From: Limisphaerales bacterium
Lineage (GTDB): Bacteria > Verrucomicrobiota > Verrucomicrobiia > Limisphaerales > BOG-1460
Assembly (NCBI GenBank): GCA_003159675.1
Contig: PLQC01000076.1
Location: 14,899-78,898 of the forward strand
DNA: 64,000 nt
Reading direction: 5' to 3'
Both the position numbers and the translations under genes were made by a program. The notes beneath the pieces are model-generated. The model ran no database searches and was not told the origin of the DNA. It saw only the letters and a program-made list of their open reading frames with translations. Every line of letters begins with the position of its first letter. The stretch's first letter is position 1. Below are positions 1-64,000 of the stretch, one piece after another.

Positions 1-34
1 TTTGCCGCCGCCCCTTCGACGCTTCCGTCCAGGG

Positions 35-2167
35 TCAGAAACGATACTGCATGCTGGAATACAGGAGTTGCGCCTCGTAGTTGTTTTGCCCGCCTGACAG
101 TTCATCCTGGTAGCGGTAGTAGCCGTACTTCAGGCTCAGGCGCAGGTGCTTGTTGATCCGCCGCACCAGCGACGCGGTGACTCCCTGTTCTTCCGTTCCG
201 GCGCCGTAAGGCACCCCTACGCCCGCGTTATTGCTGTAATCGTCCGCGCGGTAGTAAAAATAGTCGAGATTCAGGTCCGTCTTGTCGTCCAGCACCAGCC
301 CCGAGGAAAAACTCAGCGTCCAATAGTTGTTCTGGGCGGCGAGAACGGCCTGCGTGTAATCCGAGGCGGGGGTTTTCGTCGTGCTCAGCACATAGTTGAA
401 CGTGGCTTGCAGGTTCAATCGGGACCAGGGAATCCAACTGACGCTTTGAGCGAAAATGTGGCTCCTCATTTCCGAGGATTCCACCTCGTCCAATCCCGAC
501 ACCGGGTCCGGCGCCGTATGAATGGTGGACCACTGGTACTCGTAGCGGCTGATCAGGGTCACGTTCTGCCAGGGCCTGAGTGTCAGCCCCACATTTGCGT
601 CGTAGGTCTCGAAATCCTGCATCACCAGGTACCCCGGATACCGGTTCGCACTGTTGTTCGGAGTGCTGTCCAGGTTGTTGTCGTAATGGTAGTCGTTGAT
701 CTTGTAGTAGCCGCCAGCGTCCACGCTGACGCGCCGGAGGGGATACCACCTGGCATCGACGCTGTATTTCTGGAAGAAACGCGCGTCGTCGGTCTGATTC
801 TGAACGCCGGGTGTTCCAATCCCATTCACAGGACCCAACCCGCCGGCGTCATTCAAATTCCCGTCGCCTTCCGTCCAGTCTCCGCGGGCGTCGAAAACCC
901 AGTTCGTCACCCCGGTATAGCGCATATCCAGGCGTTCGCGCACGTCCAGGACTTCCCCGCTGCCGGAGGCGTCAAAAGGAATTGCCGGGTCCGCTGCGAG
1001 GGTCTCCTCCCCGTTGACACTTGAATCGAGATCCTCCTTCTGCACACGCAAGGAGGGGACGATGGAAAACTGCGGCGATGGTTTCCACAGGAGGTTCAGG
1101 TCCATCACGTAGTCCCGCAGCCGCGATCCTCCGCTCAAGCCGAGGTAGCCGAACCCGTTTTGAGCGGCCGGCACATAACCGACATCGAAGTCGGAACCAT
1201 AAATTCGGCTGCCGGAGAAACCGCTGTCCAGGTCCGAAAACGAGTAACCGGTGGAAAGCAGCAGGTTCTTCCTGATCCAGGTTTCCGTCGAGGCGTTCGC
1301 GCTCAGGAGATCGTACGTCGTGCCTTCGCGGTCCGTGATCTTTTCCTGGACGGGTTCGCCGGGGTATTGACTGATCTCGAGGGCGTCGTCCAGCTTCCCC
1401 GTTTCATAACGCAAACCCAGGCTGATGTCGGTGGACTTGATGCGGTGGGTCACGTCCAGTTGAAAGGCATCGCTGTGCTCGTCGATGTCAAGGATGGACG
1501 GGCTGAGGCCCTGGGCCAAAGAGCTGCCCGGCGGATTCACGTATCCCCAGCTCGTGGAACCCTCTTGTCCGTTCCGGAAATCGTGGGTGTATTTGAACGT
1601 GATGTTCGGCACGTTCTCCAGCCTCAGCCCGGCTTCGAAGGAGACCGACCCTCGATCCAGCGCCAGGGCGCTTTCCGACAGCGGATACCAGGCGCCCGAC
1701 GGCGGGTAAAAGCCTCCGTCGCCATTATACCAGGTTCGAAACTGGTCATATGTGACCTTGAGAAATCCGACCTTCTCGCGCGTGACTCCCAGGCTCAGCT
1801 TGTAATCGTGTTCATCGATCAGCGCATGGCCGTCCGCGGTAATCGTGGTGGTCTTGTCGAGATCGTGCTGGTAATGGAAATCGCTGATGCCGCCGAAGGG
1901 CCCGGGGACACTCTGGTGCGTCTGCTGGAACTGGGCTTTGCTGCCGCTCGTGATGAACCCGCCAGTCGAAAGCTCGATCCAATTGTTGTAGGAAGCGCCT
2001 CCCCCCTCGAACAGCTCCTGCTGGCTCAAGGGCGCGACAACGGTCGTTTCCGGCGCATTGGTTTCGGCCGCCGAAAGGGTGGATACCGCCGTGCCCAGGG
2101 CGAGCAACGCCGTTCCCTGCCACAGGATGCGTTCGTTTTGGAATGGCCTTCTGGGTTTCATCGGCAT
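35..2167 (-). CDS. Outer-membrane beta-barrel protein, MtrB/PioB-like porin partner of the adjacent multiheme cytochromes
   Basis: 710-aa ORF with ATG start. Signal peptide (LLALGTAVSTLSAAE). Y/G/D/N/T-rich alternating composition typical of large barrels. C-terminus ...YSSMQYRF ends in an aromatic residue as in OMPs. Starts 12 nt downstream of the octaheme gene on the same strand. Confidence 0.6.
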   Translation of the reverse strand: MPMKPRRPFQNERILWQGTALLALGTAVSTLSAAETNAPETTVVAPLSQQELFEGGGASYNNWIELSTGGFITSGSKAQFQQTHQSVPGPFGGISDFHYQHDLDKTTTITADGHALIDEHDYKLSLGVTREKVGFLKVTYDQFRTWYNGDGGFYPPSGAWYPLSESALALDRGSVSFEAGLRLENVPNITFKYTHDFRNGQEGSTSWGYVNPPGSSLAQGLSPSILDIDEHSDAFQLDVTHRIKSTDISLGLRYETGKLDDALEISQYPGEPVQEKITDREGTTYDLLSANASTETWIRKNLLLSTGYSFSDLDSGFSGSRIYGSDFDVGYVPAAQNGFGYLGLSGGSRLRDYVMDLNLLWKPSPQFSIVPSLRVQKEDLDSSVNGEETLAADPAIPFDASGSGEVLDVRERLDMRYTGVTNWVFDARGDWTEGDGNLNDAGGLGPVNGIGTPGVQNQTDDARFFQKYSVDARWYPLRRVSVDAGGYYKINDYHYDNNLDSTPNNSANRYPGYLVMQDFETYDANVGLTLRPWQNVTLISRYEYQWSTIHTAPDPVSGLDEVESSEMRSHIFAQSVSWIPWSRLNLQATFNYVLSTTKTPASDYTQAVLAAQNNYWTLSFSSGLVLDDKTDLNLDYFYYRADDYSNNAGVGVPYGAGTEEQGVTASLVRRINKHLRLSLKYGYYRYQDELSGGQNNYEAQLLYSSMQYRF

Positions 2168-2179
2168 TCTGGTCGCTGG

Positions 2180-3043
2180 TTAAAACCGCAGGGAGGGACT
2201 CACCCGGGACCCGTGAACCGCCTCATGACAGCCGGCCGTCCAGCATGTGCCTTCGCGCAGGCGCAGGGTGTGGTCGGATCCACCAATCAGAATGCCGCCG
2301 CCCGGCACCTGCTGTTGAAAATGGCATTTGAAGCAAAGGTTTGCGTCCCGGACCGTCAGGAGCTTGGCGTTGACGGATCCATGGGGGACATGGCAGACGG
2401 TGCACCCTTCGCGCAGCGCCTCGTGCTCGAACACGTAAGGGCCGCGTTGGGCCGAATGGCAGCGGATGCAACTGTCGTTTTCCGAAAGCAACGAAGTGCC
2501 GCCCCCCGCCAGGATGGATCCCTTGTGCGGCGAATGGCACTCGGTGCATTTCAACCTTCCCTCGGGAACCGGGTGATGGCTTGGCAGATTGAACTGCCCG
2601 CGAACATCCGCGTGACATTGGTAGCAGACGGTTTCCACCGCCCGACCCGGCTCGATCGCGAGACGGGCGCCATAACTGGACGAGGCCGGCCGACCGGAGC
2701 TGAAACTGTAAGGGGGCTTGACCTCGCCGCCCGAATCAGAGTGCAGGCTGCAGGGACCGTGACAGGACTCGCAGCCGGCATTGAGGGCGTTCGGCCCCTC
2801 GGCCATCAGCCGCGCGTGGTCGGCGGTCTGGAAATCCCGGTAGATATCTTCGTGGCATTGCTCGCACTCCTTGGAACCGATGTATTTTGCTCCCGGCACG
2901 TCGGGAAGCTGCACCACGGAACGGTTCACCGTGCGACAGGAAATCACCGCCAGAAGCAGGACTCCGGCGGCGGCGATGAGCGCAAGCCCCCGGCACCGGC
3001 GCGCCGTCGCCGTTGGTCTGCCGAGAAAATCGCGGTAGTTCAT
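2180..3043 (-). CDS. Periplasmic octaheme c-type cytochrome (MtrA/DmsE/OmaB-like)
   Basis: 287 aa with an N-terminal hydrophobic signal. Seven CXXCH motifs (CEQCH, CESCH, CYQCH, CTECH, CIRCH, CTVCH, CFKCH) plus a terminal CWTAGCH (CX4CH). Heme density is about one per 35 aa, as in MtrA-type wires. Confidence 0.8.
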   Translation of the reverse strand: MNYRDFLGRPTATARRCRGLALIAAAGVLLLAVISCRTVNRSVVQLPDVPGAKYIGSKECEQCHEDIYRDFQTADHARLMAEGPNALNAGCESCHGPCSLHSDSGGEVKPPYSFSSGRPASSSYGARLAIEPGRAVETVCYQCHADVRGQFNLPSHHPVPEGRLKCTECHSPHKGSILAGGGTSLLSENDSCIRCHSAQRGPYVFEHEALREGCTVCHVPHGSVNAKLLTVRDANLCFKCHFQQQVPGGGILIGGSDHTLRLREGTCWTAGCHEAVHGSRVSPSLRF

Positions 3044-3062
3044 GAGGCCTCAGGATGTCGTG

Positions 3063-4661
3063 TCACTGGTTCAACTGCTCCTGAATCCAGTTCTCAGCCG
3101 TGTCGAGGAGCGTGGTCGCATAGAGGATGTTGTGGATGCCGTAACTGCCGTCGTAGAGCACCACATACAGGTCGTAGCGGGCCATGCGGATGTTTTCAGG
3201 GATCAGGGCCTGTTCGGCAGCCGTCGGCCCCGGGCCGCCCGGCGACAGATCGCCCGGCGTCGTGTATTCCCAGGCTCGCGTTCCATATTCCGTCCACAAC
3301 GAGTCCGGGGCCTGGGCCATAGCCCATAGATCCAGGTCCTCCTTCACCTGTTGAATCTGGTTTGAGATGCCGGTTTTCGTAAACTCCGCCAGCAATTCCG
3401 GCTCGAATGGATGGCATTGAAGGCACGTGTCGTAGAGCTCGATCCGGAAGCTGTGACCCGTGATAGCCGGCTGGCCGCCTGCGGCATCCTCCGTCTGCAT
3501 GTGGCATTGCACACATTGATTGGTCACCAGCAGCGCGTGCGACCCAGGCTGGTTCGGAGGCGCGCCTGTGTCAAGGACACCCACCGTGCCGAGCAACATA
3601 TTGTACTGTGGTGAGTGGTGCGGAGGCGCGATGGAATTCGTCCAGGAAGCCGCCAGATCGTTGTGACATTGGGCGCAGAGGTTGATGTTGGTTTTGTATT
3701 GTTTGGTAAAGTTTCCAGAGGCGGTGATGGAATAATTGGCGGTTGACGCGATCGGATTGCGGAGCTGCGCGGGGTTGGGAGTCACCTGATGCGGGTCGTG
3801 GCACGTGACACACACCACGCTGACGTTGAAATCCCCCACAGGCAATGGGTTGCCCTCCAACAGGCTCAATCGCACGGACCCCGAATGGCACCGGCCGCAA
3901 TTGTTGAGGTTGGTGGTGGAAGAACTCATGCTGCTCAGCGCCCCTGCCACCACTTCCGCATGCCCGCTCGTCAACCATTCCTCATACGTGGGATGTCGCG
4001 AACCGGTATGGCACCCGCCGCACACGGTTGCAGCCAGTTCAACGCGTGGCACGGCGATCGGATCATCCGGGTTGGCCGCGTGCTTCGCCGCCGGACCATG
4101 GCAGTTCTCGCATTGAACTCCCGCAAGCCGCGGAGTCTTGGACAGGCTGACAAATCCCGTCGGCAACCCGTAACCCACCGTGTGACAGGCCAGGCAGTAA
4201 CGGTTGGTCTGGCCCCCCTCCGCCACAAATTGGGCGTTGGTAAAAGCCGCGGCATGGCCCGTCTTCAGTTCGGTGGCGTGAATCGCCGGATGACACTCGG
4301 CGCAGGCCTGGGATCCGACGTACTTCGGCGACGGCCCCGAAACCCGGAAGAAGGCGTTGCTGTAAAGAGCGGTGATCGTCGCGTTCCTCACCAGATTGGT
4401 GGCTTTGCCCACCGCAACCCACTTCAAGCTTCCTAAAGTCGCTTCCTCAAAAACCTGGTAGTACCCCGAGGGACCGTCCCAAGTCACCTTCACTCCGTTC
4501 GTGACTCGCGTGATCCCCGTCATCACCGGCATCCCCGGCATGCCGCCCGGCTGCGGGACACTCAAGTGCTGAACGGTTTGCGACCGCACCGCCGGGCCTG
4601 TCAGGAGAAAAATTGCGCCGGCCACGACCGCACACTCCGCAAACTGGATTCGTGCGCCCAT
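3063..4661 (-). CDS. Secreted 9-heme c-type cytochrome, first gene of the porin-cytochrome operon (MtrC position)
   Basis: 532 aa with a signal peptide. Nine CXXCH motifs (CAECH, CLACH, CENCH, CGGCH, CGRCH, CVTCH, CAQCH, CVQCH, CLQCH). N-terminal small beta-sandwich module ending FFRV. Paralogous to 6061-8331 (shared CHTVGYG and CENCHGP contexts). Confidence 0.8.
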   Translation of the reverse strand: MGARIQFAECAVVAGAIFLLTGPAVRSQTVQHLSVPQPGGMPGMPVMTGITRVTNGVKVTWDGPSGYYQVFEEATLGSLKWVAVGKATNLVRNATITALYSNAFFRVSGPSPKYVGSQACAECHPAIHATELKTGHAAAFTNAQFVAEGGQTNRYCLACHTVGYGLPTGFVSLSKTPRLAGVQCENCHGPAAKHAANPDDPIAVPRVELAATVCGGCHTGSRHPTYEEWLTSGHAEVVAGALSSMSSSTTNLNNCGRCHSGSVRLSLLEGNPLPVGDFNVSVVCVTCHDPHQVTPNPAQLRNPIASTANYSITASGNFTKQYKTNINLCAQCHNDLAASWTNSIAPPHHSPQYNMLLGTVGVLDTGAPPNQPGSHALLVTNQCVQCHMQTEDAAGGQPAITGHSFRIELYDTCLQCHPFEPELLAEFTKTGISNQIQQVKEDLDLWAMAQAPDSLWTEYGTRAWEYTTPGDLSPGGPGPTAAEQALIPENIRMARYDLYVVLYDGSYGIHNILYATTLLDTAENWIQEQLNQ

Positions 4662-5057
4662 ATGATCAAACGAAAACTACACGGCCCCCAAACGCGAGCT
4701 ATACGGATATTGTCGGATATTCACCTCCTATTGCTTTGGAATGAGCAAGAGAGACTCGCCGCTCACGGTGCGGGCTGGGGCGGCCGGAGTTCCGTCCCCT
4801 CCCGGATTTCTAGTCTCAGCGGCAGCATCAGGGCGTGTGAGCCCTCTGTGGCAGCGGATGCTTTTGATTGCGCAACCGTCCCGCCTCCCGGCGGCGCGGG
4901 AGTGGGCTTTCTGACAAAGGGAGCAACTTTTACTGGCTCGGATCACCATAATTTGGCAGGCTGCCATTCAACAGTGGATAAGCTCAGCGGGATGGAGCAC
5001 CGACCTCAGCATGAGGTGTTGGATCCGGGTTTGAAGGTTGCACGTCACGCACATGTT

Positions 5058-5969
5058 ATGAAAACAACGGCGAATGATTTCCCAATCGAACCGCAAACGC
5101 GAGAACTCGCGGGGGCGAGGATCAACCTGCTGGTCCTGGCGCTGGCGTTGACGCTCGCCGGCGGCGGCGCGTGGTATTACCGCAGCCTCAGACAGCAGCC
5201 CGTGGCGAAGGAGTTGCCACCCGCGGACCCCATCGTGTTGTCCGAGAGCACGCGGGCCGTGCTGCAACGTCTGGTTTTTCCCGTTGACATCCGTTTCTAC
5301 TCAATCCTGGACCCGGCCGGCGTTCCTGCTTCTCTTGTCTCATACGCCGGGCGTGTGGACCAACTGCTGTCCGGGTTCCAGCGCCAGGGCAACGGCATGA
5401 TCAACGTGATCCGTTACAATGTCGTCTCCGATTCCGCCGCTGAAAGCGCTTCGTCGGACGGCATCAAACCCTTCAACCTTGAGAAGGGCAACGCCTGTTA
5501 CCTGGGTCTGGCCGTGGCTTGCAATGACAAGCGCGAATCCCTGTCCGACCTCGGTCCGGAGTGGGAGCAGGCCCTTGAGTTCGACCTGAGCCGCGCCATC
5601 GAACGTGTGTCTCGTCCGAACCCGCAGCCGAAACCCAGCGCGGAGGCGTCCAACATCGCCACCGCCGCGACGCAGGAAGTGATGGGGGCGATTCCCAATC
5701 TGGCGGCCGTGTCCGTCGAGGAAGGGACGCAGATTCTCCGCGACGCCGCGATGAAGCAATTCAAGGCGGCGGTCGATGAAAGGGGAGTTCAGGTCAAGGC
5801 AGCCGAACAGCAAATCATCCGAGCGCGGCAGAGCGGGTCGGAAACGGACCAGGAAGCCGCCATGAAACGCCTCCAGCAGGTGCAGTCCGACCAGGCGGAG
5901 AAGCTCAAACAAATCGCCGCCAGTCTCGAAGCGCAGCTCGCCGCGTTGGAGCAGCTCAAAGCGAAATGA
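5058..5969 (+). CDS. Hypothetical membrane-anchored protein with C-terminal coiled coil (N-terminal part faintly GldG/ABC-auxiliary-like)
   Basis: ATG at 5058 (MKTTANDF...) followed by one TM helix (INLLVLALALTLAGGGAWYY). C-terminal heptad-like Q/A/E/K-rich segment. The ORF-track extension upstream (4566-5057) has no coding character. Confidence 0.55.
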   Translation: MKTTANDFPIEPQTRELAGARINLLVLALALTLAGGGAWYYRSLRQQPVAKELPPADPIVLSESTRAVLQRLVFPVDIRFYSILDPAGVPASLVSYAGRVDQLLSGFQRQGNGMINVIRYNVVSDSAAESASSDGIKPFNLEKGNACYLGLAVACNDKRESLSDLGPEWEQALEFDLSRAIERVSRPNPQPKPSAEASNIATAATQEVMGAIPNLAAVSVEEGTQILRDAAMKQFKAAVDERGVQVKAAEQQIIRARQSGSETDQEAAMKRLQQVQSDQAEKLKQIAASLEAQLAALEQLKAK

Positions 5970-5990
5970 GCCGGCTGGCTAGCTGATGAC

Positions 5991-6022
5991 AAAAAACCCC
6001 TCCCCACCGAAGCGGGGAGGGG
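5991..6022 (-). terminator. Rho-independent terminator downstream of the 756-aa cytochrome gene
   Basis: Perfect 9-bp GC stem (plus strand CCCCTCCCC 5997-6005 / GGGGAGGGG 6014-6022) with an 8-nt loop. On the minus strand it is followed by TTTTTT (5991-5996). It lies 39 nt after the stop at 6061. Confidence 0.75.
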
Positions 6023-6060
6023 TGAAGAGATCGGCCTTGGTCGATCCAGGATATTCCCGG

Positions 6061-8331
6061 CTATGGTGTATGGGCCACGCGGTAGAACTGCTGAACGTTG
6101 TTCCGAGTCGGGGTCAGGTAGCTCACCGCGTTTCCCGTGCCGGCGATCGGGCCGCCCACGTTTTGCCAGCCGCCGCCCAGCGACGAGATGGACTGGATCT
6201 GATAGCTGACCCCCACCTTTGTGTTGAAGGTCACTTCCGCGGCGGTGTAGATCTGAACCGTGTTGGTGGCCGAATTGATAAGGGCTTTGCCATCCGCCCA
6301 CACAACTCCATTCGGGAGCACAACGCCGGCCGCCGTGGGAACGAGGCCCATGGAGTACTTCAGCCAGTTCGGCACACCGTCGCCGGCGGGATCGGCATTC
6401 GGCGCCGCATTGACGTTGGTGATCGACCCAAAATAATAGATCTGCCACCAATCCGGGATGCCGTCGTTGTTGGCGTCGCCCGTGAGATCGTTGATGGACG
6501 CCTTGAGCAGGCCGACAGCGAACGGAACATTGTGAATGCCCTTGCTGCCGTCATTGTTGACGAACTGCCAGTTGTAAGCGGCCTTCAGGTAGGCCGGCGC
6601 CCAGTTGGTGGTGACGGAGGGGCTCTTCACCAGGCCATCCACCACCCCGTTCGTGTTCGGCAGCAGCGTAGTGAGGTGGTCGAGCAGATGCTGAATCTCG
6701 GTCTGGACGCCCTCGACAATCCCGTTGCCATCGTAATCCTCCACCGGGAAGTTGAAGGAGGTTATCGGGCCATGGCACTGCACGCACACATCGACCTTGT
6801 CAACGATGTTGGTCACGCCGTTGGCGACAACACTGTAACTCATCTCGAAGGTGTGGCCGCCCGCCTTGAGGAATGCCGGGTCCGTTGACGCCACCGTTTG
6901 CATGTGGCAGTCCACGCAAGTGTTGGTCAGCACATATTGGTGCGCGGTACTCGGAATGGCCTGTCCGTAGGTGATGGCGTTGACCCCTTCGATCATGTCG
7001 CCCTGCGGATTGTCGTGCGGGCCGAAGCTGGATCCACCGGCCCAGGTGGCCGCCCCGATGGCATAATTGACAACGTTGTTGGTCGCCGCACCGTCGCGGC
7101 TGTGATGGCATTCCATGCAGAAACCGCCGGCGCCGGCGTTCGTGACCGCGGTGCCGTCCGGCAGAGTATAATTCAGTGCGGTGCGTAATTCGTACGGGTT
7201 GGACGCGTCGTGCGGATTGTGACAGGCCTGGCACGTAATCGCCTCGTAAGCCGTGTTTGTGGTCGTGCTGCCGGCCAGGTAGCCAATGAAGCCGGGGGCG
7301 GTGTGACAGCGGACGCAATTGTTGCGGGTGGGGCCGGTGGGGATGCTCGTGGTGATGGCATGCATGGAATTATTCCATTCGGCGTTTTTGATGTGATTGG
7401 GCGTGTCATCGTGGCATTGGCCGCAATCGCCTGCGCCGTAACTGATCCCGATTCTCGGCCAGTTGAAAAGGTTGGTATTGCCGAAGGAATAGGCGTGTTC
7501 GCTGCCCGGCCCGTGACAGTTTTCGCATTGGATATTGGCAAGATCCTGCAGAGCAGTAGGCATGGCCGCCCAATTACCGTTGGTCAACACTGTCGGAAAA
7601 GTCCATCCCAGTTGCGTGGCAATGTCGTCAAAGCCGCCATTGACCGCCAACGCGTTGGTATCGTAGCCGACCGTGTGGCAGGAAATGCAACTCTTGTTGT
7701 AATGACTGCTCTCGAGGCCGTCGATGGCCAGGGTGAAGAATGTCGCGTGCGGCGTGTTGGTCCAGGTCGAATAAATATTCTCCGCAGACGCGCTTCCGCT
7801 GTGGCAAAACTCGCAGACCTGAATGCCCATGTACGTGCTGCCCGAGATGTTCTGTGTAATGTTGGTGGTCCCGATGCCGGCGACCGTAATCGTCGCGGCC
7901 ACGGTGTATTCGCCGGCGATGTCCGGGCGCAGGAGGATGCGCGAGGCGACCTTCAACGTCAGGCGATCGGCCATTTTGTACGTCGGAACATTGATGCCGA
8001 GCGGACTCGTCCCCAGCACGGCCACTGATCCGATCGGTTTGTTGGTCAGCACCCAGGTCACGGTCACCGTGCTGGAGGCCGGGATGGCGATATTCACCAG
8101 GGCTTCCAGGTAGGCCGGCTGGCCGACACCTACGGCGGACAAGCCGCCTGAAGTCTCGTAGACTCCAGTTAGCCCGTAGGTGGCGATTTCTGATGTCGTC
8201 AGAGGGCGAAGGGCGATCTGGCCCGTCAAGGCCGTCGCCGCCTTCACTGTTGTAGTAGCGGTTCCAAAGGCCATCAGCACCACCGCCGCGAGACAAACCG
8301 CCGTCTTTGTGATGGAAGGATTCATCTTCAT
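6061..8331 (-). CDS. Secreted 9-heme c-type cytochrome with C-terminal Ca-binding-like DxDGxPDWW repeats and an FYRV-terminated module
   Basis: 756 aa with a signal peptide (AAVVLMAFGTATTTVKA). Nine CXXCH motifs (CEFCH, CISCH, CENCH, CGQCH, CVRCH, CQACH, CMECH, CVDCH, CVQCH). Also carries DANNDGIPDWWQ and GDGVPNWLKY motifs and ends ...QQFYRVAHTP. Confidence 0.85.
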   Translation of the reverse strand: MKMNPSITKTAVCLAAVVLMAFGTATTTVKAATALTGQIALRPLTTSEIATYGLTGVYETSGGLSAVGVGQPAYLEALVNIAIPASSTVTVTWVLTNKPIGSVAVLGTSPLGINVPTYKMADRLTLKVASRILLRPDIAGEYTVAATITVAGIGTTNITQNISGSTYMGIQVCEFCHSGSASAENIYSTWTNTPHATFFTLAIDGLESSHYNKSCISCHTVGYDTNALAVNGGFDDIATQLGWTFPTVLTNGNWAAMPTALQDLANIQCENCHGPGSEHAYSFGNTNLFNWPRIGISYGAGDCGQCHDDTPNHIKNAEWNNSMHAITTSIPTGPTRNNCVRCHTAPGFIGYLAGSTTTNTAYEAITCQACHNPHDASNPYELRTALNYTLPDGTAVTNAGAGGFCMECHHSRDGAATNNVVNYAIGAATWAGGSSFGPHDNPQGDMIEGVNAITYGQAIPSTAHQYVLTNTCVDCHMQTVASTDPAFLKAGGHTFEMSYSVVANGVTNIVDKVDVCVQCHGPITSFNFPVEDYDGNGIVEGVQTEIQHLLDHLTTLLPNTNGVVDGLVKSPSVTTNWAPAYLKAAYNWQFVNNDGSKGIHNVPFAVGLLKASINDLTGDANNDGIPDWWQIYYFGSITNVNAAPNADPAGDGVPNWLKYSMGLVPTAAGVVLPNGVVWADGKALINSATNTVQIYTAAEVTFNTKVGVSYQIQSISSLGGGWQNVGGPIAGTGNAVSYLTPTRNNVQQFYRVAHTP

Positions 8332-8410
8332 ATTTGCACTGCTGTTTAGAGGTTGACTGTCACACTTTCTTCATTAAGACCCTGGCCGCACACCGACGAT
8401 CATCTGTTGT

Positions 8411-9505
8411 TCAAAAGCTGGGGTTGCCGCAAACCGCGGGTTGAAACAGGGTGAAACCGGGCTGGCGCGAATCCCGGGGTTTCCCGGCCTCGACCGGCCG
8501 CTCCGCAAAGCGCGCCAGGACCTCGCGCGCGTGCTTCGCGATGATGCTCCCGCACCGCGCCAGCTCCTGCTCGCGGTGCCGCACGTTCTCGCGCACGATC
8601 ACTTCCAGATCATCCACGTCGTAGAGATAAACATTGGGAAGCTGCTGCACGTCCGCCGCAATGTCGCGCGGCACAGCGATGTCCACGAGGAACAGGGGAC
8701 GGTTGCGCCGGGCCGGCATGATCGACGCAATGTCGTCGCGATGCAAAATGGTGTGCGGACATCCGGTGGAACTCACCACGATGTCGGCCTCGACCATCGC
8801 CGCCAGACACTCGTCGAACCGGATCGCCCGGCCGCCAAACTCCGACGCCAGGGCTTCCGCGCGGTCGTAGGAGCGGTTGGAGACAAGCACCGAATGCGCG
8901 CCTTTCTTGCTCAGATGGCGCACGCATGCCTCGCCCATCTTGCCGGCGCCGATGATCATCACCGTCTTCTCCGACAGGTCCCTGTCAAAAATCCGTTCCG
9001 CGAGCTCGACCGCGACGCTGCCCACCGACGTGGCGCCGCGCCCGATCCCGGTCTTGGTGCGAATCTCCTTGGCGGTCTGGAGCGCGGTTTGGAAAACGCG
9101 GTTCAGGACGCGCCCGGTCAGCTTCGCCGCCTGAGCGGCCTGATAGGCATGCTTCACCTGACCCGTGATCTCCGTCTCGCCGATCACCATCGAGTCCAGT
9201 CCGCTCGCCACCGAAAAAAGATGCTCCACGGCCTCGGGACCCTCCTTCACATAAAGGTAGGGAGAAACATCGAAGCTGTCCCCCGACAGGTGCCGGAAGA
9301 TTCCGTGAACGTTTCCGTTCACCTTCGAAGCCACCCCATAAACCTCGACCCGATTGCACGTGGACACCAGGACCACCTCGGAAAGTTCGCCGCCCACCTT
9401 CAACCGGCACCCGTGACATTGCAGTTGCGAGGCATGCACCGCCAGTTTTTCCCGGCACTCGACCGGGGCTGTCTTGAAACTTAATCCGGCGACAAAAATT
9501 TTCAT
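8411..9505 (-). CDS. hemA: Glutamyl-tRNA reductase
   Basis: ATG at 9505 (MKIFVAGLSFKTAPVECREK). Catalytic STCNRVEVY motif. NADPH Rossmann motif VMIIGAGKMGE. Length of 364 aa is typical of the family. Confidence 0.9.
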   Translation of the reverse strand: MKIFVAGLSFKTAPVECREKLAVHASQLQCHGCRLKVGGELSEVVLVSTCNRVEVYGVASKVNGNVHGIFRHLSGDSFDVSPYLYVKEGPEAVEHLFSVASGLDSMVIGETEITGQVKHAYQAAQAAKLTGRVLNRVFQTALQTAKEIRTKTGIGRGATSVGSVAVELAERIFDRDLSEKTVMIIGAGKMGEACVRHLSKKGAHSVLVSNRSYDRAEALASEFGGRAIRFDECLAAMVEADIVVSSTGCPHTILHRDDIASIMPARRNRPLFLVDIAVPRDIAADVQQLPNVYLYDVDDLEVIVRENVRHREQELARCGSIIAKHAREVLARFAERPVEAGKPRDSRQPGFTLFQPAVCGNPSF

Positions 9506-10099
9506 GCGTATGCCTGTCGGGACCCGGAACCGGGGTTGGAGCTTCCTCTGGCTGCCGACGGACGACGACCCGCCGCGCTCCGACCTTGCGGCCACCGGGA
9601 TGCCCGACCCGCCGGAGTCACCTCTTCCCAGCTTTTACTGATTAGCCCACCAACGTCGTGTCGGCTGATCCAATTCACGCGCCTAATCTAAATTGACCAC
9701 CGGGACTGGCTCCCCATCCGTTGTCAATTACTTCGCGTTTTTTGCGTCCGGGATGCAACCGGAGTTCAGGGGCTTCGCCTCCCTCGGCGCGCGGACCCGG
9801 CACCGTCCCGCCAGCCCCGCCAGACCCGGCCCGGGGTAACCTCCAGACAACCCGGTAAACATTGGACATGCGCCCTGTCAGGCCTCCCTTCGTGCTGAAC
9901 AATCACACGGCAGGAGACCTGGATACAATCAGTTATTGTTGTTCTACATGTCACTGTAAATTCATACTACTAATCGACATTTGGTGCACCAAAGAAGGTT
10001 AGTGCCGTTGGCGGGGTGGGTTCCGGGAAGAGACAATTGACGCGCCCGGATTCTGCATGGCGGGTGTTGGCGTCAACCGAACAACACAGGAACACCGTC

Positions 10100-11857
10100 T
10101 TATTTCTGGGGCGGAGGGCCGGCTGCCGGCCCCTGCTCGATCTGAGACGGCATCGCCTTCTTCAAGGTTTCCCGGTCGAGCGGGTGTTCCTCCCCATACC
10201 ACTCCGAGGAGACTCTGCCGTCCCAGCAGGCCCGGTTCAACGGATAAACGTCGGGATCGAAGAGCACATGATAGAAATGCCACACGACGATGGCCAGGCA
10301 GGCGAGCACCGCTTCATAATAGTGGATCGTTAGGGCGACCTCGACGGCCCAGCGCGGCAGGAAACGGGTTACGTCAATCTTGAACCAGATCATCAGGCCC
10401 GTCGCGCCCATGATGAGGGTCCCCCAGACCACGGCCCAATACTCCATTTTTTCGGCGTATCCGAATCGTCCGATCCTCGGTTTCGTGTCGCTCGCTCCGG
10501 CCAGGTACCGCGCCGCCTGCCATGCGTCCGCAACGTCCTGCCGGACCGGGAACAGATCCTTCACCAGCCGCCTGCCCTCCCGAGTGGAGAGAACATAGAC
10601 GAGGTGCCAGACCCCCGCGGCGAGCAGCAGGATTCCGGCGATGCGATGCGTCCAGCGGCGGAAGGGTTCGCTCGATCCCATCGCCCGCGCCAGCCAGGAA
10701 TCCGGAAACTTGAGGGCGAATCCCGTGAGGGCGAGGACGATGAAACTGGCCGCCAGAACGAAATGCTGCCAGCGTTGCGCGAGGCTCATGCGCAACACGA
10801 AACCGGCCTCGGCGCGATGCCTCGCCGCCGTCTTTTTCAGGAACAGCAGCACATTGTGCGCGAACATGACGCCGATGGTGGTGAAAATCAGTGCGAGATA
10901 GATGCGGCGCACATACCAATTGATCCGGCTCGAAAGGTCCGGACCGCTTTTCTTCGCGGCAATCTCCACATGGATTCTGCCGAACGCAAATTTTTCGCTG
11001 TCGCCCGGATGGCATTTCCCGCACGTATCGACCAGGTGGGCCCGATTGATGGTGGAGTCCGGATCGGACGAGGGCAGGATTTTATGATACCCGTGGCAAC
11101 TGCCGCAATTGGCCGCGACGGTGGAACCGTACTCCGCCGCCAGCCCATGATAGCTTTCAAAAAAAGTTCTGACACGGTCGTCCGGAAGATTGTACTTGGT
11201 GTTCAGACGCTCTGACGCGTGACATTTACTGCAGACTTCCCGCGATATTTTCAGCGTCGAGCTGTTTTTCAGCGCCTCAATTTTGTGCTCCGAATGGCAA
11301 TCCGTGCAGACGGGGGCATCCCGCTTGCCTGCCGCCGTCGCCTTGCCATGCACGCTCGCCTCCAGATCGCGCGCTTCCTGATCGTGGCAGGCGCCGCACG
11401 TCTTCGCCTGCCGCGAAAAATACAGCGGCGACAGAGGCGACTCGGACGGGAGAATGTCGTGGGAGCCGTGGCAATCCTGGCAGGCGGCGGCAGCATCCCC
11501 CGCTTTCAGGGCCATGCCATGGACGCTGGCGCTGTAGCTCTCGGTCGCCCGGCCGTGGCAGGTCGCGCACTGAACCGGCTGCACAGGACGATTGTCATCC
11601 GGATGCTTGAACGTCACATCGGCATGGCAACTGACACACGTATTGGTTCGGTGGACGGACGCCGCCAGCCTGGCGGTGTCCACAAACAACGACACCTCCC
11701 TGCCCGCTGAATTGGTCTTGGAAAGCGTCTTGTCGGAATGACAATCCAGGCAATCGCTGTCTCTCAATGTGGGAGCAGCCGATGCGGCCACGCTTGCCAG
11801 CATGAACCCAAGCAGGGCGGCGGCCCGGCAGCCAGCCACTCTTCTTCCATTGTCCAT
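10100..11857 (-). CDS. CbcL-like inner-membrane quinol oxidase: 9-heme periplasmic c-type domain fused to a HydC/FdnI-type cytochrome b membrane domain
   Basis: 585 aa with a signal peptide. Nine CXXCH motifs (CLDCH, CVSCH, CATCH, CQDCH, CGACH, CTDCH, CSKCH, CGSCH, CGKCH). The C-terminal ~260 aa has several TM helices with conserved His (RWQHFVLAASFIVLALTGF, WTHRIAGILLLAAGVWHLVY), as in Ni/Fe-hydrogenase or formate dehydrogenase b-type subunits. Confidence 0.75.
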   Translation of the reverse strand: MDNGRRVAGCRAAALLGFMLASVAASAAPTLRDSDCLDCHSDKTLSKTNSAGREVSLFVDTARLAASVHRTNTCVSCHADVTFKHPDDNRPVQPVQCATCHGRATESYSASVHGMALKAGDAAAACQDCHGSHDILPSESPLSPLYFSRQAKTCGACHDQEARDLEASVHGKATAAGKRDAPVCTDCHSEHKIEALKNSSTLKISREVCSKCHASERLNTKYNLPDDRVRTFFESYHGLAAEYGSTVAANCGSCHGYHKILPSSDPDSTINRAHLVDTCGKCHPGDSEKFAFGRIHVEIAAKKSGPDLSSRINWYVRRIYLALIFTTIGVMFAHNVLLFLKKTAARHRAEAGFVLRMSLAQRWQHFVLAASFIVLALTGFALKFPDSWLARAMGSSEPFRRWTHRIAGILLLAAGVWHLVYVLSTREGRRLVKDLFPVRQDVADAWQAARYLAGASDTKPRIGRFGYAEKMEYWAVVWGTLIMGATGLMIWFKIDVTRFLPRWAVEVALTIHYYEAVLACLAIVVWHFYHVLFDPDVYPLNRACWDGRVSSEWYGEEHPLDRETLKKAMPSQIEQGPAAGPPPQK

Positions 11858-12038
11858 ATTGCACCAAGATTGCAGTGGACAAGGCCGGCCGCTCTACCTG
11901 GCTTGGCGATTTCTTCCCCTATTTTGCGGGCGGCCTTTTCATCCCGCGCATCGATTGCCAGTCGATCGCCAAAGAATTGCTTGTGGCGACTGCGGTGTTC
12001 CGGTGACAATCGCAGGACACGCTGGAAACCAACAATCC

Positions 12039-13196
12039 ATGAATCTCATGCGAACACTTTTTTCGCCGGTGGTTCCCCTCCTGCTGGGCGCCACGCTTGC
12101 ATTCCGACCGGCTGCAGCCGCCGACGAGCTGGTTCTCTTCGGCACCCATCGGTCCGGCCCCGGTACCGGCTTTTCCGTCGGTCGCTTCAATCCGGCCACC
12201 GGCGAACTGACCCGGACGGCCTTCGTCTGCGAGGCGGAGGCCCCCTCGTTCTTTGTGGTTCATCCGGATGGGAAACATCTTTACGCGTGCAACTCGATCG
12301 AGACGTTTCAAGGCAAACCGGAAGGCTCGATCAGCGCTTACGCGCTCGACCCCGCGTCGGGCAGGCTCACCTTGCTCGACCGCAAGCCGTCCGGCGGCGG
12401 CGAACCCTGTTACATCAGCCTCGACCGCACAGGCCGTTATGCGCTCGCCGCCAACTACAGCGGCGGAAGCATCTGCGTCTATGCCCTTCGGCCGGATGGC
12501 AGCCTGGGTGAACGCACCGCCTGGGTGCAACAGACGGGCCGCAGCGTGAACCCGGAGCGACAAACCCGCGCCTATGCTCATTGCATCCTCACCGATCCGG
12601 ACAACCGCTTCGCCCTCGCCGCCGACCTGGGCGCCGACAAGATCTTCGTTTATCATTTCAACGCGAGCAACGGCTCGCTGACGCCGAATGATCCGCCGTC
12701 CGTCCCGCTCAAACCGGGCTCCGGGCCGCGCCACATTACCTTTCATCCCAACGGGAGATTCGTCTATGTCATCAACGAGCTCGCCGGCACGGTGACCGCA
12801 TTCGACTGGGATTCCGCAAAGGGAACACTGGCCGAGTTCCAGACGATCTCAACCCTGCCGTCCAATTTCAACGGCCAGAATACGGCCGCCGAGGTCGAGG
12901 TGCATCCGAATGGAAAATGTCTGTACGCAACCAATCGCGGAGACGACAGCATCGCCGTCTTTGGCATCGACGCGAAAAGCGGCCGTCTCACCCGGGTCGG
13001 GCGCGTGCCCACGCGAGGCAGGATGCCGCGCTTTTTCACGCTGGATCCGACGGGGAAATGGCTGCTGCTGCTGAACCACGATTCGGACAATGCCATCGTG
13101 TTCCGTGTCGAGGAGGGAACCGGCCTGTTGACCCAGACGGGAACGCCGGTGCAGGTTCCCAACCCTTTTTGCGCAAGGTTCCTTTCACCGCCTTGA
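12039..13196 (+). CDS. Secreted 7-bladed beta-propeller lactonase family protein (6-phosphogluconolactonase/YbhE-like)
   Basis: ATG at 12039 (MNLMRTLFSPVVPLLLGATLAFRPAAA signal). Repeated propeller-blade motifs (HPDGKHLYACN, RTGRYALAANY, DPDNRFALAADLG, HPNGRFVYVINE, HPNGKCLYATNR, DPTGKWLLLLNH). Confidence 0.75.
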   Translation: MNLMRTLFSPVVPLLLGATLAFRPAAAADELVLFGTHRSGPGTGFSVGRFNPATGELTRTAFVCEAEAPSFFVVHPDGKHLYACNSIETFQGKPEGSISAYALDPASGRLTLLDRKPSGGGEPCYISLDRTGRYALAANYSGGSICVYALRPDGSLGERTAWVQQTGRSVNPERQTRAYAHCILTDPDNRFALAADLGADKIFVYHFNASNGSLTPNDPPSVPLKPGSGPRHITFHPNGRFVYVINELAGTVTAFDWDSAKGTLAEFQTISTLPSNFNGQNTAAEVEVHPNGKCLYATNRGDDSIAVFGIDAKSGRLTRVGRVPTRGRMPRFFTLDPTGKWLLLLNHDSDNAIVFRVEEGTGLLTQTGTPVQVPNPFCARFLSPP

Positions 13197-13235
13197 CCGT
13201 CGAGGAACGAACAGCCCGGTCCCATCCGTTCCCGT

Positions 13236-15440
13236 TCAATGTGCCAGGCGCGACGCCATGGCGTAAATGATCAGGATCAGCAACAGGACACCCAAGCCGA
13301 AGAAGAAATAGCCGAAGGATCTCGCGATGCTTTTCCATCGTTCCCATTCGTCCTTGACCCGGTACTGATCCAGCCTGCCTTCGGCCACCAGCCGGTCATA
13401 CCAGCGCTTCCGTTCGTGCAGCATTTCCGTCTTCGAGACGCGACCGGAGAAGATGACGGTGTCCATCGGGAATTTTTCAATTCGGAAATGAGTGTTGAAG
13501 AAATGGATTGAGAAGATGAAGCCCGCGGCCAGCAAGGCTTCGTCCGAATGAATGATCAGCGCGATGTTGATGATCCAGCCCGGCAGGAAGCGCGTGAAGA
13601 ATGTTGGAAACCACATGACTAATCCCGACGCGCCGATGATGGCCACACCCCAGAACACCGCGAAATAATCGAATTTTTCCCAATAAGTCCAGCGATCGAA
13701 CTCCGGTTTCGGCCCTTTGCCGAAGAACCATTTGTTGTGCGCGACGAAATCCTTCCAGTCCTGCCAGGTGGGCATCATGGAATCCGGTCCGAACAGGGTC
13801 GTCCAGAGCCTTCTCCACTGGAACCGGCCGCTGGCCGGATCGCGCAGCAATCCCCTGCCCTTCCAGGCCTTGCCGGCCAGCGCGGTCACGTGCAGGCCGA
13901 AGTAGAGGAAGGTGATGAGAGCGCCGAATCGATGCAGGGTGCGGGCCGTTTCCGCCCCGCCGATCACGTTGAAGATCACCTTGGCCCAGTCGGTGTAGTA
14001 GAACTTGAGCGGCATGCCGGTGATCACCAGCAGCAGGAAGCTCGTGACCACGAGAAAATGCAGGAATCGCTCGAACGGCACAAAGCGCGTGAACCATTCG
14101 TCATCCTGCTGCGTCCGGATCTTGGCTTCGCGGAACTTCCGGGTGTCGTGCAGGAACAAGTATACCGCTCGGACCAGCCAGATGACGGTGTGCAGGCCGA
14201 AGAATGTGAACACGCCGATCAGCAGGCCGGTCATGCCCAGGAACACGGCATGGAGCAATGGATAATTCTTTTTGTCGAGCGGATTGGCGTGGGGCTCGTA
14301 TTCCGTGAAGCCCTTCGTGGCGTCGGGATGACATTTCCGGCAGGTGGCAAGAATGTTGGCCTGCGAGAGATGGGACGCCGGGTTGGAGGGCGGCAGCACA
14401 TCGTGATAGCCGTGGCAGTCGTAGCAGGCGGCGACGTCCGGCGCCGCGTTCGGTTTGCCCAGCGCCATGGCTTTGCCGTGGTAGGTCTCCCGGTAATGCG
14501 CCAGCCGGTCCTCGTGACATTGGCCGCAACGCTGGTCGCTGAGGGCCTTGAAGTTGCTGCCCTCGGGATTCTCGATCTGGTGGGCGGAGTGACAGTCCAT
14601 GCAGACGGGCCCGCGCTTGTCGCCTTTGGCCAGAAGCTGCCCGTGAACGCTCTGCCGGTAGATTTTCTCGACCCCGACGTGGCATTTGCCACAGGTCCTG
14701 GCGACGTTGGCATGGTTGATCGGCGAGTCGCGATCGATGCTGCGCTTGATGTCGTGCACGCCGTGGCAATCGTTGCAGGAGGGCGCGACGATGAGACCCA
14801 TTTTCAATAACGCCCGGCCATGGATGCTGTCCATGTATTGCGACGCCGCTTCCGGGTATTTTATCTCATATTCCCTGGTCAGCCCGGGGTTGCTGTGGCA
14901 TTTCGCGCAGGTCTGCGGAAGGTTCAGTTTGAAAACCGGCGAAGCCGGATCCTTCACCGGCAGGATGCCGTGCGAGCCATGGCAATCCCAGCAATTCGCC
15001 GCTCCGGACGCGCCCATCGCGTGGCTCATGCCGTGGATGCTGGTGGCGTAATCCTTGCCGGCCTGTTCGTGACACGAGGCGCAATCCGGCGGCGGCAGTT
15101 TGCTCGGGTGCACCAGGTCCTTGATTCCGTCGTGACAATCGACGCAGGCGAGTTTGGCGTGAACGGATTTCTGGAAGGAATTGGTTGGAAACAGCAACGA
15201 AACCGTCTTGCCGTCCACTTTTCGGGTGGTGGACGGGTCCAGATGGCAGTCCAGGCAATCCGAGTTGGCGAATTTTTCAGCCGCACTGGCCGACACCAGG
15301 CCCAGGCAGAGAAAGACCAACAACCAACAACCAACAACCAACAACCAACATCGAATGGGCGTCCGCTTCGCCTCCTGGTGGATGTTGGATGTTGAATGTT
15401 GAATGTTGAATGTTCCCGCCAGGTTCTCCAGCCTTCTCAT
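13236..15440 (-). CDS. CbcL-like inner-membrane cytochrome: 11-heme c-type domain fused to a cytochrome b-type membrane domain
   Basis: 734 aa with 11 CXXCH motifs (CLDCH, CVDCH, CASCH, CWDCH, CAKCH, CNDCH, CGKCH, CMDCH, CGQCH, CYDCH, CRKCH). C-terminal multi-TM domain with conserved His. Its ATG (15440) overlaps the TGA of the upstream gene (ATGA), which fixes the start. Confidence 0.75.
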   Translation of the reverse strand: MRRLENLAGTFNIQHSTSNIHQEAKRTPIRCWLLVVGCWLLVFLCLGLVSASAAEKFANSDCLDCHLDPSTTRKVDGKTVSLLFPTNSFQKSVHAKLACVDCHDGIKDLVHPSKLPPPDCASCHEQAGKDYATSIHGMSHAMGASGAANCWDCHGSHGILPVKDPASPVFKLNLPQTCAKCHSNPGLTREYEIKYPEAASQYMDSIHGRALLKMGLIVAPSCNDCHGVHDIKRSIDRDSPINHANVARTCGKCHVGVEKIYRQSVHGQLLAKGDKRGPVCMDCHSAHQIENPEGSNFKALSDQRCGQCHEDRLAHYRETYHGKAMALGKPNAAPDVAACYDCHGYHDVLPPSNPASHLSQANILATCRKCHPDATKGFTEYEPHANPLDKKNYPLLHAVFLGMTGLLIGVFTFFGLHTVIWLVRAVYLFLHDTRKFREAKIRTQQDDEWFTRFVPFERFLHFLVVTSFLLLVITGMPLKFYYTDWAKVIFNVIGGAETARTLHRFGALITFLYFGLHVTALAGKAWKGRGLLRDPASGRFQWRRLWTTLFGPDSMMPTWQDWKDFVAHNKWFFGKGPKPEFDRWTYWEKFDYFAVFWGVAIIGASGLVMWFPTFFTRFLPGWIINIALIIHSDEALLAAGFIFSIHFFNTHFRIEKFPMDTVIFSGRVSKTEMLHERKRWYDRLVAEGRLDQYRVKDEWERWKSIARSFGYFFFGLGVLLLILIIYAMASRLAH
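15317..15350. repeat. Heptanucleotide tandem repeat (CCAACAA) x about 4.9, inside the signal-peptide codons of 13236-15440
   Basis: Read directly: ccaacaa ccaacaa ccaacaa ccaacaa ccaaca. On the coding strand (TTGTTGG)n encodes CWLLVVGCWLLV. Confidence 0.9.
15381..15414. repeat. Heptanucleotide tandem repeat ((G/A)ATGTTG) x about 4.9, codons 9-20 of 13236-15440
   Basis: Read directly: gatgttg gatgttg aatgttg aatgttg aatgtt. It encodes TFNIQHSTSNIH. It is partly reverse-complementary to the 15317-15350 array (5-6 of 7 positions per unit). Confidence 0.9.
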
Positions 15441-16927
15441 AGTCCGCCGTTGTGGCAGTCATTGCAGGCGCCATCGACTTCGTCTCCCGGGTGTTTGAAT
15501 TTTTGACCGTTGGATGACAGCACATTGAGCTCATCGCCGCTGCCCTGCGAAAGGATCGTGTGGCACGTGTTGCAGTCGCTCGCCTTGATCGTGCGCTTGC
15601 CGTCGGAGGCCATGTGCCTGCCGTCGTGGCAGCGGAAGCAGCCGGGCCAGTCCTTATGGCCGATGTTATTGGGATACTTGTCCCAGGACGCCTTCATCTC
15701 GGGGAAGAAATTGTCGCGGTAAATCTGCTGCACCGCATCGATGGCGGCGTGGACGCTCGGCTGCAGGCCGGAGTATTTGTCGGCCGGATAACTTTGCGCC
15801 ACTGCGGTGGCAATCCCTTCCATGGCCTGCGTCTGGTCGGTGTACTTGCGCGTGAGGACGCCGACAGCGTTGGTTTTGACCCAGGGCAGCGAGCGGTCGA
15901 TCTTGCCCAGATACATGGCCAGGTCCACGGCGTCGTCAGGGGATTGGTAGATGTGCGCCGGACGGTTGTGACAATCGATACAATCCATCGTGCGGATGGT
16001 CATCCGGTTCACGTCGTTGGTGAAGTTGCGGACTTTGTATTCGGTGACGATGCCCTGCGCATCCACCACCCGGACCCACGGGATGACCTGGCGCGCTTCG
16101 TCCGTGGAGACGTACTGCACCTTGTTGCCGACGCTCATGTGCCAGTGGATGCCTCCGACGGGTCCGTGTGTGGGATCACCGCCGCCGACCTTGATGATGA
16201 GCCGCACGGAAAACGGCGTGTTGGTTTCATCGCCGAGGAAGTAGTTGAAGGTTTTGTCCAGGTTGCCGACGAACTTTTTCGGCCAGTGGCATTCCTCGCA
16301 GGTTTCCTGAGCGGGACGCAGATTTTTGATCGGGGTCGGCACAGGGCGCGGGAACTTGTTGAACGCCACGGCGTACAACTGGTAAGTGCCTGAGAGCTTG
16401 GACTTGACGAACCACGTCGCGCCCGGGCCGATATGGCATTCCACGCAGGCCACGCGCGCGTGGGGACCGTGCTCGTAGGTCACCAATTCCGGTTGCATCA
16501 CGGTGTGGCAGGCCTGCCCGCAGAACTGAACCGACTCGGAGACCTGATAGGTGTGGTAACTCCCGATCGCCGACAGGAGCAGGAAAAGCACGCTGCCCAC
16601 GAGAAACCAGCCCATGATGCGCCGGTCGCGCGGACGGGAGAGATCCACTTGCACCGCCGACAGCAGGACACCCGCCCCGCCCCGCTTGTGCCGCTCGCGC
16701 AGCACGCCTGCCAACCCCAGCAGCAGTCCGAAAATCAGGAACCCGGGCGCGATAACGTAGGTGAGGATCCCGATGTATGGATTGGCGGAATGCGACACCG
16801 TATCGAGCACGAACAGGAAGAAAAACGAGAAAAGGCTCCCAACGACAACGACCAGTCCGGTCAGGGAGATCCAGTTGCGCAGCAAGGACCGCCGGTCCGC
16901 CGGGTTGTTCGTGCTCTCAGTGCTCAT
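15437..16927 (-). CDS. ImcH-like inner-membrane 7-heme c-type cytochrome (NapC/NirT-related region)
   Basis: 496 aa with three N-terminal TM helices. One CGQACH (CX3CH) plus six CXXCH (CVECH, CEECH, CIDCH, CFRCH, CNTCH, CNDCH). Heme number, TM count and size match my recollection of Geobacter ImcH. Confidence 0.65.
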   Translation of the reverse strand: MSTESTNNPADRRSLLRNWISLTGLVVVVGSLFSFFFLFVLDTVSHSANPYIGILTYVIAPGFLIFGLLLGLAGVLRERHKRGGAGVLLSAVQVDLSRPRDRRIMGWFLVGSVLFLLLSAIGSYHTYQVSESVQFCGQACHTVMQPELVTYEHGPHARVACVECHIGPGATWFVKSKLSGTYQLYAVAFNKFPRPVPTPIKNLRPAQETCEECHWPKKFVGNLDKTFNYFLGDETNTPFSVRLIIKVGGGDPTHGPVGGIHWHMSVGNKVQYVSTDEARQVIPWVRVVDAQGIVTEYKVRNFTNDVNRMTIRTMDCIDCHNRPAHIYQSPDDAVDLAMYLGKIDRSLPWVKTNAVGVLTRKYTDQTQAMEGIATAVAQSYPADKYSGLQPSVHAAIDAVQQIYRDNFFPEMKASWDKYPNNIGHKDWPGCFRCHDGRHMASDGKRTIKASDCNTCHTILSQGSGDELNVLSSNGQKFKHPGDEVDGACNDCHNGGL

Positions 16928-17079
16928 ATCGGTCCCATGGGCTTTACAGCGGTCCTCTCGTCGCTCGATCTCTCATGCTTCACGGCAGACGAAGGACTCT
17001 TCGCCGGCCGCGACAGCGATCTTGGAGACTCGCGCGCCGCGGCCGGAGTTGCTGAACTCAGGATTGCGGAACCGCCGCC

Positions 17080-17412
17080 TTACTGTTTCCCGAACGCGCG
17101 CATGTGGGCCACCAGACCTTTGATGTCGTCATCCGAGAGGCCCTCGGCCGGCTTCATCAGGGTCTTGTCGTCCTTGTCCTTCAATCCTTCCTTGATGGCT
17201 TTGAAGGCGGCATCATCTTTCAACTCCGCCTGGACTTTCGCGTCCGTGTAATCTTTTGCTCCGAGCTTCTTTCCCATTTTTGTGTCGCCCTTGCCATCGG
17301 CGCCATGACACTTGGCGCAGCCCTGGTCGTACAGGTCCTTGGCATCCCCCGCGCGTGCGGACAACGCTGCAACAGCCATCACCGCGATGCTCAGAGTGAG
17401 TAGTTTTTTCAT
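17080..17412 (-). CDS. Monoheme class I cytochrome c (periplasmic)
   Basis: ATG at 17412 (MKKLLTLSIAVMAVAALSARA signal). Single CAKCH. Distal Met candidate in TLMKP. About 70% identical by eye to 24371-24700. Confidence 0.85.
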   Translation of the reverse strand: MKKLLTLSIAVMAVAALSARAGDAKDLYDQGCAKCHGADGKGDTKMGKKLGAKDYTDAKVQAELKDDAAFKAIKEGLKDKDDKTLMKPAEGLSDDDIKGLVAHMRAFGKQ

Positions 17413-17777
17413 AGATTTGTCTGTGTTAAACTGCCAGCCGGCTTCCGTCTTGATCCGCCGACCGGATTTTGTGTGCGTCACGTCCGTATCCTTATCGCCG
17501 CCCTCCGGCTTTCACCTTTCCGATCTTGTCAAAGGCTTAACATTTCTTGGCGTAATGCGTCAATCCAGGAGCAGCCGTCGGTTCCAGGGAGCACACGCGT
17601 CCTCGCGTGTCCCGACCGGCTCCTCGCCGGTCGGAAAGGGGGCGCAATGCTGTCACCAACCGGTGCTTCGTTCGAGCGCGCTTTCGTTGTCGGCGAGGGC
17701 GCCGACTCCCGCGCGCGAGGCGCGTGCGCTCCCCTTCCTGGTTGCCTGATGCTTCTCTTGCCCTTGATCAAACCGCC

Positions 17778-18215
17778 TCACCCGCCAACCTGATCCGCCA
17801 ATCCGCAAAGAGCCTGGTAATAGTCATCCCTGACCAGGCCCAGCGCCGCGGCACCGAACGTTTCGGCGTCCTCGGCTGAGGCGAATTCGCCGTAATTCAC
17901 GAGCACCAGTTGGTAGAGCACCAGGTGCGGCACACGCTCCATCTGTGTGATGAACGACGGATGCACGCATATTACAAAGCCGTCCTCGGGCCGTTTCCCC
18001 CGCGCCATCGGATGCGCGAATTCGCCCGGCTGCAGCGGCCCTGAATCGAAAACGATCTCGCACGGGTAACGCACCACCTCGCGGTCTTCCAAAATGCGAA
18101 GCAATTCCCGCCAGCCGATGGTCGGGCCGTATTTCGCCCGGATCTCCGCGCCCTTCGCGGCCACGTGCGCGTTCAGCGATTGCCGGGCGTCTTGAGCGGT
18201 GAGTTGGATGGCCAT
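17778..18215 (-). CDS. Hypothetical cytoplasmic protein, last gene of the NrfD operon
   Basis: 145-aa ORF with an ATG start, 29 nt after the NrfD stop on the same strand. No signal peptide, TM helix or motif I recognise. Confidence 0.55.
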   Translation of the reverse strand: MAIQLTAQDARQSLNAHVAAKGAEIRAKYGPTIGWRELLRILEDREVVRYPCEIVFDSGPLQPGEFAHPMARGKRPEDGFVICVHPSFITQMERVPHLVLYQLVLVNYGEFASAEDAETFGAAALGLVRDDYYQALCGLADQVGG

Positions 18216-18244
18216 AGGTCTTCAGTGGAAACTGTGAAACACAC

Positions 18245-19990
18245 TCAAGGTTCGGCCGCGGCCCCAAGCGCCGTGGCGCCTGCACCGCGTCCGGTTTGTC
18301 CCTCATTCGCCTTGCACAGCCTGCCTTGGAGAATCGGCACCGACATGCGGAGGAAAGCCGTATAGCACAGCAACCCGAACGCCCAGATGCCAAAGCAAAC
18401 CAGCGTCTCGTTCAGCGACGGCCGGTATTCGACCATCTCACCCAGGGGCGTCGGGATGAAGCCGGGGATGACGAGGCCCATTCCTTTTTCAATCCAAATG
18501 CCGACGATGCAGAGAACGCAGGTTACGTTCAGCCACCGCAAACTGCGGCTCACCGGCAGGACAAGCAGCACCATCGCGACCAGGTTGAACGCGATGGCTG
18601 TCCAGATCCACGGGACCAGGGCGTGATGGCCGTGCAGGCCGACGTAGAGGTATTTCGATGAGGCGACGTGCAGGTTGCCGGAGTAAAACTCCTTGAACAC
18701 CTCGTTCAGAAGCAGGAACACATTGATGAGCATCGATACCTGCACGATGCTGCGCAGGGTCATCAGGGCGCGATCCGTAATCATCAGCCGCTCGGACATT
18801 CTCGACCGGACAATTTTGTTCACCCGGGGATTTTTCATGAGCCTGCGCAGGGAGTCGGACGAGAGACGCAGAACCAGGCAGGGTTCTTCGGCGACGGCCG
18901 TGGCCGCCCGCGGTGATCCGGCGAGGGCGGAGATCTCGCCAAACTGTTCGCCCGGCCCGACGCTGCGCGTGATCCGGAAGCGACCGCCCTCCTCCCGCTT
19001 CACAACCACCCGCCCTTCCAAAACGAAAAACGCCCTGTCCTCCGTCTCCCCCTGGCGCAGCAGAACATCCCCCGCGCCCGCTTTCAAAACCGTCGCGCCG
19101 CTGAGGATGCCCTCGCGCACCTCCCTGGAGACCGATTCCATCTCGCGCAAATGACAGGCCAGCAGCTCCAGATCGGCGAGCGTGGCGGGGCGGCTCGACG
19201 GCTGCCGTGGACCTGCCGCGCCCTGCCGCGCCCGCGAGGCGTCGGCCGCGGGAGCGGAAGCGGTGACGCGGCGGACCACTTGCATCGCCAGAATGATCAG
19301 AGCCGGGCCGGCGGTGAACGCCGAGGCGAGAAAGCGCGGACCGACAACGGCCGAGTTCCAAAAAGGCCGTCCGCCGAGGCCGACGTAAAGGAACGCCGTC
19401 ACCGTGTGAATTGAAATGGCCCAGACGATGGCAATAAAAACGAACGGAATGTAAAACCACTTGGCCGCCTTCTTCTTTTGATAGCGGCAATACAGCAGGT
19501 AACCGCAGATGTAAACATTCAGCAGGAGGTACCCGTTCAGGACGATCACGTCCCAACTCAACATGGAAGCGGGAAAGTTAAACTGCCCGATCCCCGGGAT
19601 GAGGTGCCAAAAACGGTCGGGCCGGCCCAGGTCCACCGCCACAAACGCCAGACACATGAGGATGGCGGCGACGGCCAGCAGTTCGCCGAAGATCACTAGG
19701 TCGTGCAGCTCCTCATTATTGTAAATGTAAACGGGGATCACCATCATCACCGCCGCCGCCGCCACGCCCACGAGAAAGGTGAAGTTCGCGATATACACCC
19801 CCCACGAAACCTCGTCGCTCATGCCGGTGACAATGAGGCCCTGCGCGAATTGCTTCGCGTAGGCATTCAGGCCCAACAGACAGATGACGGTCAACGCCCC
19901 CATCCAGGCGTAGTACCGCCAGTCGCCCACGAACGCAATGCGGGCGCAGCGCCGCAGAAAAACAAAATAATTCCGAATCGCGCGCGTCAT
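18245..19990 (-). CDS. NrfD/PsrC-family quinone-interacting membrane subunit with an inserted cyclic-nucleotide-binding domain
   Basis: 581 aa with about 10 TM helices. NrfD-like N-terminus, paralogous to 21732-22967. Soluble insert between TM6 and TM7 carries the CAP-type cNMP motif. ATG overlaps the TGA of the ferredoxin gene (ATGA at 19987-19990). Confidence 0.85.
   Translation of the reverse strand: MTRAIRNYFVFLRRCARIAFVGDWRYYAWMGALTVICLLGLNAYAKQFAQGLIVTGMSDEVSWGVYIANFTFLVGVAAAAVMMVIPVYIYNNEELHDLVIFGELLAVAAILMCLAFVAVDLGRPDRFWHLIPGIGQFNFPASMLSWDVIVLNGYLLLNVYICGYLLYCRYQKKKAAKWFYIPFVFIAIVWAISIHTVTAFLYVGLGGRPFWNSAVVGPRFLASAFTAGPALIILAMQVVRRVTASAPAADASRARQGAAGPRQPSSRPATLADLELLACHLREMESVSREVREGILSGATVLKAGAGDVLLRQGETEDRAFFVLEGRVVVKREEGGRFRITRSVGPGEQFGEISALAGSPRAATAVAEEPCLVLRLSSDSLRRLMKNPRVNKIVRSRMSERLMITDRALMTLRSIVQVSMLINVFLLLNEVFKEFYSGNLHVASSKYLYVGLHGHHALVPWIWTAIAFNLVAMVLLVLPVSRSLRWLNVTCVLCIVGIWIEKGMGLVIPGFIPTPLGEMVEYRPSLNETLVCFGIWAFGLLCYTAFLRMSVPILQGRLCKANEGQTGRGAGATALGAAAEP
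18776..19270 (-). other. Insert encoding a cNMP-binding (CAP effector) domain within the NrfD gene (residues about 241-405)
   Basis: GDVLLRQGETEDRAFFVLEGRVVVKREEGGRFRITRSVGPGEQFGEISALAGSPRAATAVAEEPCLVLRL. The phosphate-binding cassette FGE...PRAAT is present. Flanked by low-complexity A/P/R linkers. Confidence 0.8.
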
Positions 19991-20943
19991 ACGTCGAAGT
20001 AGTAAAAGAACCGGGGCGAGGTCCCCATCTCCTCCTTCAGTTGGATGAACACCCTTTTGTTCTTGAGGATATAGGAGACTTCACTGTTGGGATCGAGAAT
20101 GTTGCCGAACTTCCGCGCGCCCGCCGGGCAAACCTCCAGACATGCCGGATAGCGTCCCGCCCGGGTGCGCTGGATGCAGAAGTGGCATTTTTCCATCACC
20201 CCTTGGCGACGCGGACGGTTGCCCAGATACGACATCTCGGGGTTGAGCCGCTCCTTCGGAATGGACGGCTTGGTGAAATTGAAGCGTCGCGCCCAGTAGG
20301 GACACGCCGCTTCACAATAACGGCAGCCGATGCACCAGTCGTAATCGATCACCGTGATGCCATCGGTCTCCTGCCACGTGGCATGGACCGGACAAACCTT
20401 GACGCATGGCGGGTTCTTGCACTGCTGGCACTGCACCGGCATGTAAAAGTAACCTTTCTCCGGAACCGACTCCGGCGCGTAGTTGTGCTCGGCCTTTTCA
20501 ATGTCCAGCGAGCCGTCAGGCAGGCGCAAAACCCGGATGTACTGGATCTCCGGATTCCGCGACTGGTTGTTTTCCGCCACGCACGCGTGAACGCATTTGC
20601 GGCAGCCGATGCAGCGCGTCAGGTTCAGACAATAGACAAACTCCACGCCATCCATCGGCTTCAAGTCCCGCACGTGCGGCCGGATTCCATATTGACGTTC
20701 GACCTCGTTTTCGATGCGTCGGATGACCTTCGCCATGTCGTCCGGGGTCATCTCCTTGTAGTACTTCTGCAGGAACCGTTCGGCGGTCGGAAAATCGTTC
20801 ATCTGGAGCAGCGGCTTCAGGCTGGCGGCCAGCGCGGCCAGACCGGTGGTCAGCACCGCCGAGGTTCTCAAAAAGCTGCGCCGGGTCACCCCGGCGTCGG
20901 CCGGGGCCGCATCTGGAGTGAAGTTGGGCTCGGGGGCTGGCAT
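19987..20943 (-). CDS. Tat-exported 4x[4Fe-4S] ferredoxin subunit (NrfC/PsrB/HybA-like)
   Basis: ATG at 20943, 1 nt after the upstream stop. Twin-arginine signal TRRSFLRTSAV. Cys clusters CIGCRKCVHAC, CQQCKNPPCVKVCP, CIGCRYCEAACP and CHFC...CLEVCP. Confidence 0.85.
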   Translation of the reverse strand: MPAPEPNFTPDAAPADAGVTRRSFLRTSAVLTTGLAALAASLKPLLQMNDFPTAERFLQKYYKEMTPDDMAKVIRRIENEVERQYGIRPHVRDLKPMDGVEFVYCLNLTRCIGCRKCVHACVAENNQSRNPEIQYIRVLRLPDGSLDIEKAEHNYAPESVPEKGYFYMPVQCQQCKNPPCVKVCPVHATWQETDGITVIDYDWCIGCRYCEAACPYWARRFNFTKPSIPKERLNPEMSYLGNRPRRQGVMEKCHFCIQRTRAGRYPACLEVCPAGARKFGNILDPNSEVSYILKNKRVFIQLKEEMGTSPRFFYYFDV

Positions 20944-20944
20944 A

Positions 20945-21727
20945 TCAGCGGCTTGGGTACTGGGCCAGTTTGACGACAGCACCGGTGGGACGAGCGTCCT
21001 CGCGAGCCAAAACCCCAAGTTTTGTTTCCACGGCGGCTCGCCAGGAGTCTCGCCCCACCAAGCTGACCCATTCACTACCGGGATTGGACGGCGTTCCACT
21101 TGATGCGGCCCCCGCCGCCACCGGGCGCAGCAGGTGCGGGCCGGGCGCGGGTTGTCGCGAGGGAAACCGGGGCGAATGAGGGTTGTGACAATTCACGCAC
21201 GCCTTTCGCTGCGCCTCGCCCAGATCCCGGTCCCAGTAGCCGCTGATGCGCCCGTGCGCGCCCGCTTCCCAGTCCCGGTAAGTCGGGCCGTGGCAACTGC
21301 CGCAAAGCGCCGGGCTGTCGGCGAATTTCACCTGGTGGCCGTCCCGGGTTTCCAGCAGCTCGAGGTTGTTTTCGTCGTGACAATTGAAGCAGTTGTTATT
21401 GCGGCCGTGACGCCCATGCCCCATGACAACGTCCGAATGCTCCTTGGGAACGATCAGGTGTTGATCGGCATCAAACCGCAGTCTTGGCGGCTTGCCTCTC
21501 TCATGGCAGGCGTAACAATCGAAATCCGACAGGTCGTCGCCCGCGCGAACCAGATCCGCATACGACCGCCGCACGGTCGCGGTGTCGAGGAAATTCGTGG
21601 CCACCAGTGGAATGGGGTAAAGCAGGGCTGGCTGGCCGCGGAAGTCGAGGAGAAAGCCGGCTGCCAGCGCGACGAAGATCGTCGACAACCCGAACAGCAC
21701 CGCCGAGGTTTTGCTGCCAGGGCTCAT
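20945..21727 (-). CDS. Membrane-anchored tetraheme c-type cytochrome
   Basis: ATG at 21727 (MSPGSKTSAVLFGLSTIFVALAAGFLL anchor). CYACH, CFNCH, CGSCH, CVNCH. Confidence 0.8.
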   Translation of the reverse strand: MSPGSKTSAVLFGLSTIFVALAAGFLLDFRGQPALLYPIPLVATNFLDTATVRRSYADLVRAGDDLSDFDCYACHERGKPPRLRFDADQHLIVPKEHSDVVMGHGRHGRNNNCFNCHDENNLELLETRDGHQVKFADSPALCGSCHGPTYRDWEAGAHGRISGYWDRDLGEAQRKACVNCHNPHSPRFPSRQPAPGPHLLRPVAAGAASSGTPSNPGSEWVSLVGRDSWRAAVETKLGVLAREDARPTGAVVKLAQYPSR

Positions 21728-21731
21728 AGTG

Positions 21732-22967
21732 TCAAGTCGTGGAGCTGCCGTGCGGGGTGTGCCCACTCGTCGGCAGCCGTTCGGACAGAAACAATTTCAC
21801 CAGGACCGTCAAGATCACGAACGGCAGGCCCAGGAGAAGAATCCCCATGAACCAGCCTTCGACGCCGGCGAATTCCATTTTGTAACCCATCACCCCGCGC
21901 AGGCTCTTGGAAAAAAGCTGCCCGCCGATCACGACGTTCCACCGCATCGCCAACACACCGATCAGGATCATGGCCGCGCTGGCGGAAATCATGCGGCGGC
22001 GGACCATTTCCGGCACGCGCCTGCGAAGAAGCTGGAGCGACCCCAGCAATAGAAACGGCACCAGCGTTCCAATCGTCGCCTGCCCGAGGTTCAGGGTATA
22101 AAACAGCTTCTCGCGAATCATGGTCTGCATCACCGAGAACCCCTCCTCGGCCGCGTAAATGCGATGGATCCAGTCCAACCCTTCAACAGCCGCGTCCACG
22201 AGCAACGCGTAGAAGAGGAACATGGCCATGGTGTCCAGGCAACGCATCTCGACGGTGTGGCGCCGAATCCAGGTGAGGACCATGTAGTTGAACACGCAGA
22301 GCGCGATGCCCGACACAATGGCCGAGAGGATGAAGATGATGGGCATGATGGCATTGCCCCACCAGGGGTTGGCTTTGATCGAGCCAAAAATGAAGCCGAC
22401 GTAGCCATGCAGCAAAAACGCCGACGGAATGCCCACAACGGAAAGGATCCGGCCCATCTTCACATCCAGCGCCACGGCCGGCGGCGATACGTCGGTCACG
22501 CCAACGGTGAAGATGCGATAGATAATCCCCTTGAACCCGGCGGTGGTTTTCGACCATTCCACGAGATCCTGCCGGTAATCAAACCAAAGCTCCAGCAGCA
22601 ACACCGCCATCAAGTACCAGGCATAAACGAAGCCAAAGATCGCCATCGGGGAAGTCAGGTGCGGCGTTATCATGATTTCATAACAGCGTTCGGGATGGCC
22701 CAGATGAAACAGCAGGGGCAACGTCGCGCACAGGAGAAACGCCAGGGCCGTCAGCAGCGAGAGCCGGTACACCGGTTCCAGCGCCTTGACTTTGAACACC
22801 CGCACCAGCGATGCCATGATGAACGCGCCCGCAACCAATCCGGTGATGTAGGGGTAGAGCACGATGAGGAAACCCCACAGCGGGTGCGCGGTCGCTTCAT
22901 TGGGATAAACGTAACCTTCGAACCTCGGCAGAACTTCGACAACGATATTGGTCACTTCGCTCGTCAT
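21732..22967 (-). CDS. NrfD/PsrC-family integral membrane subunit (no insert)
   Basis: 411 aa with about 10 TM helices. Follows the ferredoxin gene with a 1-nt gap. Paralog of 18245-19990. Confidence 0.85.
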   Translation of the reverse strand: MTSEVTNIVVEVLPRFEGYVYPNEATAHPLWGFLIVLYPYITGLVAGAFIMASLVRVFKVKALEPVYRLSLLTALAFLLCATLPLLFHLGHPERCYEIMITPHLTSPMAIFGFVYAWYLMAVLLLELWFDYRQDLVEWSKTTAGFKGIIYRIFTVGVTDVSPPAVALDVKMGRILSVVGIPSAFLLHGYVGFIFGSIKANPWWGNAIMPIIFILSAIVSGIALCVFNYMVLTWIRRHTVEMRCLDTMAMFLFYALLVDAAVEGLDWIHRIYAAEEGFSVMQTMIREKLFYTLNLGQATIGTLVPFLLLGSLQLLRRRVPEMVRRRMISASAAMILIGVLAMRWNVVIGGQLFSKSLRGVMGYKMEFAGVEGWFMGILLLGLPFVILTVLVKLFLSERLPTSGHTPHGSSTT

Positions 22968-22968
22968 C

Positions 22969-23778
22969 TCACCTTACCTCCTTGTCCAACCCGGCGTAGA
23001 GGACACGGGGTGCCGTGCCCAGGTACGGCTTGAGCACCTGCACCCGGTTCTGCTCGTAAAACTTCTGGATCGGATCGTCCGGAACCGGATTCAGTAAATC
23101 ACCGAAAATGCGCGCCTGGGTCGGACAGATCTCCGCGCACGCCGGTTTGAGTCCGCGCGTGATCCGGTGATAACACAGCGTGCACTTTTCGGCGGTCTTC
23201 GTCACCGGGCTCAGGAACCGGCAGCCGTAAGGACACGCCTGGATGCAAAAGCCGCAGCCGATGCAGTACTTCGGGTCGATGAGCACCGCGCCGTCGGGCG
23301 CGTCAAACGTCGCCCCGACCGGACACACCTGGACGCAGGGCGAATGCTCGCACAAGTTGCACAGCTTCGGGACGAAAAACGAATGCTCGATCTGATCCCT
23401 GGGCACCGGCGACTCGGGAAATCCGTGCATTCCTCCATCGGGGGAATCCACCAGAGTCTCCCCGCGCGTCTGGCCCGAACCCGGCTTGGGTTTCTGGATG
23501 ATGTAACGCTCGATCCATGTGCGAAAGTAAGGTCCTTCCGGGACGCCGTTTTCCTTCTTGCACGCCTCGGCGCAAAGCCCGCAGCCGATGCACTTGTTGA
23601 CGTCGATGCACATGAGCCATTTATGCTTCGACGGGTCATATCCTCTGGCGGCGCCGGAGGACACGAATACCCTTTGCACCGCCGCCTTGGCGGTGCGCGC
23701 GACCGGCAACGCGAGCACTCCGGCCAAAATGCCGCCCAACCTGGCAAGCGCGCCGCGACGATTGAACTGGGTCTTCAT
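22969..23778 (-). CDS. Tat-exported 4x[4Fe-4S] ferredoxin subunit (NrfC/PsrB/HybA-like)
   Basis: ATG at 23778 overlaps the TGA of the tetraheme gene (ATGA). Signal MKTQFNRRGALARLGG. Clusters CIGCGLCAEAC, CNLCEHSPCVQVCP, CIGCGFCIQACP and CTLC...CAEICP. Confidence 0.85.
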   Translation of the reverse strand: MKTQFNRRGALARLGGILAGVLALPVARTAKAAVQRVFVSSGAARGYDPSKHKWLMCIDVNKCIGCGLCAEACKKENGVPEGPYFRTWIERYIIQKPKPGSGQTRGETLVDSPDGGMHGFPESPVPRDQIEHSFFVPKLCNLCEHSPCVQVCPVGATFDAPDGAVLIDPKYCIGCGFCIQACPYGCRFLSPVTKTAEKCTLCYHRITRGLKPACAEICPTQARIFGDLLNPVPDDPIQKFYEQNRVQVLKPYLGTAPRVLYAGLDKEVR

Positions 23779-24281
23779 GGGCTTTGGGTCGGTTGATGCG
23801 GAATGTGGCACTCGGTGCACTTTCCGCTGTAATGATCCTTCACGACGATCTGCTTGAACCACGCCGGCCGGGAAGGGTTGGCTTCGTGACACCGGATGCA
23901 ATGGCTGCCCGTCAGTTTCACCGGCAATATATCCGGGTCGTCGGCATGGGTCCGGCTCACACCGTGGCAGGCTTCGCAGGAAAGCGTCTTGTGCGCATCC
24001 CCGGCAAGCTTGTGCAGGATGTCGGAATGACACTCGTCGCACGCTTTCTTGCCCGCATAAACCGGAGTCCGCGCCGCCAGTTCCTCCAGCGCCGCACCGC
24101 GATACCAGCCATACTGCCCGAATGTCGCCGGCGTCAGGAACACGCGAGCGACCATGTAGGACCCCACAATGGCCAATGTCAGCAACACCAGCCGAAGAAT
24201 CTGGGGCGGCATTTGAAAGCGGCGCATGAGCGTTGGCCCTCTGGAATCGCTTCTCTGGTTGAAGAAGGGGTTGCCGCTCAA
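23775..24281 (-). CDS. Membrane-anchored tetraheme c-type cytochrome
   Basis: 168-aa ORF; alternative starts at 24227 or 24212. TM anchor ILRLVLLTLAIVGSYMVARVFL. CDECH, CEACH, CIRCH, CTECH. Confidence 0.8.
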   Translation of the reverse strand: MSGNPFFNQRSDSRGPTLMRRFQMPPQILRLVLLTLAIVGSYMVARVFLTPATFGQYGWYRGAALEELAARTPVYAGKKACDECHSDILHKLAGDAHKTLSCEACHGVSRTHADDPDILPVKLTGSHCIRCHEANPSRPAWFKQIVVKDHYSGKCTECHIPHQPTQSP

Positions 24282-24370
24282 AACAAATCACCGCCCTGTC
24301 CCCGCAGCCCATCACTTCCCCTGCAACGCCCAGCCAGCGGGGCCGGCAACCCTCTTCCCCTCCATCCGGG

Positions 24371-24700
24371 CTACTTCTGCAAACCGCGGACGTACTGAAC
24401 CAATGCCTTGATCTCGTCGCCGGACAAATCTACAAAAGGCTTCATCAGCGTCTTGTCGTCCTTGTCCTTGACACCTTCCTTGATCGCCTTGGTCGCGGCG
24501 TCATCCTTCAGCTCCGCCTGAACCTTGGCGTCCGTGAAATCCTTCACGCCAAGCTTCTGGCCCATTTTCGTCTGGCCCTTGCCATCGGCGCCGTGGCATT
24601 TGGCGCACAGCTTGTCCCAGTTCTCTTTTGCATCCCCGGCCCTGGCAGACAGGGCCGCGGTAAACCCAATGATTGTTACAAGTATGATTGCTTTCTTCAT
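24371..24700 (-). CDS. Monoheme class I cytochrome c (periplasmic), paralog of 17080-17412
   Basis: ATG at 24700 (MKKAIILVTIIGFTAALSARA signal). GGAG lies 9 nt upstream. CAKCH and TLMKP present. Confidence 0.85.
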   Translation of the reverse strand: MKKAIILVTIIGFTAALSARAGDAKENWDKLCAKCHGADGKGQTKMGQKLGVKDFTDAKVQAELKDDAATKAIKEGVKDKDDKTLMKPFVDLSGDEIKALVQYVRGLQK

Positions 24701-25065
24701 GTTCGTTAACTCCAACTCTGTTGGTGCGATGTTCGGCGCATTGGTGCGCCCGCTTCAGGCACAGCGTCGGCGACCGGCCGGAGATCGACTACCCATGTTT
24801 TGGCCAATGTTTCGCATTCTTTGTGGTGGACAGGCTAAGTTTGGGTGTATCCGCATCGCCGGATGACCCGAACGGAGCCATTGTGGCTCGAATGCTGGGC
24901 GGCGGGTGGGTTCGTGTCGAAGCAGGTCGCCAGCGGCGGGTGAACGTGGCTTGTTCCAGAGCAATCAATTTCAATCCTGACCGGCAGGATGGGGACGGAA
25001 TTGCCTTCCGGAGAGCGCGACCTGAAAATCGCGGCTGCGGGCGGTGGCTCGGGATGGCGGTGATC

Positions 25066-27888
25066 TCAGGCCCTCTGGCGCCGCAGTTCCGGATGCACGG
25101 TTTCCACCGCAGACCTGCGATCGAAAGGGGTTCCCAGAAATCGCGCCACGCGATCCACACCGGTCGAGGGATCCGCCAGCAGCGCCGCGAAGTTCACCGT
25201 CAGGATCCGCGCATGCGTCCGCCGGGAAAGCTGGTCCCGCACCCGATCGAGTTGCGCGGTGTAGGTATCGAGAAGCTGCTGCCGGTCCAGCTCCGCGCCG
25301 CGGCGGCCCTGGCGCGCCAGCATGGCGTTCTGCGAGGCGATGACCTCGTCCAGGTTGCGCTCCATCAGGAGAATGTGATAGTGCTCGTTCGGCGGGAGAA
25401 ATGGCAGCAACTGTGCCACGATCTTCACCACCTTTCCGCGCGCCTCCGGCAGCCAGGAGGCGTCCTTCGACAGGTGCAACGTCTTTTCGAATTCGAAATA
25501 GCCCAGCGGATTGTCTTCGTCCGCGGCCCGCTTTGAGTCGGTCAATGCTTCCAATCCGGCGGCGGTCAGAAGTTGCATCATCATCGACGTGCCGCTGCGA
25601 GGCAACCCTGAGACCACCGTGATGATCCGCTTGGCGTCCACGGGCGGATCGAACGGCACGGGAATGGAGTCGCTTTCGGCGGGCGGTCGCCCTGTTTCCT
25701 CCGGCACGTCTTGTGGCCGGGGGTCGGCGGCGGCGCGCGAAGCTCCGGCGCGTTCGCGCTCCGCCAGCTCGTGGCGGAGCGAAAGTGCGCGGCCTTCGTG
25801 TGCGAAGGCGTCCGCCGGCCGGTGCAGGTGCTGCCGATACAGCACGCCCAATAGTTCGTGTGCCGCCAAGTTGCGGGGGGATTGCGCGACCGCCACCAGA
25901 AGTTCCCGTTCGGCCTCGGGGAACTTGTCAGCTTCCATCAATGCCCGTCCGAGCAGAGCATGGACGCCGGGCTGGAAATAAACCAGGCTGAGGGACTCGG
26001 CCGCGGCGTCGATCGCCTCATCGAGCCGGCCCGCCTTGAGATAAACTCCGGCCAGTTGGGCATGGACCAGCGCATTTTCCGGGTCGGACTCGAGCGCCTC
26101 GCGCAGTAAGGTTTCGGCCGGCTCGAGGTCGCCGAACTCCGCCAGCGCGCCGGCCACACCCAGGCCCAAGCCGGCGTTCAACACGTCGGCTTCGGCCAAT
26201 ATCTTGAAATAGCGACGTGCTTCTGCGGGACGGTGCTCGAGGACAGCTTGGCCGGCGAGGAGCCATTCCATCAGGAGCGGACGTCCCTGGGCCAGCTCCC
26301 GCCATTGGCGCTCTTCAAATTGGGCGCGCTTGTCCTCGTCGGCGGCCGGCGCCGCTTCCTGACCCTGTTCCCGGGCTTTCCGCTCTTCGAGGCGCGCCAA
26401 CTCGGCTTTTGCCTCGATCTGGTAGAGTTCGATTCGCCGCCCCAGCTCCTCGACAGCGGCGCGCCGCCGCGCCACCTGGCCAAGGGGACCGAGGCAATCC
26501 AGCAGCAATAGGCCGAAGCGATGCTCTCTGGGCCATCGCATCCACAACTCCTCGGCCAGGGCTGCCGCCTCGCTGCAGCAATTCCCGTCCCGATAGGCCC
26601 GCGCGAGGTTGTATTTGAGTTCACACACACATTCGTTGACGTTTTCCTCGACGTTCGCCCCCGGTGGCGCCACATACCCCAGGTCCACCAGTTGTTTGAA
26701 GGCTTGGGCCGAAGCCACCGGATCCAATTGCGTCGCCGGCGGATGGGTTCCGGCGTCTCCCGGCACGCCGTCCCAGCTCTCGATCGGTTCGACTCGGGGC
26801 AGTTCCTTGAACGCCGTCAATAGAACCTTTCCATCCATGTCCCTGGCCGGCGGAAGACCGAACAGCGTGAGGAGGGTCGGGCAAATGTCGAGCAGGCTGG
26901 CGCCGTAAATCGGTTCACCCGTTCGCAGCGACGGGCCTTTCATGCACAGAATGCCGAAATGACGATGCTCGACCGCCGGGCCCGCCGGCTCGGCCGGCAC
27001 ATATCCGGACCGCAGATGATCGGGGTGGAAACCATGATCGCTCATCAGGATCACCGTGGTGTTCTCATCGGCGAACCCTAACAACACTCCCAGCATCGCG
27101 TCATGATAGCGATAGGCATTGGCGACAACATCCTGGTAGATCGCAAAATCCTCCTCGCTCACCCAGGGCAACCGCGGCGGGTGGTAGCTCATGAAGGCGT
27201 GCTCGAAATGGTCGATTCCGCTGTAATAAACCGCGGCGAAATCCCATTCCTGCGTCGCCAGCAATTCCGTCGCTGCCGCGTGGACAGACATCGTTTCCGC
27301 AATGATTTTGCCCAGGGAGTGAAGGCGCTTGTCCGTGACCTGGTCCACTTTCTCGTACTCGGGCACGAACAACCGGATGAATTCGCCGCTCAACTCCATG
27401 GGATTCACCCGCAATTCCGCCAGCGATGCGGCGAGGGAAGGCGGATGAACCATCCCCGGCGGCAATGGCCTCGATGTTCCGGGTTCTCCGGCGGAATTCT
27501 GGAAATGGTTCGATACCATCACACCGTTCAGCGGTTCAGCGGGGTGCGAAGGCCACCAACCCACCACCAGGGAGCGGTGGCCGGTTTGATTGAGAATATT
27601 CCAGACCGCCTTGGTTTTGCGCGACAGCAGGGTGATCGGACGCACCCCGGAACCATCCGGCAACGGTTCGGAGAACCCGTGGATGCCGTGTTTGTAGGCT
27701 CGTTTGCCCGTGGCAATCGAGGTCCAAAGCATCGGGCTCAGCACCGGGTAAATCGTCGCCACGTTGCCGTGCACGCCCTCGGCCATGAACCGGGCCAGGT
27801 TCGGCATCCGGCCGGCATCGAGCAGCGGCCGGATCACTTTCCAGTCAGCCGCATCCCAACCGATGAGCAACACGCGTGCTTTGGGCAT
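25066..27888 (-). CDS. Three-part fusion: alkaline-phosphatase-superfamily (type I phosphodiesterase/nucleotide pyrophosphatase-like), TPR repeats, sulfotransferase
   Basis: 940 aa. N-terminus VLLIGWDAADWKV...LWTSIATG is typical of AP-family enzymes. The central Ala/Leu-rich part has TPR character. The C-terminus IITVVSGLPRSGTSMMMQLL resembles the PAPS 5-prime-phosphosulfate-binding loop of sulfotransferases. Confidence 0.65.
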   Translation of the reverse strand: MPKARVLLIGWDAADWKVIRPLLDAGRMPNLARFMAEGVHGNVATIYPVLSPMLWTSIATGKRAYKHGIHGFSEPLPDGSGVRPITLLSRKTKAVWNILNQTGHRSLVVGWWPSHPAEPLNGVMVSNHFQNSAGEPGTSRPLPPGMVHPPSLAASLAELRVNPMELSGEFIRLFVPEYEKVDQVTDKRLHSLGKIIAETMSVHAAATELLATQEWDFAAVYYSGIDHFEHAFMSYHPPRLPWVSEEDFAIYQDVVANAYRYHDAMLGVLLGFADENTTVILMSDHGFHPDHLRSGYVPAEPAGPAVEHRHFGILCMKGPSLRTGEPIYGASLLDICPTLLTLFGLPPARDMDGKVLLTAFKELPRVEPIESWDGVPGDAGTHPPATQLDPVASAQAFKQLVDLGYVAPPGANVEENVNECVCELKYNLARAYRDGNCCSEAAALAEELWMRWPREHRFGLLLLDCLGPLGQVARRRAAVEELGRRIELYQIEAKAELARLEERKAREQGQEAAPAADEDKRAQFEERQWRELAQGRPLLMEWLLAGQAVLEHRPAEARRYFKILAEADVLNAGLGLGVAGALAEFGDLEPAETLLREALESDPENALVHAQLAGVYLKAGRLDEAIDAAAESLSLVYFQPGVHALLGRALMEADKFPEAERELLVAVAQSPRNLAAHELLGVLYRQHLHRPADAFAHEGRALSLRHELAERERAGASRAAADPRPQDVPEETGRPPAESDSIPVPFDPPVDAKRIITVVSGLPRSGTSMMMQLLTAAGLEALTDSKRAADEDNPLGYFEFEKTLHLSKDASWLPEARGKVVKIVAQLLPFLPPNEHYHILLMERNLDEVIASQNAMLARQGRRGAELDRQQLLDTYTAQLDRVRDQLSRRTHARILTVNFAALLADPSTGVDRVARFLGTPFDRRSAVETVHPELRRQRA

Positions 27889-28000
27889 AAAAAGCCATTG
27901 CTGAAAACACCGCCGGTGGACACAACCATGGCCTGACCGTAAACCGGGTTAAATCAAGCCGAATGAGTTAATGAGGTGGACGAGGAAAAAGCAAGTCGCG

Positions 28001-28702
28001 TCAGGACTTGCCCGGGACGACACGGTTCCGGCGCCAGGAGCGCAGGCCCTTTGCCCCAAAAGTCAACGCACCCAAAGCCAGGAGCGCAGCCGAGGAGGGT
28101 TCGGGAACTTCACCCGCACCCGTGACAATCTGAGCCCCGGTCGTGTCGTACGCGTAACCGTAAAGGGTGACGTTCGGGTCCGTGGAGGTGCTGTTGCTCA
28201 AACTGATTTCCGCCCAGCCGTAGAGCTGGGCGTTTCCCTGAGCGGTATCTCGAAACGAAAACGATAGATATTCGTGGGTGGTGTAGCTGCCCGGGTTGTG
28301 ATTCGTAAAGGCCAAATCGCTGGTCGCCTTCGCGATCGCCGGCTTGTTGTAGAGCAGGTAGGCGTTGTTCCAAGATGCCCCTTTCCCGCGCTGCAGCGCG
28401 AAGCCCCCGACGCCTTGAACGGAGGCCGCAACCGCTCCGCCCAGCTTGCCGACAACCACGCTCCGGTAATAGGTAAAGCCAGTGCTCCTGCGTTTCACCT
28501 GGAAACCAAATTGCACCTGGCCCGGAAATGACAGACTGAAGGAGTTGACCCCGTTCGCACCCACCGTGACAGGACTGGAAGTCAGATCCGTATAAATGAT
28601 ATCCGCACTTGCCGATTGCGGCATGGCAACGGCCCCGGTGGCCAATGCTAGCAAGGAAACCAACTTGGCCGGGTCACTCTTTCTCGCGACAGGTGTGTTC
28701 AT
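28001..28702 (-). CDS. PEP-CTERM sorting-domain protein
   Basis: ATG at 28702. Signal KLVSLLALATGAVAMPQSASA. C-terminal VPEPSSAALLALGALTFGAKGLRSWRRNR (PEP motif, TM helix, basic tail). Confidence 0.8.
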   Translation of the reverse strand: MNTPVARKSDPAKLVSLLALATGAVAMPQSASADIIYTDLTSSPVTVGANGVNSFSLSFPGQVQFGFQVKRRSTGFTYYRSVVVGKLGGAVAASVQGVGGFALQRGKGASWNNAYLLYNKPAIAKATSDLAFTNHNPGSYTTHEYLSFSFRDTAQGNAQLYGWAEISLSNSTSTDPNVTLYGYAYDTTGAQIVTGAGEVPEPSSAALLALGALTFGAKGLRSWRRNRVVPGKS

Positions 28703-28938
28703 GATGTGAGATATCGGAAGTTTCTTCTCGTTATCGATTGTCTGTTTATGTGCATCCACTTTCCAGGTCCGAAACCGGCTTACGAGGTGAATGTTCGCTG
28801 CGTAGAGCGTACTGTCAAGCACGAAAAGGCATAAAAAAGACGCAACCGGCCGAATTATTCCGGCTTGCCACGGCCCTGCGCGGTGTACCACTTTGATTCC
28901 TGTCGGGGAAGCTGTGCCGTCCGCTGAAAGGAAAAACA

Positions 28939-31900
28939 ATGGAAGCACCGGAATTCGTCTTCGTCGCATTGGTTCTGGGAGTTCCCATCGCTCTGGCCAT
29001 CTGGCTCATCGTGCGCGCCGTCGCCGCCCGCAACCGCATTGAAGAACTCTCCCGCCGGCTAGGCGCATTGGAGTCGGAAGTTTTCCACCTCAGGAAAGAA
29101 CGGGAAACAGGCCCGGCCGAACCGGTCGCGGCGCCGGCAGTCGCACTCTCGACAATGGCCCGGGTTCCCATCACAAGCCCGGTACCGGCAGACACGTTGC
29201 CCCGGCCGGAGCCGGCGCGAACACCTGTCCCCCCGCCGGTGCTCAAGCCAGTCATAACTCCATTTTCCACACCTCCGCCGTTGCCAGAAACGGTCGCCGC
29301 CTCGTCCGCCGCGGCGCCGCCGGTTGCCGCAACCAAAGCAGAGCCATGGCGCGCGCCCGAACCGGCGCCAACATCGGTACCTTCGATCAATTGGGAACAG
29401 TTTTTGGGCGTGAAAGGGTTTGCTTACGCGGGCGGCCTCGCCGCATTCCTGGGAGTGGCGTTGTTTGTAAAATACTCGTTCGACAGAAATTGGGTGACGC
29501 CCGAACTTCGAGTCGCTCTGGGTTTTCTCACCGGCCTCGGCCTGTTGATCGTGGGGGCCTGGCTGCATCGGCGGAAACAATATACGGTCGGCGCGCAAAC
29601 CTTGTGCGCCACGGGCGTCCTCATCCTCTACGCCGTCACGTTCGCGTGCCGCTCGATCTATCACTTCCAGTTTTTCGGCACGATCCCGACGTTCCTGTTG
29701 ATGGTGTTGATTACGACGACGGCCTTCCTGCTCGCCGTGCGGCTCAACGCCATGGTCGTCGCCATCCTCGGCATGTTGGGAGGTTTTCTCACCCCCATCC
29801 TGCTCTCCACCGGCCAGGACAATCCGCTCGGCCTGTTCGGTTACATTGCCATTCTCGACGCCGGCCTGATTGTGGTGGCGCTCCATCGCCGCTGGTTCTT
29901 CCTGGCGGCCCTCGCCGCCGCGGGAACGGTTCTCATGCAAATCGGCTGGGCGGTCAAGTTCTTCGTCGCTGAAAAGTATTTCGAGGGGAACAAGATCCTG
30001 ATTGCAATGGCGGTTTTGTTGGGGTTCAACGCGCTTTATCTTGCCGCCACCGGGTGGGCAAGGTTTCGCCAACAGGCAAATGCATGGTTTTCGGGGTCCG
30101 CGCTGGGTTTGGCTGCCGTGACGCTCGGCTTTACCGCCTCGTTTCTGACGTTCGCACCGCTCGCGCAACGACCGTGGTTGATGTTCGGCTTCGTGTTCAT
30201 CGTCGATCTGATCGTGACGACGCTGGTGCTGCTGGACGGGAGCATCGTTCCCGCGCAACCCGTCGCCGGGCTCGCCGTTTTCGCCCTCCTCGCTTTCTGG
30301 ACGTCCCAATCGCTCAACAACGAACTGCTCAACGCCGCACTGACGTTTTACTTCGTCTTTGCCATCGTCCACTCGGCCTTCCCGGTGTGGATGCGGCGCC
30401 GGCGCGGCGTCACGTTCCCACTCTGGGGCAGCCGGGTCTTCCCGCCCCTCGCGCTCGTCCTGGTGCTGATTCCGATCTTCCAGCTCGCGAAAATTTCCTT
30501 TCTCGTCTGGCCGTTTGTCCTGCTGGTGGACGTGCTGGCCATCGGCCTGGCCGTGTTGACCGCCTCGCTGTTGCCGGTGTTGACGGTCATGCTGTTGACC
30601 CTCGCCGCCACCGGCGCGCTGATTTTCAAAATCCCCGCGACGCTGACCGGTCTGCCGATCTCGTTTTTCCTGCTCGGCGTGTTTTCGGTCTTCTTCGTCG
30701 CCGTCAGCGCGTGGGCGGTGCGCAGGCTGAAACCCGGCTTGGTCGGCAAAACCGTCCGTCTCGACGACGATGCCCTGCAACCGGAAAATCTGGCGGCGTT
30801 GCTGCCCGCGTGCTCGGCGGCGCTGCCGTTCCTGCTGCTGATCATGGCCACGCTGCGACTGCCGCTCGCCAATCCCTCGCCCGTCTTCGGGCTGGCACTG
30901 TTGCTGGTCGTGCTGCTGCTGGGCGTGACGAAACTGTTCTCCCAGGACTGGCTGCCGGCGGTCGGGCTGGTGTGCGTAACGGCGCTGGAAAGCGCCTGGC
31001 ACTTCAACCGGTTCGATCCCGCCAATCCGACCACGCCATTGGCCTGGTATGTGATTTTCCTGGCTGTGTTCGCGCTGTTCCCGTTCCTGTTCCTGCGGCA
31101 GTTCGGTAACAAGGTTGTTCCGTGGGCCACGGCCGCCTTGGCCGGACCCCCTCAGTTTTTCCTGATGCATCGCCTCATCGCGGCCGCGTATCCGAATCCT
31201 GTCATGGGTCTGTTGCCGGCGGCCTTCGCCCTCCCTTCGCTGCTGAGCCTGGTGCTGGTTTTGAAAAGGGCTTCCGCCGCGAACACCGCGAGGGTGGCGC
31301 AACTCGCCTGGTTCGGCGGCGTGGCGTTGTTCTTCATCACGTTGATTTTCCCGATCCAATTCGACCGCCAATGGATCACCATCGGCTGGGCGCTGGAAGG
31401 CGCGGCATTGCTGTGGCTGTTCCATCGCGTGCCGCACCCGGGACTGCGGCTCGCGGGCACGGGACTGCTCATGGCCGCCTTTGCGCGGCTTGCCCTCAAT
31501 CCCGCCGTGCTCGAATATCATGCGCGCAGCACGACGCCGATTTGGAACTGGTACCTCTACGCGTATGGCATCGTGACGGCCTGTCTGTTCCTCGGCGCCC
31601 GTCTGCTCGCGCCGCCGCGCCACCAGGTCCTGGGCGTCAACACGCCGCCGATCCTGGCCGCGCTGGGAACCGTGCTCGCCTTCCTGCTGTTGAACATTGA
31701 AATCGCCGACTTCTTCAGCGAACCCGGCTCGACGCTGACGTTCCAGTTCAGCGGCAACTTCGCGCGCGACATGACCTATTCCATCGCCTGGGCACTCTTC
31801 GCCCTGGTGCTGCTGGGCGCCGGCATCACGAAAAAACTTCGCGCTCCGCGTTATGCCGCGCTCGGGCTGTTAAGCGTGACCCTGATCAAACTATTCCTTC

Positions 31901-32046
31901 ATGACCTGGCGCATCTCGCCCAGCTTTACCGCATCGGGGCATTTATCAGCGTGGCGGCGATCGCAATGCTGGCGTCGTTCGCCTATCAACGCTTCTTCTC
32001 GGCCGATCTCAAAACGAAGGAATCCAGGAATGAAACAGAGTCATAA
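28939..32046 (+). CDS. Large polytopic membrane protein, DUF2339-like architecture
   Basis: 1035 aa. N-terminal TM helix, then a short coiled coil (RNRIEELSRRLGALESEVFHLRKE), a Pro-rich linker and more than 20 TM helices. Confidence 0.65.
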   Translation: MEAPEFVFVALVLGVPIALAIWLIVRAVAARNRIEELSRRLGALESEVFHLRKERETGPAEPVAAPAVALSTMARVPITSPVPADTLPRPEPARTPVPPPVLKPVITPFSTPPPLPETVAASSAAAPPVAATKAEPWRAPEPAPTSVPSINWEQFLGVKGFAYAGGLAAFLGVALFVKYSFDRNWVTPELRVALGFLTGLGLLIVGAWLHRRKQYTVGAQTLCATGVLILYAVTFACRSIYHFQFFGTIPTFLLMVLITTTAFLLAVRLNAMVVAILGMLGGFLTPILLSTGQDNPLGLFGYIAILDAGLIVVALHRRWFFLAALAAAGTVLMQIGWAVKFFVAEKYFEGNKILIAMAVLLGFNALYLAATGWARFRQQANAWFSGSALGLAAVTLGFTASFLTFAPLAQRPWLMFGFVFIVDLIVTTLVLLDGSIVPAQPVAGLAVFALLAFWTSQSLNNELLNAALTFYFVFAIVHSAFPVWMRRRRGVTFPLWGSRVFPPLALVLVLIPIFQLAKISFLVWPFVLLVDVLAIGLAVLTASLLPVLTVMLLTLAATGALIFKIPATLTGLPISFFLLGVFSVFFVAVSAWAVRRLKPGLVGKTVRLDDDALQPENLAALLPACSAALPFLLLIMATLRLPLANPSPVFGLALLLVVLLLGVTKLFSQDWLPAVGLVCVTALESAWHFNRFDPANPTTPLAWYVIFLAVFALFPFLFLRQFGNKVVPWATAALAGPPQFFLMHRLIAAAYPNPVMGLLPAAFALPSLLSLVLVLKRASAANTARVAQLAWFGGVALFFITLIFPIQFDRQWITIGWALEGAALLWLFHRVPHPGLRLAGTGLLMAAFARLALNPAVLEYHARSTTPIWNWYLYAYGIVTACLFLGARLLAPPRHQVLGVNTPPILAALGTVLAFLLLNIEIADFFSEPGSTLTFQFSGNFARDMTYSIAWALFALVLLGAGITKKLRAPRYAALGLLSVTLIKLFLHDLAHLAQLYRIGAFISVAAIAMLASFAYQRFFSADLKTKESRNETES

Positions 32047-34081
32047 CCAGAGGCATCCCGGAAGCCTGTTCGAGCAACTCAGTCTCAACGTCGCCGCGGG
32101 TTGCGTTTGCGCATTGGTTTGGACTTGCCCCGCAACAGCCGCTCCTTTACCCGCGGATTGGCAGCACGAACAGCCGTTCAACGTGCCGGCACCCGGCCTG
32201 GTGAAGTTGAGTCTGCCGGTCGAAACCCTCGATGCCGCCCGCTCCGGACTCGAAGACCTACGCCTCCAGGACGACGCGGGCAGTGAAGTGCCTTATCTCA
32301 TCGCACGCCCCGCTCCGGCGGCGAGAATCAGCCAAAGGGCAAAATCCTTTCAGGTCTCGTTGAACCCGGGCGGCACAGTCATCACGCTCGAAACAGGTCT
32401 GCGGCAACCGATCGACGGCATTACGCTTGACAGTCCCGCAACCGGTTTCATCAAGCCGGTGAAGGTCGAGGGTTCCAACGATGGGAGCCGCTGGCAAACG
32501 CTGACCCAAGGCCAACCCATCTTCCGCCAGCCCAACGGCGCCGGCCAATTGCACCTGGATCTGCCGCCGCACGAGTGGGCGTGGCTGCGACTGACCGTGG
32601 ACGACCAACGCTCGCAACCGGTCCCGTTCACCGGCGCCCGCGTCCAGGTGGCGGCGGGCGCCTCGGCCCCTAACGAACGGCTGCCCGTCACGATTGCCGA
32701 GCGAAATGAGAATCCCGGCGAAACCCGGCTCACGCTGGATCTGGGCGCGGCAAATCTGGATGTGGCCTCGGTTCAAATCGAAACGGCCGAACCTTTGTTC
32801 ACCCGGCAGGTGACCCTGGCGGTGCCGCAGGTCCTGGAGGATTCCGTTCGCGAACAGACCGTGGCACAGAGTGTCCTCTACCGCGTCGCCATCGAAGGCC
32901 AACCGGTTTCTTCCAATCTCACCGTCTCGCTGGAAACCCTGGTTCGCTCGCGGGAATTGCTGTTGCTCATCAGGAATCAGGATAGTCCGCCATTGTCCAT
33001 CTCTGCGGTGCGGGCCGAACGGCGGCCGGTTTACCTCGTGTTTCTCGCGCGACAGGCGGGGACTTATCATCTGCTGACCGGCAACGCCCGTTGCGCCGCT
33101 CCGAGTTACGATCTGGCCGCGCTGGGCGCGAACCTAGAAACCGCGCCGGTTTTGCCCATCAAACTTCCGGCGCCGGCCGATAATCCGAATTATCGCGCCC
33201 CGGAAGTTCTGTCCGGCATTGAAGCACAGGGGGCAACGCTGGACGTGTCGGCGTGGAAATTCCGCAAGGCGGTCCAACTCACCCGCACCGGAGCGCAGCA
33301 GGTTGAGCTGGACCTCGATACGCTTTCGCGGGCACAGCCGGATTTTGAAGACGTCCGCCTCCTGCGCGAGGGCCGACAACTGCCTTACATCCTCGAACGC
33401 ACTTCCATCAGCCGCTCGCTGACGCCGGCGGTGACCGCAACGAACGACTCAAAAAAACCGAAGCTGAGCCGCTGGATCGTCAAACTCCCGCATCCCCATC
33501 TGCCCGTTACGCGGCTGAGTTGCGCCGTGCCGACGGCGCTGTTCCAGCGCGACCTGGCGCTGTACGAGGAAGTGACCGACGAACGGGGCGAATCGTACCG
33601 GCGCCCGCTGGGTGCGGCGTCCTGGGTTCAAACCCCCGGGCATAGGAGCCGGGAATTCTTCATGACGCTCGACACTTCGCCCCGAAGCGACGTGCTGTTC
33701 CTGGAAACGCAGAACGGCGACAACCCGCGGATTGAACTGGATCAGTTCCGGCTGTTCTATCCCGCGACGCGGCTTTTGTTCAAAGCCGGGCGCGAAGATC
33801 ACGTTTTCCTCTATTATGGCAATCCGGAGGTGGCGGCACCGCGATACGATCTCAGCCTGGTGGCCGACCAGTTGTTGACCGCGGACAAGGCAACGGCGTC
33901 GCTGGCCGCTCCGGAACAACTCAGGAAACCGTCGTGGGGCGAGGGCCGGGCACCGCGAATAGGCGGCGTGCTCTTCTGGGGAATTCTGGCGCTCGTCGTC
34001 GTGGTCCTCCTGGTCATCATTGGCCGCCTGCTGCCGAAATCGCCGCCGCTCGAAAGCACCAGGCCCGGAATGGACAAATAA
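32030..34081 (+). CDS. Secreted protein with C-terminal TM anchor, DUF3999-like (usual partner of DUF2339)
   Basis: ATG at 32030 overlaps the end of the upstream gene by 17 nt. Signal sequence present. C-terminal TM helix VLFWGILALVVVVLLVIIGRLL. Family assignment is from memory of the gene pairing only. Confidence 0.5.
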   Translation: MKQSHNQRHPGSLFEQLSLNVAAGCVCALVWTCPATAAPLPADWQHEQPFNVPAPGLVKLSLPVETLDAARSGLEDLRLQDDAGSEVPYLIARPAPAARISQRAKSFQVSLNPGGTVITLETGLRQPIDGITLDSPATGFIKPVKVEGSNDGSRWQTLTQGQPIFRQPNGAGQLHLDLPPHEWAWLRLTVDDQRSQPVPFTGARVQVAAGASAPNERLPVTIAERNENPGETRLTLDLGAANLDVASVQIETAEPLFTRQVTLAVPQVLEDSVREQTVAQSVLYRVAIEGQPVSSNLTVSLETLVRSRELLLLIRNQDSPPLSISAVRAERRPVYLVFLARQAGTYHLLTGNARCAAPSYDLAALGANLETAPVLPIKLPAPADNPNYRAPEVLSGIEAQGATLDVSAWKFRKAVQLTRTGAQQVELDLDTLSRAQPDFEDVRLLREGRQLPYILERTSISRSLTPAVTATNDSKKPKLSRWIVKLPHPHLPVTRLSCAVPTALFQRDLALYEEVTDERGESYRRPLGAASWVQTPGHRSREFFMTLDTSPRSDVLFLETQNGDNPRIELDQFRLFYPATRLLFKAGREDHVFLYYGNPEVAAPRYDLSLVADQLLTADKATASLAAPEQLRKPSWGEGRAPRIGGVLFWGILALVVVVLLVIIGRLLPKSPPLESTRPGMDK

Positions 34082-34180
34082 TGCGCGGTGTGGCCAATAT
34101 GAACACACTCCTGTGCCACCGGCGGCAGGGGAAAAAGAGTCAGGTTGCCGCTTGAGAAAACGAACCGCGAACCGGCCCCA

Positions 34181-34960
34181 TCACAGCCCGGGCGTCGGGG
34201 TCTCTTTGCGCCGCCATGCGCGCAAGCCTTTCGCGCCCACTATCAGTGCCCCCAAGGCCAGGAAGGCCGCGGATGAAGGTTCGGGGATTGAGGTGGCGCC
34301 CGCGGCTATGAAAGCCCCAGTGTCATCGTACGCGTAGCCGTAGATGGTTACGTTGGGACCAGTGGTGGTATCCAGGTTGCCATTGGTCAAGAGGATTTCG
34401 GCCCAACCATAGCGAATGGCACCGCCTTCTGTGCTGTCGCTGAACTCAAAAGCCAGGTATTTATGGTCGCTGTAGGTGGCCGGTAAATACGATGAAACGG
34501 TATGCGCACCGTTGAATTGTGTACGCCTCGCCACACCGATTGCAGGGCCATTGGCTGTACTTTGACCCTGCCAGACATCGCCCTTGGCATGTGGGACCAC
34601 AAGATAGTTGATTGCATTGAATTTAACGGATCCGCGACTTTGGTACACATTGAGAGTGCGACGGTGGGAACTACGAACTGACCCGCTCGCTTCCACGGTA
34701 TTCCCGGTATCTTGCCTCCGATCGATCTTAAACCCGGCGTTGCCAGGCAAGATGAAGTCATATTGGGCAACGCCCGAGTAGCCCACAGTAACCGGACTGG
34801 AACTCAAATCAGTGAAGATGATATCGGCGTTGGTCGTTTGAGGCATCGCCGCTGCGCCTGCGGCCAGCGCCAGGAGGGAAACCAGCTTGGTGGAATCGAC
34901 TCGACTGGCGGCAGACGTTGTCCGTGGGAAAGGTTCTGTGCTGCTCGAATTCATAATCAT
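34181..34960 (-). CDS. PEP-CTERM sorting-domain protein, paralog of 28001-28702
   Basis: Shared N-terminus KLVSLLALAAGAAAMPQTTNADIIFTDLSSSPVTVG. C-terminal IPEPSSAAFLALGALIVGAKGLRAWRRKE. Start could be 34960 or 34954. Confidence 0.8.
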   Translation of the reverse strand: MIMNSSSTEPFPRTTSAASRVDSTKLVSLLALAAGAAAMPQTTNADIIFTDLSSSPVTVGYSGVAQYDFILPGNAGFKIDRRQDTGNTVEASGSVRSSHRRTLNVYQSRGSVKFNAINYLVVPHAKGDVWQGQSTANGPAIGVARRTQFNGAHTVSSYLPATYSDHKYLAFEFSDSTEGGAIRYGWAEILLTNGNLDTTTGPNVTIYGYAYDDTGAFIAAGATSIPEPSSAAFLALGALIVGAKGLRAWRRKETPTPGL

Positions 34961-35198
34961 AAATGTTCCACCGTAATGGCTCATTAAGCACTAATCTCTT
35001 CGGTTAGACGTGCTCATTCTCCATGCGCAAAGCGGTGTGTCAAGCGGGAAAGGCGGAATACCACCTTGGGAATTTCGTCAGATGCGTTTGACGGCAGGGC
35101 CGCGCTGCTGCGCAGCCTCGGACGTCCCGCAGGTCGTCCCTACCGGTGAAATGAAGACACTGCCTGGCGGTGAAATCTCCTATGTGCGCCTCGTCGGT

Positions 35199-38087
35199 TC
35201 ATGGGGTTTTTCCGTGCGTCAATTCTTTGAGCCGTTGCGAGGCGATCTTGAATTGCGTTGACCCGGGAATGGCATTGGAAAGGTATTGCTCGTAGTAATC
35301 GACGGCGGCATTGGTTTCGTGTTTGCGCCAGGCGATCGCCCCCAATCCGAACAGGGCCAATTTCGAGTTGCCAGTGGCCCTGAGCAATTGCTCGTAATCC
35401 TCGCGCGAGGCATCGAGCTGGCCGGCGCCGAGGTACGCGATCGCCCGATACAGCAGCGCGGCTTCATCGGAGGGCGACAGGAATAGCGCCTTGCTCAGAG
35501 TCGCCGCCGCGTCGTCATATCGCGCCAGCCACAGTAGCGTAACCGCCTTGTGCACGAGCAAATCGGGGTTGTTCGGATCGCGCTTCACCAACTCCTCCAC
35601 CAGGGCCAGCTCCCTTTCCAACTGTCCGCTCGCCGCATACAAATCCGCCGCGCTCGCCACAACCTCGCTTTGCTCCCCGTATCGGCTGACGAAGTCCTCG
35701 ATGCAGGCGACTGCCTCGTTCGTTTCTCCCAGCGCCCGCATCGCCGTCGCCCGGCAGTCCAACAGCTCGGCCAGACCGGCCGCGTCCAGATGCTGGCCGG
35801 AACCCTGGATCCGGTCCGTGAGCTTCACCACTTCGGCAAAGTCCCACAAGCGGAGATAGCTTCGCGCCAGCCACAGTTTGGGCGGCATCCAGTCGGGCGC
35901 CAGTTCCGCGCAGCGCATGAATGCGGCGGCGGCCTGGCGGCTGTTGCCGGAAAACAGCATCACGCGGCCGGTTCGGGATAGAAACGTCGGTTCATCCACC
36001 GGACCGTCACTGCCGAGAACCTCGGCCCACCCGCCATACCGGGCGAACAGATCCCGAAATTGAAGTTCCACCGCTTCGGGATCGAGCCGCGTTTTGTCGC
36101 CCCGCCGGCAGTGTTCGTTGTAAAGGATATTGATCTGCGCCGCGACGTTGTCGGGATTCAGATCGAGCGCCCGCCGAAACCACACGCCGGCTTCCGGCCA
36201 CTGGCCGAGGCGCTGCATCTCCACACCCCAATAGTCCAGCGATTTCGAATACGCGTAGCCGATGCCCATCGCAGTCGGGTTCTGCTGGGTTTGCAGTCGC
36301 AGGAAGCGGAGCGCCGGTCCCGCCCACTCGAGGATGGATCGAGGCCGCTCTTTGGTCTGCCTGGCCAGGTCCATCAGCCCATTCGTCCAACGCTGCTGCC
36401 AGATCAGCTCGTTGGTGGCCACCACCGCATCCGCAAGCTTTTGACCGACCACATCCCGGACCTGGCATGGGACCAGGAGATGGACGGAGCCGTTGGGTTG
36501 ATCGGTGAAGGGTTCGAAGAAAAGGCCGGAGCTTGGATGCAGGTAAAGGACCGGCTCGCGCGCGGCGAACGCCGAAATCAGCTCGAGCATCCCGAGCGGC
36601 CGGATGACCTCCAGTCTATTCGTTGGCGGGGCAACCGGCCACCTCGAACCGAACTGCCGGGCCATTAAAATGTGATACCGGGCCGATCTCAGCGAGCCCG
36701 TTTCGAGCAGGATGGGATCCTTCTCCGGATCGTCGTGGCGGGCGCTCAATTCCGCCCGCAACAGATAGAGATGCTTGGGGTCGTCGCTCAGAACCACGCT
36801 GTTCCCCGCCGGCAGATCCCCGTAAAGCTCCCTGACGAACTCATGGAGCATCGGCCCATTGGTGATCCTCATCTGGCCCAGATTCCTCCAGGCCAGTCCC
36901 AGAGGAAGGGCAAACAGCAATACCCAGGCCCCGGCGACCGGCGCTTTTGCCAGACGCTTGAACGCGCCGCCCGGCTTGAGCAGAAGGAAATAGCCGGCGC
37001 AATACCCGAAGACCAGGGCGGAGATGTAATAATAGGTCAGCATCGGCACCCCCTGGCCCAAATGGCGGGGGCTGAAGGTCGGATCCAGCGCAATCCAGAT
37101 CGGCACGAAAAGAAACAGCCCGTGCACAACATGCCCGGTGGCCTTGGTGAGAAGCACTCCCAATGGCGTGTCGTCACCCAGTTGCACCGTATGTGATTTC
37201 CAGCGGATCGACAGTACCAGCAGCGGCACCAACAACATCGTTGCCATCGCCTCGAACACGGGCGTTCGCAACGAGAGAAGACCCACCGTCTGCGACTTGA
37301 ACTCAAGCTTCAGCGCCGCCCAGAAACCAATGTCCCCGCTCGAGGAAACACCATCCACCGTCGGCATCAGCAAATAAAGGCTGAGCCCGGCCAATCCCCA
37401 CAATGCCATCCGCAGCAGAAAGCGCCGGTCCAGCACCGCGCGCAGCCCCGTCGCCCGCAGAATCGCAGCCAGAAAAATCGGGAGATAACCCAGCATCGCC
37501 CAGTTGTTGGCCATCCCCGCGCCATAGACACAGGCGCATCGGGAAAGCCAGGACGGGTCAGGGTCGATGCGGAATTCGAGCAGGCACCGGATGACGTAGG
37601 CAAACACCAGCAGGTCGATCATCTCTCCGCTGCCCGATGTCGCATGTTCCCAAAAAGTCAATTGCAGCCCGCACACCATCGCCGTCAGGACCGGCGGCAT
37701 CCAGGCCGTCGGGGTGGAAAGAATCGAGGCGGGCCGGTCCTGGAGCAGAAGATCGTCCGGCGCCAGATCGTGGCGCAGCAGCGCGACGGATCGCGACAGC
37801 AGCGCCAGCACCAGGGCGGCGCACACGGCGCTGAACAGGTTGATGGCCGGCGGGATCATCGACTCCGGCAGCCAGCGGAACGGGTACAGGAGCGCGCAGG
37901 TGAGAGGCTGGCCCAGTTCCGGACGCCAATCCCATCCGGAGATCCGTGTCACGGTTCCGAGACTGAGCAGCGAGATCCAGGGATTGATCGTGAGCAGATA
38001 GACCAACAGCCCGCAGGCGCCGACGATCCAGGGAAGGACCATGGTCACAAATCGCCTGGGCACCGCTCCGGTGTGTTCGCTGGTCAT
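35199..38087 (-). CDS. Polytopic membrane protein with a large C-terminal TPR domain (GT-C/DUF2723-like architecture)
   Basis: 962 aa. About 10 N-terminal TM helices, then a soluble half with TPR-like repeats (AVACIEDFVSRYG..., DPNNPDLLVHKAVTLLWLARYDDA..., ALLYRAIAYLGAGQLDAS...). Confidence 0.55.
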   Translation of the reverse strand: MTSEHTGAVPRRFVTMVLPWIVGACGLLVYLLTINPWISLLSLGTVTRISGWDWRPELGQPLTCALLYPFRWLPESMIPPAINLFSAVCAALVLALLSRSVALLRHDLAPDDLLLQDRPASILSTPTAWMPPVLTAMVCGLQLTFWEHATSGSGEMIDLLVFAYVIRCLLEFRIDPDPSWLSRCACVYGAGMANNWAMLGYLPIFLAAILRATGLRAVLDRRFLLRMALWGLAGLSLYLLMPTVDGVSSSGDIGFWAALKLEFKSQTVGLLSLRTPVFEAMATMLLVPLLVLSIRWKSHTVQLGDDTPLGVLLTKATGHVVHGLFLFVPIWIALDPTFSPRHLGQGVPMLTYYYISALVFGYCAGYFLLLKPGGAFKRLAKAPVAGAWVLLFALPLGLAWRNLGQMRITNGPMLHEFVRELYGDLPAGNSVVLSDDPKHLYLLRAELSARHDDPEKDPILLETGSLRSARYHILMARQFGSRWPVAPPTNRLEVIRPLGMLELISAFAAREPVLYLHPSSGLFFEPFTDQPNGSVHLLVPCQVRDVVGQKLADAVVATNELIWQQRWTNGLMDLARQTKERPRSILEWAGPALRFLRLQTQQNPTAMGIGYAYSKSLDYWGVEMQRLGQWPEAGVWFRRALDLNPDNVAAQINILYNEHCRRGDKTRLDPEAVELQFRDLFARYGGWAEVLGSDGPVDEPTFLSRTGRVMLFSGNSRQAAAAFMRCAELAPDWMPPKLWLARSYLRLWDFAEVVKLTDRIQGSGQHLDAAGLAELLDCRATAMRALGETNEAVACIEDFVSRYGEQSEVVASAADLYAASGQLERELALVEELVKRDPNNPDLLVHKAVTLLWLARYDDAAATLSKALFLSPSDEAALLYRAIAYLGAGQLDASREDYEQLLRATGNSKLALFGLGAIAWRKHETNAAVDYYEQYLSNAIPGSTQFKIASQRLKELTHGKTP

Positions 38088-38259
38088 AACGCCACGGCAT
38101 TTGAAGCCGCAAGCGCCGGATTGGCAAGAACGCAGTTGCCGTCGGCCATTCTGGACACACCCCCGTCACGCGCCAACGGGCGGCGCTTATTTCCTCGGGC
38201 CGGAACAGGATCCCCTGCCCCGGCTCCCCCAACGCGTCGGGCGATTACCTGAGGACGGT

Positions 38260-38562
38260 CAAAGGCAATCAGCCCTCGGTCGCCGACAACGTGCAGCAAC
38301 TTGGGGGATCGAGAACGGTCTTCATCTGCGGCTGGATGTCACCGCTGGCGAAGACCGCAGCCGGGTCCGACTGCCCGGGGCGGCCCTGAATCTGGCAATG
38401 ATCCGGCGCGTCACCGTCAGCCTGGCAGTACATTGGATCGGCAAGCGCCGCAATCCACGTCAGGCGGCTCTTCAGGGGTTCTACGACTTCATGACCGCGC
38501 ACAACGCCCAAAAAGCCTTCTCACTTGTAACAGCTTCCAAAGCCTCATGGCTACCGCCTTGA
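38260..38562 (+). pseudogene. C-terminal remnant of an ISAs1/IS4-like DDE transposase
   Basis: ...ATWGIENGLHLRLDVTAGEDRSRVRLPGAALNLAMIRRVTVSL matches the conserved HWxIENxLHWxLDVTFxEDxSRIR...N(F/L)AxxRRxALNLL tail of ISAs1-family transposases. No upstream catalytic region is present. Confidence 0.6.
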
Positions 38563-38630
38563 AAAATCAGCGCTGCTTCGTTTTGGGGCCTGCCGCCTTG
38601 CTGTTGCAACTCGCGGCGGGAATTGATAGG

Positions 38631-38795
38631 ATGCGCCCGTCCATGTGGGCTGTGTTTAAGGAATTCCTGCGCTTCTGCGCGCGGGAGAAGAAATGGTGGT
38701 TGATTCCATTGATCCTGGTGCTGTTGCTCCTGGGTGTCGTCCTCATCTTCAGCGCCAGCTCCGGAATCGCCTGGGCGCTTTATCCGTTCATGTGA
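38631..38795 (+). CDS. DUF5989-like small membrane protein
   Basis: MRPSMWAVFKEFLRFCAREKKWWLIPLILVLLLLGVVLIFSASSGIAWALYPFM. The KKWWLxPxIxxLLLLG pattern and its position just upstream of a carbamoyltransferase are typical of the family. Confidence 0.7.
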   Translation: MRPSMWAVFKEFLRFCAREKKWWLIPLILVLLLLGVVLIFSASSGIAWALYPFM

Positions 38796-38798
38796 TTC

Positions 38799-40584
38799 AT
38801 GCCCGCTCCGCGGAATATCCTCGGCATTTCCGCCTATTACCACGATGCCGCCGCGGCCCTGCTTCGCGATGGAGGCATCGTCGCCGCGGCGCAGGAGGAG
38901 CGTTTCAGCCGGAGGAAAAACGATCCTGATTTCCCGCGCCTGGCCATCCAGTTCTGTCTCCGGCATGCGGGACTTGAGGCCGCCCAACTCGACGCCGTGG
39001 TTTTTTATGACAAACCGGTCCTCAAATTCGCCCGCCTGCTCGAAACGTACCTCGCCGTGGCGCCAGGCGGCTGGCGCACCTTCCCGACGGTCCTGTCCAA
39101 TTGGCTGGGTGAAAAGCTCGATTTGCGAAAGACCATCCGCGAAGAGCTGCCCGGCCTGCGGCCGGAGTGCCCCGTCCTTTTCACCGCGCACCACCAGGCC
39201 CACGCAGCCAGCGCGTTCTTCCCGTCACCCTTTGCCCAGGCGGCCATCCTCACCATCGACGGCGTCGGCGAATGGGCGACCACGACCATCGGTTGCGGGC
39301 GCGGTCATGAAATCCGCCTGCTGAAAGAACTGCGCTTCCCGCACTCGCTCGGGCTGCTTTACTCGGCGTTCACCGATTACTGCGGCTTCCGAATCAACTC
39401 CGGCGAATACAAGCTCATGGGCCTGGCGCCCTACGGCGAACCGAAATACGCCGACACCATCCGTCGCCATCTACTCGACCTGAAGCCCGATGGCTCGTTT
39501 CAGCTCAACCTCGATTACTTCAACTTTCTGCGCGGCACTACCATGACCAACGAACGGTTTTACCGCCTCTTCGACGGGCCCCCGCGCAAACCGGACGATC
39601 CCATCGAAACCCGGCACATGAACGTTGCCCGCTCCATCCAGACGGTCACGGAGGAGGTCATGCTCCTGCTGGCCCGGCACGCCCGCGATGTCACCGGGCT
39701 GAACAACCTCTGCCTCGCCGGCGGAGTCGCCCTCAATTGCGTCGCCAACGGACTTATCCTCAGGAAAAGAATCTTCGACCGTCTCTGGATCCAGCCCGCC
39801 GCGAGCGATGCCGGTGGCGCACTCGGCGCCGCCTTCGCGGCCTGGCACTCGCACTGCGCCGCGTCCCCCGACCCGACTCCCGGGCCGCCGTCGTCCGGGG
39901 CCGACATGATGCAATCCGCCCTGCTCGGGCCCGGATATTCGGACGACCAGATCGAGGCAGCCCTTTGTTCTCACGGCGCGGCCTATCGACGGCTCGAGAC
40001 CCTGGTTCCAGGGCCGGATGGAATTCGGCCCGCGCGCCCTGGGCGGTCGGTCCATACTGGGCGACGCCCGCTCCCCGCGGATGCAGTCGGTGATGAACTT
40101 GAAAGTCAAGTTCCGTGAATCCTTCCGGCCCTTTGCTCCCGTCGTGCTCCGCGAGCGTGTCACCGATTATTTCGATCTGGACGTTGATTCGCCCTACATG
40201 CTGCTGGTGGCGCCGGTCAAAGCCGAATTGCGCCTGCCTCCGCAGCCCGGAGTCCGGGGCTTCGATTTGCTCAAACAACCCCGTTCCACCCTCCCCGCGG
40301 TCACGCACGTCGATTATTCGGCGCGCATCCAAACCGTGGAGCGCGACGGCAATCCGCTGCTCCATGAGCTGCTCGTCCGCTTCGAACGCGCCACCGGCTG
40401 CGCCGTCCTCGTCAACACCTCGTTCAATGTTCGCGGCGAACCTATCGTTTGCACTCCCGACGATGCCTACCGGTGCTTCGTCAACACCGAAATGGATTTC
40501 CTCGTCATGGGGAGTTTCGTCCTGGACCGAACTGCACAACCGGCCCGGCGGATCGATCGGCGCGTTGCACCCCAGTCGGACTGA
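38799..40584 (+). pseudogene. NodU/CmcH-family carbamoyltransferase, reading frame broken near 40000
   Basis: N-terminal part in frame 38799 (ILGISAYYHDAAAALLRDGGIVAAAQEERFSR..., HHQAHAASAFFPSPF, GVGEWATTT, YKLMGLAPYGEP). C-terminal part in frame 40003/40018 (WFQGRMEFGPRALGGRSILGD, FRPFAPVV, AVTHVDYSARIQTV, VNTSFNVRGEPIV). The linker normally preceding VVGWFQGR is absent. Confidence 0.75.
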
Positions 40585-40585
40585 C

Positions 40586-40987
40586 ATGAAATTGAAACTC
40601 AAAGAAGACCCGAAGGAATGGCGCAAGGCGACGCTGCTGACCGCGCTGGCGCTGGCGGTCCTCAGTATCGTGCTGCGCTGGCGTCGCATCCTGCCCGTCA
40701 CCGGTTTCGCCGCGGCTCTCGCCGTGCTCGGCGGCGTAGCGCTCTGCGCTGTGCTGCGACCCGGATGGTTTCGCGGTTACTACCGGTTTTCCAGCCTGAT
40801 CGGCTTTTACGCCGCCCAGTGCCTCGGCATCGTTGCCCTTGTGGTGCTGTTCCTGTTTGTGCTCACGCCGCTCGGCTGGGCTCTGCGTCTGGCAGGCAAG
40901 AACCTTCTGCAACTCAAACCCCGCCGCACGGCGGCGACGTATTGGCATCCGACGGACGAAAGCAGTCCGCTGGATCGCCTGTTCTGA
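40586..40987 (+). CDS. SxtJ-like small membrane protein
   Basis: ATG 1 nt after the carbamoyltransferase stop. 133 aa. MKLKLKEDPKEWRKATLLTAL... with 3-4 TM helices. Usual third member of the DUF5989/carbamoyltransferase/SxtJ cassette. Confidence 0.6.
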   Translation: MKLKLKEDPKEWRKATLLTALALAVLSIVLRWRRILPVTGFAAALAVLGGVALCAVLRPGWFRGYYRFSSLIGFYAAQCLGIVALVVLFLFVLTPLGWALRLAGKNLLQLKPRRTAATYWHPTDESSPLDRLF

Positions 40988-41220
40988 ATCTCCCGTCCTT
41001 CAGGTCAAAGGGTTTTTTGTGGCCGGTTTCACCACGAATTGGATCGGCCGCCCGGCCCCGTTCCCTCTCGTGATGGCGCCGGATGCGCAGATTCTCGAAT
41101 GTGAATGGTGACCGGATTATTTGCCGTTTATGCCCGGATCAATACCATTGCCATCATCGGTGGAAATCTGAGGCCCATCGGTCCAGATCAATTATGGTTT
41201 CCTCGCGTGTTAACAGGCTC

Positions 41221-41248
41221 TTGACATGCTCCCAAAGAGCGGTATATT
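41221..41248 (+). promoter_or_regulatory. Candidate sigma-70-type promoter
   Basis: TTGACA (41221-41226), 16-nt spacer, TATATT (41243-41248), in a low-GC intergenic island about 100 nt upstream of the 41354 ORF. Confidence 0.3.
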
Positions 41249-41353
41249 AAAACTGGCTCGCTTCCCTGGGCGGCTTCCAAGGTGTCCCTCTCTAGTCCGG
41301 CTGAATTCAAAGCCTAAACCATGAACTGCTGCATAACCGCAGCCGATACATCT

Positions 41354-41569
41354 ATGAATATATTACTGCAAAACAAAAAGACATTCAGCTACGTAAGGGA
41401 CCTTTCTACGTGGACGATGCAACGCGAAAAAGCGCACCTGTTTGAAACAGGGATCGAGGCCCTCTTTTTCTGCCTCAACCGCCGTCTTAAGAATATGCAG
41501 ATTCTGGGCGAATTTGTTAACCCGCGAACCAATTTCACGATTCCGGTGACGGACCTCAGGGGCGGCTAA
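41354..41569 (+). CDS. Hypothetical small protein (71 aa) in the low-GC island
   Basis: ATG at 41354 (MNILLQNKKTFSYVRDLSTWT...FTIPVTDLRGG), in frame with the 41321 ORF. Only ORF with a plausible promoter in this region. No homology recognised with certainty. Confidence 0.35.
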   Translation: MNILLQNKKTFSYVRDLSTWTMQREKAHLFETGIEALFFCLNRRLKNMQILGEFVNPRTNFTIPVTDLRGG

Positions 41570-42136
41570 TTTCTGGGCCTGTTCATGTTGAGAATTCGCA
41601 ATTTGTGAACTCTTACAATAAGCCCGAGCGAGCATAGGCAACTCGCACCGGAGCACCAGGCGCGTCAGGGCCGCCGCCAGGTTGGCACGCCAGATCGCAA
41701 ACGACTGGCTGGCACAACCCAGTGAGCCGACCCAACGCAGAAGAATGAAGTAAAATCTGAAGTCATTATGTCACGCCTTATAAAACCTTTCACCGAGATG
41801 TCTTTGAAATTACTCGCCCTCGACACTATCAACGACAGAAGCATTTCGCTGCAATTCCCGGCCTCGATGCCGCAACCGACCTTCCCCGGCGCGACGACTT
41901 CTCTTGAGCAGCCCATGGAACGTCCCCGCGCTCGTTTTGCGTACATTGGCGGATGGCACCATGGAGGAATCAACGAATGACCGCCAGAGGAGTGTTAAAA
42001 GTTTCCGAACAATTCCGAACACTCAAGCCGTGGCCCGTAATCCCAGCCGGGAGAGCGAGAAGGCCTGACTTTTTAAGTTAATCCCTTGACACTACGCGAA
42101 TTACGTAGCCCGTAAGTTGTTGCAACTTAAGAAGGT

Positions 42137-42166
42137 CCGGCCTGCGGCTTGGAAGACGCAGGCCGG
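42137..42166 (-). terminator. GC-rich hairpin downstream of the radical SAM gene (possible terminator, weak U-tract)
   Basis: CCGGCCTGCG (42137-42146) pairs with CGCAGGCCGG (42157-42166), 10-nt loop. A second small hairpin GGCCTTTCGGCC lies at 42178-42189. The minus-strand trailing sequence ACCTTCTT is only moderately T-rich. Confidence 0.35.
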
Positions 42167-42196
42167 GAGTGGGAAATGGCCTTTCGGCCGAAGATT

Positions 42197-43123
42197 CTAA
42201 AAAACTTCAGCTTTCAGACCGGCGACCTGGCGCACGGTGTGAGCGATCCGCGACAACGATTTCAGCGGAAGATGGCTGATGCCCGAATTCGGGGTCGGGC
42301 GCGACGCCGAGTAAATTTGCACGAGCGGGATCTGGGCGCCGCCAGCTTTCAGTTGTTTGAGCCGTTGCGCGTACTGTTCGATCTCCTCGAGCGACGGTTC
42401 CTCGCCGCTGATCGACGGGAACAGGCTCTGGATGGTCACCGGCCGCTGCCGGGCGAGAATCAAGATGTTGTCCAGCACTTTCTCGAGCGGAATCTCCATC
42501 CGATTCACCCGGTTCACGTATGCCTGGGTGCCGCCGTCGAGCTTGGCCCAGATTTCATCCGACTTGGTGAAGAACTTGAGACCCTGCTGCACGCCCGGCT
42601 GGTCGAGGCCGGTGGCGTTGGTCATCAGAACCAGTTTGAAAAAGGGGACACCGCCCAGGGCGCGGATGTGAACCACGGCCTGCACGCATTCCGCAAAGTT
42701 CGCCGCGAATGTCGGCTCGCCGTCTCCGCTCAGCGCGACGTGCCGCAACTGGAGCAATTCGTCCGGCAGCGCGTGATACCATGGACGCTCCCGCAAACGC
42801 CCTTCGCGGACCGCGGCCAGGGTCTTTTTGAGTTCCACCGCCATCGCCTCGGGATCCATCCGCAGTTCGCGCGGTGGATCGGTGCGGTGGACTTCGCAAT
42901 AGACGCACCCGAAGTTGCATTGCTTGTCGGGGTTCATGTTCACCCCCACGGAAAGACCGCGGGCGCGGGCGGAAACCACGACGTAAACAAATCGGTTGTC
43001 CAGGAAATCGCGCGGCGACCCAAAGGCCGTCTCGTGTACTGGAATGGTGCGGGCGAGGATCCGCGTTTTTTTCTTCTCCGCCTGCGGGCTTGCCTCACTA
43101 AGATGATGACTGACTTCTTCCAC
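42197..43123 (-). CDS. Radical SAM protein
   Basis: 308 aa with a GTG start at 43123. CX3CX2C motif CNFGCVYC. SGDGEPT glycine-rich SAM-binding motif. Confidence 0.75.
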   Translation of the reverse strand: MEEVSHHLSEASPQAEKKKTRILARTIPVHETAFGSPRDFLDNRFVYVVVSARARGLSVGVNMNPDKQCNFGCVYCEVHRTDPPRELRMDPEAMAVELKKTLAAVREGRLRERPWYHALPDELLQLRHVALSGDGEPTFAANFAECVQAVVHIRALGGVPFFKLVLMTNATGLDQPGVQQGLKFFTKSDEIWAKLDGGTQAYVNRVNRMEIPLEKVLDNILILARQRPVTIQSLFPSISGEEPSLEEIEQYAQRLKQLKAGGAQIPLVQIYSASRPTPNSGISHLPLKSLSRIAHTVRQVAGLKAEVF

Positions 43124-43317
43124 AATCGTTAAATCACGTTAATATCGCTGTCACTCCTCGACTACACGATGCTTGTCAAAAATTGGACATTTTTTGCGTG
43201 GAATCCCGCGATTTTGGAGTGGGACGATTGCCGGGTGACATTTTTCGGGAGGAGCAGAGCGGGCCTGCCGAGGCGGACCCACCCGTTGAAACCACACCTC
43301 CCCGCGCCCCGCTTTGG

Positions 43318-43346
43318 TTGACTTCGATTACCCGCGCCTTTAGCTT
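43318..43346 (+). promoter_or_regulatory. Candidate sigma-70-type promoter for the fumarate hydratase genes
   Basis: TTGACT (43318-43323), 17-nt spacer, TAGCTT (43341-43346). It lies 18 nt before the ATG at 43364, implying a very short leader. Confidence 0.3.
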
Positions 43347-43363
43347 GCCATCGATGAACACGC

Positions 43364-44232
43364 TGCAAGATTCGCTGCTGGAACTCGTCCGCCGCACCTC
43401 GGCCGAGATTCCCGACGACGTCCACCGGGCAATTCTCGGGTCGCTCGAACAGGAAAAGAAGGGCACGATTGCGGAAAGCGCGATGAAAATCATCGACCAG
43501 AACATCGCGCTGGCCAGGAACAAGTCGCAGCCCATCTGCCAGGATACCGGCAGCATCATCTTCTACGTCGAATGCCCGGTCGGCTACGACCAGGTTGCCT
43601 TCGAGGACGCCGCCCGGGAAGCGGTCAAGCTCGCCACGAAAAAGGGTTTCCTGCGACAGAATTCCGTGGACTCGATGACCGGCAAGAACGACGGCACGAA
43701 TGTCGGCCCGGGATCACCGGCGATTCATTTCCATCAACATCGCTCGTCCGAAGTGAGCGTGCGGCTTGTTCTCAAAGGTGGCGGTTGCGAAAATGTCGGC
43801 GCGCAATACTCGCTTCCGGAGGAGAAGCTCAAGGCCAACCGCGACCTCGATGGCTGCCGGAAATCGATCCTCGATGCCGTGCTGCAGGCGCAGGGCAAGG
43901 GCTGCGGCCCGGGCATTCTGGGCGTGTGCATCGGCGGCGACCGCGCCACGGGATATGAGTTCTCCAAACAGCAATTCCTGAGGAAGCTCGACGACCACAA
44001 TCCGGATCCGGAGCTCGCCAAGCTCGAGCAGGACATCGTCGAAACGGCCAACAAACTCGGCATCGGTCCGATGGGTTTCGGCGGCAGGACAACTTTGCTC
44101 GGCACGAAAATCGGCGTGTTGAACCGATTGCCGGCCTCCTATTTTGTCAGCGTCAGCTATATGTGCTGGGCGTACCGTCGCCAAGGGGTGACACTCGATT
44201 CCGATGGAAGGATTGAAAAATGGCTGTATTGA
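43364..44232 (+). CDS. Class I (Fe-S) fumarate hydratase / L(+)-tartrate dehydratase alpha subunit
   Basis: MNTLQDSLLELVRRTSAEIPDDV... with PICQDTGSIIFYVE (the cluster-ligand CQDTG motif). 289 aa. Confidence 0.8.
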
Positions 44233-44311
44233 AAATGGACGGGATGGCAGTGCCCGATTGCGGTCGGAGCCGGCATTCCGATGATCCATCGATCCAAGAC
44301 TCGAAGACTCC

Positions 44312-44887
44312 ATGAAAGAACTTTCATTCCCCTTCACCGAAGAGAAAATTCGCGCGCTGCAGGTCGGCGACGAAGTCGCCATCACCGGCACCGTGTTCAC
44401 TGGCCGGGACGCGGTCCATAAATATCTTCACGACGGCGGTCGGCTTCCCTCCGGCGTGAACCTCCGGAATGGGATTTTGTATCACTGCGGCCCGGTGGTC
44501 ATCAAGGATGCACAGGGCCAATGGAACTGCACCGCGGCCGGCCCGACGACGTCCATCCGCGAAGAGCCGTATCAATGGGAGGTCATCCGCGACCTCGGCC
44601 TGCGCGGGGTGATCGGGAAGGGCGGCATGGGGGACAAGACGCTCGAAGCCTGCAAACAGCATGGCTGTGTCTATCTGCACGCGGTCGGCGGCGCGGCCCA
44701 GGTCCTGGCCGAGTGCATCAAGCGCGTGCGCAATGTTTACATGATGGAACAGTTCGGCGCGCCTGAAGCGATCTGGGAATTTGAAGTCGAACACTTCCCC
44801 GCTGTGGTTACCATGGATGCCAACGGCCATTCACTCCACAAGGAAGTCTTCGCCGCCAGCCGCGAGGAACTGGAAAAATACCTGTAA
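44312..44887 (+). CDS. Class I fumarate hydratase / tartrate dehydratase beta subunit
   Basis: 191 aa. GDEVAITGTVFTGRDAVHKYL, GPTTSIREEPY, GKGGMGDKTLEACKQHGCVYLHAVGGAA. Confidence 0.8.
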   Translation: MKELSFPFTEEKIRALQVGDEVAITGTVFTGRDAVHKYLHDGGRLPSGVNLRNGILYHCGPVVIKDAQGQWNCTAAGPTTSIREEPYQWEVIRDLGLRGVIGKGGMGDKTLEACKQHGCVYLHAVGGAAQVLAECIKRVRNVYMMEQFGAPEAIWEFEVEHFPAVVTMDANGHSLHKEVFAASREELEKYL

Positions 44888-45007
44888 GGAAACCGTCACG
44901 GCTACCCGGCCGCATCGATCAATTCGATCCGCCGCTGGTGTCTCCCGCCTTCAAAGGGCGTCGCGAGCCATACGCGAACCATTTCCAGCGCGGTTTCGAC
45001 ATTGATC

Positions 45008-47023
45008 ATGCGTTGCCTGATGGAAATTGCCGGGGTTTCCAAAAGGACGCGGCTCCGGCTGGCGAAGCGCCTTGAAGAAGGCTATAACTGCGGTGTGACA
45101 TCCGCCCTTCGTGTAGTCTCACCTCCGGCGAAGCCATTGATGGTTTATGATGGCGACTGCAACTTTTGCACGCTGTGCATTCGACGCTGGCAGCATGCGA
45201 CGGGCGGGCGCGTGGACTATCTCCCCTTTCAAGACCTGCAAATCGCCGCGCGTTTCCCCGAGATCCCGCGCGAGCGATTCGAATCCGCCGTTCAACTGAT
45301 CCAGCCCGACGGTTCGGTTGTCGGCGCCGCCGAAGCGGTGTTCCGCGCCCTTGCGGTCGATCGCCACGGACGCTGGCTCCTCGATTGGTACCAGCATTCA
45401 CCGTTTTTCTCCCGCACCGCCGAATCGACCTACCACTTCGTGGCGTGTCATCGCACGCTGTTTTCCGTCCTCACCCGCTGGCTCTGGGGACGGCATGTCG
45501 AACGGCCCACCCAGGTTCTCGTGCGATGGACTTTTCTCCGGTGCCTTGGAGTGATTTACCTCATCGCGTTCGCGTCGCTCCGTGGGCAAATCATGGGACT
45601 GATCGGAAGCGACGGAATTCTGCCGGCCAACCTGACGATGGCAGCCGCGACGCGGCAGGTGACCGTGGAGCACATCGGTTGGGATCGCTATCACCTGCTC
45701 CCGACCCTTTGCTGGTTGGATTCCAGCGACGGTTTCCTGCGGTTTCAATGCGCCGCCGGCATTGCGCTGTCGATCCTGCTGATCTTCGGCATCGCGCCGG
45801 CGCCGTGCTTGTTTCTACTGTGGCTGATTTATCTGTCGCTGACGAGCGTGAGCGGAGTGTTCCTTGGATTCCAATGGGACAACCTGTTGCTCGAGACGGG
45901 TCTCCTGGCCCTGTTCTTCGCGCCGCTCCAACTGCTGCCCCGCGGTCCGTCGCGCGAAGGCCCGCCATCCCGAGTGGCGCTCTGGCTGCTGCGCTGGCTG
46001 CTTTTCAGGCTGATCTTCGAATCCGGCTGCGTCAAATGGTTGAGCGGCGATCCGGCCTGGCGCCATCTGACGGCGTTGACCTTCCATTACGAAACGCAGC
46101 CGCTGCCGACGTGGATCGGCTGGTACGCGCACCAGCTCCCGGTGTGGATTCAAAAAAGCGAGGCGGCCTTGATGTTCGCGATCGAACTGGCCGTTCCGTT
46201 TCTGATCTTCGGGCCGCGCCGGCCGCGGCAATTTGCGTGCCTCGCGTTCGTTGCGCTTCAGATCTGCATCCTGCTGACGGGGAACTACGGCTTCTTCAAC
46301 CTCCTGACGTTGGCGCTTTGTCTGACGCTGCTCGATGACGCGGCCCTGCAACGTTGGTTGCCGAAATGGCGGACGGAGCCGCCGCCGACAGAGAGCTCCG
46401 CCGCGCAGGGGAGCGAGGCAAAACCGGCGCGTGACTCGCGCGCGCTTCGCTGGCCGGCGTATGCGACCCTGCCTGTGGCCGCGCTCGTGGCGTGCACCTC
46501 CTACGTCCAACTCTTCGGGATGTTTGGGGTTCGTCTGCCCGGGCCGGAGCCGGTCCTCGCTGTTTACCGCCTGCTGCTGCCGTTGCGCTCCTTCAACAAC
46601 TACGGCCTGTTCTCAGTCATGACAACATCCAGGCTGGAAATCATCCTCGAAGGCAGCAACGACGGCGTCAAATGGGAGGCTTACGAATTCAAATACAAAC
46701 CGGGTGAGCTGAGGAACCGGCCGCGCTTCGTCGCACCCCATCAGCCGCGCCTGGACTGGCAGATGTGGTTCGCCGCGCTGGGGGATTACCGGCACAGTCC
46801 CTGGCTTGTTAATTTCTGCCTTCGGCTTCTGCAAGGCTCACCCGAACCGACGGCGTTGCTGGCACACAATCCTTTTCCCGGCACTCCGCCACGCTACGTT
46901 CGCGCCCTGGTTTACGAGTATCACTTCACGGATCCGGATACCCGCCGGAGCACCGGAGACTGGTGGCGGCGCGATTACAAGGGGATCTATTTGCCGTCCA
47001 TTTCACTGCGTCAAACGGATTGA
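45008..47023 (+). CDS. Fusion of a DCC1-like thiol-disulfide oxidoreductase (DUF393) and a lipase-maturation-factor (LMF) family membrane domain
   Basis: VYDGDCNFCTLCIRRWQ (DCC motif). Multi-TM body with GFQWDNLLLETGLLALFFAP and YETQPLPTWIGWY, typical of LMF. Start uncertain: TTG 45002, ATG 45008, or later. Confidence 0.65.
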   Translation: MRCLMEIAGVSKRTRLRLAKRLEEGYNCGVTSALRVVSPPAKPLMVYDGDCNFCTLCIRRWQHATGGRVDYLPFQDLQIAARFPEIPRERFESAVQLIQPDGSVVGAAEAVFRALAVDRHGRWLLDWYQHSPFFSRTAESTYHFVACHRTLFSVLTRWLWGRHVERPTQVLVRWTFLRCLGVIYLIAFASLRGQIMGLIGSDGILPANLTMAAATRQVTVEHIGWDRYHLLPTLCWLDSSDGFLRFQCAAGIALSILLIFGIAPAPCLFLLWLIYLSLTSVSGVFLGFQWDNLLLETGLLALFFAPLQLLPRGPSREGPPSRVALWLLRWLLFRLIFESGCVKWLSGDPAWRHLTALTFHYETQPLPTWIGWYAHQLPVWIQKSEAALMFAIELAVPFLIFGPRRPRQFACLAFVALQICILLTGNYGFFNLLTLALCLTLLDDAALQRWLPKWRTEPPPTESSAAQGSEAKPARDSRALRWPAYATLPVAALVACTSYVQLFGMFGVRLPGPEPVLAVYRLLLPLRSFNNYGLFSVMTTSRLEIILEGSNDGVKWEAYEFKYKPGELRNRPRFVAPHQPRLDWQMWFAALGDYRHSPWLVNFCLRLLQGSPEPTALLAHNPFPGTPPRYVRALVYEYHFTDPDTRRSTGDWWRRDYKGIYLPSISLRQTD

Positions 47024-47047
47024 GCCGCGTGCCCAACCGCGTTGGAG

Positions 47048-47296
47048 TCACACTCCTGTCGGACGATATCCGCTCTTGAGAATGGCGGCATCCAGCGCCG
47101 CCACGTCCGTCTTCGCGGCATCAAACGTCACCGTTGCCCGCGCAGCCGGGCGATCCACGCGCGCGGTCTTGACTCCGGGCACCCCCCGCAGGGCGTTTTC
47201 GATCCTGCGCGCGCAAAGGTCGCAGGTCATGCCAGCCACCCCGATTTCGCGGGTTTCCAAAGCCGCGTCACTCCGATCGCTCCCGGTGTTCTCCAT
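47048..47296 (-). CDS. Heavy-metal-associated (HMA) domain protein, CopZ-like
   Basis: ATG at 47296 (MENTG...). GVAGMTCDLCARRIENAL metal-binding loop. 82 aa. Confidence 0.7.
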   Translation of the reverse strand: MENTGSDRSDAALETREIGVAGMTCDLCARRIENALRGVPGVKTARVDRPAARATVTFDAAKTDVAALDAAILKSGYRPTGV

Positions 47297-47525
47297 AGAA
47301 TTGGTTTGATGCTCGCACAAACACAGGCCGGCGCAAGTGCGCATCAGCTCAGGACGCGGAGACCGGCAACCCCTCCGTTCAGAGATCAACGGGGCCACCA
47401 GTTGTCCGGGATACTTGCGTCGAGTGGATCGATGGTGGTGGGAGGGAGCGTGGCGGCGGCGCGTTCGAGGTCACCGGCGTGCTTCTGCAATGCCAGCAGC
47501 GCGGAACGACCTTCTGTGACCCAGA

Positions 47526-48998
47526 TCAAAACGTAGCCACGGTCCACAAATCCACGGGTCGCAATCGTGCCTGTGTGAAATCGAGGATGATGTAATCGAC
47601 CGGATAATCGCGAATCAACTGGTCCCAGTGAGGGCCGCGTTTGTCGTAAAAGCGATCATTGAGATCGAAGGTGGATTCGGGAAAGGTGGTTTCATAACGG
47701 CCATCCATCGAAATCCGGATGCGCGGATAAAGCCGCCACGAGCAATAGCAGCCCCATTGGAACGGCGTCGCCAGGTCCCCCCCGGCCCGGGCCCTCGAGA
47801 GAATATCCGCCTCGCGCACAGGATCGTGGCCGACCGGTGCGAGCACCTGAAACAAGGCATCCGGCAGAATGAAAGTGGCGGCAATGATCGCAACGGCCCC
47901 GTGAACGAGGGCCACCGCCAGCACCGGGTTGGCCGCCGCCCGCCATCGCTGGGGCATCCGCGCGGCGACATCCACCAGGGCCGTCCGCAAAAACGGTCCG
48001 GCGAACGCCAGTGTCGCGACGCCGAAAAACGGCGCGTGCCGGCGACTGCGCCACGCCAGCACCGAGGTGATCCCGGGAAGGATCAGACCGGGCCAGCTTT
48101 TTTTCTCCGTGCGCCGCCACGCCACTGCGAGCAACACGGCGACCAGTGCAAAGAGAACCCGGAAGCCGATAAACGCGTCGTTGGCGAACAACGGCAGCGG
48201 CTGCCACTCGGCAATGCGCGGGCGCGGGTTGAGAAGGGCCGGAACCAGGTAGGTCCAGAATCGGAACCCATAAATATTCACCAGCGTCGCCGCACCGCAG
48301 GCGATCGCGGCCGCCAGCATCCGCCCGACCTGGTGACGCGCGAACAGCGAGCAGGCCGTGTAAACGACGAGGGCGCCCAATCCGGCGACGAAGCCACCGT
48401 GAACATTCGACCAGATTGCCATCAGCGGAGGCAGCGCCAGAACCGGCCATGGTTTGCCGGCGCGGATGTCCTCGAGACCGAGCAGGGTGACGGCAAAGAA
48501 GCAATAGGTGAAGGCATGACTTCGCAACACCGGGATGTAGCCGGCCAAAATGCACGCGGCGGCGGGAATCGCCAGCAGCAGCAATGTTTCCCAGTCACAA
48601 CCGAGTCTCCTCCCGGCGCCGATCGCGCCCAAAACCGCGCCGAACGCGAGAACCATTTTCAGGGTCATCAACCCGGCTGGTCCAAATGCCTTGAGCACGC
48701 CGAAGAAGATGGCGCCGGCGCCCCACTCATGTTCGGTATAATGCGGCAGCACGGGCGTGAACGCGAAGAGGTCGTGTGCCGGCACCGTGCCGTATTTCCA
48801 TACGTGCGCGCCGATCGCGAGTTTTCCCCAGAGATCGCCATCGGCGAAATGGTGGGCGGCGAGAATGACGGCGAAGGAAAAAAACCGAGAGCGAAGGCGA
48901 GCGTGCGCGTAGTGAGTTCTCGTGCGGGCTCTGATTTCATGCGGCGCGGGCGGCTTGCCGATGCGCGAATGATGCGCAACGCGGCCGTTCGGCGGCAA
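47526..48998 (-). CDS. Polytopic membrane protein of unknown function, N-terminus unresolved
   Basis: More than 10 TM helices starting at FSFAVILAAHHF. In-frame TTG at 48998. No in-frame ATG/GTG/TTG lies closer to the first TM helix. An out-of-frame ATG at 48940 would join the frame if the A7 tract at 48878-48884 were A8. Confidence 0.5.
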   Translation of the reverse strand: MPPNGRVAHHSRIGKPPAPHEIRARTRTHYAHARLRSRFFSFAVILAAHHFADGDLWGKLAIGAHVWKYGTVPAHDLFAFTPVLPHYTEHEWGAGAIFFGVLKAFGPAGLMTLKMVLAFGAVLGAIGAGRRLGCDWETLLLLAIPAAACILAGYIPVLRSHAFTYCFFAVTLLGLEDIRAGKPWPVLALPPLMAIWSNVHGGFVAGLGALVVYTACSLFARHQVGRMLAAAIACGAATLVNIYGFRFWTYLVPALLNPRPRIAEWQPLPLFANDAFIGFRVLFALVAVLLAVAWRRTEKKSWPGLILPGITSVLAWRSRRHAPFFGVATLAFAGPFLRTALVDVAARMPQRWRAAANPVLAVALVHGAVAIIAATFILPDALFQVLAPVGHDPVREADILSRARAGGDLATPFQWGCYCSWRLYPRIRISMDGRYETTFPESTFDLNDRFYDKRGPHWDQLIRDYPVDYIILDFTQARLRPVDLWTVATF

Positions 48999-49258
48999 GG
49001 AAAAAGGGGGGTGATTGGATCTGAGGAGGATGAGGAGCGCGGCTGTATGCGAAGCGCAATGGCGTCCAGTTAAGGAGACAGTCGGTCGTGAAAAAATGGG
49101 TGCGGCGCAAGCGACAGCCCCGCAGGGGCGACCTGGTTGTGGAACCGACGCCAAAAAAATATTTCCGAGCTCCGTCAGGAGCGACATCTGCCGGATAAAT
49201 CCGGCGATCCGCCCGGGAACATTGCATGTGGAATTGAACTCGTGCTAAGTTGCTCCCG

Positions 49259-50866
49259 ATGCCGGATATCGTCCTGACCACGCTGAACGCGAAGTACATT
49301 CACGCGGCGTTTGGCCTTCGTTATTTGTTCGCCAACCTCGGCTCCCTGCGCCCGGACGCGTGCATCGTCGAGTTCGACATTCATCAACGGCCGGTGGACA
49401 TCGCGGAAGTCCTGCTCGCCCGAAACCCAAAAATCATTGGCTTCGGCGTTTACATCTGGAACGTGGGGCCCACCACCGAGGTGATTGCGACGATCAAGCG
49501 CGTCCGGCCGGATGTCACCGTCATTCTCGGCGGCCCGGAGGTCAGCTATGAAATCGAGGGCCAGCCGGTGGCGCAGCTTGCCGACCATGTCGTCACGGGC
49601 GAAGCCGATCTGGCCTTTGCGGAGGTGTGCCGGGTGTTGCTCGGACGGCGCCCGCCGGGATCCCTCTCCGCGGAAAGCCCGGCCGCAACGGGGCAACAGT
49701 CCCTCGGGCTGCCGAAAGTGATTCCGGCCGAGTTGCCCGAGTTATCCCGGCTGGAGCTGCCGTACGCCCTTTATACGGACGAGGACGTGGCGCACCGGAT
49801 CATCTATGTCGAGGCCTCGCGCGGATGCCCATTTACGTGCGAGTTTTGCCTGTCGTCCCTCGACATTCCTGTCCGGCAGGTTCCGCTGCCCGCTCTGTTG
49901 GAGCAGTTGCAGCGGCTGCTCGACCGCGGCGTGAAACAGTTCAAATTTGTCGATCGCACGTTCAATCTGAATATCAACACCAGCCGGGCCCTCCTGCAAT
50001 TCTTCCTCGAGCGTTACCGGCCCGGCCATTTCTTCCATTTCGAGATGGTGCCGGACCGGCTGCCCGAGTCGCTGCGCGGAGTCATTGCGCAATTCCCTCC
50101 CGGCGCGCTGCAATTCGAAATCGGCATCCAGACGTTCAACGAAGACGTCGGCCGCCTGATCCAGCGACGGCAGGATTATGCGCGACTGGCCGACAACCTC
50201 CATTTTCTACGGAACAAAACCAGGGTCCATATCCACGCGGATTTGATCGCCGGCCTGCCCGGCGAAGCGCTGGAGAGTTTTGCGGCCGGCTTTGACCGGC
50301 TGGTGTCGCTCGGCCCGCATGAAATCCAGGTCGGCATTCTCAAACGGCTGCGCGGCACGCCAATTGGCCGCCACGATGCCGAGTGGGGAATGGTTTATAA
50401 TCCGCACCCCCCCTACGAGATCCTGCAGAGCCGGCTGATTGATTTCGCCACGATGCAGCGGATGCGACGCTTCGCGCGGTATTGGGACCTCGTCGGCAAC
50501 AGCGGCAATTTTGTCGAATCCGCTCCGTTGATCTGGAGCGGCGGCGCTTCGCCGTTCCGGGCGTTTATGCGCTGGAGCGACTGGCTGCACGGGCGCATCG
50601 GACGGACCGATGGCATCGCGCTGGCGCGGTTGATGGAGCTGCTGTTCGAATTCCTGGTGAGCGATCTCAAACTCGACGTCGCGGAGACAGCCGGAGCCAT
50701 GTGGAACGATTACAGGCGGGGCGGACGACGGGACAAGCCTGCCTTCCTGAAAGACATGGTGCCGACGGAAGCGCCGCCGGTCCCGGACCGCAATGAAAAG
50801 TCCGGACTACCCAAGCGGCAGGCGCGGCATCTGGCGCAAGAAATCGCGCGCGCGGCAAAGACTTGA
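49259..50866 (+). CDS. B12-binding-domain radical SAM protein (DUF4080-type C-terminus)
   Basis: [23 protein letters not shown]... (B12-binding-like N-domain). [10 protein letters not shown] radical SAM motif. About 535 aa. Confidence 0.7.
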
Positions 50867-50896
50867 AAGAGGGACGCAATGGAGTAAACTGGCCGC

Positions 50897-51061
50897 ATGA
50901 AATTCCTTGCTGCGATTGCCGCCTATTTATTGATCGCCCTTGTTTTGGGTTGGGGCATCCTGCTGGCGGTGAACGGCAGTTTCTGGCTGCTGGCCGCCGG
51001 AGTGCTGGCCTACGTGGTCGCCTTCGCGCGGATCGGATGCTTGCCTTCAAAATCCCATTGA
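50897..51061 (+). CDS. Small two-TM membrane protein (54 aa), below the ORF-track cutoff
   Basis: Hand translation: MKFLAAIAAYLLIALVLGWGILLAVNGSFWLLAAGVLAYVVAFARIGCLPSKSH. ATG lies 31 nt after the upstream stop. Third-position GC is about 70% by hand count. Confidence 0.45.
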   Translation: MKFLAAIAAYLLIALVLGWGILLAVNGSFWLLAAGVLAYVVAFARIGCLPSKSH

Positions 51062-51147
51062 CGACCCGCGCCCGGCGTCAGGTAGCGCCCAGGGCGCGGG
51101 ACTGACAGTTGCTTTACTCGGCGGCTGGAATGGCATATCATCGCAGC

Positions 51148-53706
51148 ATGCAATTCCCCGCCAGGCTGTTCTCCATGTTGGCGATGACTGTTGCCGCGGC
51201 AAACGTCTGGGCGGGAGGAAGCGGGGTTAACGTGATTGTTGTTGTCAACCAGAACAGCAGCAATTCGGTTCAACTTGGCAATGATTACTGCGAGCAGCGG
51301 GGAGTGCCGCCCCAAAACCTTTTTCGGATGACAGGCTGGACCGGCGGCTCGATTACGTGGAGCTTAAGCGACTTCCAGACCCGCCTTCTCAACCCCATGC
51401 TGGCCATGCTCGCCAGCCGCGGCCTGACCAACCAGGCCGAGTTTGTGCTCCTCTCCATGGACGTCCCCTATCGGGTGGAGGACAGCGGAAGCCAGAACAG
51501 CACCACGTCGGCCCTGTTCTACGGTTTCAAGTACGACGGTGCGCCAGGGCCGGGGTTGCCGACCAGTTGCTCGATCCCTGACACCTCCTCCAACAGCTAC
51601 GTCTTCTCCGAGTTGCCGTTCGGCGATGCGCCGCCCAGCGCGGTTTATACCAATTCGTTGCTGGCGATGATGCTCACCGACGTCAGCCTGGCCGGGGCCG
51701 AAAGCATCCTGAGCCGGGGCGTGGCCAGCTATGCTTCGTATCCGACACAGGCCGTTTACCTGGCCAAAACCGACGACGTCGCCCGGAATGTCCGGTTCGT
51801 AGAATTTGACGATGCCATCTTTGACTGCCGGGTGGCAGGCGATATGTCCCTGGTGTATTTGTCCACCGACTCGACCTCGTTCACAAACCTACTCGGCCTG
51901 CTGACGGGGCTGGGGAACTATTCCCTGCCTGCAAACGCCTTTGTGCCCGGCGCGATCAGCGATACTCTGACGTCCTTCGCCGGCTACATCCTCGAAGACA
52001 GCGGGCAGACCCCTTTGCTTGCATTTCTTGACGCCGGCGCCGCCGCCAGCTACGGCACCGTGGTGGAGCCCTGCAACTACACCAATAAGTTTCCCAACCC
52101 CCTGGATTATTTCTATCAGGCGCGAGGATTCTCCCTCGCGGAAGCATACTACCAGAGTCTCCAGAACCCCTACCAGGGCCTGATGGTGGGTGAACCGCTT
52201 GCGGCGCCATTTGCACGCCCCGGCAGCGCCGACTGGAGCTCGTTGGCAGACGGCGCAGTGCTCAGCGGCTCCCCAACCTTCCAGCCGTCGTTCTCCAGCG
52301 CGGCTTCAAACCTGCCGCTGAGCCGGGTGGACCTGTTCGTGGACGGCGATTTCTTTCAGACCATGACCAACATTCCACCGGCCTCGGGAAACGTCCTGTC
52401 GGCCGTCGTCAATGGTTTCACCGTCAACTACACCGTGCCGGCCAACGCCACTGTCGCGTCCGCTGCCGCCGGCCTCGCGGCGGCCCTGAACGCGCACGCC
52501 AACTCGACCCACGTGCAGGCCTACCCGATGGGTGATCGGATTCAACTGCAGTCGCTGAGAGAATCAGTTCCGGGCGGCAGTGTTACCTTGAGCACCGGCA
52601 CCGCCAGCGGCTCCGCGCCGCAACTGACAACCCTGCTGACAGCGGCCCGCCCAACTTTTCTCGACACCAGCGCGACCGGTTATGTCCAGATTCTGGTGGG
52701 CAACGCGCCACAGGTGGGTGATTGGCTGCAGTTCCGCTTCACCAAGACCAACGGCGTCCAGGTGACGGTGGCCGTCACAAACACCACGAGCGGCGCCACC
52801 ATCGGCGCGCTTGCCCAGAGCCTGGTGAACCTGATCAATGCCACCGCTTCCCTGCAATCCTCCGACGGCTTGTCCGCTTCGGACTTCATAGACTATGACC
52901 CCGAGGGTCTGACCGAGGCGATGTTCACTCTCTATGCCCGCTCGCCGGGCTGGCCCGCGGCCCAGATTCAGGAGGCACTCACCGTTTCGGCCGATCTAGA
53001 GAGCTCGCCGCCCGGGACGAGCCTCCTCGAGCAGAACCTCTCCGACCTCGAACCGCGCAACCATCTCTACGTCAGCTCGGGCGTGACATCCCTGCCCATC
53101 GATTTCGTCCTCGACACAACCCAACTCCCGGACGGTTACCATCAGTTGAGCGCCATTGCTTACGAGGGAACCAGCGTGCGCACACAAACCGGCGTTTCGC
53201 GGAACGTTCGGGTTCAAAACACCTCCCTGACCGCGAGTCTCGCCGCGTTGCCGGCCGGGACGAATGCGACCCTCGATATGCAACCCCAGTTCACCGTGTC
53301 GGCCAACCTCCCGAACATTTCCCGCATCGAGTTGTTCACCACCGGCGGCTCGGCGGGAGTGGTGTCCAACCAGCAGGTCGCCGTCCTCTCACTGTCCTCC
53401 GCCAGTTTGGGCCTGGGATTGCACCCCTTCTACGCCCTGGTCACCGATACAGCCGGCGATCGCTACCAGACACAGACCGATTGGATCCGGATCATCCCTT
53501 CCATCACGGTCGCCATCACCGGTCCGCCATTGACATTGTCCTGGCAGACCATGCCGGGCCGCCAGTATGACATCCTGTCAACCACAAATCTTTCCGCCGC
53601 GTTCCAGACGGTCGCCTCCGTGACTGCGTCCAACACCGTCGTTCAGTGGCCCATTTCCGCCGCCAATGGGATCGCGCGCTTTTACCGTGTGAAACTGGAC
53701 GAGTGA
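51148..53706 (+). CDS. Large secreted protein (N-terminus resembles the TIGR03790-type family) with a C-terminal FYRV-terminated module
   Basis: ATG at 51148 with signal MQFPARLFSMLAMTVAAANVWA. VNVIVVVNQNSSNSVQLGNDYCEQRGVPPQNLF. Ends LTLSWQTMPGRQYDILSTTNLSAAFQ...ARFYRVKLDE. Confidence 0.5.
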   Translation: MQFPARLFSMLAMTVAAANVWAGGSGVNVIVVVNQNSSNSVQLGNDYCEQRGVPPQNLFRMTGWTGGSITWSLSDFQTRLLNPMLAMLASRGLTNQAEFVLLSMDVPYRVEDSGSQNSTTSALFYGFKYDGAPGPGLPTSCSIPDTSSNSYVFSELPFGDAPPSAVYTNSLLAMMLTDVSLAGAESILSRGVASYASYPTQAVYLAKTDDVARNVRFVEFDDAIFDCRVAGDMSLVYLSTDSTSFTNLLGLLTGLGNYSLPANAFVPGAISDTLTSFAGYILEDSGQTPLLAFLDAGAAASYGTVVEPCNYTNKFPNPLDYFYQARGFSLAEAYYQSLQNPYQGLMVGEPLAAPFARPGSADWSSLADGAVLSGSPTFQPSFSSAASNLPLSRVDLFVDGDFFQTMTNIPPASGNVLSAVVNGFTVNYTVPANATVASAAAGLAAALNAHANSTHVQAYPMGDRIQLQSLRESVPGGSVTLSTGTASGSAPQLTTLLTAARPTFLDTSATGYVQILVGNAPQVGDWLQFRFTKTNGVQVTVAVTNTTSGATIGALAQSLVNLINATASLQSSDGLSASDFIDYDPEGLTEAMFTLYARSPGWPAAQIQEALTVSADLESSPPGTSLLEQNLSDLEPRNHLYVSSGVTSLPIDFVLDTTQLPDGYHQLSAIAYEGTSVRTQTGVSRNVRVQNTSLTASLAALPAGTNATLDMQPQFTVSANLPNISRIELFTTGGSAGVVSNQQVAVLSLSSASLGLGLHPFYALVTDTAGDRYQTQTDWIRIIPSITVAITGPPLTLSWQTMPGRQYDILSTTNLSAAFQTVASVTASNTVVQWPISAANGIARFYRVKLDE

Positions 53707-53710
53707 CCGT

Positions 53711-54826
53711 TCAGCCGCAGACCCGGCGGTAAACCGCTTCGTAGCGCGGCACAATGGCCTCGGCGGAAAACTTTTCCCGCGCGCGCCGCTGCGCCGCCCG
53801 ACCCATCGCCGCGCGGCGCTCGGGCTTCCCGATCAGGTCCTGGACCGCGGCGGCAAGAACATCGGGGTCATCCGACGGCACCAGCACACCGCTGACGTTA
53901 TCCTCGACCACCTCCGGGATGCCGCCGACGCGCCGGGCGACGCTTGGACAGGCGAAGCACATGGCTTCGAGGATGCTCAGACAAAAACTTTCATTTTCCG
54001 ACGTGAACAGACCGACGTCGGCGGCCTGGAGGTAATCCTCGATGTCATTGACCTTTTCGCGCACGACCACCCGGTCTTGGAGACCCAGCCGGCGCATGAG
54101 TTCGGTGAACGGCTCGAAACTGCCGCCGGCGAGGATGACCAGTTTGACGGCGTCGCGCGGGCGAAGGCGGGACACCGTTTCGAGCAGCAGATCGATCCGT
54201 TTCAACGGACGCAGGTTGGACGAGTGGAGCAGAAGGGTTTCATCGCGCACCCCCAGCTCGCGCCGCACCTCGTCGCGCGGCCGCCGTGGCGGGCGCGGCT
54301 CGAAAAAGTTGTGGATGACGTCCATCGGCCCGTCAAAACCGAGCAGCCGCCGCGTCTCCCGCTCGAGGAATGCGGACACCGTCGTGACGGCATCCGAACA
54401 GGAAAGGGCATGGTGGATGGCGGGCCCGTATCCGGGATCGCAGCCCAGCAACGTCGTGTCGGTGCCGTGGAGAGTGGTGACGACGCGGGGCTGGCGGTCC
54501 GGCGGGAGCATCGACCGGGCAAGGATCGCCGCCGTGGCGTGCGGCACGGCATAATGAACGTGGAGCACGTCCAGGCCCTGGTCGCGGCTCACTTCGGCCA
54601 TCCTCACCGAGAGGGGCAGCGTGTAGTCCGGGTATTTGAACAACGGGTACTCATTGACTGACACCGGATGGAAATGGAGTCGCGGCAAATCAGAGGGCAG
54701 CCGGAACGGCCGCTCGTAGCTGATGAAATGCACCTCGTGACCGCGGCGCGCCAACTCCTCGCCCAACGAGGTGGCAAGGATTCCGCTGCCGCCCACGGTC
54801 GGATAACAGGTGATGCCGATCTTCAT
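53711..54826 (-). CDS. bshA: GT4 glycosyltransferase, N-acetyl-alpha-D-glucosaminyl L-malate synthase
   Basis: ATG at 54826. MKIGITCYPTVGGSGILATSLGEELARRGHEVHFISYERPFRL is the characteristic BshA N-terminus. Adjacent to a BshB1-like deacetylase gene. Confidence 0.75.
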   Translation of the reverse strand: MKIGITCYPTVGGSGILATSLGEELARRGHEVHFISYERPFRLPSDLPRLHFHPVSVNEYPLFKYPDYTLPLSVRMAEVSRDQGLDVLHVHYAVPHATAAILARSMLPPDRQPRVVTTLHGTDTTLLGCDPGYGPAIHHALSCSDAVTTVSAFLERETRRLLGFDGPMDVIHNFFEPRPPRRPRDEVRRELGVRDETLLLHSSNLRPLKRIDLLLETVSRLRPRDAVKLVILAGGSFEPFTELMRRLGLQDRVVVREKVNDIEDYLQAADVGLFTSENESFCLSILEAMCFACPSVARRVGGIPEVVEDNVSGVLVPSDDPDVLAAAVQDLIGKPERRAAMGRAAQRRAREKFSAEAIVPRYEAVYRRVCG

Positions 54827-54892
54827 TTCGTCAGGTTGCGTCGCGCACGAACCATTCTCCATCACTCGAATTCAGTTTCCGAGGCGTCGGGA

Positions 54893-55630
54893 TCAGAACC
54901 CTCGCGCCCCGCGGCATGCGGACGCCAGCGAATCCAGCACGATCGGGTCATTGGGGTATAATGCCATGGCGTGGCCGACACCCGCCCGGAGACCACGCAG
55001 GCGCGCCCGTGCGAGTTGCAGCTCGACGTAACGCCGGGCGGAGGCCTGGGAAGCGTGCGCTTCCATCGCGGCCGTCCACGCCGCCACGATCTCCGGCGCC
55101 GAAACGTCCAGGATCACCGGGGTGATGTCGGTGGGCTCGGCTTCAGGCGTCACCGCGTAGTAGTACAACTGTCCGATCGCGTGCGGAGGCGAATCGCGCA
55201 GTTCCGCCACGCCGCCATAGCGGGCGAGCCGGGCCGCGTCCCGGACGATCCGGCCGAGCCGGGCGTGGTCGGGATGCTGGTTCTCAACCAGGCTCGGCGC
55301 CAGCACCATTGCCGGCCGCGTCCGCCTGAGAATGCCCGCCAATTTGATGGCGTGCGCGGCGCGGACCTCGAGATGCGCATCTCCGTCCAGCTCGACGAAC
55401 TCGATCGTGGCCCCGAGGAGCGCGGCGGACGCTTCCGCCTCGGCGACACGCTGGTCGGGGGCGCCGTGGCTTGCGGCTTCACCCCGGGAACAAACCACAA
55501 AGCGAGCCGGCCGGCCGGCGCGGGTCTCGCGGGCAACAACGCCGCCGCAGCCGAATTCAATGTCGTCCGGATGTGCGCCGAAGGCCAGCAACGGCGCCGG
55601 CTCAGGCGGGGAGTTCGGTCCAGGCTTCAT
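54893..55630 (-). CDS. bshB1: PIG-L/LmbE-family deacetylase, BshB1-like
   Basis: ATG at 55630. LLAFGAHPDDIEFGCGGVVA (AHPDD motif), HPDH, about 245 aa. Lies between the BshC-like gene and bshA. Confidence 0.65.
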   Translation of the reverse strand: MKPGPNSPPEPAPLLAFGAHPDDIEFGCGGVVARETRAGRPARFVVCSRGEAASHGAPDQRVAEAEASAALLGATIEFVELDGDAHLEVRAAHAIKLAGILRRTRPAMVLAPSLVENQHPDHARLGRIVRDAARLARYGGVAELRDSPPHAIGQLYYYAVTPEAEPTDITPVILDVSAPEIVAAWTAAMEAHASQASARRYVELQLARARLRGLRAGVGHAMALYPNDPIVLDSLASACRGARGF

Positions 55631-56378
55631 CGGAGCGGTCGATGGTGTCACGATTGACAAATCGGATCTCGGATTCTTCGTCGCGGCGAAGGTAGGCCTG
55701 TTCGCCGGCGCCGGCAACATAATGCGTGCATCGAAGGACAGATTGCATCCAGCGAAACCGGGTGTCGCGCGTCGGGCTCACCTGCTCTTTCGCAAACGCC
55801 GCCGACGGCAGGGTCACAAAGGAATCCCCGCCTTCATGGAGCTTCAGGGCGCCGTCCGCGAACCGGGCCCGCACGGTCTCGCCTTCGTACGGAACGTCAA
55901 CGAAAAATTCCGCCACCTCGCACGCCGCTCGCCGGAAGGAGGGATCGCTCGACCGTTCGACGCGGATGTTCTCGAGCAACCCCAGGCGGCGGTACATATC
56001 CAGGCAGAAGTCGGCCGCGTTGCCACCGGCGGCTTCCTTGAAAATGCGGATCAGGGGGTGATCGACATAATTGGGCAATTGAAGCGCGGTTTTCACCTGC
56101 CAGTCCGGGGGTATGCGCTTGAGGTAAAGGGGAGAAAACTTTCGCTGCAGTCTGTTCTCGAAGGCGAAGTTGAGCTGGGCGGGCTGGCCCGTCTTGCGAT
56201 GGCGCAGGAGGGTTTTCGTCTCCCGCGGGTCGTGGTCGCTGTCGTGGTAGAAGAAGACGATTTGGCCGCCGATCTCGGCCTGCAACCGGCGGGCGGTCCG
56301 GATTTTGGCGACGAGAAAGCGGCGCGGGAAAAACCCGCAGGGCTGTTGGCCGAAGCAGATGACGGGCGCCGGGGTCAT
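55602..56378 (-). CDS. Short BshC-like protein (258 aa; putative cysteine-adding enzyme homolog)
   Basis: VICFGQQPCGFFPRRFLVAKIRTARRLQAEIGGQIVFFYHDSDHDPRE resembles the BshC core GGQQxGLxxGPLYxxxKxxxxIxLA...VPxFWxAxEDHDxxE. ATG overlaps the symporter TGA (ATGA at 56375-56378). Confidence 0.45.
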   Translation of the reverse strand: MTPAPVICFGQQPCGFFPRRFLVAKIRTARRLQAEIGGQIVFFYHDSDHDPRETKTLLRHRKTGQPAQLNFAFENRLQRKFSPLYLKRIPPDWQVKTALQLPNYVDHPLIRIFKEAAGGNAADFCLDMYRRLGLLENIRVERSSDPSFRRAACEVAEFFVDVPYEGETVRARFADGALKLHEGGDSFVTLPSAAFAKEQVSPTRDTRFRWMQSVLRCTHYVAGAGEQAYLRRDEESEIRFVNRDTIDRSDEAWTELPA

Positions 56379-58084
56379 GGGGTGGACGGAGACGGCGCCG
56401 GCGGGTTGCCGGGGCCGAGCACGACCTGGAACAGGAGGCTCAGGAGAACGCAGGCGGCGCAGCCGATGAGGTTGTACCAGAGATAACTGATGTTCAGCGA
56501 AAAATAGAGGGCAATGACCATCGCCTGGGATGCGAGCGCCGCCCAGAAAATAGCGGTGCCGCCGACCCGCTTCACGAAAAAGGCGATCAGGAACAGGGCG
56601 AGCACCACGCCGTAGAAGATGGACCCCACGATGTTCACCGCCTGGATCAGGTTTTCAGCCAGATTCGCGAACAGGGCAAAGGCAAGTGCGACCATGCCCC
56701 ACAGGAACGTGAACCACTTCGACGCGGTGACATAATGCGCGTCGTCCGCCTCGCGCCGGATCAGGTGGCGGTAGAAATCGATGGTGGTCGTCGAGCCGAG
56801 CGCGTTCAACTCCGCGGCTTTCGACGACAGCGCGGCGGCGAAGAATGCGGCGACCAGGAGTCCGATGATCCCATGCGGCAGGTGGTCCAGCACAAACGTG
56901 ATGAATACGTAGTCGGCATCGTTGCCTTTCGTCCCCGGGCTGGCGGCCAGCACCGCGGCTTTTGCCTCCGTCCGAACCGCTTCGCTGTGTTCCAGGGCGG
57001 CCTGCGCCCCGGCTCGCGCGTCGGCCTCGGCCTTGCGGTCTCCGGCGTGCCTGGCGTCGAGCCAGGCGCGGATCAGGCGCGCCTTTTGCCCGTGGATGGC
57101 GGAGGACTCCCGTTCGAGGGAACGGAGCTTGCCGTCGGGGTCGTGTTTCACCGCGTAGTTCCAGGCAGCCTGGTTGAAAAAGACGGGTGGCTGTTCGAAC
57201 TGGTAGAAGACGAAGACCAGCACCCCGAGCAGCAGGATGAAGAACTGCATCGGAATCTTGAGCATGGCGTTGAACATGAGTCCCAGCCGGCTCGCGCGCA
57301 AGGAGCTGCCCGAAAGATAGCGCTGCACCTGGGATTGATCAGTGCCGAAGTACGACAGCGAGAGGAAAAAGCCGCCGAGCAGGCCGGACCACAAGGTATA
57401 GCGGCGGTTGACATCGAAGGAAAAGCTCACCGCCTCCAGCTTCTTCAAGCCGCCCGCCACGGTCAGGGCATCGCTCAGGTTCGCGGGAAGTTTGGCCAGG
57501 AGGATGATGAAGGCGGTGGCCATCCCTCCGGAGATGATCGCCATCTGGTATTTTTGCGTGAGGCTCACCGCCTCGCTGCCGCCGGCGACGGTGTAAAGGA
57601 TCACCAGGAACCCGCTCACGAGGATGGTGAGGTCCAGGCGCCAGCCGAGCATGCTGGAGAGGATGATGGCGGGCGCGTAGATCGTGATGCCCGCCGCCAG
57701 GCCCCGCTGCAGGAGGAACAACCCCGCGCCCAGCAAACGTGTCTTGGCATCAAAACGACGGCCGAGAAACTCATAAGCCGTGTACACGTCCAGCCGCCGA
57801 TACACCGGCAGAAACACCGCGGCGATCACGATCAGCGCCAGTGGCATTCCGAAGTAATTCTGCACAAAGTCCAGCCCGCTCTCATAACCCTGGCCCGGAG
57901 TGGAGATGAACGTGATCGCGCTCGCCTGGGTGGCCATGACGGAGATGCCGATGGTCGCCCAGCCCATGGTCGGTTCACCCTTGATGTAATCGCTCAATTT
58001 CCGCGAGCCGCGCGTGCGCCAGATGCCATAGGCGGCGATCCCGACCATGGTGCCGATGAGGATAACGAAATCGAGCGGGCTCAT
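56375..58084 (-). CDS. Sodium:solute symporter (SSS) family transporter
   Basis: ATG at 58084 (MSPLDFVILIGTMVGIAAYGIW). GWATIGISVMATQASAITFISTPGQGY. About 13 TM helices with a roughly 80-aa charged helical insert. Confidence 0.8.
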   Translation of the reverse strand: MSPLDFVILIGTMVGIAAYGIWRTRGSRKLSDYIKGEPTMGWATIGISVMATQASAITFISTPGQGYESGLDFVQNYFGMPLALIVIAAVFLPVYRRLDVYTAYEFLGRRFDAKTRLLGAGLFLLQRGLAAGITIYAPAIILSSMLGWRLDLTILVSGFLVILYTVAGGSEAVSLTQKYQMAIISGGMATAFIILLAKLPANLSDALTVAGGLKKLEAVSFSFDVNRRYTLWSGLLGGFFLSLSYFGTDQSQVQRYLSGSSLRASRLGLMFNAMLKIPMQFFILLLGVLVFVFYQFEQPPVFFNQAAWNYAVKHDPDGKLRSLERESSAIHGQKARLIRAWLDARHAGDRKAEADARAGAQAALEHSEAVRTEAKAAVLAASPGTKGNDADYVFITFVLDHLPHGIIGLLVAAFFAAALSSKAAELNALGSTTTIDFYRHLIRREADDAHYVTASKWFTFLWGMVALAFALFANLAENLIQAVNIVGSIFYGVVLALFLIAFFVKRVGGTAIFWAALASQAMVIALYFSLNISYLWYNLIGCAACVLLSLLFQVVLGPGNPPAPSPSTP

Positions 58085-58247
58085 GAAAAGAGGACGGTCA
58101 GGGCCACCAGCAGACCAACCCAAATGAGGAACCAGCCGGCCACAAACAGGTAAACTCGCTTCCAGGAGTGGAGCAAGGGCAACCCGGTTGCCTCGTCGTC
58201 GCTTTGGGGCGCGGCAGGATCACGGGCAGCCTGATCCCGGAGAGGGT

Positions 58248-60776
58248 TCATCTGCCCAGCGACACAAGATTGGCGAACAGCCGATAAGCGCCGGGCACGC
58301 CCGCCGGGAGCTGCCGAAACCAGGCAAGGCTCGTATAAACGAAGTAGCCTTTGCCGCAGCGGGCGACGAGCAAGCCGCCCCTGAGCGGAGCCTCGCCTGG
58401 ATCACTGCACGCAATCAGGGGAATGAAGTGGTCATCCCAACGGTCCGGGAAATAAAGCCCGCGCTCCTGCACCCAGCCATCGAAATCGGCGCTCGTGATT
58501 TTGTTGGGTATCGTCAGCGCCGGATGATCCGGGGCGAGGAACGTCACCGGCGCGGTTTCATCGGTCACCCGTTGCTGGGACAGCCTCAGGTCGAACGGCG
58601 CGAGCTGGTTCGTCTGCAGCCCGTTCGGGTTGTTGTATTGGACGATGACCGTGCCACCCGCCCGGGCATAGACGAAAAGTTCGGGCAAGTGCGGGGCCAG
58701 ATCCTTGTGGACGTTGAAAGCGCGGATGCCGATCACGACGGCATCCAAACCGTGCAACCGCTCGGGCGTGAGGTCCGCGCCGTTGAGCGGAAGGACCGAA
58801 TACCCCATCTCTTCCAGACTTTCGGCCACACGATCGCCGGCGCCCGCCACATAGCCCACTCGATGGCCGCGAATCGCCAGGTCGAGACAAACGGCCTTGA
58901 GGCGTGCCTGCGGCTGGAGCAGCAACGGAGGGATGTGACTGTAGCGAATCTCAACGCGTTCGCTGCCGTAAGTCACTCCATTGACTTCCGCCCGAGCGGC
59001 AATGGCAGCTTCTCCGGGCTGACGCGGGGCCGTCACCGTGAACTCATACCCCTTCCGCTCGCCGGCTGACGTGAAACGGAATGACTGCCGGGCGGGTTTG
59101 ACTTTCCAGCCGATGGGAACGTCCAATTGCAATGTTCCGGCGACGCCGTCGCGCCAGGCGGCGACTTCGAGTTCGACCCGGCGGGACGAGCGAGGCGCGA
59201 AAAGCCTGACGTCCGATGCGAATTTGAGTGAAACAGGGGCGATGACGTCCAGTCTTCGGCGCAGTTCGCCCTCTGCGGGATCGGTCGAAATCTGCACGGG
59301 CTCGCCCGGAACAACCAAGGTCTGGCCGCCCACGTCAAAGACGCATTCGACGGGGAACGCAACCCGGTTCTCCGGCTGTCCGATGAGCGAAGCGTCCTCC
59401 ACCCGGAACATGCCCGTGGAATGCTCCTCCCGGAGCCAGTAAGGCTGGGTCAACGGCGTCTCTGCGGGCAATGTTTCCATCGCATCGCGTGTCGCCTCCT
59501 TGCCCGGCTGCAAATCGATCTCTTCGCGAACTTCACGCCCGATGGACGGGTAACGCACCCCCACCCAGCGGACGGGAACGCCCGATCGGACGATGGCGGT
59601 CTCGCGCAGTTTCAATGTCTCGCCCGACACCGCCTCGGCGCGAGGAACGACGGTTTCCACGGAAAGTCCGAGGCAGTCTTGCAGTATCCGATCCAATTGC
59701 GCGCGCTTTTCCTCCACCACCGGGTCAGCGGGGATGCCGGCCAGGCGGGTTCGCATTTCCAGCAGCGCGGGCACGCTGGCGGCAGGATCTTGCGGGTTGA
59801 ACTGTGAAATGATTTCTCCTGTCAGTCGCCCGATCTCTTTTCCGCCAGGCACGCGGCCCCAGGTTGTGTCCACACCGTCGAGAATGTCCCCGCTCGCGGG
59901 TTCGCCATCGAGGAGCCGGAAGGATTCCGTCCGTGCCCCTCCGCCGGCGAACCCCCTGAAGTTTCCAAACCCCTGTGTTTTGTGCATGGATCGGCTGTGC
60001 GCGGCAATCTCTCCGAACGACTCTCCGGTCAAAGGATCGCTGCCACCAATGTCGATCCGCAGAAGATTGGTGTCAGGGCCCCCACCGCGCTGAAATCCTC
60101 CGATGTTCCAGAGGATGCGTTTGGGTTGCCAGGGGGTCAATTCATGGAGCTGCTCGGGAAATGCCCTGGGATCGCCGGCGATTTTGAACGCCTCGAGGGC
60201 TAGGACGGTGGAGGCCGTGTGATGGCCGTGCGTGCCGCCCGGTTCGGGGGAGAAGCGGGTGACAATCACGTCGGGCCGGAACAGGCGGATGACACGCACG
60301 ATATCGGACAGCACCTGCTGGCGGTCCCAAATCCTGAGGGTCTCGCGGTAATCCTTGGAAAAACCAAAATCGACGGCGCGGCTGAAAAACTGTCGTCCGC
60401 CGTCGATCCGCCGCGCGGCGAGCAATTCCTGTGTGCGGATGACCCCCAATTCTTCGCCGAACTCGGGACCGAGCACATTTTGGCCCCCATCGCCTCGCGT
60501 AAGAGAGAGATAGGCGGTGCGATAATGCCGGCCCCGCGCCAGATAGGCGATCAACTGGGTGTTTTCATCGTCCGGATGGGCCGCAATATAAAGCACACTT
60601 CCCATCTCCTGAAAACTCCGCAGTTCCTCGAGAATTGCCGGCGGGGAGACCGGCTCGGACACGGCGGCGTTGGGGATGGCGGCGATTGCCAAGGCGCAGG
60701 TGAGACAGGGAAACAGGCGTCGGAGCCCGCGCGAAACGAACGAGCGGTGGCAAATCGAGGCAGGCGGCGGCGTCAC
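58248..60776 (-). CDS. Large secreted PIG-L/LmbE-family deacetylase-domain protein
   Basis: In-frame GTG at 60776 overlaps the TGA of the upstream gene (GTGA) and yields a signal peptide (RGLRRLFPCLTCALAIAAIPNAAV). VLYIAAHPDDENTQLIAYL...LTRGDGGQN LmbE motifs. About 840 aa. Confidence 0.7.
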   Translation of the reverse strand: MTPPPASICHRSFVSRGLRRLFPCLTCALAIAAIPNAAVSEPVSPPAILEELRSFQEMGSVLYIAAHPDDENTQLIAYLARGRHYRTAYLSLTRGDGGQNVLGPEFGEELGVIRTQELLAARRIDGGRQFFSRAVDFGFSKDYRETLRIWDRQQVLSDIVRVIRLFRPDVIVTRFSPEPGGTHGHHTASTVLALEAFKIAGDPRAFPEQLHELTPWQPKRILWNIGGFQRGGGPDTNLLRIDIGGSDPLTGESFGEIAAHSRSMHKTQGFGNFRGFAGGGARTESFRLLDGEPASGDILDGVDTTWGRVPGGKEIGRLTGEIISQFNPQDPAASVPALLEMRTRLAGIPADPVVEEKRAQLDRILQDCLGLSVETVVPRAEAVSGETLKLRETAIVRSGVPVRWVGVRYPSIGREVREEIDLQPGKEATRDAMETLPAETPLTQPYWLREEHSTGMFRVEDASLIGQPENRVAFPVECVFDVGGQTLVVPGEPVQISTDPAEGELRRRLDVIAPVSLKFASDVRLFAPRSSRRVELEVAAWRDGVAGTLQLDVPIGWKVKPARQSFRFTSAGERKGYEFTVTAPRQPGEAAIAARAEVNGVTYGSERVEIRYSHIPPLLLQPQARLKAVCLDLAIRGHRVGYVAGAGDRVAESLEEMGYSVLPLNGADLTPERLHGLDAVVIGIRAFNVHKDLAPHLPELFVYARAGGTVIVQYNNPNGLQTNQLAPFDLRLSQQRVTDETAPVTFLAPDHPALTIPNKITSADFDGWVQERGLYFPDRWDDHFIPLIACSDPGEAPLRGGLLVARCGKGYFVYTSLAWFRQLPAGVPGAYRLFANLVSLGR

Positions 60777-61636
60777 TGCAGGGTGGCGATGAGGTCGTCG
60801 TTCATCTTCACGTAGCCGCTCTTCGGCCCTTCGGCTTTGACGGCCAATTCGGAGGAGCGCTTCGCCGCTGCAATCGCGCCTGCCTTGTCGCCCAATTTCG
60901 CGAGGATTTCGGCTTTGAGATGGACGATGTAATAGGTCTCGCGTTGGGCGATGGCGGCATCGATCCACTGGCTGGCCTTGTGCAGGTCCTGCCCGTGGTC
61001 ATAGTAAAACATGGCCGCCTGATAATACGGCTTTTTGTCCCCGGGCGCCGCCATCGCCGCCTCGATTTGCGGCAAGAGCCGGCTTGTCAGATCGACTTCG
61101 AACTTGACGGGAACAACAGTATGTTCCCAGATTAGATCGAGCAGGGCCGAATCATCGCGGATGTCATTGAACTCGATCGTGAATGTTTCGACGTGCTCGG
61201 CGAGTTTCACCGGAGCGGCCTTGAACCGCACCAGATCGGCTTTCGGATCGTACTGAAACGCCCCGAATTGCGATGCATTCTTGTTTAGAATGACGGTCCA
61301 CTCATTCTCGCCTGGAATCGTAAAGAGAGCATACTTGCCGGCGGGAACATCGGCCCCGTTGAGCCTGACCGGGGTGCTGAAGGTGATCGTGGTGGCCTGG
61401 TTCGCTCCCGTGCGCCACACTTCCCCATAAGAAACCAAACCGCCGAAGATCTGTCGTCCCTTCGCCCCGGGGCGGAAATAAACGATTTCGATATCGGTCA
61501 GGCCGATCCGTTGCTTGAGTGTGCAGGCCGGGCTGGGCGCCGGGAACTCGAGTTGCGCCGTTTGCGCAAACACTCCGGACCCGACAACCAACCCGGATAC
61601 CACAGCCAGAGAGTATCGGACTATCGCGCGTTTCAT
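60773..61636 (-). CDS. DUF2911 domain protein with a C-terminal TPR-like helical extension
   Basis: MKRAIVRYSLAVVSGLVVGSGVFA signal. GEVWRTGANQATTITFSTPVRLNGADVPAGKYALFTIPGENEWTVILNK. Confidence 0.7.
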   Translation of the reverse strand: MKRAIVRYSLAVVSGLVVGSGVFAQTAQLEFPAPSPACTLKQRIGLTDIEIVYFRPGAKGRQIFGGLVSYGEVWRTGANQATTITFSTPVRLNGADVPAGKYALFTIPGENEWTVILNKNASQFGAFQYDPKADLVRFKAAPVKLAEHVETFTIEFNDIRDDSALLDLIWEHTVVPVKFEVDLTSRLLPQIEAAMAAPGDKKPYYQAAMFYYDHGQDLHKASQWIDAAIAQRETYYIVHLKAEILAKLGDKAGAIAAAKRSSELAVKAEGPKSGYVKMNDDLIATLQ

Positions 61637-61652
61637 GGGGGGCAATGGGTGG

Positions 61653-62201
61653 TTATTTGAGCGACAGTTTCACCGGGACCCGAGTCTTCTCCCAAACCAG
61701 GTCGAGAGTCGCCGAGTCATCCCGGAGGTCGTTGATATCGATCGTGAACGTTTCGACGGAGTCCGCGAGTGTCACCGGTGTCGCCTTCACCCGCAGCAGA
61801 TCGGCCTTTTCATCATAGTGAAAGGCCCCCCATTGCGAGGGGGTCTTGTTCAGGATGACGGTCCACTCGTCCTTGCCGGGAATGGTAAATAGTCCGTAGG
61901 TGCCGGCGGGGACATCGGCGCCATTGAACTTGACAGCGGTGCTGAACGTGATGCGGGTGGCTTCATTGGCGCCCGTGCGCCATACCTTGTCATAGGGAAC
62001 AAGCCCGCCGAAGATCGTCCGGCCTTTGACGCCGGGCCGGGAATAAACGATCTCGATGTCCGTGAGGCCGACACGCTGCTTCAATGTGCAGGCCGGGCTG
62101 GGGGCGGGAGCTTGGGCTCTTGGTGTCTGCGCCAACAGACCCGTGGTACAGAGCAAACCTGCGGTGAATACCAGAGATGAGTGGAGTGCTTTCGTGTTCA
62201 T
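61653..62201 (-). CDS. DUF2911 domain protein (tandem paralog)
   Basis: 182 aa with a signal peptide. DKVWRTGANEATRITFSTAVKFNGADVPAGTYGLFTIPGKDEWTVILNK. Confidence 0.7.
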   Translation of the reverse strand: MNTKALHSSLVFTAGLLCTTGLLAQTPRAQAPAPSPACTLKQRVGLTDIEIVYSRPGVKGRTIFGGLVPYDKVWRTGANEATRITFSTAVKFNGADVPAGTYGLFTIPGKDEWTVILNKTPSQWGAFHYDEKADLLRVKATPVTLADSVETFTIDINDLRDDSATLDLVWEKTRVPVKLSLK

Positions 62202-62544
62202 AAGTTTCAGAACTTAGAATAACCCGGTCAAAATGAAAGAGGAAAAACGAGGCGGCGGCCCGGGCGGCGGCCCTTTTCATCGACACCCCGTTTCGCGCCA
62301 AAAGAGTTCTGCACCCAGTTGCCGTTACTCGACCGTCCTCAGGACCATTGTCAATAGTACGGACTGCCGAATCTCGCGGAGTCCGGAGGATACTAGATAA
62401 CAATTGAGTACACAGGAGCTTATGCTCCGAGCAGTCGGGCGGTTTCGTGGACAGGGCATGGCTGGAGGGCGGCAACACTGAATTAAAGGCTTGCAATCTG
62501 CCGCCTTACCGCTTGTAATTTCGATCGAGAAGATTCAGGAAATC

Positions 62545-63222
62545 ATGAAGAAAACAACGGGCGGCCCTAAAAGTATTCGTGTCTTCCTGGTGGACGATCA
62601 CCCTCTCGTCCGCCAGGCTCTTAAGCTCGCCATGCGGCATGAACAGGACTTGGAAGTCTGTGGAGAAGCCGATGATAGAGAAGAAGCTTTGAGGGGGATT
62701 GCTTTGGCTGAACCGGATCTGGCGATTGTGGATTTAAGGTTGAGAGACTCGGATGGGCTTGAGTTGGTTCGAGATCTCCGGGACCGTCATCCTAAAGTCA
62801 TCAGCCTGGTGCTTTCGATGCAGGACGAAACTCTGACTGCGGAACGGGCGGTTCGGGCGGGTGCCCGCGGCTATATTTCCAAACGGGAAGCCCCCAGCAA
62901 AATCATTGAGGCGGTCCGCAAAGTTCTCGGCGGCGAGATTTATTGGAGCGAAAAGGCGGCAGCACAGGTTGCGTCCAAGATCGCTTCTCCGTCCCGCCCC
63001 GCCAACAGCTCGGCGGTTGAATACCTCTCCGAACGCGAGTTGCAGGTTTTCGAGCAGATTGGCCTGGGGCGCAGCACGAACGAGATTGCCGAGTCACTGC
63101 ACATCGATGTCAGCACGGTGGAAACGTATCGGGCGCGGATCAAAGAGAAATTGAATCTCAAGGGCGGCTCCGAGTTGCTCCAAACCGCCATTCGCTGGTG
63201 CCTGGCAAGAGCTTACCATTGA
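62545..63222 (+). CDS. NarL/FixJ-family response regulator (REC domain plus LuxR-type HTH)
   Basis: IRVFLVDDHPLVRQAL, phospho-acceptor context LAIVDLRL. LSERELQVFEQIGLGRSTNEIAESLHIDVSTVETYRARIKEKL. Confidence 0.85.
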   Translation: MKKTTGGPKSIRVFLVDDHPLVRQALKLAMRHEQDLEVCGEADDREEALRGIALAEPDLAIVDLRLRDSDGLELVRDLRDRHPKVISLVLSMQDETLTAERAVRAGARGYISKREAPSKIIEAVRKVLGGEIYWSEKAAAQVASKIASPSRPANSSAVEYLSERELQVFEQIGLGRSTNEIAESLHIDVSTVETYRARIKEKLNLKGGSELLQTAIRWCLARAYH

Positions 63223-63302
63223 TTTTCCGCTTTCCTCGGGGGCCTTTCCCATCCAAACTCTCATTGGGAGACAGTCGGGGAACGGGTCGGAAGGATTGAG
63301 AG

Positions 63303-63968
63303 ATGATGAGTTTTTTTAACATAGCGTGGAAGGCATTTTTGATCGTACGCGCCGGGATCATGCGATGGCCGGTGCTGGCGGTCGCGTTGATCGGGTTGTC
63401 TGGAATCATTGGCTGCACGACGCCGAGTTACCAGGATCCCTCCATGGGTGGTGCAACGCAGAAGCCGGAACCCGTTCTTCTCCGCGAAGGCGACGTTGTG
63501 GCGATAACCTTTCCGGGCGCACCCAACTTGAACGGGCCGCCGCAGCAAATCCGGCGCGACGGCAAGATCACGCTCCCCTCGATTGGTGAGGTCACTGCAG
63601 CCGGAAAGACGGTGGAACGACTGCAACAGACCCTCATCACGCTGTACTCCGGGCAACTGGTGATGAAGGAAATCAACGTCACCGTGGAATCCTCGATTTT
63701 CTCGGTTTACGTGACAGGAGCGGTGCTGAAACCTGGAAGAATCGATGCGAATCGACCCATCACGGCCCTGGAAGCCATCATGGAGGCGGGTGGATTCGAC
63801 TACAACAGATCCAATATGAAGGAAGTCACCGTCACCCGGACCACCAAGGGACATGTGGAGCATTTCAGCCTGAACCTGAAACGCGTGCTGGAAGGCAAGG
63901 ACTCGGGAACCTTTTACTTGAAACCCTCCGATATTGTCTTCGTTCCGGAGCGGTTCACCTGGTTCTGA
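63303..63968 (+). CDS. Polysaccharide export protein (Wza-like Poly_export plus SLBB), probable lipoprotein
   Basis: Lipobox-like LSGIIGC. LREGDVVAITFPG...IRRDGKITLPSIGEVTAAGKTVERLQ. VYVTGAVLKPGRIDANRPITALEAIMEAGG. Confidence 0.75.
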   Translation: MMSFFNIAWKAFLIVRAGIMRWPVLAVALIGLSGIIGCTTPSYQDPSMGGATQKPEPVLLREGDVVAITFPGAPNLNGPPQQIRRDGKITLPSIGEVTAAGKTVERLQQTLITLYSGQLVMKEINVTVESSIFSVYVTGAVLKPGRIDANRPITALEAIMEAGGFDYNRSNMKEVTVTRTTKGHVEHFSLNLKRVLEGKDSGTFYLKPSDIVFVPERFTWF

Positions 63969-64000
63969 CCCGCCGGCGACGATGCCGCTGGCAGCCAGGA

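Follow-up and report, generated by a model that had tools for sequence, protein, structure and literature searches.

NrfD-type subunits serve as anchors in many anaerobic respiratory complexes, among them Psr, Nrf, Dsr, Qrc, Hyb and Alternative Complex III (ACIII), and their part in proton movement is debated. One of the described assemblies closest to the locus reported here is the DsrOhPh-tetrahaem triad ('DsrOhPhCyt', earlier 'candidate alternative complex III') of cable and other bacteria, which passages of two reports describe as separate from dsrMK and as present also in organisms without sulfur metabolism (PMC13047784; bioRxiv 10.64898/2026.08.25.746951). Another is Cbc4 of Geobacter sulfurreducens (CbcS GSU0068, CbcT GSU0069, CbcU GSU0070), a predicted quinol:cytochrome c oxidoreductase and one of several parallel inner-membrane oxidoreductases alongside ImcH, CbcL and CbcBA. 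For the membrane subunit, the closest solved structure is ActC of ACIII (PDB 6f0k_C, 6btm_C, 6lod_C, 8k9e_C), which shares with the protein described below 10 transmembrane (TM) helices arranged as two four-helix bundles plus helices A and B, cytoplasmic termini and a quinone site near the periplasm. In agreement with the first-pass annotation of this DNA, which knew of no characterised precedent, the literature on NrfD-family proteins with CNB, cNMP, CBS or cAMP-binding domains yielded no description of such a fusion. The Cbc4 literature examined gives CbcU no cyclic-nucleotide domain, and the passages of the two DsrOhPh-tetrahaem reports (PMC13047784; bioRxiv 10.64898/2026.08.25.746951) make no mention of a regulatory domain on any subunit; 'CBS' does not occur in PMC13047784, and the words 'fusion', 'fused' and 'regulat' are absent from a review of the NrfD family (PMC8076601).

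The cyclic-nucleotide-binding (CNB) domain reported here is best compared with those of MloK1, SthK, the HCN/CNG channels, PKA RI-alpha and Epac, with which it shares its fold and phosphate-binding-cassette chemistry. The hinge and lid form the moving part in PKA, Epac and CNG channels. The channels carry their CNB domain as a C-terminal appendage, joined on its N-side by a C-linker to the pore helix, whereas in the present protein it is an internal domain whose C-terminal helix links it to TM7 of a redox subunit, with no ion pore or kinase; the proposed logic, in which a ligand-driven hinge-lid movement would be passed to a transmembrane helix, is the same. Cyclic AMP already has a place in respiration: in Shewanella, CRP is reportedly required for anaerobic respiration and metal reduction. 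That cAMP-CRP control is transcriptional and works through a soluble DNA-binding protein, while the putative sensor described here is built into the respiratory enzyme itself and lacks a helix-turn-helix. A passage of one report describes a cyclic AMP signal as governing respiratory pathways in Shewanella (PMC4830989).

Here, we describe a locus in a 64-kb stretch of DNA (the window) that encodes a relative of these triads with a CNB domain embedded in its NrfD subunit. The features of the locus are listed in Table 1.

Table 1. Position and make-up of the features of the NrfD-CNB locus in the window.
Feature	Position	Strand	Basis or content
NrfD/DsrP-type 10-TM quinone-handling subunit with embedded CNB domain, 581 aa	18245..19990	-	Pfam, NCBIfam, AF2, Foldseek
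N-terminal membrane half, residues 1-243	19262..19990	-	amphipathic N-helix, TM1 (helix A), TM2-5 (first four-helix bundle), TM6
Flexible linker, residues 244-268, cytoplasmic TM6 end to CNB domain	19187..19261	-	pLDDT, dN/dS, length variation
CNB domain, residues 269-400	18791..19186	-	helices 271-298, eight-stranded beta core 299-377, alpha-B 378-385, alpha-C 388-400
Phosphate-binding cassette FGEISALAGSPRAATAVA, residues 350-367	18890..18943	-	G351, E352, R361, A363 invariant in 59 species
C-terminal membrane half, residues 401-581	18248..18790	-	TM7-9 (rest of second four-helix bundle), TM10 (helix B)
Periplasmic Fe-S partner (DsrO/CbcT-like), 318 aa from ATG at 20943	19987..20943	-	Tat motif TRRSFLR, Pfam Fer4_11 and related
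Membrane-anchored tetrahaem cytochrome c (CbcS-like)	20945..21766	-	N-terminal TM anchor, Pfam Cytochrome_C7 and related
Conserved 145-aa soluble protein, directly downstream of NrfD	17778..18215	-	synteny

Results

A CNB domain lies between two halves of a DsrP-like NrfD subunit

The first-pass annotation had read the 581-aa ORF on the minus strand as an NrfD-family protein of about 10 TM helices with a CNB domain between TM6 and TM7, and both the ORF and this reading of it held up in Pfam, NCBIfam, hydropathy and AF2 analyses. In Pfam, PF03916 (NrfD) covers residues 54-247 (E = 1.4e-37, 130 bits against a cutoff of 25.8) and PF00027 (cNMP_binding) residues 305-387 (E = 4.2e-21, 75 bits against a cutoff of 27.5). 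The annotation had expected PF00027 to split PF03916 into two matches; PF00027 was indeed found, but Pfam gave no second PF03916 stretch for the C-terminal NrfD half. Instead, it is the NCBIfam DsrP model (NF045798; 409 bits against an equivalog cutoff of 350) that matches in two stretches, covering both halves with the CNB insert between them. Hydropathy and the AF2 model (pTM 0.69) agree on 10 TM helices, which the model places at residues 24-50, 65-89, 93-121, 141-170, 177-203 and 213-243 in the N-terminal half and at 404-437, 459-482, 484-507 and 526-554 in the C-terminal half. In the NrfD family, the first four-helix bundle (TM2-5 here) houses the quinone site (PMC8076601); the second bundle begins with TM6 and TM7, and the CNB insert sits in the short cytoplasmic loop that joins them. 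The best Foldseek match of the membrane part is ActC (target TM-score 0.67), and a profile of insert-less orthologues finds 6f0k_C with E = 1e-24 over both halves. ActC is about 14% identical and has only a short loop at the insertion point. Taken with the adjacent, translationally coupled Fe-S partner bearing a Tat motif, the profile match and the 10 TM helices place the protein in the NrfD/PsrC family.

Alignment against the insert-less orthologues defines the insert as residues 244-400 (157 aa, nt 18791-19261) in the TM6-TM7 loop, so that the location originally proposed stands while its ends (residues about 241-405) have shifted. The reading frame through the ORF is unbroken, with NrfD sequence on either flank. 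The insert is predicted to lie on the cytoplasmic side. As the first-pass annotation had argued from the positive-inside rule, there are six Arg in the first 25 residues and five Lys/Arg in the TM4-5 loop, and the count of 10 TM helices and homology to ActC point the same way: the insertion point aligns with the TM6-TM7 loop of ActC, whose termini are on the N-side (PMC8076601). Further support comes from two kinds of relative. In one (P0131), the NrfD subunit is fused to a C-terminal cytochrome of the kind encoded in the triad (Table 1) and has the one additional TM helix needed for its export; the other, the P0126-type clade discussed below, carries a CBS pair at the C-terminus.

The two tethers of the CNB domain are asymmetric. 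On the N-terminal side the linker is floppy and variable, with pLDDT <50 at residues 245-262 in the AF2 model and a length of 26 to 36 residues for segment 240-271 across 59 species. On the C-terminal side the alpha-C-to-TM7 connection is fixed in length: residues 378-410 span 33 residues in 59/59 species, with a conserved 'RM.ERL.ITD.AL', and in the AF2 model TM7 begins a 3-residue break after the alpha-C helix.

The ligand site is intact and under purifying selection

The closest solved relative of the insert is the cAMP-bound CNB-B domain of PKA RI-alpha. PKA RI-alpha was matched by sequence in the PDB with E = 4e-16, and Foldseek aligned the CNB domain to 5kjy with a target TM-score of 0.71 and an rmsd of 2.8 A. 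The annotation's claim of an intact cassette with its Glu (FGE) and Arg (PRAAT) was borne out, and the F-G-E-I and P-R-A-A-T residues are those of PKA RI-alpha CNB-B in the HMMER alignment. In such cassettes, Gly-Glu makes the ribose 2'-OH contact and Arg-x-Ala the cyclic phosphate contact. All four of these residues (Table 1) are unchanged in 59/59 insert-bearing species genomes, and the domain retains every residue that in PKA and CAP touches the ribose or the cyclic phosphate. The position after the conserved Arg is highly variable in the same 59 genomes (A/V/M/T/L/E/Q), and because of this the nucleotide specificity is unreadable from sequence.

The CNB domain is of constant length in 59/59 species and is under purifying selection, with a dN/dS of 0.26 for the whole domain and 0.22 for the beta core plus phosphate-binding cassette, against 0.85 for the linker. 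Together, the invariant contact residues and the dN/dS values suggest that the insert is ligand-competent. Pfam gave no match to a helix-turn-helix family in the 581-aa ORF, and the C-helix continues into TM7. Identification of the protein as a CRP/FNR transcription factor was rejected because no C-terminal helix-turn-helix follows the CNB C-helix.

The fusion protein belongs to a tetrahaem cytochrome/Fe-S/NrfD triad

The genes for the tetrahaem cytochrome, the Fe-S protein and the NrfD-CNB protein are tightly coupled, and the stop codon of the Fe-S gene overlaps the NrfD start (ATGA). The Fe-S partner scores 170 bits with NCBIfam DsrO, below the cutoff of 200, and is 66-97% identical (with one 91% partial match) in 78/81 loci, those that extend upstream of the NrfD gene. 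The cytochrome has four CXXCH motifs (residues 84, 126, 155 and 190), and its gene was found upstream of the Fe-S gene in 76/81 loci. Loci missing either gene are those that start too near the NrfD gene.

By architecture and published descriptions, this is an uncharacterized triad of the DsrOhPh-tetrahaem or Cbc4 kind, with a presumed function as menaquinol:cytochrome c oxidoreductase. Like the DsrOhPh-tetrahaem triad, it has three members, namely a DsrP-like NrfD subunit, an Fe-S protein resembling DsrO and a tetrahaem cytochrome c; compared by description, it differs in the 157-aa CNB domain in the TM6-TM7 loop and in the conserved 145-aa gene that follows. With Cbc4 it shares, at the level of architecture, a tetrahaem cytochrome that is anchored in the membrane and has a linker, together with an integral membrane subunit and a multi-[4Fe-4S] protein. 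Membership in a DsrMKJOP complex was rejected despite the DsrP score because DsrM and DsrK are lacking and the cytochrome is tetrahaem as opposed to the trihaem dsrJ; the NrfD-CNB protein is thus a DsrP homologue and not DsrP. Membership in ACIII was also rejected. In ACIII, ActC has ActA, ActB, ActD, ActE and ActF as partners, while the NrfD-CNB locus lacks them, with no genes for ActB, the pentahaem ActA, ActD/E or ActF in the window or in the related locus L081.

The gene for the 145-aa protein lies downstream in nearly all loci that are long enough, insert-bearing and insert-less alike, and in L081 its start overlaps the NrfD stop. The protein has 2,675 homologue clusters and is modeled by AF2 with a pLDDT of 91. 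No Pfam domain was found among the 120 homologue matches listed, and there was neither a PDB sequence match nor a significant Foldseek match (best E = 1.1). Judged from synteny, it is a possible cytoplasmic partner and may belong to the complex.

The triad sits inside a multihaem gene cluster that looks like one for extracellular electron transfer. Side by side, the window encodes two NrfD triads, two CbcL-like proteins and one ImcH-like protein, and proteins of the latter two types accompany Cbc4 in Geobacter as well. The second NrfD protein, a 411-aa product encoded upstream, has no insert, as the first-pass annotation had noted; at 22% identity over 222 aa it is a distant family member and not a close paralogue. 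The informative comparators are instead the insert-less orthologues, because their cores are 83-90% identical and they occur in the same operon. A scan of the large ORFs of the 64-kb window turned up no nucleotide cyclase. The ORF at 25066-27888 encodes a type I phosphodiesterase/nucleotide pyrophosphatase fused to TPR and sulfotransferase domains, and it has no counterpart among the genes predicted upstream of the L081 operon. A search for riboswitches and other RNA families gave 0 Rfam hits, and terminator and promoter scans were at chance level.

The fusion is common and the insert has been lost or exchanged repeatedly

A search for homologues showed the NrfD-CNB fusion to be common. With the same junctions, it occurs in >120 sequence clusters at 90% identity from JGI, ENA, NCBI and Logan assemblies, and precomputed Pfam annotation of the sequence collection gives NrfD plus CNB for every fusion match. 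The insert is present in 59/76 complete species-representative loci, complete chromosomes among them; the fusion is frequent in metagenome-derived genomes, the majority of which are labelled Verrucomicrobiota. In the remaining 17/76 loci, the insert is cleanly absent from the same operon. The catalytic core can evidently do without the CNB domain because these close orthologues lack it, which suggests that the domain is a regulatory add-on.

A single gain or single loss, with the insert-less orthologues as one clade, was rejected because trees of the core and three neighboring genes require 7-12 changes of insert state. The insert has thus been lost or exchanged many times and is dispensable in many lineages. 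No direct repeats of at least 6 nt, a possible driver of precise deletion, were found at the insert junctions, and no compensating stand-alone CNB gene was found in the insert-less loci or elsewhere in the window. Overall GC is 0.69 in the insert vs 0.59 in the core, and GC3 is the same in both (0.80); a recent foreign origin of the insert was rejected on the basis of the equal GC3.

In a sister clade (P0126-type), the NrfD subunit bears a CBS pair at its C-terminus instead of a CNB domain; among the named matches are Geoalkalibacter, Malonomonas, Thermodesulfovibrionales and Desulfobulbaceae. CBS pairs typically bind adenosine nucleotides. The clade belongs to the same DsrP-like NrfD subfamily (43-52% identity to the window protein) and the same cytochrome/Fe-S/NrfD triad; it likewise has a predicted cytoplasmic nucleotide-sensing domain on the membrane subunit and close relatives without the domain. 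It differs in that the CBS pair is at the C-terminus and not in a loop, and in that it occurs in other phyla. Nucleotide sensors thus appear to have been recruited twice to this subunit.

Discussion

The reading we favor, at a probability of roughly 55%, is that a membrane subunit of the menaquinol:cytochrome c oxidoreductase type acquired an intact CNB domain and that cAMP binding gates its activity through TM7. The insert would bind cAMP (cGMP being less likely), and the resulting hinge-lid (alpha-B/alpha-C) movement would be passed mechanically to TM7, where it could change how the periplasmic-side site turns over quinone or how protons pass between that site and the cytoplasm. The sense of such a switch would be the fast post-translational routing of electrons among parallel quinol oxidoreductases according to carbon or energy status. 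Direct allosteric gating by cAMP is plausible on the anatomy of the protein, namely its invariant ligand-contact residues and the seemingly rigid connection from the C-helix to TM7. Gating is further favored by several observations. Experiments on QrcD and HybB support a proton path that connects the cytoplasm with the quinone site on the periplasmic side, a redox-active quinol site has been seen in DsrP by cryo-EM, a CBS pair was recruited independently to the same subunit of the same triad, and parallel quinol oxidoreductases and multihaem cytochromes are present in the genomic context. On the other hand, the cytoplasmic half-channel lies mainly in the first bundle (TMH1-4) (PMC8076601) while the insert is on the second, Qrc mutagenesis gave no support to two-half-channel gating, and the DsrMKJOP structures offer no clear basis for proton pumping. 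The failure to find a cyclase among the scanned large ORFs and the dispensability of the insert in many lineages also count against gating. A wider version of the proposal is tentative: that cAMP, reporting carbon or energy status, acts as a direct allosteric switch on a proton-coupled quinol:cytochrome c oxidoreductase via the sensor of its cofactor-free NrfD subunit, and that, with the CBS clade, this represents a general and hitherto unrecognized principle of post-translational routing.

The same domain could bind cyclic nucleotide without gating catalysis and act as a ligand-dependent docking or assembly module, whether by dimerizing the complex through the C-helix as in CAP, by recruiting the 145-aa protein, or by affecting stability or localization. 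CNB C-helices mediate dimerization in CRP-family proteins, DsrP-DsrP contacts stabilize higher-order assembly in DsrMKJOP, and the conserved soluble protein is encoded immediately downstream with translational coupling in some loci. That protein, however, is equally present with insert-less orthologues and hence independent of the CNB domain, and the invariant length and conservation of the alpha-C-to-TM7 connection favor mechanical coupling over a free docking surface, making a docking role rather unlikely. We give slightly less credence to an insert that has lost the ability to bind cyclic nucleotides, or never had it, and that might bind another small molecule or form only a structural cytoplasmic cap. 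Some members of the CRP/FNR superfamily use a CNB fold for other ligands (CooA, NtcA), and both the variable residue after the conserved Arg and the negative cyclase scan of the window's large ORFs would fit such a role. It is difficult to square, however, with Gly-Glu and Arg-x-Ala contacts that are invariant in all 59 species and, in the window protein, identical to those of PKA RI-alpha CNB-B, with best sequence and structure matches that are genuine cAMP/cGMP binders, or with the purifying selection on the beta core and cassette.

Finally, the fusion could in principle be a chimeric contig or a frameshift that joined two genes. Apart from the higher overall GC of the insert, nothing speaks for this, and the recurrence of the same junctions in so many clusters of varied assembly source and in 59 species genomes, the equal GC3 and the continuous frame flanked by NrfD on both sides reduce it to a negligible prospect; the first-pass annotation had asked for a chimera to be excluded, and the fusion proved genuine.

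For gating through TM7, the insert-less orthologues provide natural controls for an effect of cAMP on quinol turnover and proton flux. A CNB domain wired into TM7, together with the parallel CBS fusion, suggests that complexes anchored by NrfD-type subunits can be controlled directly at the protein level from the cytoplasm. If so, the cytoplasmic face of the NrfD subunit, whose role in proton transfer is debated, would be functionally decisive, and the CBS-fused sister clade may sense adenylate energy charge. Bacteria would then route electrons post-translationally with nucleotide sensors on the cytoplasmic face of the subunit that handles quinone and protons. Control of this kind may explain how bacteria that abound in peat, lakes and groundwater, with genomes mostly labelled Verrucomicrobiota, pick among their several parallel electron-export routes.

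A cyclic-nucleotide-binding domain embedded in an NrfD-type subunit

The reading frame described in the first-pass annotation, 581 aa on the minus strand, was recovered intact. The cNMP signature quoted there lies at residues 350-367, and Pfam matched both NrfD (PF03916; residues 54-247, E = 1.4e-37) and cNMP_binding (PF00027; residues 305-387, E = 4.2e-21, 75 bits vs a gathering score of 27.5). The NCBIfam DsrP model (409 bits, cutoff 350) matched in two stretches with the insert between them, and the insert region alone also matched CRP, a mycobacterial cNMP-regulated acetyltransferase and other cyclic-nucleotide-binding (CNB) proteins. Orthologues lacking the insert are about 407-410 residues long, and their cores are 83-90% identical to that of the window protein (NrfD-CNB). 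Alignment with them defined a clean 157-residue insertion (residues 244-400, nt 18791-19261), bounded by '...QVVRRVT' at the end of TM6 and 'RLMITDRAL...' at the start of TM7; at this site the insert-less proteins have a six-residue loop only, 'T-HYRITD'.

An AlphaFold2 model built from a 110-sequence alignment (pLDDT 74, pTM 0.69) has ten transmembrane helices. In Foldseek searches, its membrane part was nearest to ActC of Alternative Complex III (ACIII; 8k9e_C, 6btm_C, 6lod_C and 6f0k_C, target TM-score 0.67). The insert was nearest to the cAMP-bound CNB-B domain of PKA RI-alpha (5kjy, target TM-score 0.71, rmsd 2.8 A), followed by SthK, MloK1, PKG and CAP.

Features of the window and of the NrfD-CNB insert (nucleotide positions unless residues are stated)
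Feature	Position	Strand	Remarks
710-aa protein	35-2167	-	matches no NCBIfam family; possibly a porin
DmsE/GSU2203-like cytochrome	2180-3043	-	
9-haem cytochrome	3063-4661	-	
9-haem cytochrome	6061-8331	-	
hemA	8411-9595	-	embedded in multihaem cluster
Multihaem + FdnI-like cytochrome b fusion	10100-11857	-	CbcL-like by architecture
Multihaem + FdnI-like cytochrome b fusion	13236-15440	-	CbcL-like by architecture
NapC/NirT-type membrane cytochrome	15437-16927	-	ImcH-like by architecture
Monohaem cytochrome c			downstream region of NrfD-CNB operon
Conserved 145-aa gene	17778-18215	-	follows NrfD-CNB gene
NrfD-CNB gene	18245..19990	-	ATGA overlap with Fe-S stop
Tat-exported Fe-S protein	19987-20943	-	junction with tetrahaem gene TGAtATG
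Membrane-anchored tetrahaem cytochrome	20945-21766	-	first operon gene
Second triad, NrfD	21732-22967	-	
Second triad, Fe-S protein	22969-23778	-	269 aa, Tat; ATGA overlap at start
Second triad, tetrahaem cytochrome	23775-24281	-	CXXCH at residues 81, 102, 128, 155
940-aa protein	25066-27888	-	
Insert, disordered stretch	residues 245-262		pLDDT < 50
Insert, N-terminal helices	residues 271-298		
Insert, beta core	residues 299-377		short phosphate-binding-cassette helix 352-357 inside
Insert, alpha-B	residues 378-385		
Insert, alpha-C	residues 388-400		TM7 helix (404-437) starts three residues on

The fusion is widespread in environmental bacteria

All 120 best matches to the protein (90%-identity clusters, 81-99% identical) carry both PF03916 and PF00027. 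The sources are JGI, ENA, NCBI and Logan assemblies, and this recurrence across independent assemblies rules out a chimera, leaving virtually no chance that the fusion is an assembly artefact. A peat metagenome-assembled genome (MAG) from SPRUCE matches the window at 96% identity. Contigs drawn from one genome per species contain at least 579 stretches encoding a relative; in the 81 loci analyzed, the insert is present in 59 of 76 complete genes and absent from the other 17. Record labels are mostly Verrucomicrobiota (Opitutae, Limisphaerales/Pedosphaera and Verrucomicrobiae). Several public MAG records bear implausible labels (Bifidobacteriaceae, Klebsiella pneumoniae, Candidatus Acidoferrum, Proteobacteria; loci L006, L046, L049, L004 and L055). 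Their proteins are 65-83% identical to Verrucomicrobiota-labelled ones, and the records are probably mislabelled or contaminated bins. Because clustering at 50% reduces the fusion to P0121 (66% identical), the single full-length representative, and fragments, the fusion forms a fairly narrow clade.

The insert and the core have the same GC3 (0.80), and a recent foreign origin of the insert was therefore rejected. Neighbor-joining trees were built for loci L001-L081 from the core, taken whole or as its N- and C-halves, and from three neighboring genes. Insert presence is patchy across the operon phylogeny: 7-12 changes of insert state are needed, vs 14-15 for random labels. Monophyly of the insert-less forms was found in no bootstrap, so they were rejected as a single clade. 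The deepest branches of the clade are all insert-bearing, a pattern in favor of a single gain and many later losses. Yet one junction is common to all 17 insert-less proteins: I239 and an invariant Tyr aligned to window residue 402, where the outgroup also has an aromatic residue; most have Lys407 as well. Alignment positions linked to insert state occur at residues 239 and 401-410 only, and synonymous sites are saturated (dS about 1.3). Either of two processes could account for this: precise deletion that recurred, the loop being repaired convergently each time, or short-tract recombination that exchanges a loop 'cassette'. Since the catalytic core works without the CNB domain under either of them, the domain is a regulatory add-on.

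The insert is cytoplasmic and its ligand site is intact

Four independent lines of evidence agree that the insert is cytoplasmic. The positive-inside argument made from the sequence at first reading held, with six Arg in the first 25 residues and five Lys/Arg in the TM4-5 loop. The insert-less orthologue profile matches ActC in the cryo-EM structure of R. marinus ACIII (E = 1e-24), and opposite the insertion point ActC has a short loop, 'ARKAYGLENVITIDH', joining the sixth and seventh of its 10 helices; the TM6-TM7 loop is cytoplasmic because both termini of 10-helix NrfD proteins are on the N-side (PMC8076601). Relatives with C-terminal extensions agree: P0131 has an additional transmembrane helix followed by a C-terminal tetrahaem cytochrome, a domain that has to be exported, and P0126 ends directly in a CBS pair, a module that is normally cytoplasmic. 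The operon partners fit the same orientation, the Fe-S protein having a Tat motif and the cytochrome a membrane anchor followed by four CXXCH motifs.

Gly351-Glu352 and Arg361-x-Ala363 are kept in the cassette of all 59 insert-bearing species genomes, so that the Glu and Arg pointed out initially (Glu352, Arg361) are invariant. In PKA and CAP these residues bind the 2'-OH of the ribose and the cyclic phosphate, and at the ligand contacts the window cassette is identical to that of PKA RI-alpha CNB-B. The residue after Arg361 varies among the 59 genomes (A/V/M/T/L/E/Q), meaning that no side-chain determinant for cGMP is conserved and specificity is not readable from sequence; cAMP would be the simplest guess. 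Pairwise dN/dS (NG86, about 140 pairs) was 0.095 for the membrane core, 0.26 for the CNB domain, 0.22 for its beta core plus cassette and 0.85 for the linker (244-268). These values indicate that selection maintains the CNB domain and not the linker.

Genomic context

NrfD-CNB is encoded by the third gene of a tightly coupled operon. Of the 81 loci, 78 have the Fe-S gene and 76 the tetrahaem gene; the remaining ones begin too near the NrfD gene to include them. Insert-less loci have the same operon genes. The upstream NrfD noted in the first-pass annotation exists, but it is no close paralogue (22% identical over 222 aa). It belongs to a second, distantly related triad, which accompanies the first at some loci only. 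A 448-aa reading frame listed mechanically at 22969-24315 (-) is two genes, the tetrahaem cytochrome lying in another frame. The 940-aa protein combines a type I phosphodiesterase/nucleotide pyrophosphatase, TPR repeats and a sulfotransferase domain; its gene is immediately upstream of the cytochrome operon in the window, and none was called there in locus L081.

In nearly all loci that reach far enough, with or without the insert, the conserved 145-aa soluble protein is encoded directly 3' of NrfD, and in L081 the NrfD stop overlaps its start. Its homologues fall into 2,675 clusters; among the 120 listed no Pfam domain occurs, and those with a name are called 'hypothetical protein'. Its AlphaFold2 model is confident (pLDDT 91) and had no significant match among PDB folds. 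Invariant residues include H17, R45, R49, Y50, P51, C52, E65, H85, P86, Y101, Q102, N107, Y108, D116, E118 and C137. The protein is a possible partner of the complex on the cytoplasmic side.

Further downstream, 35-17500 (-) is a large multihaem cluster, apparently of the extracellular-electron-transfer type, its further cytochromes having 7 to 9 haems. The set resembles that of Geobacter, in which parallel inner-membrane quinol oxidoreductases (ImcH, CbcL and Cbc complexes) are combined with an outer conduit; the labels ImcH and CbcL were assigned by architecture.

Relatives and sister fusions

The triad corresponds to the 'DsrOhPh-tetrahaem' complex, formerly named candidate ACIII, which was recently reported from cable bacteria and from organisms lacking sulfur metabolism, with its role yet to be assigned (PMC13047784; bioRxiv 10.64898/2026.08.25.746951). 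By architecture it also matches Geobacter Cbc4 (CbcSTU), whose role is likewise yet to be assigned. No description of the NrfD-CNB fusion was found in full-text literature on the NrfD family and nucleotide-binding domains. The terms 'NrfD' and 'cyclic nucleotide-binding' occurred together only in a Rhodococcus equi comparative-genomics study, and the words 'fusion', 'fused' and 'regulat' are absent from the NrfD review (PMC8076601). The fusion is thus undescribed in the literature searched.

P0126-type proteins, 43-52% identical to the window protein, have a C-terminal CBS pair (PF00571, E = 1e-26). The pair is present in 112 of the 120 best-scoring clusters, a diverse clade 55-100% identical to P0126 (P0271-P0389) with no description in the literature searched. 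Organism names are given for few records: Geoalkalibacter, Malonomonas, Thermodesulfovibrionales and Desulfobulbaceae. The CBS pair is absent from some close relatives, including one labelled Desulfuromonas, and one member of the clade is called 'DsrP' by NCBI. In locus L083, the CBS-type NrfD (6001-7686) lies inside the same cytochrome/Fe-S/NrfD triad. Directly upstream is a stand-alone Crp/Fnr-family gene (3735-4436; cNMP_binding + HTH_Crp_2), which may mean that a CNB protein controls this complex at the level of transcription. Two other fusions join triad components: P0131 (616 aa), whose C-terminal cytochrome is like that of the window operon, and P0209 (573 aa), with the Fe-S protein at the NrfD N-terminus. 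As Rosetta-stone fusions they support physical association of the three components.

A proposed model of signal-dependent modulation of the complex

Across the 59 species, the segment from TM6 to the CNB domain (240-271) varies from 26 to 36 residues, whereas the N-helices, beta core and the alpha-B/alpha-C-to-TM7 segment (378-410) have identical lengths in all, with a conserved junction into TM7, 'RM.ERL.ITD.AL..LR.IVQV'. Alpha-B/alpha-C form the hinge-lid, the element that moves upon ligand binding in PKA, Epac and CNG channels. Its rigid connection to a transmembrane helix is the main anatomical argument for allosteric coupling. In the best-supported reading, to which we assign a probability of roughly 0.55, a cytoplasmic cAMP-type signal would bind the insert, hinge-lid movement would pass through alpha-C to TM7, and quinone turnover or a cytoplasm-linked proton path of the membrane subunit would be modulated. 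The interpretation offered at first reading is thus partly supported: its architecture, topology and sensor integrity are established, and ligand and gating are its inferred parts.

Two observations argue against simple gating: the proposed N-side half-channel is mainly in the first bundle and the insert is on the second (PMC8076601), and Qrc results gave no support for two-half-channel gating. Mutagenesis of QrcD and HybB supports a proton path from the cytoplasm to a periplasmic-side quinol site. The DsrP cryo-EM work (bioRxiv 10.64898/2026.08.25.746951) places a redox-active quinol site near the periplasm, < 8 A from a DsrO cluster, and proton pumping by NrfD subunits is still debated in the QrcD/HybB and DsrP studies. 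The insert could instead be a ligand-dependent docking or assembly module, which we consider unlikely given how rigidly the hinge-lid is joined to TM7. Somewhat less probable still is a CNB fold with another ligand or none: the position after Arg361 is free to vary, but the invariant cassette speaks for an intact site.

The CNB and CBS fusions together show that the NrfD subunit acquired nucleotide-sensing modules on its cytoplasmic face on two or more occasions, and the second sensor fusion strengthens the regulatory reading. The natural insert-less orthologues are ready controls, making the system experimentally tractable. If modulation through TM7 operates as proposed, flux via the NrfD-CNB branch would be tuned relative to the parallel oxidoreductases encoded nearby.
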